Counted from the first letter of the stretch, positions 1-32,000 are shown. The stretch is 32,000 nucleotides of DNA from Nitrosomonas europaea (GCF_900167395.1 NZ_FUWK01000003.1:120001-152000); one strand, 5' to 3'. Notes: generated by a model from the letters alone, not told the origin. Translations and numbers: made by a program.

Positions 1-822
1 AATCAGAAACGCGCCGGTAAACAGTGCCACCAGTGCCAGAATGTTCAGATTGACGCGATAGGCGCGCGACATATTGTGTGCGCGCTCATCGTCATCTTCG
101 CTCTCCGTCAGTAGATAGGATGCACCCAGCTCCTTGCTCAATGTTGCACGGAAGGTATCGCGATCGACACCTTGCCGCAGCTTCAGCTCGATGCGGGAGA
201 GTTGCCCGAGCTGATCGAAATGCCACTGTGCCGCGCCGATATCCATGACGGCAATGCGCTGGCCGGCGTGTGCTCGCGTCAGTCCACCGGCCACCCGCAA
301 CGTGATGCGTTTGGCACCTGCACTGACTTCGATCGAATCTCCCTGTTTGACTGACAGCCATTCCATTGCGGCAGGGGACAGAAAAACGGCATCGCTGGCC
401 AGTATGTCCATTTGTCTATCCTCTGCGGGAACGCCCAGCAGATCAGGTGTGACGGCGGTTGCGCGAAAAACATCCAGACCCAGTATCTTGAAAACAGGGT
501 TATGCATGCTTTTTGCTTTGGCGGGCACGCCTGCGGTGATTTCCAGTACCGGGCTGGCCTGTGCCACGCCTTCATGTTGCATGAGAGTCGGGTAGAGGGA
601 TTCATCGAACGTGGATTGCACTGCGCGTACTGTCAGATCGGATGTACCGGAGAGGCTGCGGGTGGCTGCAGAAAATTCACTGACCGCTGCGGTATTGATC
701 AGATGAATGGTAAATCCCAATGCTACCCCGAGCATGATAGCCAGAACAGCCACAACAGACTGCAAGCGGTGCGAGCACCATTCACCCAGCAACAGCCAGC
801 GAGTGAGCGATACCGGATTCAT
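1..822 (-). CDS. ABC transporter permease, FtsX/YbbP-like (N-terminal part only; gene runs off the left edge)
   Basis: Absent from the supplied ORF track because no stop lies in the window. My hand translation of the minus strand from the ATG at 822..820 stays open to position 1 (274 codons): [50 protein letters not shown]...SRAYRVNLNILALVALFTGAFLI. It shows an N-terminal TM helix, a long soluble loop, then the next hydrophobic segment, which is the FtsX-type permease layout. The ATG overlaps the TGA of the upstream ATPase gene (ATGA at 819..822). Confidence 0.7.
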   Translation of the reverse strand, partial: MNPVSLTRWLLLGEWCSHRLQSVVAVLAIMLGVALGFTIHLINTAAVSEFSAATRSLSGTSDLTVRAVQSTFDESLYPTLMQHEGVAQASPVLEITAGVPAKAKSMHNPVFKILGLDVFRATAVTPDLLGVPAEDRQMDILASDAVFLSPAAMEWLSVKQGDSIEVSAGAKRITLRVAGGLTRAHAGQRIAVMDIGAAQWHFDQLGQLSRIELKLRQGVDRDTFRATLSKELGASYLLTESEDDDERAHNMSRAYRVNLNILALVALFTGAFLI

Positions 823-1493
823 GTCTGATTTTCCAGTGGGACGGGTGTAAGACCGTGTTTGCTCAGCATCAGGATTTTATCGGCTGTCTCGGCGGCCAGG
901 CGCGAGTGCGTGACGATAATCGCGGAAGCCTGATTGGCTTTGATTTCGGTACGGATCAGTTGCAGTACCTCATGGGCGGTATCCTGATCGAGATTGCCGG
1001 TAGGTTCATCAGCCAGAATCAGACGAGGGCGGTGTACCAGCGCACGGGCAATGGCTACCCGCTGCAGTTCTCCTCCGGACAGCTGATGGGGAAAATCCTG
1101 TTCCCTTCCCTGTAAACCCACTGCCGTCAGCATGACGGGTGCACGATCGAGGGGCAGACGATTGAGCAACAGCGGCAGCGAGACATTTTGCAGCAGCGTC
1201 AGGTGCGGCAGGATGTGAAATGCCTGAAAGATGAATCCCAAGTGCCTGCGTCGCAGGTTCGTTGCTGCTTCGTCTTCCACCGGCAGGATTTTGCCGTCAA
1301 TTCTGATCTCGCCGCTGTCGGGGCTGTCCAGTCCGGCGATCAGGTTCAGCAGGGTCGATTTGCCTACTCCGGAATCTCCCATGATTGCGACATATTCCCC
1401 GGCTGCAAAGCTGTACGACAAACCGGACAGCACCTGCCGGCTCGAATAGGTTTTGCTGACATTGCTCAATTCCAGAACGGGTGTAAGGCTCAT
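819..1493 (-). CDS. ABC transporter ATP-binding protein (LolD/YbbA-like, MacB-type family)
   Basis: Within ORF 819..1715(-). The start is placed at the internal Met ([16 protein letters not shown]...) at 1493, because upstream residues are unrelated to ABC ATPases. Walker [10 protein letters not shown], signature [15 protein letters not shown], Walker [14 protein letters not shown]-loop IVTHS. Confidence 0.9.
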
Positions 1494-1547
1494 ACCGGGT
1501 ATTGTATAGTTGATGACATGATCAGAGCATACGAGGTTTTTACCGAT

Positions 1548-1895
1548 ATGGACATCCAAATCAAAAGAGCTTACGAACCGGCCGATCCCGCAGATGGCTG
1601 CCGTATCCTGGTGGATCGGCTCTGGCCGCGCGGACTGACCAAACAGCAGGTGGCATGTGATCTGTGGCTGAAAGAGATCGCTCCCACTGCTGATTTGCGT
1701 AAGTGGTTTAATCATGACCCTGCAAAGTGGGCAGAATTCCAGCGTCGCTATCGTGACGAGCTGTCAGTCAATCCCTGCGTGAAAGAGTTGCTGGACAGAG
1801 CTGCCAAAGGGCGGTTGACACTGCTTTACGGTGCACGTGATGCCGAATGCAACCAGGCCGTGGTGTTACGGGATTATCTGCTGGAACGAAACTGA
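1548..1895 (+). CDS. DUF488 family protein (YeaO-like)
   Basis: C-terminal 115 aa of ORF 1188..1895. MDIQIKRAYEPADPADGCRILVDRLWPRGLTKQQVACDLWLKEIAPTADLRKWFNHDPAKWAEFQRRYRDEL matches the characteristic DUF488 pattern (RxYE...G.R.LVDRLWPRG...W.K..APS..LR.WF.HD...W..F...Y..EL). The part of the ORF upstream of 1548 is antisense to the ABC ATPase gene. Confidence 0.8.
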   Translation: MDIQIKRAYEPADPADGCRILVDRLWPRGLTKQQVACDLWLKEIAPTADLRKWFNHDPAKWAEFQRRYRDELSVNPCVKELLDRAAKGRLTLLYGARDAECNQAVVLRDYLLERN

Positions 1896-2090
1896 CAAGG
1901 ATATGCATTTTTTACAGAGAGGCTGGTGGCTGGCCGGCATCAGTTGCGGATTTTCGCAGTCGGACCGGTCGTGCGATAATTGCGTGTTTCGTCCATATGC
2001 AGGAGAGAGGGTCGGCAGCATCAGGTAATTTCTGCTGTTTACCCCAGGCCCGGGCAACCTGCCAGTTTCAGAATCTATTATTCAATTACT

Positions 2091-2582
2091 ATGAAAAAAA
2101 TCAGAATCGGACAAGGGTTTGATATTCACCCGCTGGTGGTTGGGCGTGATCTCATCATCGGGGGAGTGACCATTCCGTATGAGAAAGGGCTGCTGGGTCA
2201 TTCGGATGCGGATGTGCTGCTGCATGCTTTGTGTGATGCACTGCTGGGGGCAGCTGCCCTGGGAGATATCGGCCGGCATTTCTCCGATACCGATGCGCGC
2301 TATCAGGGGATCGACAGCCGCAAACTGGTGCGTGAGGTTCATCGGTTGCTGACTGAAGCAGGCTATCGTGTGGTGAATATCGATGCAACCATCATTGCCC
2401 AGGTACCCAAAATGGCACCCCATATTCCAGGGATGGTTACGAACATTGCGCAGGATCTCACTCTTCCGGCAGGAGACATCAATATCAAAGCGAAAACCGC
2501 AGAGAAGCTGGGGGTTGTCGGGCGTGGCGAAGGGATCGTGGCGGAAGTGGTCTGCCTGATCGCGGATGGAGATGAGGTGTAA
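2091..2582 (+). CDS. ispF: 2-C-methyl-D-erythritol 2,4-cyclodiphosphate synthase
   Basis: [68 protein letters not shown]...[12 protein letters not shown]...[17 protein letters not shown] is near-collinear with E. coli IspF as I recall it, including the Zn/substrate motifs DxH and HSDxD. Start taken at the Met at 2091 inside ORF 1980..2582. Confidence 0.97.
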
Positions 2583-2587
2583 CCATC

Positions 2588-3163
2588 ATGTCCAGTGTGG
2601 CTCCCTCCGTCAGACTGTTTTTCGCGTTGTGGCCGCAGGAGGCGGTGCGTAAACAACTGGCCCGGCTGGCCAGAAGGATTGCAGATCAGTGTGCTGGCCG
2701 GTGTGTGCGGCCGGAGAACCTGCATCTGACACTGGCATTCATTGGTGAAGTGGATAGCAGCGTGGTCCCGATATTGCGCCAGGCAGGCTCAGCCATCCAC
2801 CGTACATCGTTCGATCTGTTATTGGATAAACTGCACTGTTGGGGAAAAGGCAGCATCATCGCTGCTGGAGTTTCACAGCCTTGCGGCGAACTGACAGTAC
2901 TGGTACAGGATTTGCGCAATCAGCTTTCTGCTGCTGGCGTTCGCTATGACACAGTGAAATTCGTACCGCATGTCACGCTGGTGCGAAATGCCAAACGGGA
3001 ACCCGAGCAGAAACATTTTCCGGAAACGATTCCGCCCGTCGCCTGGGCGGCAGATCGATGGTCACTGGTGCAATCCCGGCCAACTCCATACGGATCGGCC
3101 TATCAATCGTTTGCAGATTGGGCGCTCGCATCACAGGATTTTGATGAACATCATCGCGCTTGA
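2588..3163 (+). CDS. thpR: RNA 2',3'-cyclic phosphodiesterase (2H phosphoesterase, LigT/ThpR family)
   Basis: 191-aa ORF with the two HxT/SxL motifs of the 2H family (NLHLTLAFIGEV and PHVTLVR) and the RLFFALWP N-terminus typical of LigT. Starts 5 nt after the ispF stop. Confidence 0.85.
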   Translation: MSSVAPSVRLFFALWPQEAVRKQLARLARRIADQCAGRCVRPENLHLTLAFIGEVDSSVVPILRQAGSAIHRTSFDLLLDKLHCWGKGSIIAAGVSQPCGELTVLVQDLRNQLSAAGVRYDTVKFVPHVTLVRNAKREPEQKHFPETIPPVAWAADRWSLVQSRPTPYGSAYQSFADWALASQDFDEHHRA

Positions 3164-3815
3164 TACTTCGACCGAGTACTGTTCCCTGGCTTTATGGCTG
3201 AACGGCAACCTCGTCAGCAGGGAAGTGCTGGCTGGCCAACGCCATTCCGAGCTGTTGTTGCCGATGCTGCAAACCCTGCTGACTGAAGCCGGCATCGCTC
3301 TGAATCAGATCGATGGCATCGCTTTTGGAGCGGGTCCGGGTTCCTTTACCGGGTTGCGAATTGCCTGTGGTGTTACTCAGGGGCTGGCGTTTGCCCAGGA
3401 TATACCCGTGATCGGGATCAGCACGCTGGAAGCGCTGGCGCAGCAGGTCGATGCCCCGCGGGTACTGGCTGCACTGGATGCGCGCATGGGAGAACTGTAC
3501 TTTGCAGCATATGAAAAAACGGCAACCGGCTGGTTGTGTGTGCATGAGCCGCTGCTATGCCGGCCGGAAACAGCTCCGGGGGTAACCGGGGACGGGTGGA
3601 CAGGGTGCGGCAGTGGTTTCGATCTGTATCAGCCAGTCTTATCGGAAAAGTACAGCAGTAACCTGCAGCGGATCGTTCCAGGCTGTTATCCGCGCGCGCG
3701 TGAAATGGCAGAGATGTCGGCAATAAAGTTCGCCAGCGGTGAGGGCAGGGTGGCGGAAGAAGCACTCCCGGTGTACATCCGCAACAAGGTGGCACTTAAG
3801 GAAAGTGAACGATAA
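3144..3815 (+). CDS. tsaB: tRNA threonylcarbamoyladenosine (t6A) biosynthesis protein TsaB (YeaZ)
   Basis: MNIIALDTSTEYCSLALW...HSELLLPMLQTLL...IDGIAFGAGPGSFTGLRIACGVTQGLAFAQDIPVIGISTLEALA...LAALDARMGELY...PVYIRNKVA is collinear with E. coli YeaZ. Internal Met at 3144 of ORF 2970..3815; overlaps the thpR end by 20 nt. Confidence 0.93.
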   Translation: MNIIALDTSTEYCSLALWLNGNLVSREVLAGQRHSELLLPMLQTLLTEAGIALNQIDGIAFGAGPGSFTGLRIACGVTQGLAFAQDIPVIGISTLEALAQQVDAPRVLAALDARMGELYFAAYEKTATGWLCVHEPLLCRPETAPGVTGDGWTGCGSGFDLYQPVLSEKYSSNLQRIVPGCYPRAREMAEMSAIKFASGEGRVAEEALPVYIRNKVALKESER

Positions 3816-3817
3816 CG

Positions 3818-4291
3818 ATGGCAACGACCGGAATACCCGCTTTTCAGGCGGAAATTCGTGAAATGCATCCGGATGATCTGGAACAGGTCATCCGCATCGA
3901 GCATGAGATTTTTCTTTTTCCATGGTCGATCGTCAATTTCAGTGATTCGATCAAGGCGGGTTACCACTGTCGCGTGCTGGTACAGCCGAACAGCGATCTG
4001 GTGATGGGCTACGGCATCCTGATGACCGGGCCGGGCGAAGCACATGTACTGACACTTGGTGTCGGGGCAGCCTGGCAGAGCCAGGGGCTGGGCAGGAAGA
4101 TGCTGCGCTATCTGATCGAGCTTTCCAGAAAGCATCAGGCGGAATTTGTCCTGCTGGACGTGCGTGAATCGAATACCGGTGCGATAAATTTATACCAGCG
4201 GCTTGGATTCCAGCAGATTGCTGTACGCAAGGGCTACTACCCGGCGATGTGCGGGCGCGAGGACGCACTGGTCATGAAGCTGGAGTTATGA
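3818..4291 (+). CDS. rimI: ribosomal-protein-alanine N-acetyltransferase (GNAT)
   Basis: GNAT acetyl-CoA motif QSQGLGRKMLRYLIE, plus FPWS..F, LDVRESNTGAINLYQRLGF and YYP...REDALVM as in RimI. Sits in the classic tsaB-rimI position, 2 nt after the tsaB stop. Confidence 0.9.
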   Translation: MATTGIPAFQAEIREMHPDDLEQVIRIEHEIFLFPWSIVNFSDSIKAGYHCRVLVQPNSDLVMGYGILMTGPGEAHVLTLGVGAAWQSQGLGRKMLRYLIELSRKHQAEFVLLDVRESNTGAINLYQRLGFQQIAVRKGYYPAMCGREDALVMKLEL

Positions 4292-4348
4292 GCCTGAAAG
4301 TACAAATTTCCGAATTTACCGGTTTATCTGATTAAGAAAGGTACAACC

Positions 4349-5092
4349 ATGGATCCCAATCGGCTTAAGGAACTCGGATTGTTACCGGTGTGGCGCGTCA
4401 GGCCGGGTGCCATAGCCGGTCAATCGCCTGACTCAGGGAAGAATATGTCCGATCAGATAGAAACTGCTGCGGAAAGCCGCCCATTTGAAGAATCCGAAGA
4501 TCGTTCGACTTCCATAGCGCATGCGGATTGGGGGCGGCTGCGGCAGATGGTCAGTGGTTGCACCGCCTGTCCGCTTAGCCAAACACGCAAGCAGACGGTG
4601 TTCGGTGTCGGCGATGAGCAGGCTGACTGGTTGTTCATCGGGGAAGGGCCGGGTGCCCGCGAGGATGAGCTGGGTGAACCGTTCGTCGGCCAGGCCGGCA
4701 AACTGCTCGATAATATGCTGCAGGCGGTCAGCCTCCGTCGCGGTCAGGATGTCTATATTGCCAATATCGTGAAATGTCGCCCGCCGGGAAATCGTAATCC
4801 GCAGGATGCGGAAGCGGAACAGTGCCGCCCCTATCTGTTACGCCAGATTGCACTGATTCAGCCCAGGCTGATCGTGGCGCTGGGTAAGGTAGCTGCCCAG
4901 AATCTGCTGGCCACCGATGCCAGCATTGCCAGCCTGCGCGGCAGGTTGCATGAATTTTCCGGTATTCCCCTGATCGTCACCTATCACCCGGCCTATCTGC
5001 TGCGTTCGCTGGGTGACAAAGCCAAAGCATGGGAAGACCTGTGTTTTGCCCGCGACACCATGCGCAATTTACAGGCGGCTCATTCATCGTAA
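4349..5092 (+). CDS. uracil-DNA glycosylase, family 4 (Fe-S type)
   Basis: GCTACPL...[41 protein letters not shown]...[16 protein letters not shown]...[10 protein letters not shown] are the family-4 UDG motifs (GEGPG, GxPFVGxAGxLL, KCRPP, HP..LL). The N-terminal extension makes the exact start uncertain; an alternative Met lies at 4445. Confidence 0.88.
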
Positions 5093-5111
5093 GCGATTCC
5101 CTGTCCGCGGT

Positions 5112-6635
5112 TCAGGCTGCCGACAGTTGTCGTGCCCGGAATGCACGTCCTATTTTTTCGAGATCCAGCATAGGAAGCATGCGTATGGCATTACCGTTGC
5201 CAATCTGGGCCAGTTTGTTGGAATGGATCGCACGTTTCAGATCATCGTCCGCCGATCCGCCGAACTGCGGTAATTCCGGTTCCCATTCAGCCGTTTCGAT
5301 CGATTTCAGGGCGGGAATGGCAAACCCCATCACTTCATTGTCGATTTCCACCACCAGAATATAGGCGGAAGAGGAGGCCGGCGTGAATTGTCCGGTCATC
5401 AGCCGGTGCAGGCAAACCACCGGAATGCTGCGCCCGCGTATCACGATCATGCCCAGCAGCGGGCCGGTTTGTTCAAAAACAGGAATGCTGTGGTTGAAGG
5501 GCAGGATTTCCCGGATTTGTTCAAACGGCGTTGCCGTTTCACTCCGGAGCAGGTAGGTCACCATATCGCGTTTACGGCTGGTATTTTTTTTGCCTGCAAC
5601 AGATGTTTGTGAGTGATCCTGATGGATGAAGGGCTGTTGCGGGGAGCTGACATCGGCCAGTGCCATGATTTCATGATTGGATTTCAGTCCTGCACCTCTC
5701 AATACCAGAAACTGGGAAGCGAGGATGGCTTCCTGTTGCGAGCGGGATGCCGGCAGGGATGATTTGGGAATCGCACCACTGAACAATTCCGGTTGCGGCA
5801 GAGCATAGGTGGGCACATCGATGATTTCGCCGGCGCGGATACGCACGACATCGATCACCTTGCTGACCAGAAATGCAGCCATGCCTTTGGGTAGTTGAAT
5901 GAGAAACGCCTGCAGCGGTGTGTCCGGCTCGATTTTGCCCAGTCCGCATATTTCCAGCAAATCCAGGACCGGGATTCTGCTGCCGGCGTGTTCGATCACG
6001 CCACGGCAGCTGCCCATGGCCAGTGGAGAATTTCTGATTTCCGGATCGGATAATGTCGTATAAACCTCCATGGCATCGATGGCAAAGGCGATCCGGTTGC
6101 AGCGCAGTAACAGCACGGGCATGACCTTGTCCTGCCCGCTGGCAGCATCTGTCCGGGTTGCAGCCTTCTTTTTCATTTCCCGGTGATCTGCCAGCGGCAC
6201 ATCCCGGAGTGTAGCCAGTACAGAGGGTGACAGCAGATTGACGAGTGTACCGTTATCGCTGCGACGGATGCTGCCATGGAAAACGGGCTGATCCGCTGCC
6301 GCGAAACTGATTGGGTTGATCTCTTCGCTTTCTCCGGTGAACACCCCGGTGACAGCTTCCGTGAGCAGGCCCAGCAACCGGTTTTCATGCGCCATGATCA
6401 TGACATTCTGGAACGGTACTCTGGGGGTGGGCATGTCGAATACGATGCGCAAATCGACTACCGGCACCATGATCCCGCGCAGATCGATCCCGCCGATCAC
6501 GCAGGGTGATGCACAAGGTAATCTGGCCAGCCCGCCGCAGGGGACGACTTCACGCAAAACCTGCATCGGCAAAGCGAGTTCCATGCCGCCAATGCGGAAT
6601 CCGCCGAATCCCGGCTTTGCCGCTATTGGCTCCAT
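5112..6635 (-). CDS. chemotaxis scaffold protein with three tandem CheW-like domains
   Basis: 507-aa ORF with three successive CheW-like modules (approx aa 11-145, 171-320, 358-500). Each carries the core pattern seen in VIGGIDLRGIMVPVVDLRIVF, CRGVIEHAGSRIPVLDLLEICG and LLGMIVIRGRSIPVVCLHRLM. There is no kinase, receiver or other domain. Its ATG (6635..6633) shares one nt with the TGA of the upstream receptor gene. Confidence 0.85.
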   Translation of the reverse strand: MEPIAAKPGFGGFRIGGMELALPMQVLREVVPCGGLARLPCASPCVIGGIDLRGIMVPVVDLRIVFDMPTPRVPFQNVMIMAHENRLLGLLTEAVTGVFTGESEEINPISFAAADQPVFHGSIRRSDNGTLVNLLSPSVLATLRDVPLADHREMKKKAATRTDAASGQDKVMPVLLLRCNRIAFAIDAMEVYTTLSDPEIRNSPLAMGSCRGVIEHAGSRIPVLDLLEICGLGKIEPDTPLQAFLIQLPKGMAAFLVSKVIDVVRIRAGEIIDVPTYALPQPELFSGAIPKSSLPASRSQQEAILASQFLVLRGAGLKSNHEIMALADVSSPQQPFIHQDHSQTSVAGKKNTSRKRDMVTYLLRSETATPFEQIREILPFNHSIPVFEQTGPLLGMIVIRGRSIPVVCLHRLMTGQFTPASSSAYILVVEIDNEVMGFAIPALKSIETAEWEPELPQFGGSADDDLKRAIHSNKLAQIGNGNAIRMLPMLDLEKIGRAFRARQLSAA

Positions 6636-8314
6636 CAGTCCACCTGGTTTTTTGCGTTGGCGATATGTTCGATCAGTGCGCTGACTTCTTTGGCAACCGT
6701 GCTCTGGTTTTCTGCCGATTCGGCAATTTCCGCTACGCTCTTGCTGGTTCTGGCCACACCCGACATGATGCCTTCGAAGCTGCGCGAAGCTTCGCGGGTG
6801 ACCTCCGCACCTTTATCCACGTGTTTGGCAGATTCCGCAATCAGCTTGGTGATCTCGCGTGCTGCGACCGAACTGCGTTCAGCCAGCTTGCGTACTTCAT
6901 CGGCCACTACCGAGAAACCGATGCCGTGTTCACCGGCACGTGCCGCTTCGATTGCGGCATTGAACGCCAGCAGATTGGTTTGATTGGCGATTTCATCGAT
7001 CACCCCGACGATTTCAGATACCTGCGATGCGCTGGTTTGAATGGCAGTAATCGCAGCGATAGATTTTTGCAGCGCATCAAACCCGTTTTGTGCCGCGCTG
7101 GAAGAATCACGTGCCAGTTCTGCTGCGACATTGGAGTTGGCAGCGATGGCATCCACACTTTCAGCCAGCTTGCGCACATGCAGGTTCATTTCGGTCGTTC
7201 CAGCTGCGATCAGCTGTTCGAGCTGCACTTCACTGGTGACGTCGTGCGCAAACTTGACGATTTTCATTACCTTACCATTGAGGTCGAAAATCGGGTTGTA
7301 CGTGGCCTGAATCCAGACATCGCGATCATATTTGCCGATACGGTGGAAGCGACCGCTGATGAATTCGCCGTTACCCAGTTTGAGCCAGAAATCGCGGTAC
7401 TCCTTACTCCGGGCGTAATCGATCGGACAGAACATGCTGTGGTGCTGTCCCTTGATTTCGCGCAGCGTGTAACCTATTGCCGCCAGGAAATTGTAATTGG
7501 CATCGATCACATGACCATCCAGATCAAACTCGATCACGGCCTGACCACGGCCCATGGCTGCAACTTTGGCCTCAAATTCGGATTGGTATAATTTGCTGGC
7601 GGTAATATCGGTGGCAAATTTCACTACCTTGACCGGTTTGCCTTTGTGGTCGAAGACCGGGTTGTAGGTGGCCTGAATCCAGATTTCATGGTTATTACTG
7701 CCGATCCGTTTGAACTCGCCCGTGGTGTATTCTCCGCGCCCCAGTCGTTCCCAGAAGATTTCATAGTCGGCACTTGCGGCTTCTGCGGGATCGACGAACA
7801 TGCGATGGTGCCGACCGATGATGTCTTCCAGATGATAGCTCGTGAGTTTGAGGAAGTTTTCATTGGCGTGAAGTACTTTGCCGTTCAGATCGAATTCGAT
7901 GACTGCCTGCGACCGGTTGATCGCCTGCATTTTACCGATACGGTCGATGCGCTCGAATTTGGCAGTGGTGATGTCATCCGCCTGCACGATGACTTTGGCC
8001 AGTTTTCCATCACGCCCTTTGAGCGGGCTGAAATTGGCCAGAAACCAGCGTTCTTTTTCGTCTGTTCCTTTGTAGCACCGTTCAAGGTTGACCGGCTGGA
8101 ACTCATTCAGCGCGATCCATAAGTCGATATATTCCTGTGCCTGCACATCTTCTTCAAACAGGAGATGTCGCTCGCTTTTGCCGATGAGATCGGCAGAGTT
8201 ACAGCCGAGGGCTTGCAGCATGCGTTCGTTGGCGCTGAGGACGCGACCTTCGGCCGACAGCTCCATCAGGCAACTGCTTCTGGAGACAGCCTCCATGCGG
8301 GCGGCCATTTCCAT
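6635..8314 (-). CDS. soluble methyl-accepting chemotaxis protein, PAS x3 + MCP signalling domain (probably the 3' part of a frameshifted PAS x4 gene)
   Basis: 559 aa with no TM segment and no HAMP. Three ~121-aa PAS repeats (e.g. [21 protein letters not shown]...GQHHSMF...[11 protein letters not shown]...KFAHDVT) are followed by the conserved MCP hairpin tip [41 protein letters not shown]. The signalling domain is short (~170 aa). Confidence 0.85.
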
Positions 8315-8733
8315 CGTCGCCAGTTTTCACTGGTGATATCACTGGCGATCTGGATGATTTTAACCGGTTTGTTTTCCGTATCGAGCACCGGGATATAACT
8401 CGCCTGAATATAGATACAACCGCCTTCTGCGGTCATACGGCGAAATTCTCCATTCACACAATCGCCAGCGTGCAGTTTTTCCCAGAAGGCAGCGTACTCC
8501 TCATTTTCTGCAGTCCCTGGTAAGCACAGCAGACTGTGGTGCTTGCCGGCCAGATGCTCCAGGGTGTAGCCGAACAGGGAAAGAAAATTGGCATTGGCAT
8601 TCAGGATATTGCCGTGCAGATCATATTCCGCACCCGCCAGACTGCGGGTGATTGCCTTGTAAATATCGTTCTGATATTGCAGATCGTGCTCTGCCGGGGT
8701 TCGGGTTCTGGTAAACGGTAGTGATGATGACAT
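8266..8733 (-). CDS. single-PAS-domain fragment (probable 5' part of the frameshifted chemoreceptor gene)
   Basis: 155 aa. A PAS repeat of the same type as the downstream gene ([38 protein letters not shown]...[11 protein letters not shown]...[11 protein letters not shown]) is followed by 19 unrelated residues and a stop. It overlaps the next ORF by 49 nt in another frame. Confidence 0.7.
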
Positions 8734-8998
8734 GCTTTCCTCGGGTTGTGTCGCGTTGTGATCGCAGTGCTGTTTAACAACCTGTTTTTCGGCCGGGATG
8801 ACGATGGCTTGAGAACGAACAGAAGGGGATTCAGGCGTCTTTTCTGCCGATCATTCAGCCACGCGATAAAACCTGCTGCCTGAAATGGAGGGAACGGTTC
8901 CGTATAGATAAAGGCAGGAATATTTGCTTTTTTATCCGGTTTGCCTGCCAGATCAGGGAATTAACATTGGCAGACTATTTTTGTAACGGGAAAATATC

Positions 8999-10312
8999 AT
9001 GCAGAAACAAAGAAGCGGGTGGAAACTGATTCCGGCTGTGATCGCCTTGCACGCCATGCCGGTACTGGCAACCAATGGTCATGTTCTTCACGGGGTTGGC
9101 GCCATCAACCAGTCCATGGGCGGGGCCGGGATTGCGACATCGATCGATGTGATCGGTGCAAACTATAATAATGTGTCATCCATCTCGTTTCTCACCGGAA
9201 ACGCGCTCGAATTATCCGTAGAACTCTTTGCGCCCGACCGGAGCCATACCGGAGTCATCAGTGGCGGCCCTGCCGGTACGGTGGACAGCGAGATCCGTGC
9301 GGCGCTTCTGCCTGCTTTTGGCGTGGTATACCGGACACAGAGTCCCTGGACATTCGGATTCTCGGCACTGGGTATTGCGGGATTTGGTGTGGATTACCCG
9401 GCCAATAATCCGGATCCCGGCGGAAATTTCAATCCTCTGGCCCTGCCGCAGTCATTGGGCGGGTTTGGCGCGGTTTACTCGGATTACCGGGTATTGCAGA
9501 TGACGCCTTCGGCAGCGTATCAGGTGACGCCGGATTTATCGCTCGGTGTAGGAGTGAATATCGATTGGGCCTCACTGGTAACCGATCCCTGGCCGGCGGC
9601 TGTTCCCAATGCATCTGGTTTTCCGACAGGCACACGGGATGCATCTGCGTGGGGATGGGGGTTCACCCTCGGTGCAACCTACAAGCTGTTCGATCACCTG
9701 ATGTTGGGTCTGGTATTCAAGAGCCCGCAGTGGTTCGGCAATTTTTCCTGGAATTCTTAGCATCCTGATGGGACGCCAACGAATTTCCGTTTTCGACTGG
9801 ACTATCCCATGATCGTCGGTGGTGGCGTGAGTTATCGGCCCGTTGCGCCATTATTGCTGGCGCTCGATGTCAAGTGGATCAATTACAGCGGTACCAGGGG
9901 ATTTGAACAGAAGAACTGGGCAATGACCGCTTCGGGGCCGTTTGTTCAGGGGTTCGGATGGCGAGATATCTGGACGGTATCACTCGGTGCACAGTATAAG
10001 GTTACGCCTGCTTTTGCCGTGCGTGCGGGGTATAACTATGGTGGAAATCCCATTTCTGCCGGACAGCAGTTTTTCAACGTATTTGCTCCGGCCATCGTCC
10101 GCCATCACCTCACTGCGGGTGCCGGCTACGAGCTGACCCGCCGGCTGGGACTGAATTTCTCCTACTATCACGCTTTTGCGGCGGAACAGTCCGGCGCTTT
10201 CATCAGTAATGGTACAGGTGCTGTCCCGATCAACCAGCCGATTCCCGGAACGCGGATAACCAACCGGCTGCATGAGAACTCAGTCGCAGTGCAAATCACT
10301 TACAAATTCTGA
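8999..10312 (+). pseudogene. FadL/TodX-family outer-membrane hydrophobic-compound channel, interrupted by one in-frame TAG (9758..9760)
   Basis: ORFs 8999..9760 and 9809..10312 are in the same frame (810 nt apart). The codons between them are open (HPDGTPTNFRFRLDYP). The N-terminal piece has a signal peptide (AVIALHAMPVLA/TNG) and the glycine-rich start GVGAINQSMGGAG. The C-terminal piece ends in the OMP signature ...VAVQITYKF. The combined length of ~437 aa is normal for the family. Confidence 0.8.
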
Positions 10313-10404
10313 TTTTTTCCGGGTATGAGCTTTTACATCGTTTCACCGGCTGTACCTGCTCGCAATGTTTTTTAACATCAGGGAGCGGGATGTTCCAGAG
10401 ATCG

Positions 10405-13400
10405 TTATTGGCAGTGCCTGCAACCCGGCCCGGCTAATACACTTCTTCCGCCTGATCGGGGGATGACCTGAATGCGGGTGCTGATGCGTTCCTGCAGGAC
10501 GGTAACATGGGAAATGATCCCGATCAGTTTGCCTTCCTGCTGCAAGTGGGCGAGTGTCTCCAGCGCAGTATCGAGCGCTTCCTCGTCCAGTGTTCCGAAA
10601 CCTTCATCCAGAAACAGGGAATCGACCCGGATGTTGCGGCTCACCATGCGGGAAAGGCCAAGCGCCAGCGACAGGCTGATGAGGAAGCTTTCTCCTCCCG
10701 AAAGATTCTTGGTGGACCGGATTTCGCCAGCCTGGTAGTTGTCGATGACGTTGAGCTCCAGCGGCCGGACCGGATCGCGGATCAGCAGATAACGGTCGGA
10801 CAGTTTTTGCAGCTGCCGGTTGGCGTGGCGGATCATGACTTCGAAAGTCAGTCCCTGGGCAAAGTTGCGGTATTTTTTGCCATCTGCTGAGCCGATGAGG
10901 CCATGCAGCAGATCCCAGCGGGCACACTCCCGTTTCTGTGCCTCGATTACCTGCAGCTGTTCCTGCTGTTTTTGTTTGCTGTTTTCGTTATCTGCAAGCT
11001 TTTGCCGTAGTCCGCCGATTTCCTGTTGTAGTACCTGCTGACGGGTGATCAGTTGTGCCAGTACCTGGTCGTGAAAATCCCGGGGCTGGTCTGTCATGGA
11101 CTTCAGTTGTTCAGCTTGTAACGCAATCGTTTTATCTTTTTGCCGGGTATCCAGCATGGTTTTCTCATCCGCAAGCTGTTGAGCGCGCTGTGCAAGGCGT
11201 CTGCGTTCTTCTTCCGGCAGACAGGCAGCGGTAAAGCCCGCTTCATCAGCAAATCCGGATTGAGTGAGCCGTGCAGCAAAGGTTTCCTGCAGCTTTTCTA
11301 ACTGTACGGCGCGGGTGGTGATGGTTTTTACCAGATCTTCTGCCCGGTTTTTCAATCGGTTGTACTGTTGTATTTCTGTTTCCAACTGCTGACGAGCGTT
11401 ATCTGCTGATTTTTGTGCTGCCTCTATTGCGGTGGTTAATGACTGTTCTTCCTGATCGGGCTGTTTGTCAGCAAACAACTGAAGGCGTGTTGTGCGCAGA
11501 TTGCCAAGTTCCTGCTGGAGCTGATCGAGTTGTTCCTGTCGCAATTGCAGTTCTGCTTCGTGTTGCCGGATCTGTGTGGACTGATGCTGGTGCTGCACCC
11601 TCAGTATCCCGATTTTTTGCTCAAGTTCTCTGGTTTTATCCAGAGATTCACGCTGCACACTGATTTCGTTTTCCAGTATCTCTGCTGTTTGCAGAATACG
11701 GGTCATTCGGGCCAGTTTGTCATCTGTTTCCTGCAGCAACCGAGGCAGTTCCGGAAACATGGCGGCAGATGGCAGGCCGGGGAACAATGATACGGCGCAT
11801 TGCTGCAGCAGTGTTTCATCCGCCTGAATCTGTCTGTGGATTTCCTGCTGTCTGCAGGCGGTCTGTTCGATGTCCCTGTTTGTTTCCGCTTGTCTGATTT
11901 TTAATGTCGAGATAGTGTCGATCCGGGTTTTCAGCATCGTTCTTGCCTGATTCAGCGCCGTGATATTGTCATCCGGCCGGGGGGTATTTCCTGCTGCATA
12001 AGGATGTTGCAGCGCGCCACACAACGGGCAGGGCTCATCATCTTTCAGCTGTTGTCTGGCCTCTTCAAGGTGGCTGATTTTTTTGAGCAGCAGCGCCTGT
12101 GTTTCGAGCAGGCTGATTTCCCGCTCAAGTGCGCCCAGCATTTCTTCCTCGGCTCCGAGTTGCTTCGCAAGCTGTGTTTTTCCGGCCAGCAGCGAACAGG
12201 TGTGTTTTTCCAGTTCGGCAGAAATCTGCTTCGATGCAGCCAGTGATTGCATGGCTTCAATCGCCCGGGTTGCAAGCGTTTTTTGCCCGGACAGTACCGC
12301 GATTTCCTGTCGCCAGTCTGCCAGGCTTCGGTTTTCGAGCAGTTGCCTGTATTCAGCCTGTTTCCGGTTCAACAGGTTTTGGTTATGTGCAAAATCCATT
12401 TGTGCTCCATCCGGCTGAATGACGTGGAGCTGTTGTAATAAACCGGCCAGTGTCGTTTGCAGTCCGGCAAGCTGGATTTCATTTTGCTGATACTGGTTTC
12501 GCAGAGCAGCGAGTGTTTTTTTCTGTGCTGTAATTCCTTTGCTTGCCGTGCTGATGGGAGATTCTTTTTCCCGGATCTGAATATCCAGTTCCCGTACTTT
12601 GCGGAGCAGCGGGATGGTTTCCCGCTGTTTTGCCCGCTGGCGATCACATTGTTCATTGAGGGATTTCAGGGATTGTTCGGCCTGTTTGACGGCCTGTTCA
12701 AGCCCGGCCAGGGAGGCAGCGCAGATAGCCAGATTATTCCGGTCAGTTTCCTGTTCATTCCGGATCGAAGTGAGTCTGCTGTATTCACCAAGCAGCTCGA
12801 GCGCACGGCTGGCGCTGTCGAGCTTGCTGATGTCAGGAGTCAGCGCTTCTTTCCGGCTTAACCATGCTTGCTGTTGTCCGGCGATCAGATGCAATTCCGA
12901 TTCGAGGCGGGCGATGTTCTCCAGCCAGACAAGGATTTGTCGCTCGTGCGCAATCTGCTCATTCAATCCGGCATCCTGCTGAATTTTTTGTGCAAGATCA
13001 GTGTGAAACTGTTGTTCATCGGCCCTGGTCAGCGGTTGTATACCATTGAGACCGGCGGATAGCCGATCCAGCTCCCGGCGTGCGGATACCCGGGTTTCAT
13101 GCACACGGATGGAAATGCGGCTGTATATTTCAGTGCCGGTGATCTGTTCCAGAATCGGAGCACGTTCATCCGGCGCCGCCTGCAGGAATGCAGCAAATTC
13201 TCCCTGCGCCAGCAACATGGAGCGAGTGAAGCGGGCAAAATCCATTCCGGTGATTTTCTCAATCTGTCTGCCGACTTCTGTAAGCCGGGTTTCCAGTATC
13301 TTTCCGGAATCAGCTTCAGCCAGCTCATGCCGGGGATTCTGTAATTCTCCATCCGGTTTTTTGTGGGCCCGGTGCTGGCTCCAGTGGCACCGGAAGCAGC

Positions 13401-13668
13401 CGGACTGAGCAGCAAAAGTTACTTCGGCAAAGCATTCACCTGTCTGCCGCGACATGATTTCATTTTCACTTTTGCTGACTTTTCCGAGGCGAGGGGTACG
13501 TCCATATAGCGCCAGACAAATTGCATCGAGCACCGTCGTTTTACCTGCACCGGTCGGGCCGGTAATCGAAAAAATACCATCCGATACAAAAGCGGGATCG
13601 GTGAAATCGATTTCCCATTCGCCGACCAGTGAATTCAGATTCTTGAGGCGTACCTGCAATATCTGCAT
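10405..13668 (-). CDS. sbcC: exonuclease SbcCD, ATPase subunit SbcC (SMC/Rad50-like)
   Basis: 1087 aa. N-terminal Walker A (LKNLNSLVGEWEIDFTD...FSITGPTGAGKTTVLDAICLALYG), very long Q/E/L-rich coiled coil, central zinc hook CPLCG (DDEPCPLCGALQHPY), and C-terminal signature and Walker B (LSGGESFLISLSLALGLS...LFLDEGFGTLD). Confidence 0.93.
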   Translation of the reverse strand: MQILQVRLKNLNSLVGEWEIDFTDPAFVSDGIFSITGPTGAGKTTVLDAICLALYGRTPRLGKVSKSENEIMSRQTGECFAEVTFAAQSGCFRCHWSQHRAHKKPDGELQNPRHELAEADSGKILETRLTEVGRQIEKITGMDFARFTRSMLLAQGEFAAFLQAAPDERAPILEQITGTEIYSRISIRVHETRVSARRELDRLSAGLNGIQPLTRADEQQFHTDLAQKIQQDAGLNEQIAHERQILVWLENIARLESELHLIAGQQQAWLSRKEALTPDISKLDSASRALELLGEYSRLTSIRNEQETDRNNLAICAASLAGLEQAVKQAEQSLKSLNEQCDRQRAKQRETIPLLRKVRELDIQIREKESPISTASKGITAQKKTLAALRNQYQQNEIQLAGLQTTLAGLLQQLHVIQPDGAQMDFAHNQNLLNRKQAEYRQLLENRSLADWRQEIAVLSGQKTLATRAIEAMQSLAASKQISAELEKHTCSLLAGKTQLAKQLGAEEEMLGALEREISLLETQALLLKKISHLEEARQQLKDDEPCPLCGALQHPYAAGNTPRPDDNITALNQARTMLKTRIDTISTLKIRQAETNRDIEQTACRQQEIHRQIQADETLLQQCAVSLFPGLPSAAMFPELPRLLQETDDKLARMTRILQTAEILENEISVQRESLDKTRELEQKIGILRVQHQHQSTQIRQHEAELQLRQEQLDQLQQELGNLRTTRLQLFADKQPDQEEQSLTTAIEAAQKSADNARQQLETEIQQYNRLKNRAEDLVKTITTRAVQLEKLQETFAARLTQSGFADEAGFTAACLPEEERRRLAQRAQQLADEKTMLDTRQKDKTIALQAEQLKSMTDQPRDFHDQVLAQLITRQQVLQQEIGGLRQKLADNENSKQKQQEQLQVIEAQKRECARWDLLHGLIGSADGKKYRNFAQGLTFEVMIRHANRQLQKLSDRYLLIRDPVRPLELNVIDNYQAGEIRSTKNLSGGESFLISLSLALGLSRMVSRNIRVDSLFLDEGFGTLDEEALDTALETLAHLQQEGKLIGIISHVTVLQERISTRIQVIPRSGGRSVLAGPGCRHCQ

Positions 13669-13782
13669 GTGTTATTTTCGTTCCTGATTTCCGTTGATGA
13701 TGATCAAAACAAGCTGCTGTTTTATAAAAATATAGTTGTCTTATGGTAATCAGATGCTGTCAAGCATACGTCTAAAAAATTC

Positions 13783-13811
13783 TTGACAGGGCATATCGTA
13801 TCTGGTATCAA
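13783..13811 (+). promoter_or_regulatory. sigma70-type promoter candidate for the small lipoprotein gene
   Basis: TTGACA (13783..13788), a 17-nt spacer, then TATCAA (13806..13811), about 90 nt upstream of the ATG at 13900, in an AT-rich intergenic region. Confidence 0.4.
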
Positions 13812-13899
13812 ATAGATGTCTTTCTAAAAAGGGGACAGTAAGTCAGAACTGTTGGAAGAACTATATTGTGAATGTACTTTTTCTTATAGGAGACTGAAA

Positions 13900-14058
13900 A
13901 TGAAACTCGTACTCGTCATCTCAACACTGTTGTTCGCAGCTACTACATTGACTGCATGTATGGATCCCAAACCAGGTCAATATCCTCCAAGCATGTCAAT
14001 GGAACGTGATTCCATGCCTGACAATGTAGATAAAGCAGAACAAAATAGTGAGAAATAA
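13900..14058 (+). CDS. small lipoprotein (52 aa), function unknown
   Basis: MKLVLVISTLLFAATTLTAC has a signal peptide with the lipobox L-T-A-C. A strong SD (TAGGAG, 13887..13892) lies 7 nt before the ATG, and an intrinsic terminator follows directly. Start taken at the internal Met of ORF 13852..14058. Confidence 0.6.
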   Translation: MKLVLVISTLLFAATTLTACMDPKPGQYPPSMSMERDSMPDNVDKAEQNSEK

Positions 14059-14077
14059 AATATGACAATACAAATAT

Positions 14078-14104
14078 AACCGCCCTTCACGGGCGGTTTT
14101 TTAT
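14078..14104 (+). terminator. Rho-independent terminator
   Basis: Perfect 8-bp stem AACCGCCC / GGGCGGTT with a 5-nt loop (TTCAC), followed by TTTTATT, 20 nt after the lipoprotein stop codon. Confidence 0.75.
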
Positions 14105-14336
14105 TGGGCGCTTAATATTCATACCTGTTTTCCGTGGCTCAGCACTATAAGACCCGCCACGGTAAAAGAGATATTACAGATACTGACGAATCATCTTTGC
14201 AAATACCTGTAGTGTGATGCGTGGCCGGTATGAAGTCGAACCAACCATCTAATTTACCATATTCGGATTACGGGCCATTTTAGGTCGTTTGCCGATCAAT
14301 TCGACAGCGTGTTCCAGTCAGAATTGGAGGAATGCT

Positions 14337-14993
14337 ATGACCGCAGTAAAAATTCCGGCGGGTACAGTCGATGCAATTGAACTTGGCGGCGAACTGGTAG
14401 TACCGCCGGCTGCAACAGGTATCGTGCTGTTTGCGCATGGCAGCGGCAGCAGTCGTTTCAGCCCGCGTAACACCTATGTTGCAAAAGTGTTGCAACAGCA
14501 AGGCATGGGCACTTTGCTGTTTGATTTGCTGACACATGCGGAAGATCAGAATCATGTCCTGCGCTTTGATATCGGCCTGTTGACACAGCGTTTGCTCGCA
14601 GCGACGGCCTGGTTGCAAGAGTATTCCGAAACAAAGGCGTTGAAGATCGGTTATTTCGGTGCCAGTACCGGTGCTGCTGCGGCACTGCAGGCGGCGGCCG
14701 AAATGAGAACTGCTGTTGCCGCTGTGGTATCACGTGGTGGACGCCCTGATCTGGCAGGAGAAGCCGCTTTGAGCCGGGTGGTTGCGCCAACCTTATTGAT
14801 CGTTGGTGGTGCGGATTACGGTGTGATCGAATTGAATGAGCAGGCTTACGCCATGCTGAGATGCAGAAAACGATTGAGCCTGGTGCCGGGCGCCACTCAC
14901 TTGTTTGAAGAGCCGGGTGCGCTGGAACAGGCTGCCAGCCTGGCAGCCGACTGGTTAGCGGAATATTTGTGTGATCAAGTGGAAGAGGACTGA
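14337..14993 (+). CDS. alpha/beta hydrolase, dienelactone hydrolase family
   Basis: MTAVKIPAGTVDAIELGGELVVPPAATGIVLFAHGSGSSRFSPRN..., nucleophile elbow GASTG (IGYFGASTGAAAAL), LLIVGGADY and a late GATHLFEEPG histidine motif. SD GGAGG at 14326..14330. Start at the internal Met of ORF 14289..14993. Confidence 0.8.
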   Translation: MTAVKIPAGTVDAIELGGELVVPPAATGIVLFAHGSGSSRFSPRNTYVAKVLQQQGMGTLLFDLLTHAEDQNHVLRFDIGLLTQRLLAATAWLQEYSETKALKIGYFGASTGAAAALQAAAEMRTAVAAVVSRGGRPDLAGEAALSRVVAPTLLIVGGADYGVIELNEQAYAMLRCRKRLSLVPGATHLFEEPGALEQAASLAADWLAEYLCDQVEED

Positions 14994-15051
14994 TTCATCA
15001 TGGCTGCCAAACCCTGAAATTGAATTTCCCGAGTGAGTTGCATTTTGATGG

Positions 15052-16293
15052 CTACTCAGCCCTGATATCCTCTTCATCGAGAGAAACGAGGGTTTCCTGA
15101 TAGGTGCGCCACAGTTCTGTTCGCTGTTCCACCGGGATGGCCGCGGCTGACAGACAATGCTCGAATACCTCGTTGACACTGAGCTCTTCCAGTGTTCCGC
15201 CATCATCGATCTGATCGAGTATCTGGTTCATGATCCGGTTATTTCTGATGCGCAAAATTTCCAGTCGTGACCCCTCGATGGCTGATTGCAGACGTTCCTG
15301 CAGATCGGTGATCATTTCGTCGCCTTCATAATTGATTTCCAGCCAGGCGCAGGAGTTCGCTGCAGAAAGCATGGATATCCTGTCTGAGATTACCTGCCAG
15401 TTTCCTCTGATACGTTCAAGTGGCTGGAAAACCGGGATATTGATCAGGCTGACAGCAGGGCGGGTTGCAGAAATCTGCCGGTTGAATTCAATCAAACAAA
15501 CGCTCTTTTCCTGATCGGCCTCACCGAAGCCTATCGGCAGAGGAGAGCCGCTGTAGCGCATGACGGAGGAGCCATTGACACGTTGTGGAACATGCAGGTG
15601 GCCAAGCGCCAGATAATCGATATCAGGTGGAAAAATTCCGGCCGGAACATGCGCCAGTGATCCGACATACAATTCCCGTACGCCATCGCCTTCAACAGTC
15701 TGTCCGCCGGCAACAAACAAATGCCCCATCGCGATAATCGGGATGGACGATGAAAGTGCAGTGCGCTGCAGCCTGGCCAGGTTGATTACCTCGGCATAAT
15801 GGTCACGTATTCCCTCGACCAGTTTGCGCGATTTGTCTTCCATACTTTCTCCCGCCTCTGCCGTGCGGATATCCCGATCCCGCAAATGTGGAACGGCGCA
15901 GACGATCAGTTCCGCATCACCCTTCGGATCATGGAGAACCAGTATTTCATCTGCCGGGTTGCCGGACAGACTGCCTGTGACGTGCACATCCAGTGCTCTG
16001 AGTAATTCCCGGGGAGCGCTGAGAAAGGAAGGAGAATCATGATTCCCCGCGATGATGACGACATGCCGGCAGGCGGAGGCGGCAACGCGGTGCAGAAAAC
16101 GGTAATACAGCTGCTGTGACCGGTTGCCCGGGGTACTGGTATCAAAAATATCACCCGCAATCAGCAATACATCGACTTGCTCCTGCTCGATCGTTTCCAC
16201 CAGCCAGCTGAAAAAGGCTTCAAATTCATCATACCGTTTGTGGCCATATAAGGTCTTGCCGATATGCCAGTCAGAGGTGTGAAGAATTTTCAT
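15052..16293 (-). CDS. sbcD: exonuclease SbcCD, nuclease subunit SbcD (Mre11-like)
   Basis: MKILHTSDWHIGKTLYGHKRYDEFEAFFSWL...LLIAGDIFD...VIIAGNHDS...IAMGHLFV...YLALGHLH are the calcineurin-like phosphoesterase motifs (DxH, GDxxD, GNHD, GH, GHxH), collinear with E. coli SbcD as I recall it. Confidence 0.95.
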   Translation of the reverse strand: MKILHTSDWHIGKTLYGHKRYDEFEAFFSWLVETIEQEQVDVLLIAGDIFDTSTPGNRSQQLYYRFLHRVAASACRHVVIIAGNHDSPSFLSAPRELLRALDVHVTGSLSGNPADEILVLHDPKGDAELIVCAVPHLRDRDIRTAEAGESMEDKSRKLVEGIRDHYAEVINLARLQRTALSSSIPIIAMGHLFVAGGQTVEGDGVRELYVGSLAHVPAGIFPPDIDYLALGHLHVPQRVNGSSVMRYSGSPLPIGFGEADQEKSVCLIEFNRQISATRPAVSLINIPVFQPLERIRGNWQVISDRISMLSAANSCAWLEINYEGDEMITDLQERLQSAIEGSRLEILRIRNNRIMNQILDQIDDGGTLEELSVNEVFEHCLSAAAIPVEQRTELWRTYQETLVSLDEEDIRAE

Positions 16294-16661
16294 GGAATGA
16301 TCAAAATTCGGTAAGGGAGCCCGGAATCTGTTGTAACTGATCCTTATCTCGGGAAATGAAGGGTTGTAACCGGTTACTTCAAAAGTTTACTTCAGCATGT
16401 AAAGACTTATCCTTTCCAGGAATCATATATATATGTTTATGGCATAAAGACGAGATCGGCAGGCCCGGCGGAAAGTTTTGCAGACGGACTGCAGCGTTGA
16501 GCTCATTGTGAAGGAGCCAGCCATTCACTGCCTCACTCGCCTTGTATCCCATCTGCGAAATACAGTGTGCGGCCATGTGGGACTTGATCAGAGGTTTCCT
16601 AAGTAAAAGCTGCATTCAAAGTTACCGGGAATGACACGGTGTCGTTTTAGAAGGATAAAAA

Positions 16662-19600
16662 ATGGGTCGATCCATTAATAAGCATGCTACGGATGATAGC
16701 AGAAGCGAATCACTGAATACTGGCACACAAGAAAGTGGTACTGACAAATCATCTTCATCTCCTGTCGCTATCGTTGGCTTTGCTTTTCGTTTTCCGGGAG
16801 ATGTAAGCGATGAAACCGATTTCTGGAACGCACTGAAACAAAAACGTGATCTCGTAACCCAGATTCCGGCAGATCGCTGGGCTGTCGATGAATTACAGCA
16901 TGATAAACGTTCGGAGCACGGCCGCAGTATTACGTTCTCGGCAGGTGTTTTATCACATATAGAAGAATTCGATGCGAGCTTCTTCGGGATTTCACCACGG
17001 GAAGCAGCGGTACTCGATCCTCAGCAGCGTCTTTTACTGGAGCTGACCTGGGAAACCATGGAAAACGCCGGAATTCCCCCTTCCTCCATGGCAGGTTCGG
17101 ATTGCGCGGTCTATGTGGGAATTTCCGGGTTTGATTATGGTATGTGCGAAGTGGATGATCTTGCTGTCATCACCTCGCACTCGATGACGGGCAATACACT
17201 CAGTATTGCCGCCAACCGTATTTCCTATGCTTTTGATTTGCACGGCCCTTCACTGGCCGTGGACACAGCCTGTTCTTCATCGCTGGTGGCGCTGCATCAC
17301 GCCTGTAATTGCCTGCGTAACGGGGAAGCCTCTACCGCTCTGGTTGGCGGAGTCAATTTATTGCTTCATCCCTATCCGTTTGTCGGATTCACCAAAGCAT
17401 CCATGCTTTCTGCCAAGGGTCGATGCAAACCTTTCGATGCTTCAGGAGACGGTTATGTGCGTTCAGAAGGTGCTGCCGTTCTGTTGCTCAAGCCTTTGGA
17501 AAAGGCGCTGGCCGATGGCGATGATGTTCATGCAGTCATTCTCTCCAGTGGAGTCAATGCCGATGGTGCCCGGAAAACCGGTATTACCATTCCCAGTAGC
17601 GATGGCCAGGCTGAATTGATGCGTGCGGTACTGTCTCGCAGTGGGCTTTCATCAAAAGAAGTTGATTTCATCGAAGCGCATGGAACCGGGACAGTAGTAG
17701 GTGATCCGGTTGAAACCAGGGCGATCGGTATGGTTTATGGTCAGGAACGTACCAGACCGTTACCCATTGGATCGGTCAAGGCCAATCTCGGTCATCTTGA
17801 ACCGGCTTCGGGCATGGCCGGCCTGATCAAAACAATACTGGCGCTCAAACACCGGGCGCTGCCACCCGCGATCCATCTGCACACACCTAACCCGCATATC
17901 GATTTCCAGGCGTTGAACCTGGAGCTGATCAGGAAATATAAGCCATTCAGTCGCAAACGGAAGAAACCACTTGTTGCCGGCGTCAATTCTTTCGGATTTG
18001 GGGGTGCCAATGCCCACGTGTTGTTAAAGGAGTTTGTTCCTCAAGATAGCAAGGCTGATACGTCATCGACCATGGAATCATTGCCGCCGCTCTTCCTGTC
18101 TGCCCGTACTGAGGCCGCTTTACGCGCTACGGCGGAGCATTACGTCGAACTGCTGAAAGGCAAATCTCCGCAGGAATTTTATGACATTGCCCATGCAGCG
18201 GCTTATCGGCGAGAGCAAATGGAAAAAAGACTGGCACTGCATACCGGCAAGGTGGATTCAACAGTCGATCTGCTCGATCGTTATGCCAAAGGTGACATGG
18301 TTTCCCGGGTTTTTGTCGAGGATGAGTTGCCGCAGAGCGGGGGAGTGGCTTTTGTCTACTCGGGAAATGGTACCCAATGGGCGGGGATGGGGCGTGCGTT
18401 GCTTGCTGAATCTCCCCGGTTCAAAGAAATTCTCAGTGAAATTGATGAAATCATGCTGCCACAGGCAGGCTTTTCACTGATTACCGAGCTGGAAGCAGAG
18501 GATACAAATTCCAGACTGGATGATACGCGTGTTGCACAACCGCTGCTTTTTGCCATCCAGGTGGGTGTTACCACATTGCTTAGAGAGCAGGGTATTGAGC
18601 CTTCAGCCGTTACAGGGCACAGCGTAGGTGAAATTGCGGCTGCATGGGCATCGGGCGCGCTGGATCTGCAACAGGCCATTCATGTCATTTGTGTTCGCAG
18701 CCAGGCACAGGGGCTGACTCGTGGAAAAGGCCGGATGGCAGCGGTAGGTCTGTCTGTCGAAGCGATACAGGAAATTATCACCACATTGGGTGTCGATGCT
18801 GAAGTGGAAATAGCCGGAATCAACAGTCCCGGCAATGTTACGCTCTCCGGCCCTCTCGAAGATTTGCAGCAAATACAGAGCGTGGCTGAATCCCGGGGCA
18901 TTTTCTTCCGGCTGCTCGATCTCGATTATGCTTTCCATAGTCGCCAGATGGATGCCATTGAAGAACCATTGATTCGTCAGCTGGGTGAACTTGCTCCTGC
19001 TTACACGGAAAGAGCCACGTTTGTTTCAACCGTTACCGGCAATGAGATTGACGGCCGTTTGCTCGATGCGGGTTACTGGTGGCGTAACGTGCGTCAACCG
19101 GTTCAGTTTGCTGCTGCGATCAATAGAATTGCCGGGCTGGGTTGCAGAATATTGATTGAAATCGGGCCACATGCGATTTTGCAGCGGTATATGGGTGAAT
19201 GTCTGGCTGCGGCTGAAGTTCAGGGGCGTGTGATCCCGACATTGCGCCGTGATGACAACGGTTTGCAGAGAATTACCGAAACCGTGCTGCGTACACAGCT
19301 TCTTGCTGAGCGGCCATCGCTACAAACTTATTTCTCTGTTCCGGGCCGGCGGGTTCGTCTGCCCAACTATCCGTGGCAACGGGAACGGCACTGGATACCG
19401 TGGACGAATGAGGGATTACATTCGCTGGATCGTCGCCGGGTACATCCACTGCTGGGCTGGCGTATTCCGGGTGTCGATACCCTCTGGGAGAATACACTCG
19501 ATCCGGTCACCTTGCCATGGCTGGCAGATCACAAGGTAGGCGGTGCTATCGTCTATCCCGGTGCTGCGTATGCCGAAATGTCACTGGCTGCTGCGCGTGA

Positions 19601-22600
19601 ATGGCTGGGAGGAAAGCATTTCACAGTAGAGCAACTCGATATCATCTCCCCGATGGTTTTTGATGGTGAACATGCACGTACCACCCATCTGATTCTCAAT
19701 CCACGTGATGGTGGATTCCAGATCAAAAGTCGCCAGCGGCTCAGCGATGACGAATGGACGCTGCACGCTTCAGGACGCATTCTGGAAGCAGTCAACAGAA
19801 TTCCTGTGGCGCGTATCGATGCGCCCGCAGTATCTGCTGAACACGTCGGGCATGAAATCCATTATCAGCGTGCATCACAGCTGGGCCTTGATTATGGCCC
19901 GGGTTTTCAAGGCGTGAGCAATATAAACATCGCAGCAGAAAGGCTTGAGGCTACTCTATCCTGCCCCGAATTACAGCATTTCGATGATTATCTGCTGCAC
20001 CCGGCAATACTGGATCTTTGCTTTCAGTCACTGATCGATTTCTTTGGTGAAGCAATCGATGCCGGGCAGGGGATCGCCTTGCTTCCCGTCAAAATGGGTA
20101 AGCTGAATTTTTGCGGCAATGGAAAAGTGGCATTCTTGCGTGCCAGACTATGTCGTCATGGTACCCGTTCCGCACTGGCGGATTTCGAACTGCTGGACAA
20201 TCAGAATAATCTGATCGCCAGTGCTTCGGCCTGCCGGTTCCGTGCTGCCCACCTCAAGCGTCACGTTCAGCAGAACATATCGAACTGGCGTATTGTTCCC
20301 TGGCTTAAGCCCCATCCGCTCGATGGTATGACCACGGCCATGCCGCCTGTAGCAGGCCTCATCGAACAAGTACGAGCACAATTCGATCGTGTCAAACATG
20401 ATCGTCATACCTTATTCAAGGAAATACTTCCACTTACCGAAGCGTTGACATTATCGTTTGCCTGGCAGGCTGTACGGCAGATTCAACAGTATCGTCCATT
20501 GGATTGGCAGCAGATTTTTGATGGATCTCATGCAACTGCCCACGCCCGCTGGCTGGCGAATCTGCTGATCACTGAAGGATTGCTGAATAAAGATGATGCC
20601 GGCCAGTGGTTTGTCACTATCGATGCGGATCTGCCTTCACCGGAAACAGTCTGGCAAACACTGCTAAATGATTTCCCGGTGTACCTGCCGCAGCTGATGC
20701 TCATGGGGAGAGTCGGTCAGCAATTGCCGGCATTGTTGTGTGGAGAAACTGATGCGCTGAAATTGCTGAATGAGTTGAAACATTCACCTGTGGCTGAAAT
20801 GCGTTACCACGATGATCCGGTTTATCTGGGGATGCGGCTTGCTCTCGAGGAAATATTCAGAAATCTGGCAGGCAGCTGGCCTGTATCACGCCGGCTGCGA
20901 ATTCTGGAAATCACCGCTGGTTCCAGTGAACTGCCGAAAATACTGACGGGTTCATTACCCGAAGATCGTTTCGACTATGTTCTGGCCTTGCCGGATGAAG
21001 CTATGCAGGCACGCCAGCAGATCGAATATCAGGAGGATGCCAGCATTGTCGTGGCACGGTATGAGCCTGCCACACTGAAACTGTCTGCTGATCGTCGGTT
21101 ACCTGATGCATTCGATGTCATTGTCCTGCATCACGCATTACATCGGACAAACAGCCCACACACAGCGCTGGCTCAAATCCGGCATCTGCTGGCTGCCGGG
21201 GGCATTCTTTTGCTGGCTGAACAGCATTCAGACTGGAGTACCAATTTTCTGGAAGGGATCGATCCCGGCTGGTGGCGTCAGCGCAACAAAACGCCAGATC
21301 TACCAGTATCTCCATTGTTATCGCCCGCAACGTGGCAACAATTGCTGAAGGATGCGGGATTTACGGATACAGAAACATTCTTTGAGCCCGCTGCAGAAGG
21401 TCTGGCCGAGGGAGCTTATCTGTTGCTTGCCAGATGCCCCGCACGAGATAGTGCCATTATTCCCGAGCCCGTCACTGCCTCGTGGTTACTGGTAGCAGAC
21501 GAATCTTCCGCAACCCTGGCCAGGCACCTGAGTAACCGGCTGCAATCATCGGGACAGCAGGTAACCATCACCAGCCGGATAGATGATGATCTTTTGCAGA
21601 ATACTGACCACATCGTTCATCTGCCGGGCTGGAACGATACTCCTGACCAGGCTGCGGATACGGTAACCCGGTTGATGGAGGATGTGAAGCTGCTGGCTGC
21701 CCGGATCGGGAAAACACCTCAATTCTGGCTCGTGACCCGTGGCGGTACGCTCATTAGCGGATGCCCGGCCGAGTCGGAATCCAGTCCGGCACAGTCTGCG
21801 CTCTGGGGATTCGGCCGTGTCGTCATGAACGAATATCCTCAGCTCGCCTGCACACTCATCGATCTGGTTTGTAACCCGGCAACCGTCAATCTGGCAGACC
21901 GGCTGGTGAATGAACTGCTTGTCCCGGATGGCAGCAATGAAATTGTGCTTTCCGCAGCAGCGCGCTACTGCCTGGTCATGCAGGAAGCAACGAACCAGCA
22001 GATCAGGACGACAGAGCAGTCAGAGAAAAAGGATGAGCGATTTCATCTTGATTTTCACGTCCCCGGACAATTGCGCAACCTCGTCTGGTTGCCTGATGTT
22101 AAGCGTCAACTGGGTGATGACGAGGTTGAAGTATGTACCCGGGCCACCGGCCTCAATTTCCGTGATGTCATGTACCTCATGGGCCTGCTTCCGGATGAGG
22201 CCGTCGAAAATGGTTTTGCAGGCGCCAGCCTCGGGCTGGAATTTTCAGGGATCATCAGCCGGGTTGGGGCACGTGTAAAAGGCCTGTTACCCGGTGATGC
22301 GGTCATGGGATTCGGTTCTTCCTGCTTTGCCAGCCATGTCATCACGCGAGCAGATGCCGTAGCACCTATGCCCGAGAACTGGTCGTTCGAGGCCGCAGCG
22401 ACTGTACCCACCGTTTTTCTGACCGTCTATTACGCGCTCAAGCAGCTGGCAGCTCTGCAGCCGGGAGAGAGGGTACTGATTCACGGTGCAGCAGGGGGAG
22501 TCGGTATCGCTGCCATCCAGCTTGCACGTTATCTTGGCGCGGAAATTTATGCCACTGCAGGCAGTGATGAGAAACGGGATTTCGTCAAATTGCTGGGAGC

Positions 22601-24296
22601 GGATCATGTGTTCGATTCACGCAGCCTGGCATTTGCTGACGATATTCTTGATGCCACTGCAGGTGAAGGAGTGGATGTGGTTCTCAATTCACTTGCGGGT
22701 GAAGCCATGCGTCGCAGTATCGATGTGTTGAAACCCTTTGGCCGTTTTCTTGAACTGGGCAAACGCGATTTTTTTGAAAATACCCCGGTTGGCTTGCGTC
22801 CCTTCAAGAACAATATCAGCTATTTCGGCATCGATGCGGATCAGTTACTGACTGCGCGTCCCAGGCTTGCCGTACAACTCTTTCATGAGGTCATGGCACT
22901 GTTTCGTGAACAGGCACTGGCACCACTGCCTTATCGGGTATTTTCAGCCAATCGCATTACGGATGCTTTCCGTGTGATGCAGCAAGCACGCCATATCGGC
23001 AAAATTGTCGTGTCTCTGGCAGATGCACGGCCAGATATCGAACAGCCTTTACAACCTGTTCCGGCAATACGATTTGAAAGAAACAGTACATGGCTGGTCA
23101 CCGGCGGGCTTTCCGGTTTTGGCCTGGAATCTGCCCGCTGGCTGGCAGAACGGGGTGTCGATCACTTAGTGCTGGCAGGGCGCCGTGGTATGGATACGCC
23201 AGGAGCAAAGGAAATCATCGAAACTTTCGCGGTTCAAGGGGTAAAAGTGATCGCACAGGCGTGCGACATCACTCACGCTGCAGCGGTTGATACGCTGATC
23301 GAACGTATCGGTAAAACACTGCCTCCTCTCAAAGGTGTGCTGCATGCAGCAGCGGTTTTCGACGATCAGCTGATTTCCAGTCTCGATCAGAAGCGCATCA
23401 GCAATGTCATGGATGCCAAACTGCTGGGCGCCTGGCATTTGCACCAGGCCACGCTCGGCACGCCGCTGGATTATTTCATTCTGTACTCCTCGGTTACTAC
23501 CGCAATCGGAAATCCGGGGCAGGCCAATTATGTGGCTGCCAATGCAGGGCTCGAAGGGCTGGCGGCTATGCGTCGGCACATGGGTTTGCCAGCCACCTGC
23601 ATTGCCTGGGGACCTGTCAGCGACACGGGATACCTCGCGCGTAATCAAGCCGTCAGAGACAGTCTCGAACAGCGCCTCGGTAAACCGCCTCTTCCGGCTG
23701 CAGAAGCGCTCACTCAACTGGATGTTGCACTCAATGACGAAACCGGATTTGTTATTCCTGCTGACTTCGACTGGAATACGCTGAGCCATCTGCTGCCTTC
23801 AGCGAGCGGTAATCGTTTTGCTATTCTCAACCGGAACAGACGCAGCACCTCTCAAACTACCGAATCGATTGATATTCGGACGTTCATTATTGGAAAAACC
23901 CGGGCTGAGGTAACAGAAATCGTACGTGGCTTTGTAGTGGAGGAGGTTGCGCAGATCCTGAGCATCAGCCCGGATCGTATCGAGTCAGGGCGCTCCCTGC
24001 ATGATCATGGTATGGATTCGCTGATGGCGGTCGAGCTTGCTCTGGGGCTGGAGCGGCGCTTTGGTATCCAGTTACCGGTCATGATGCTCAACGATGCGCC
24101 CACGATTCATACAGTCACGGCACGTATCGTCGAGAAACTGACAAATAAAGGGGATATGCCGGAGGGAGAACAATCAGTCAGCCAGGTCACCGAGTTTATC
24201 CGTCAGCACGGAGAGGAATTGATGCCGGAAGAAATCGACATCCTGAGTGAGGATGTACGCCATTTTGCTCAACAAGGAACAAGTCTAATCGCATGA
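16662..24296 (+). CDS. type I polyketide synthase, single fully reducing module: KS-AT-DH-MT-like-ER-KR-ACP, no TE
   Basis: 2544 aa; SD AGAAGGA 8 nt upstream.
Domains, with my own residue and nt estimates:
- KS aa ~34-456 (16761..18029): DTACSSS Cys204, EAHGTGT His340, NLGHLE His378.
- AT aa ~562-860 (18345..19241): GHSVGE Ser654, Arg679, YAFHS.
- DH aa ~925-1200 (19434..20261): HPLLG, LADHKVGGAIVYPGAAY, YGPGFQ, HPAILDLCFQ.
- MT-like aa ~1395-1595 (20844..21446): motif I reads LEITAGSS.
- ER aa ~1795-2120 (22044..23021): LIHGAAGGVGIAAIQLA.
- KR aa ~2140-2325 (23079..23636): TGGLSGFG, YSS, GQANYVAAN.
- ACP aa ~2405-2490 (23874..24131): GMDSL Ser2453.
A 55-aa tail follows the ACP. Confidence 0.97.
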   Translation: MGRSINKHATDDSRSESLNTGTQESGTDKSSSSPVAIVGFAFRFPGDVSDETDFWNALKQKRDLVTQIPADRWAVDELQHDKRSEHGRSITFSAGVLSHIEEFDASFFGISPREAAVLDPQQRLLLELTWETMENAGIPPSSMAGSDCAVYVGISGFDYGMCEVDDLAVITSHSMTGNTLSIAANRISYAFDLHGPSLAVDTACSSSLVALHHACNCLRNGEASTALVGGVNLLLHPYPFVGFTKASMLSAKGRCKPFDASGDGYVRSEGAAVLLLKPLEKALADGDDVHAVILSSGVNADGARKTGITIPSSDGQAELMRAVLSRSGLSSKEVDFIEAHGTGTVVGDPVETRAIGMVYGQERTRPLPIGSVKANLGHLEPASGMAGLIKTILALKHRALPPAIHLHTPNPHIDFQALNLELIRKYKPFSRKRKKPLVAGVNSFGFGGANAHVLLKEFVPQDSKADTSSTMESLPPLFLSARTEAALRATAEHYVELLKGKSPQEFYDIAHAAAYRREQMEKRLALHTGKVDSTVDLLDRYAKGDMVSRVFVEDELPQSGGVAFVYSGNGTQWAGMGRALLAESPRFKEILSEIDEIMLPQAGFSLITELEAEDTNSRLDDTRVAQPLLFAIQVGVTTLLREQGIEPSAVTGHSVGEIAAAWASGALDLQQAIHVICVRSQAQGLTRGKGRMAAVGLSVEAIQEIITTLGVDAEVEIAGINSPGNVTLSGPLEDLQQIQSVAESRGIFFRLLDLDYAFHSRQMDAIEEPLIRQLGELAPAYTERATFVSTVTGNEIDGRLLDAGYWWRNVRQPVQFAAAINRIAGLGCRILIEIGPHAILQRYMGECLAAAEVQGRVIPTLRRDDNGLQRITETVLRTQLLAERPSLQTYFSVPGRRVRLPNYPWQRERHWIPWTNEGLHSLDRRRVHPLLGWRIPGVDTLWENTLDPVTLPWLADHKVGGAIVYPGAAYAEMSLAAAREWLGGKHFTVEQLDIISPMVFDGEHARTTHLILNPRDGGFQIKSRQRLSDDEWTLHASGRILEAVNRIPVARIDAPAVSAEHVGHEIHYQRASQLGLDYGPGFQGVSNINIAAERLEATLSCPELQHFDDYLLHPAILDLCFQSLIDFFGEAIDAGQGIALLPVKMGKLNFCGNGKVAFLRARLCRHGTRSALADFELLDNQNNLIASASACRFRAAHLKRHVQQNISNWRIVPWLKPHPLDGMTTAMPPVAGLIEQVRAQFDRVKHDRHTLFKEILPLTEALTLSFAWQAVRQIQQYRPLDWQQIFDGSHATAHARWLANLLITEGLLNKDDAGQWFVTIDADLPSPETVWQTLLNDFPVYLPQLMLMGRVGQQLPALLCGETDALKLLNELKHSPVAEMRYHDDPVYLGMRLALEEIFRNLAGSWPVSRRLRILEITAGSSELPKILTGSLPEDRFDYVLALPDEAMQARQQIEYQEDASIVVARYEPATLKLSADRRLPDAFDVIVLHHALHRTNSPHTALAQIRHLLAAGGILLLAEQHSDWSTNFLEGIDPGWWRQRNKTPDLPVSPLLSPATWQQLLKDAGFTDTETFFEPAAEGLAEGAYLLLARCPARDSAIIPEPVTASWLLVADESSATLARHLSNRLQSSGQQVTITSRIDDDLLQNTDHIVHLPGWNDTPDQAADTVTRLMEDVKLLAARIGKTPQFWLVTRGGTLISGCPAESESSPAQSALWGFGRVVMNEYPQLACTLIDLVCNPATVNLADRLVNELLVPDGSNEIVLSAAARYCLVMQEATNQQIRTTEQSEKKDERFHLDFHVPGQLRNLVWLPDVKRQLGDDEVEVCTRATGLNFRDVMYLMGLLPDEAVENGFAGASLGLEFSGIISRVGARVKGLLPGDAVMGFGSSCFASHVITRADAVAPMPENWSFEAAATVPTVFLTVYYALKQLAALQPGERVLIHGAAGGVGIAAIQLARYLGAEIYATAGSDEKRDFVKLLGADHVFDSRSLAFADDILDATAGEGVDVVLNSLAGEAMRRSIDVLKPFGRFLELGKRDFFENTPVGLRPFKNNISYFGIDADQLLTARPRLAVQLFHEVMALFREQALAPLPYRVFSANRITDAFRVMQQARHIGKIVVSLADARPDIEQPLQPVPAIRFERNSTWLVTGGLSGFGLESARWLAERGVDHLVLAGRRGMDTPGAKEIIETFAVQGVKVIAQACDITHAAAVDTLIERIGKTLPPLKGVLHAAAVFDDQLISSLDQKRISNVMDAKLLGAWHLHQATLGTPLDYFILYSSVTTAIGNPGQANYVAANAGLEGLAAMRRHMGLPATCIAWGPVSDTGYLARNQAVRDSLEQRLGKPPLPAAEALTQLDVALNDETGFVIPADFDWNTLSHLLPSASGNRFAILNRNRRSTSQTTESIDIRTFIIGKTRAEVTEIVRGFVVEEVAQILSISPDRIESGRSLHDHGMDSLMAVELALGLERRFGIQLPVMMLNDAPTIHTVTARIVEKLTNKGDMPEGEQSVSQVTEFIRQHGEELMPEEIDILSEDVRHFAQQGTSLIA

Positions 24297-25627
24297 ACAA
24301 ACTCAGTCTTACCCGGAAAGCCAGAACACATCTCATAGATCATATTCTTGGCAGAAAAATGGAAGTAGCGGGTGGTGCTGCTCCTGCGTCGGCGGAGTGT
24401 CCAACCCGTTACTCGTCGATTCCTGATGCCTTTACCCGTTTTGACCGTTTCCCCGGCTATGAAAAAATGCTGGTTCCCAAGGCAGCATCCGAGCGATTGG
24501 GTCTGGTAAATCCGTTTTTCCGGTCACACGATGGCGTGGCGGGAGCAACTACGCTCATCGGTGGACGTGAATTCATCAATTTTTCCAATTACAGCTACCT
24601 TGGACTGGCCGGCCACCCTGCCGTGAGCCGAGCGGCAAAAGAAGCTATCGATCGCTATGGTACATCGGCATCTGCAAGCAGACTCGTGGCAGGTGAGCGA
24701 CCGGCTCAGCGCAAACTGGAAGAAGCGCTGGCTAATTTATATGAGGTGGATGACTGCATCGTATTTGTCAGCGGACATGCGACCAACGTCAGCACGATCG
24801 GCTGTCTCTTCGGCCCGAAAGATCTGGTGATTCACGACAGTCTCATCCATAACAGTGTATTGCAGGGGATTCAGCTTTCAGGCGCAGCCCGTCGTTCATT
24901 TCCACATAATGACATGGCGGCACTTGAACAAATCCTGGCTGAGATCCGCGCGCAGTTCGAACGTGTGCTGATCGTTACCGAAGGGCTTTACAGCATGGAT
25001 GGTGATATTCCGGATCTGCCGGAACTCATCCGCATCAAACAGCACCATAAAGCCTTTCTGATGGTGGATGAAGCGCATTCCCTGGGAGTACTGGGAGAGA
25101 CAGGAAAAGGAGTACGGGAACACTTCGGTATCCAAGGCAAAGCAGTGGATATCTGGATGGGCACGCTCAGCAAGACATTGGCTGGATGTGGCGGTTACAT
25201 TGCCGGAGAACGGGCGCTTGTCGAGCACCTGAAATATGCAGCACCAGGTTTTGTCTACAGTGTCGGTATGGCGCCCTCCCTGGCGGCTGCTTCTCTGGAA
25301 GCGTTGCGTATCATGCAGCGAGAACCGGAGCGGGTAGCACGGTTACGTGAACGAGGGCAGCAATTTCTGGAGCTGATGCAATCTCTGGGCGTCAATACCG
25401 GCCTTGCTCAGGGCTATGCCGTCATTCCCGCCATCATTGGCAGCTCGCTCAAAGCGGCCCGGCTGTCAAACCAGTTTTTCGATGCCGGTATCAATGTCCA
25501 GCCGATCATCCATCCCGCGGTTGAAGAGAAAGCCGCAAGACTCAGATTTTTCCTGTCAGCCATGCATACCGATCAGCACGTACGGTATACCTGTGAAGTC
25601 ATGAAGAAACTGACGGGTCTCCACTAA
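24293..25627 (+). CDS. alpha-oxoamine synthase family PLP enzyme (8-amino-7-oxononanoate synthase / serine palmitoyltransferase-like)
   Basis: 444 aa. NPFFRSHDGVAGATTLIGGREFINFSNYSYLGLAGHP, SGHATN (PLP-stacking His), MVDEAHSLG (Asp/His) and GTLSKTLAGCGGY (Schiff-base Lys) are the AOS-family motifs. The ATG overlaps the PKS TGA (ATGA at 24293..24296). The N-terminal ~70 aa precede the conserved core. Confidence 0.92.
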   Translation: MNKLSLTRKARTHLIDHILGRKMEVAGGAAPASAECPTRYSSIPDAFTRFDRFPGYEKMLVPKAASERLGLVNPFFRSHDGVAGATTLIGGREFINFSNYSYLGLAGHPAVSRAAKEAIDRYGTSASASRLVAGERPAQRKLEEALANLYEVDDCIVFVSGHATNVSTIGCLFGPKDLVIHDSLIHNSVLQGIQLSGAARRSFPHNDMAALEQILAEIRAQFERVLIVTEGLYSMDGDIPDLPELIRIKQHHKAFLMVDEAHSLGVLGETGKGVREHFGIQGKAVDIWMGTLSKTLAGCGGYIAGERALVEHLKYAAPGFVYSVGMAPSLAAASLEALRIMQREPERVARLRERGQQFLELMQSLGVNTGLAQGYAVIPAIIGSSLKAARLSNQFFDAGINVQPIIHPAVEEKAARLRFFLSAMHTDQHVRYTCEVMKKLTGLH

Positions 25628-25653
25628 TCCTTTTGCCTGTTAACAAGAAAAAT

Positions 25654-26844
25654 ATGAACACGGAGAATCACTTTATTCGTATCGGATTATTGCTGGCAGG
25701 AATCATGCTGATAAGTGCGCTGTCTGGTTGCGCAACTCAGCCTGACTGGGTTTCTTCCAGCGGGGCAAGCCGGGAGCAAATCCTGAAAAAGAGCGAACCC
25801 GGCCAGATTGGAGGGATCGGGTTGGTCGGTGTCGACGACACGCTTGCCAGAAAACTTTTTGAAGCGAAAAAACTGGGCCAGTTTGCCGATATTTTCCCGA
25901 GTTCATCCACCAATAACTACATCATCGGCCCGGGTGACGTGATCGATGTCACCATCTGGGAAGCTCCCCCCGCCATGCTGTTTGGCGCAATCGTTCTCGA
26001 CCCTTCAGCCGGCCCGACGACCACGCGAGGGGTTACCTTTCCGGAACAAATGGTGACGTCGGACAGCACAATTGCCATACCGTTTGCCGGCCGGGTTTCC
26101 GTCAGGGAGCGTACTGCCCAGGAGATTGAAAGAGAAATCATCGTACGGCTGTACGGTAAAGCCAACCAGCCCCAGGTACTGGTGCGGGTCATCAAAAACA
26201 ATACATCCAACGTCACGATCGTGGGCGAAGTCAATAACAGCACACTGATGGCACTGACACCCAAAGGCGAAAGACTGCTCGATGCGCTGGCCATAAGCGG
26301 TGGAGTCAAACAATCCATCAATCGTATGGCAGTTCAGCTATCACGCGCCAATGTGACAGCAACCATGGCGCTTGACTCGGTCATTCGGGATCCGAAGCAG
26401 AATATCCTGCTCAAACCCGGCGATGTGATTACTGCCTTGTATCAGCCGCAGAGTTTTTCGGTATTGGGGGCAACCGGTAAGAATGAAGAAGTACTCTTCG
26501 AAGCTCAGGGTATTTCTCTGGCACAGGCACTGGCGCGTTCGGGCGGCCTGGCGGATAACCGTGCCGATGCACGCGGTGTATTCATATTCCGGTTTGAAGA
26601 TGCAAAACTGGTCGATGCCGGTCATTCGTTGACTGCCGGAGCCGATGGGACTGTGCCAGTGGTGTATCAGGTCGATTTGCGTGATCCCGCATCATTCTTC
26701 GTCACCCAGAATTTTCCGGTCCAGAATCGCGATGTGATTTATGTCGCCAATTCTCCGGAAGCTGAATTCAACAAATTCATGAAGCTGCTGATATCCGTTG
26801 CGATGCCCGGCCTGACGATCAACCGAATGTTCCTGCTGAATTGA
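25654..26844 (+). CDS. outer-membrane polysaccharide export lipoprotein (OPX; Wza/CtrA/KpsD family)
   Basis: Start placed at the ATG at 25654 (MNTENHFIRIGLLLAGIMLISALSGC, lipobox L-S-G-C) rather than the TTG at 25633. Poly_export signature IIGPGDVIDVTIWE...P is followed by soluble-ligand-binding-type repeats (ILLKPGDVITAL, VQNRDVIYVANSP). Confidence 0.85.
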   Translation: MNTENHFIRIGLLLAGIMLISALSGCATQPDWVSSSGASREQILKKSEPGQIGGIGLVGVDDTLARKLFEAKKLGQFADIFPSSSTNNYIIGPGDVIDVTIWEAPPAMLFGAIVLDPSAGPTTTRGVTFPEQMVTSDSTIAIPFAGRVSVRERTAQEIEREIIVRLYGKANQPQVLVRVIKNNTSNVTIVGEVNNSTLMALTPKGERLLDALAISGGVKQSINRMAVQLSRANVTATMALDSVIRDPKQNILLKPGDVITALYQPQSFSVLGATGKNEEVLFEAQGISLAQALARSGGLADNRADARGVFIFRFEDAKLVDAGHSLTAGADGTVPVVYQVDLRDPASFFVTQNFPVQNRDVIYVANSPEAEFNKFMKLLISVAMPGLTINRMFLLN

Positions 26845-26880
26845 TGACTCGACCCAATCCACTGCTGTTTTCTTTCAGGT

Positions 26881-27672
26881 ATGGCTATGGCTGAAGCTCG
26901 AAATCCGCTGCTTGTTTCCTTTGCTGTCTGGAAGGCGATTTTTCTGCGTGAAGCACTCGACCGGCTGTTCGATATGCGGGCTGCATGGTTCTGGCTGCTG
27001 GTCGAACCCGTTCTGCACATCGGCTTCCTGGTTTTCATCTTTACCGTCATTCGTATGCGTACGGTTGGCAATGCCGATGTCGCGGTATGGATCATCGTCG
27101 GTATGCTGGCGTTCTTTCTGTTCCGGCGGACAGCAGTTCAGGTGACCTATGCGGTCGATTCCAACCGGCCCTTGTTCACTTATCGCCAGGTCAAACCGTT
27201 TGATCCGGTCCTTGCGCGTGCGGTGCTGGAAGCTTTTCTGATGTCGATTATTTCGATCATCATAATAGGTACCGCGATCCTGCTGGGTCACGAAGCATGG
27301 CCATACGATGCTTTACTGGTTTTGCAGGCCAACTTCGGGCTGTGGCTGTTTGGTATTGGCTATGGTCTGGTTGCATCGGTATTGATGGAGCTTGTCCCGG
27401 AAATGGAACATGTCCTCAAGATTCTGATGCTGCCGCTGTACCTGATTTCCGGCGTCATCTTGCCTTTGGCTGCCATACCCCAGCCTTATCTCGATCTGTT
27501 GCTGCTGAATCCGATTGCACATGGGCTTGAACTGGCGCGTGCAGGCTTTTTTCCCTACTACCACACCGTGCCGGGCCTCAGCATGGAATATCTTTATGCA
27601 TGGGGTATCTCCGGCATATTTCTCGGTTTGATACTGTACCGCCGCTTTGCTTTACAGCTGGTGATGAGGTGA
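26881..27672 (+). CDS. kpsM: capsule-type ABC-2 transporter permease (KpsM/CtrC family)
   Basis: 263 aa, collinear with E. coli KpsM as I recall it: ...FLREALDRLFDMRAAWFWLLVEPVLHIGFLV..., ...LFTYRQVKPFDPVLARAVLE..., ...LLLLNPIAHGLELAR...; six hydrophobic segments. Confidence 0.92.
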   Translation: MAMAEARNPLLVSFAVWKAIFLREALDRLFDMRAAWFWLLVEPVLHIGFLVFIFTVIRMRTVGNADVAVWIIVGMLAFFLFRRTAVQVTYAVDSNRPLFTYRQVKPFDPVLARAVLEAFLMSIISIIIIGTAILLGHEAWPYDALLVLQANFGLWLFGIGYGLVASVLMELVPEMEHVLKILMLPLYLISGVILPLAAIPQPYLDLLLLNPIAHGLELARAGFFPYYHTVPGLSMEYLYAWGISGIFLGLILYRRFALQLVMR

Positions 27673-27748
27673 ATACGAAAATGGAAATAAAGTTGAAAAT
27701 TGTCATGATGTTAAGGCAACAAACAAGCGGTCAACTGGGGTTTTCAGG

Positions 27749-28411
27749 ATGATTGTTATCGAAGATGTATATAAGCGCTATAAAACAGACCATGGCCCTG
27801 GTAAATGGATATTACAAGGCGTCAATCTGACGATTCCGCGTAATGTCAATGTCGGTCTGATCGGTTCAAATGGCGCGGGCAAATCTACCTTGCTGCGTAT
27901 CATCGGCGGTATCGATCACCCTAATAAAGGAAAAGTGGAACGTCGCTGCCGGCTTTCCTGGCCAATGGGGCAGGGTGGACTGGAACCGACGCTGACCGGA
28001 CGGCAGAATGCCAAATTCGTTTGCCGGTTGCATGGCCACCAGGATGATCTTCCTGAACGGCTGATATTCATACAGGATTTTTCCGGACTGAAAGATGCTT
28101 TCGATGAGCCGGTGAACACCTACTCATCCGGGATGCGCTCGCGCCTGCAGTTTGCAATGTCACTTGCGTTCGATTTCGATATTTATATTTCTGATGAAGT
28201 GACTGCTGCAGGGGATGCCGCTTTTCGTGACAAGGCAGCCGCCGCTTTCAAAGGGATGACCAATCGCGCCGGACTGATCATGGTCGCTCACAGCGAAAGC
28301 ACACTCAGGCAATTTTGTGAGGCCGGTATTTTGCTTTATCAGGGTAAAGCGCAGTGGTTCGACAAAATCGAGGAAGCCTTCAAAGCGTATAAGGACACCG
28401 TACAAAAATGA
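27749..28411 (+). CDS. kpsT: capsule-type ABC transporter ATP-binding protein (KpsT/CtrD family)
   Basis: MIVIEDVYKRYKT..., Walker A GSNGAGKSTLLRIIGGID, KpsT-type signature YSSGMRSRLQFAMSLAF, Walker B IYISDEVTAAGD, H-loop MVAHS. The length (220 aa) matches KpsT. Confidence 0.93.
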   Translation: MIVIEDVYKRYKTDHGPGKWILQGVNLTIPRNVNVGLIGSNGAGKSTLLRIIGGIDHPNKGKVERRCRLSWPMGQGGLEPTLTGRQNAKFVCRLHGHQDDLPERLIFIQDFSGLKDAFDEPVNTYSSGMRSRLQFAMSLAFDFDIYISDEVTAAGDAAFRDKAAAAFKGMTNRAGLIMVAHSESTLRQFCEAGILLYQGKAQWFDKIEEAFKAYKDTVQK

Positions 28412-29574
28412 CGCAACTCCAGCAAAGTGTAATTGAATCTCAGCCAGGCAAACTAAGTGATTATCTCGGACATACCAGGAGAAATCGGTTTTCCATACGG
28501 CTGTTTTCGGGCCTGATAGGGTTCATTCTGGTATTGGCTGTCATGGCCACCGGTTACTGGCTGGTTTTTGCCTCCGATCGCTATGTTTCGGAAGCAAGCG
28601 TGATCATTCGTAAAACGGACTCAGTGACTGCCCCCAGCTTTGATCTGTCCATGCTGATTGCCGGTGTGGCCGGAGTGAACCGTGCGGATCAGTTATTATT
28701 GCGGGAATATCTGCTTTCAGTGGATATGCTCAAAAAACTCGATACAGAGCTCGATTTACATGCGCACTACAGTGATGAGCACTATGATCTTCTTTCACGC
28801 ATGTGGCTGAAGGATATGGAATGGTTTCATCGCCATTATCTTTCACGGGTTTCAATCGAATACGATGATTATGCCGGCGTGCTCCGGATCAACGCCCAGG
28901 CTTATGATCCTGAAATAGCACGTGCTATTTCAAACCTGCTGGTACGCGAGGGTGAGCGTTACATGAACCAGATCAGCCATGAACTGGCAGAAACACAGGT
29001 CAGCTTCCTGACTACCCAGGTGAATCTGGCTCAACTGCGCTTCCAGCAGGTCAGACAGAAATTACTGGCCTATCAGAACAAGAAAGGGCTGCTTTCACCC
29101 CAGGCAACCGTGGAGAGCCTCAATACCCTCATTGCCAAACTGGAGGAGCAGCGTGCTCAGCTCAAAACGCAGCTGGCATCTTTACCCAGGACGCTGGATC
29201 GTAACCACCCCAATTTGGTAATGCTCAGGCAATCCCTGGCGGCCATCGATCGGCAGATTACCGATGAAAAAGCAAAACTTGCCAATCCCACAGGAAAAAC
29301 CCTGAATATCACGATGGAAGAATTCCAGCGGCTGGAAATGGAAGTTACCTTTGCGCAAGAACTTTATAAAGCGGCGCTCACTGCACTGGAAAAAGGCAGG
29401 ATCGATGCCACACGCATGCTGGATAAAGTTTCCGTACTGCAGGCACCCACCCTTCCTGAATATCCGATGGAGCCCCGGCGTATCTATAACACCCTGGTTA
29501 CACTGCTGTTTGCACTGATGCTGGCTGGAATCCTGAAGCTGCTGGAAGGCATCATACTCGACCATGTAGATTGA
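28408..29574 (+). CDS. kpsE: capsule export inner-membrane/periplasmic adaptor (KpsE/CtrB, PCP-3 family)
   Basis: 388 aa. N-terminal TM (LIGFILVLAVMATGYWLVF) followed by DRYVSEASVIIRK, SIEYDDYAGVLRINAQAYDPEIA, a coiled-coil middle, and a C-terminal hydrophobic helix ending ...LKLLEGIILDHVD, collinear with E. coli KpsE as I recall it. The ATG overlaps the kpsT TGA (ATGA at 28408..28411). Confidence 0.88.
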   Translation: MTQLQQSVIESQPGKLSDYLGHTRRNRFSIRLFSGLIGFILVLAVMATGYWLVFASDRYVSEASVIIRKTDSVTAPSFDLSMLIAGVAGVNRADQLLLREYLLSVDMLKKLDTELDLHAHYSDEHYDLLSRMWLKDMEWFHRHYLSRVSIEYDDYAGVLRINAQAYDPEIARAISNLLVREGERYMNQISHELAETQVSFLTTQVNLAQLRFQQVRQKLLAYQNKKGLLSPQATVESLNTLIAKLEEQRAQLKTQLASLPRTLDRNHPNLVMLRQSLAAIDRQITDEKAKLANPTGKTLNITMEEFQRLEMEVTFAQELYKAALTALEKGRIDATRMLDKVSVLQAPTLPEYPMEPRRIYNTLVTLLFALMLAGILKLLEGIILDHVD

Positions 29575-29630
29575 CGGGTTGCGTGACAAGCTCAATCAGG
29601 GAGCATCTGAAAAACGTCGGCGAGGCAGTC

Positions 29631-29796
29631 AGTTCAAGGCAAAAATCGGTGATGCAAGCAAAGCGTAGCGAACAGCCGTAAGGCTGGCCCGTAGGGCGAG
29701 GCGCTGGCGCCGAGTAAAAAGCGGAGTTTATATGTAATAAATGAGCATTTTGAGCTGATTTTTAACGCAGAAATGGCAACACAGGTAGTTTTTCAG
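29631..29796. repeat. intergenic repeat, copy A (upstream of galU); carries a 64-nt GC-rich insertion relative to copy B
   Basis: Blocks shared with copy B:
- AGtTCAAgGCAAAAaTCgGtG;
- GGAGTTTATA;
- ATAAATGAGCATTTTGAGC (19/19);
- CGCAGAAAT;
- GCAA.ACAG;
- GTTTTTCAG.
Positions 29652..29715 have no counterpart in copy B and contain a CAGCC-GTAA-GGCTG hairpin (29673..29686). A perfect 10-bp hairpin (CAGAGATTCC tcag GGAATCTCTG, 29794..29817) abuts the 3' end. Confidence 0.8.
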
Positions 29797-29924
29797 AGAT
29801 TCCTCAGGGAATCTCTGATCAGCCCCTCCGTGAGACGCGATATAGTAGACAGGTTTATATGTGAGATTTGTTTGGAGGATATGTAAGTTGTTTTTACAAC
29901 TGGTTTTCTGGAAAAGGGGGATGC

Positions 29925-30815
29925 ATGAAAATTCGTAAAGCGGTTTTTCCGGTGGCGGGGCTGGGTACTCGTTTTTTACCAGCCACCAAGGCCAGCCCCA
30001 AGGAGATGCTGCCGGTGGTGGATAAGCCACTCATACAATATGCTGTGGAAGAAGCCTGGGCTGCTGGTATTACCGAAATGATATTCGTCACGGGTCGCAG
30101 CAAGCGCAGCATTGAAGATCATTTTGATAAAGCGTATGAGCTGGAATCCGAGCTGGAGCGCCGGGGAAAAACCGAGATGCTGCAGTACGTGCGCAATCTG
30201 TTGCCCGACGATATGAAGTGTGTGTATATCCGCCAGTCTGAAGCACTGGGTCTGGGCCACGCGGTGCTATGCGCCCAGCCGGCGGTGGGTGATGAACCTT
30301 TTGCTGTGTTACTGGCTGACGATTTACTTGAAGGTGACCCTGTCGTGATACGCCAGATGGTGGATGTGTACGAGTACTACAAGTGCTCGGTGCTGGGTGT
30401 GCAGCAGGTGCCGCGTGAAGATACGCGCAGCTATGGCATAGTGGCCAGCCAGCCGATTCGTGATGATCTGGAAGCAGTACAGTTCATTGTGGAAAAACCT
30501 GATCCGGAAGAGGCTCCTTCCACCATGGCAGTGGTTGGACGTTATGTACTCACCCCGCGCATTTTCCATCACCTGATACGGTTGGGCAAAGGCACCGGGA
30601 GCGAGATACAGTTGACCGACGGTATTGCTGCGTTGATGCAGGAAGAGCAGGTGCTGGCCTATCGTTACAAAGGCCAGCGTTACGACTGTGGCAGCAAGAT
30701 AGGCTATTTGGAAGCCACCTTGGCTATGGCGCGTAAGCACCCTGAAGTGGGGGCGCAGTTTGAACAGCTGTTACAGTCGTTTCAGCACCAGGGAAACTCT
30801 GAAGAACGTCAGTGA
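29925..30815 (+). CDS. galU: UTP--glucose-1-phosphate uridylyltransferase
   Basis: [68 protein letters not shown]...LLADD...VEKP...GRYVL is the canonical GalU N-terminus and motif set. Start at the internal Met of ORF 29868..30815. Confidence 0.95.
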
Positions 30816-30822
30816 AGTAATC

Positions 30823-30928
30823 AGCTCAAAGCAAAAGTCTGCGAGAAAGTGGAGTTTATACGACGTGATAAATGAGCATTTTGAGCGTAACTTCCAGCGC
30901 AGAAATAGCAATACAGATGGTTTTTCAG
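30823..30928. repeat. intergenic repeat, copy B (downstream of galU), same orientation as copy A
   Basis: AGcTCAAaGCAAAAgTCtGcG...GGAGTTTATAcgacgtgATAAATGAGCATTTTGAGCgtaacttccagCGCAGAAATaGCAAtACAGatgGTTTTTCAG. Aligned by eye to 29631..29796. The left arm matches at 16/21 and the core blocks are identical. Confidence 0.8.
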
Positions 30929-31126
30929 GTGCCATGGCAGCGTGCGTTTTATCCTTTTGGTTTTCGCCTTTCCCAGCGATTTTTTTGTCCGACGGGATCT
31001 CACAGAGTGGCCTGATAAAAAATGAAAGCTGTAAATAGCGGGAGAATATATTGCTATTTCAACAATAACTGATATGAGAAGTTATGCGAAATTACCCGTT
31101 TGTACAAAATCGTTAAAGGATGAATG

Positions 31127-31339
31127 ATGTTTTTGCTGTTCACTAACGAGATCATTGAACGTATCAGCAATGTTTTACTTCTTTATCTGGTAACTTCAAC
31201 CGTCGTTGATGAAGTAGTGCCTGGATCGGCTGCGACGTGGAGAAAAAAGTTATATCTCATCTTTTCCCTCATTTTTTACTACAGTATCTGGGTGAGCACG
31301 CTAAAGAAATTACAGGCCATAGGGAAAAGACGTTATTAG
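31127..31339 (+). CDS. hypothetical small membrane protein (weakly supported)
   Basis: ORF of ~70 aa in AT-rich DNA. AAGGA at 31116..31120 lies 6 nt before the ATG at 31127 (an alternative ATG is at 31124). Two hydrophobic stretches (NVLLLYLVTSTVV, LYLIFSLIFYYSIWV). I recognise no family, and overlapping alternative ORFs exist. Confidence 0.25.
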   Translation: MFLLFTNEIIERISNVLLLYLVTSTVVDEVVPGSAATWRKKLYLIFSLIFYYSIWVSTLKKLQAIGKRRY

Positions 31340-31735
31340 CATGGCTTGTCTTGCATGAGCCGGTCTTTAGAAAAACGTTGATTAAATCAATAAATATCAT
31401 TAATGATGCATCGCGACAGGTTGCCATAGGCGTAGGCGCTCCCCGGAAAGAAATCAGAATCAACCACTTGAATTAATTCTGGAATACTCATCGACACCAA
31501 CAGCTGCTATTACGCTCTGGCAGGATCAAACGCGGGCGGCGCGGCACAACTGCTCTCGTCAGAATAAAGTTGCAAGCCTATCAGAAGACTGTGGTCTGCC
31601 CTCCATTTACTATTTACCAGAAATAACGGGAAGAAATTATCGAAGTACAGCAGGATAAAATTACTACGCAGATTTAGAGCGATCCAGAGAAGAAATTATA
31701 GAGTCCTGCTTAGAACAAGAAGAAAACCTTCTTCT

Positions 31736-32000
31736 ATGTTGGATAGCAACAAAGGCACTTCCAAAGTCATTGTTGCTCCAAAAATTTTTGATATAAACAA
31801 AAATGAAAACCGTGGAAATTTAACAATATTTCTTGGGAAGCTGAGAAAATATTTCACACATAATGGATCACATGAAATAACTATCGATTTTACACAAACA
31901 GAGAAATTTATTGCTGCGGGAACTCTGTTATTTTATTCAGAATTAGCTTATTTAAAGCAGTTTATAAATAACGAAACAAGGCTCAGGTATATACCTCCAA
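31736..32000 (+). CDS. hypothetical protein, 5' part (open to the right edge of the window)
   Basis: Absent from the ORF track because it has no stop. My translation from the ATG at 31736 is open for 88 codons to the window end: MLDSNKGTSKVIVAPKIFDINKNENRGNLTIFLGKLRKYFTHNGSHEITIDFTQTEKFIAAGTLLFYSELAYLKQFINNETRLRYIPP. All three minus-strand frames at the window end hit stops within ~50 nt. No convincing SD, and the start is uncertain because the frame is open from 31568. Confidence 0.35.
   Translation, partial: MLDSNKGTSKVIVAPKIFDINKNENRGNLTIFLGKLRKYFTHNGSHEITIDFTQTEKFIAAGTLLFYSELAYLKQFINNETRLRYIPP

Follow-up and report, generated by a model that had tools for sequence, protein, structure and literature searches.

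A polyketide synthase–alpha-oxoamine synthase pair joined to a capsule exporter in Nitrosomonas europaea: a candidate minimal form of the RkpA/WcbR-type capsule locus

The analysis presented here covers a 32,000-nucleotide stretch of Nitrosomonas europaea DNA (the window), in which positions 16662-29574 hold six intact, co-directional genes encoding a type I polyketide synthase (PKS), an alpha-oxoamine synthase (AOS), an OPX protein, KpsM, KpsT and KpsE (window ORF list). The six genes are homologous to components of the rkp-1/wcb and Kps/Ctr systems. On balance, we consider it probable that the block is a minimal, N. europaea form of the RkpA/WcbR-RkpG/WcbT, PKS-associated, ABC-transporter-dependent capsule locus, with the PKS-AOS lipid as primer or anchor. 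The association of PKS-AOS pairs with capsules is not new, since it has been known from the 1990s in rhizobia and Burkholderia, and Nitrosomonas has already been listed among the wcb/rkp clusters (PMC3908369). The lipid-carrier idea, raised in a preliminary description of this DNA, is likewise not new: that KPS is secreted on a specific lipid carrier synthesised by the rkp-1 products is a proposal credited to Kiss 1997 in PMC4881576. What is added here, from sequence comparisons, is that the six-gene cassette corresponds to one AOS clade and is devoid of the classic rkp-1/wcb partners.

Table 1. Features of the N. europaea window (positions counted from its first nucleotide).
Feature	Position	Strand	Size	Basis or remark
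Leader, divergent sbcD/PKS intergenic region	16294..16661	.	368 nt	45% GC
Perfect palindrome GTAACCGGTTAC	16366-16377			within sbcD/PKS leader
RkpA/WcbR-type monomodular type I PKS/FAS	16662..24296	+	2544 aa	Pfam, motifs, homology
RkpG/WcbT-type alpha-oxoamine synthase, predicted PLP-dependent acyl-ACP : amino acid C-acyltransferase, decarboxylating	24293..25627	+	444 aa	
OPX lipoprotein, RkpU/WcbC/CtrA/Wza class	25654..26844	+	396 aa	Poly_export + SLBB (Pfam)
KpsM-type ABC-2 permease	26881..27672	+	263 aa	ABC2_membrane (Pfam)
KpsT-type ABC ATPase	27749..28411	+	220 aa	ABC_tran (Pfam)
KpsE/CtrB/BexC-type PCP-3 inner-membrane/periplasmic adaptor	28408..29574	+	388 aa	
Short repeat around galU, copy 1	29734..29796	+		copy 2 at 30865-30928; repeat search
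GalU-like UTP-glucose-1-phosphate uridylyltransferase	29925..30815	+		NTP_transferase (Pfam)
Mobile insertion, start	31000..32000	.		AT-rich (38% GC); composition

The six gene identities given in the preliminary description were all confirmed by Pfam and NCBIfam profile searches, and its spacings were exactly reproduced on the sequence. The PKS and AOS genes overlap by an ATGA (24293-24296), gaps of 26, 36 and 76 nt separate AOS from OPX, OPX from kpsM and kpsM from kpsT, respectively, and a second ATGA overlap joins kpsT to kpsE. For the OPX gene, the mechanical ORF list gave an upstream TTG start (25633), and the ATG at 25654 was preferred, as gene callers do in relatives. The translation check found no internal stops in the six ORFs. 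As had been described, no terminator-like hairpin was present in the block's intergenic gaps (none in three of three), and the 20 terminator-like matches seen were no excess over shuffled sequences (17.1 +/- 4.7). The leader had the length previously assigned to it, but its AT-richness proved only mild when compared to the block (45% vs 52.6% GC). It shares conserved blocks with four other Nitrosomonas loci and carries about 100 nt extra in its 3′ half relative to other Nitrosomonas loci; neither an Rfam match nor an ops/JUMPstart element, with up to one mismatch allowed, was found in it.

Pfam divided the PKS into KS (residues 33-406), AT (564-876), DH (928-1196), methyltransferase-like (1410-1571), ER (1818-2117), KR (2143-2320) and ACP (2425-2488) domains followed by a tail of about 55 aa, and detected no thioesterase or reductase release domain in the 2544 residues. 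The DTACSS, DPQQR, HGTGT, GHSVG, H957xxxGxxxxP, HGAAGGVG and GMDSL motifs were intact. Motif I of the methyltransferase-like domain was degenerate (ILEITAGSS), and this domain is probably a pseudo-methyltransferase with a structural role only. The architecture and size were the same as those of RkpA, the Paraburkholderia wcb-type PKS and the Aquitalea PKS; identity reached 43% over the full length with the Caballeronia PKS, and 33% (residues 35-1569) and 42% (residues 1686-2516) with S. meliloti RkpA, whose RkpF portion is a genuine ACP (PMC9386255). The protein also shows the features that PMC3908369 uses to recognise these synthases, namely a monomodular KS-AT-DH-ER-KR-ACP organisation of about 2500 aa with intact DPQQR and HGTGT. 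Its exact sequence corresponds to CAD85300.1 from N. europaea ATCC 19718, named in UniProt 'Putative type I polyketide synthase WcbR'. This name, together with the homologous PKS and AOS of the Paraburkholderia wcb-ordered and S. meliloti rkp-1 loci, bears out the resemblance to wcbR/wcbT pointed out in the preliminary description.

The AOS matched Aminotran_1_2 (PF00155) with 162 bits; its identity to S. meliloti RkpG was 55%, and the Caballeronia AOS came slightly closer, with 57%. The GTLSKTL (PLP lysine), DEAHS and SGHATN motifs were all present, giving it the catalytic lysine and the His/Asp PLP-binding motifs of a fold-type I PLP enzyme. The nearest solved structures were bacterial SPT (E = 1.7e-64 to SPTs) and Thermus AOS/KBL. 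Against NCBIfam, the AOS scored under every equivalog cut-off (bioF, 346 vs 426; KBL, 306 vs 460; SPT, 304 vs 640), the ALAS model also matched below its cut-off, and the match to the CqsA-type model PRK07179 was weak, far weaker than those to bioF, KBL and SPT. By these scores the enzyme appears to fall outside the characterised BioF, KBL, SPT, ALAS and CqsA subfamilies. In the AOS tree, it grouped within the capsule-linked RkpG clade.

The OPX protein presented an LSG|C lipobox preceded by a hydrophobic signal segment. It shared 63% identity with the Caballeronia OPX, but only 31.5% with RkpU. The permease had at least five hydrophobic segments, and its best NCBIfam model, NF050053 (CapPschTportKpsM), gave 122 bits where the cut-off asks for 300, a score that indicates family-level homology and not equivalog status. 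KpsT carried Walker A (GSNGAGKST), signature (YSSGMRSRL) and Walker B (IYISDE) motifs, and KpsE matched TIGR01010 (BexC/CtrB/KpsE) with 274 bits (NCBIfam cut-off, 437.5) and contained hydrophobic segments at residues 27-45 and 358-376. The locus encodes both pairs of a group 2-like export system, KpsM with KpsT and the PCP-3 adaptor with OPX, and these four proteins were 59-72% identical to their Caballeronia counterparts.

These components would fit a single pathway. The monomodular, fully reducing synthase would iterate like a type I FAS, extending on its own ACP an acyl chain that ends up long and mostly saturated. Because the synthase lacks a TE or R domain and the ATGA overlap is conserved (it is also found in S. 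meliloti, Aquitalea, Methylobacillus, Thiobacillaceae and Desulfovibrio), the translationally coupled AOS may be the chain-release enzyme, freeing the chain through a PLP-dependent decarboxylative Claisen condensation with a small amino acid. The product would be a long-chain alpha-amino ketone, a sphingoid-base-like aminolipid that, perhaps after further modification, could act as primer and/or anchor for a polysaccharide on the cytoplasmic side of the inner membrane. KpsM and KpsT would then move the lipid-linked polymer, while KpsE and OPX would carry it onward over the periplasm and the outer membrane. Genetically, rkp-1 is required for KPS secretion (PMC4881576) and wcbR knock-outs produce less CPS-I (PMC3735121); a need of the capsule for PKS/AOS genes is known only in S. 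meliloti/S. fredii and B. pseudomallei (PMC4881576, PMC3735121). The literature within our reach described no chemically identified product of any RkpA/RkpG or WcbR/WcbT pair. A single lipid terminus has been reported for a rhizobial KPS and, to go by the title under which Fraysse 2005 is cited in PMC5539429, it is a phospholipid anchor, which does not obviously call for a polyketide aminolipid and counts against the anchor reading.

Further comparisons showed that the order PKS-AOS-OPX-KpsM-KpsT-KpsE is kept in Nitrosomonas, Aquitalea, Methylobacillus, Thiobacillaceae and gut Desulfovibrio, rearranged in Comamonas and Zoogloea, and interspersed with extra genes in Caballeronia. The AOS sequences of the cassette loci form one clade. 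The recurrence of this gene order in many genera is far from chance, and the six genes are inherited together as a cassette. All loci whose AOS was at least 60% identical to that of N. europaea had capsule genes beside the PKS-AOS pair, and the co-occurrence on which the preliminary description had staked its reading held in every case. On the 3′ side of the cassette, most relatives encode a coiled-coil/TPR protein, sugar-precursor genes and large glycosyltransferases, with wecB/wecC and giant glycosyltransferases directly after the cassette; the polymer of these relatives would probably be rich in ManNAcA.

KpsS and KpsC are beta-Kdo transferases that build the lyso-PG-oligo-Kdo acceptor, and in classic group 2/3 capsule systems their genes sit inside the locus. 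As previously noted, both were absent locally: neither the window nor, further downstream, the genes called over some 10 kb of the N. europaea chromosome included a Capsule_synth (PF05159) gene. The RkpJ query, verified as PF05159, revealed no RkpJ/WcbO (KpsS-type) homolog in the window. Similarly, KpsF/KpsU were not detected in the window, in the 10 kb downstream or in the cassette-clade loci examined, the SDR partner (RkpH/WcbP) gave no tblastn or phmmer match in the window or any cassette-clade locus, and the sulfatase/LTA-synthase-family partner (RkpI/WcbQ) had no match in the window or these loci; a gene of the latter family is present in L084, L085, L093 and L094. The absence of SDR, LTA-synthase/sulfatase-family and KpsS genes at the locus means either that the pathway differs or that the helpers are encoded elsewhere. 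If KpsS/KpsC, SDR and RkpI-like proteins were encoded elsewhere, the PKS-AOS lipid would be one ingredient of a Kdo-linked anchor, as in wcb/rkp. This alternative, which we regard as possible though rather unlikely, has to accommodate more than 10 cassette-clade loci that contained no Capsule_synth gene at all, even with 6-10 kb of flanking DNA included at either end, several of them with full sugar-precursor and glycosyltransferase sets beside the exporter. It draws its strength from the sister clade and the rhizobia, in which KpsS, SDR and an LTA-synthase-like gene always accompany the pair and KpsC, KpsF and KdsAB often do so too, and from the precedent of S. meliloti, whose capsule genes are scattered over distant regions and replicons (PMC7902896).

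Downstream of the cassette, a GalU-like gene, possibly for precursor supply, is kept 3′ of kpsE in the Nitrosomonas loci L001, L002, L086 and L088 (the N. europaea chromosome locus; window coordinate = L088 coordinate + 18407), and is followed in L086 by a UDP-glucose dehydrogenase gene. The repeats flanking galU belong to two families, D1 and D2, of 87-95% identity. The mobile insertion, followed in the N. europaea chromosome, goes on for about 7 kb and encodes a 317-aa protein, DUF4325, an rve integrase and three toxin-antitoxin pairs. Beyond its end, on the same strand as the cassette, is a gene for a 1217-aa X-domain, GT2 and TagF-like protein (L088 genes, Pfam; sequence of the close variant P0285), which begins at window-equivalent position ~38185, about 8.6 kb 3′ of the cassette. 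This protein is a putative capsule polymerase and its polymer would probably be teichoic-acid-like.

The ORF list and Pfam revealed no glycosyltransferase in the 32-kb window and none adjoining the N. europaea cassette, which would suit a second alternative. Here the cargo of the exporter would be the PKS-AOS product, as an amino-lipid or a surfactant-like molecule, or this product would be an independent membrane lipid or signal, for instance a sphingolipid-like lipid or an alpha-amino/hydroxy-ketone autoinducer, and the exporter linkage would reflect co-regulation and not anchoring. The use of AOS enzymes to make autoinducers, with the weak PRK07179 match, and the closeness of the AOS to serine palmitoyltransferase structures point the same way. 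However, the KpsM/T/E and OPX families are polymer exporters, the CqsA-type match is much weaker than those to bioF, KBL and SPT, and relatives carry genes for sugar-nucleotide synthesis and glycosyltransferases directly after the cassette, while N. europaea has the same-strand GT2/TagF-like gene downstream. Nitrosomonas, moreover, has a separate canonical spt/acpR cluster for its sphingolipids (PMC9386255). We consider this alternative improbable, and the lipid-as-cargo option of the preliminary description unlikely. Because the insertion parts the cassette from the candidate polymerase, the N. europaea locus could be partly decoupled; that it is a silent or non-functional remnant is very doubtful, since despite the integrase and toxin-antitoxin pairs lying between galU and the GT2/TagF-like gene, and the IS630 fragments and other downstream genes found at this site in a 93%-related Nitrosomonas, the six ORFs are full-length with intact catalytic motifs, and their 89-99% conservation with the same synteny among Nitrosomonas lineages indicates purifying selection.

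Altogether, the preliminary interpretation is partly supported. The experimental tractability it claimed is doubtful in a slow-growing nitrifier, and the same cassette is available in Aquitalea, Comamonas and Methylobacillus. The known systems that come close to the block, with its proposed PKS-AOS primer or anchor, include rkp-1 and wcb. S. meliloti rkp-1 (rkpU, rkpA[-F], rkpG, rkpH, rkpI, rkpJ) has a synthase and AOS with a 4-nt overlap and an adjacent OPX gene but, unlike N. europaea, also SDR RkpH, sulfatase/LTA-synthase-like RkpI, KpsS-type RkpJ and a nearby KpsF, and it has the analogues of KpsMTE, rkpRST, elsewhere, in the rkp-3 region (PMC7902896), whereas the N. europaea exporter is directly joined to PKS-AOS. 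The Burkholderia wcb (CPS-I) locus shares the homologous PKS and AOS; the comparison was made through its representatives on Paraburkholderia dioscoreae pII and Caballeronia insecticola p2. The Paraburkholderia gene order presumably corresponds to the B. pseudomallei wcbO-wcbP-wcbQ-wcbR-wcbS-wcbT map. In contrast to N. europaea, wcb-type loci place SDR, LTA-synthase-like and LpxC-like genes between PKS and AOS, and the Paraburkholderia locus carries KpsS and KpsC; the 3′ side of the Caballeronia locus (X-protein, wecB, wecC, giant GT) is shared with the cassette relatives.

The release step proposed here has parallels in fungal fumonisin-type HR-PKS and AOS, another chain-release pair, and in bacterial sphingolipid synthesis, where an SPT with a dedicated ACP converts an ACP-bound acyl chain and an amino acid into a long-chain amino-ketone (PMC9386255). 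E. coli group 2 and Neisseria Ctr systems resemble the locus in KpsM, KpsT, KpsE and OPX and in placing the export block beside variable polymer-synthesis genes; the N. europaea locus differs in its PKS and AOS, in its lack of KpsS/KpsC and KpsF/KpsU, and in its lipoprotein OPX. The terminus of the Salmonella Vi antigen is an acylated HexNAc made with the acyltransferase VexE. Vi has no PKS or AOS, and OPX, KpsM, KpsT and KpsE showed weak, sub-threshold similarity to VexA-D, lower than to the Kps/Ctr models. As proposed here for N. europaea, however, Vi is an ABC-transporter capsule that does without KpsS/KpsC and has an alternative lipid terminus of its own, announced as a unique lipid anchor in the title of Liston 2016 (cited in PMC8760489). 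No exception to the KpsS/KpsC glycolipid other than Vi is recognised (PMC8760489) and, if the reading favoured here is true, the stripped-down cassette could be a second exception to standard capsule anchoring.

The six-gene block at 16662-29574 had been described from the sequence alone as a tightly spaced, co-directional array. ORF calling over the window reproduced its coordinates exactly, with six same-strand ORFs free of internal stops, ATGA overlaps at the PKS/AOS and kpsT/kpsE junctions and gaps of 26, 36 and 76 nt at the remaining ones, and profile searches against Pfam and NCBIfam upheld all six gene identities: a type I synthase (PKS), an alpha-oxoamine synthase (AOS), an outer-membrane polysaccharide export protein (OPX), KpsM, KpsT and KpsE. 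The claimed lack of a terminator hairpin also agreed with our results, since terminator-like matches in the window occurred at about the level of shuffled sequences and none fell in the intergenic gaps of the block. The PKS presented active-looking motifs in its KS (DTACSS, DPQQR, HGTGT), AT (GHSVG), DH (HxxxGxxxxP), ER (HGAAGGVG) and ACP (GMDSL) domains, and inspection of its domains and motifs found no thioesterase. Because SAM-binding motif I is degenerate (ILEITAGSS), an active C-methyltransferase seems unlikely, and the sequence suggests that the methyltransferase-like region is a structural pseudo-methyltransferase. In the other proteins, the PLP lysine of the AOS is intact, the OPX protein bears a lipoprotein signal, KpsT has Walker motifs and KpsE has hydrophobic segments at both termini.

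The leader corresponds to the divergent sbcD-PKS intergenic region. Its length of 368 nt was as described, and its AT-richness turned out to be only mild (45% GC versus 52.6% in the block). It carries sequence blocks kept among Nitrosomonas, one of which contains a perfect 12-nt palindrome, GTAACCGGTTAC, which is a candidate for regulator binding. The 3′ half of this intergenic region has about 100 nt extra in N. europaea when compared to other Nitrosomonas. Neither an ops/JUMPstart element nor an Rfam element was found in the leader, and a promoter scan, of low information value, returned fewer sigma-70-like sites than in shuffles and none in the leader. Elsewhere in the window, the psRNA6 site sits between sbcC and an alpha/beta-hydrolase gene. 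The two adjacent FadL/TodX ORFs look like one gene broken by a stop or frameshift. The 49-nt overlap between the chemoreceptor and PAS-only ORFs may reflect a frameshift within one longer receptor, or a start that was set wrongly.

Features of the window and of related loci. L-numbers are loci of relatives; L088 is the N. europaea chromosome (window coordinate = L088 coordinate + 18407) and L084 is S. meliloti.
Feature	Position	Strand	Description
PKS		+	2544 aa; KS, AT, DH, methyltransferase-like region, ER, KR, ACP
AOS		+	444 aa; bioF, KBL, SPT and ALAS models matched, each under the equivalog cut-off
OPX		+	Poly_export and SLBB
KpsM		+	ABC-2 permease; KpsM is the top model
KpsT		+	ABC ATPase
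KpsE		+	BexC/CtrB/KpsE family
Triple-CheW protein	5112-6635		after chemoreceptor ORF, 1-nt overlap
Chemoreceptor ORF	6635-8314	-	PAS-PAS-PAS-MCP
PAS-only ORF	8266-8733	-	155 aa; upstream of chemoreceptor ORF
FadL/TodX transporter, first ORF	8999-9760	+	outer membrane; N-terminal part (profile 17-225)
FadL/TodX transporter, second ORF	9809-10312	+	C-terminal part (profile 281-421)
psRNA6 (Nitrosomonas sRNA)	13721-14044	-	Rfam RF02350; full-length match, 342 bits
Palindrome	16366-16377		sbcD-PKS intergenic region
galU-flanking repeat, copy 1	29734-29796		intergenic
galU-flanking repeat, copy 2	30865-30928		intergenic
Mobile insertion	31000-32000 and on; L088:12600-19300		38% GC; downstream of galU
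X copy	L088:19778-21166		N. europaea
X copy	L080:15205-17223
X copy	L085:29243-31726
X copy	L092:10001-11185
X copy	L083:15263-19729
X copy	L082:17589-19163
X copy	L002:19105-20055
X copy	L091:10001-11983
Sulfatase/LTA-synthase-like ORF	L084:22115-23455		446 aa, intact

The AOS was scanned for in one genome per GTDB species, and the resulting 79 loci were analysed by tblastn and ORF-level phmmer, together with the Pfam-annotated contexts of further homologs. The order PKS-AOS-OPX-KpsM-KpsT-KpsE, hereafter the minimal cassette, was identical in several Nitrosomonas, Aquitalea, Methylobacillus, a Thiobacillaceae MAG and a gut Desulfovibrio, so that the proposed coupling of the PKS-AOS pair to the exporter is real and conserved across genera. 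A Thiotrichales contig ended after PKS-AOS-OPX, Comamonas carried PKS-AOS-KpsM-T-E followed by a larger OPX gene, and Zoogloea presented PKS-AOS-KpsE-M-T. The co-occurrence with kps genes predicted in the preliminary description was borne out as well: wherever the AOS shared 60% identity or more with the query, the locus had adjoining capsule genes. More distant alphaproteobacterial PKS-AOS pairs often had no adjoining capsule genes, in keeping with S. meliloti, where the rkp regions lie scattered, and actinobacterial AOS genes adjoined other PKS types. Betaproteobacteria are very rich in this AOS family, with more than 70% identity across many genera. In a neighbour-joining AOS tree without bootstrap, the minimal cassettes formed one clade, whose sister was a Burkholderiaceae and Pseudomonas clade that keeps an SDR and an RkpI-like gene and, with the exception of Caballeronia, KpsS. 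As previously noted for KpsS and KpsC, no gene with the corresponding Capsule_synth domain (PF05159) was present in the window, nor within 6-10 kb of any minimal cassette.

What follows the cassette bears on the nature of the exported product. Genes wecB/wecC (UDP-ManNAcA supply) come after it in Aquitalea, Caballeronia, Desulfovibrio and Methylobacillus, large glycosyltransferases lie downstream in the first three, and in Thiobacillaceae a 1488-aa glycosyltransferase is located directly after kpsE, a layout that matches a capsule 'region 2'. With sugar-precursor and glycosyltransferase genes in this position in the relatives, the suggestion that the lipid itself is the exported cargo is unlikely. 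The flanking sequence of N. europaea, which the preliminary description proposed to inspect for glycosyltransferases, contains galU, an AT-rich insertion and then, on the cassette strand and about 8.6 kb past kpsE, a gene for a 1217-aa GT2 and TagF-like (Glyphos_transf) protein, a plausible polymerase for a teichoic-acid-like capsule. The sole retrievable full-length relative (P0285) was on a 4.6-kb contig. A 317-aa protein and its DUF4325 partner are encoded in the insertion, along with an rve integrase and three toxin-antitoxin pairs (PIN/MazE, HTH_37/Gp49). The site after galU is a variable hotspot, since the corresponding position in a related Nitrosomonas (L086) is occupied by IS630 fragments together with genes for a UDP-glucose dehydrogenase and H-NS. 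On either side of galU, the intergenic region holds a copy of a short repeat (about 63 nt overall; 87-95% identity over cores of 22 and 31 nt), which may be a REP-like or regulatory element.

Roughly the first 200 residues of the 1217-aa protein constitute a conserved domain without a Pfam match, named X here. X measures about 190 aa, shows 50-66% identity across genera and is found either alone or as a fusion with GT2/TagF-like, GT4 or FkbM-methyltransferase modules. It was found in the first gene past kpsE in Aquitalea, Caballeronia and Desulfovibrio, within the giant glycosyltransferase of Thiobacillaceae, and close to the cassette in both Methylobacillus and a Nitrosomonas MAG. A Burkholderia territorii Kps locus, whose OPX gene is preceded by 3.8 kb free of PKS and AOS, contains it as well. 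Aquitalea and Methylobacillus have unannotated ORFs past kpsE, which were considered as hidden KpsC or KpsS and rejected as such; they had no Pfam hits and contained X instead. X itself was weighed as the missing priming enzyme. The AlphaFold model of a 394-aa stand-alone form (pLDDT 85) is all-helical, combining a coiled coil with a TPR-like core and a single helix (about 130 residues), and Foldseek gave only weak TPR matches in the PDB. Because of this predicted fold and these matches, a role for X as a scaffold or ruler of this exporter lineage is more likely than one as the priming enzyme.

The N. europaea locus is not new; it is annotated and mentioned in the literature, and its value lies in the comparative framing. 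The PKS sequence is identical to CAD85300.1 of N. europaea ATCC 19718, 'Putative type I polyketide synthase WcbR', so the likeness to Burkholderia WcbR noted in the preliminary description was correct and already in the annotation. The wcb clusters of Burkholderia and the rkp clusters of Rhizobium and Nitrosomonas have been reported as homologous, with a type I PKS (wcbR/rkpA) and capsule biosynthesis and export genes, and a Nitrosomonas accession serves there as a WcbR reference (PMC3908369). A long-standing view, summarised in PMC4881576, holds that KPS secretion uses a specific lipid carrier which the rkp-1 products make and modify. The literature also reports that wcbR knock-outs lower CPS-I and that RkpF, the ACP portion of RkpA, is a genuine ACP. 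Thus, the gene identities and the conserved coupling stood, and the novelty did not: the proposed lipid carrier is the old, still unproven rkp-1/wcb hypothesis, rediscovered at a WcbR-annotated locus. Our literature searches returned no paper connecting a polyketide synthase with KpsS and KpsC, nothing on this locus for Nitrosomonas and kpsC beyond a general statement on KpsS/KpsC and Vi, and only unrelated papers for the assumed locus tags NE1384-NE1389. What is new is that a minimal cassette without the usual partner enzymes has been recognised, one that is phylogenetically coherent and widely transferred.

Gene content, intact motifs, homology and conserved linkage are direct observations, and the following route is proposed on top of them. 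The synthase would act iteratively, in the manner of a type I FAS, and, because it has no release domain, would pass its acyl-ACP on to the AOS, with which it is translationally coupled. This second enzyme would join the chain to an amino acid with loss of CO2, yielding a long-chain alpha-amino ketone, and the aminolipid would prime or anchor a polymer exported by KpsMT, KpsE and OPX. We lean slightly towards this anchor mechanism.

Comparison with the classic loci places this route in context. A protein search of a plasmid collection provided the S. meliloti rkp-1 region and Burkholderiaceae and Pseudomonas plasmids as references. The S. meliloti Ak57 record (CP090106.1) is labelled 'plasmid pSymB', yet it spans 3.7 Mb, carries the chromosomal rkp-1 and is evidently the chromosome; rkpI is unannotated in it, and an intact ORF of this type is present. 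PKS size and architecture were the same in the window and in the reference loci, with 33-42% identity to S. meliloti RkpA and 43%, over the full length, to the PKS of Caballeronia p2. For AOS and OPX, identities were 55% (RkpG) and 31.5% (RkpU) with S. meliloti and 57% and 63% with Caballeronia p2; for KpsM, KpsT and KpsE, compared with Caballeronia p2 alone, they were 64%, 72% and 59%. In contrast to the minimal cassette, the classic loci have as extra partners an SDR (RkpH), a sulfatase/LTA-synthase-family protein (RkpI) and a KpsS-type protein whose Capsule_synth domain was verified (RkpJ). Moreover, an LpxC-like gene sits between PKS and AOS in Burkholderiaceae, KpsC-like genes occur in Paraburkholderia and Pseudomonas, and KpsF, KdsA and KdsB are found in the Pseudomonas locus, with KpsF beside rkp-1 in S. 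meliloti. None of these partners was found within the window. The Paraburkholderia order (KpsS, SDR, LTA-synthase-like, PKS, LpxC-like, AOS) presumably corresponds to wcbO-P-Q-R-S-T of the B. pseudomallei map. Since the SDR, the LTA-synthase-like protein and KpsS are conserved in the classic loci, the aminoketone might there be reduced to an amino alcohol, receive a phospho-head-group and then Kdo. In the minimal cassette these three steps would be either unnecessary or supplied in trans.

The PKS and AOS genes of the B. pseudomallei CPS-I and rhizobial K-antigen loci have been unexplained for about 30 years. The minimal cassette, in which the exporter is joined to PKS and AOS alone, without SDR, LTA-synthase-like protein or KpsS, is carried by many culturable, non-pathogenic bacteria and offers a cleaner system to ask which lipid is made and whether the Kdo glycolipid is replaceable, questions whose resolution would bear on capsule biology both in melioidosis and in legume symbiosis. 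As a tentative and rather doubtful extension, the cassette, which usually has a coiled-coil/TPR X protein behind it, could be a self-sufficient, horizontally moving module whose aminolipid anchors or primes ABC-transporter capsules without the KpsS/KpsC Kdo linker. It is widespread in Betaproteobacteria and has spread as far as Gammaproteobacteria and gut Desulfovibrio. The lipid end of such capsules is regarded as the export signal, the lyso-PG-oligo-Kdo made by KpsS/KpsC is considered near-universal, and the Whitfield laboratory lists the Vi antigen as the sole variation currently known (PMC8760489). For this reason, a KpsS/KpsC-independent PKS/AOS anchor, if true, would be notable as the second exception after the Vi antigen.
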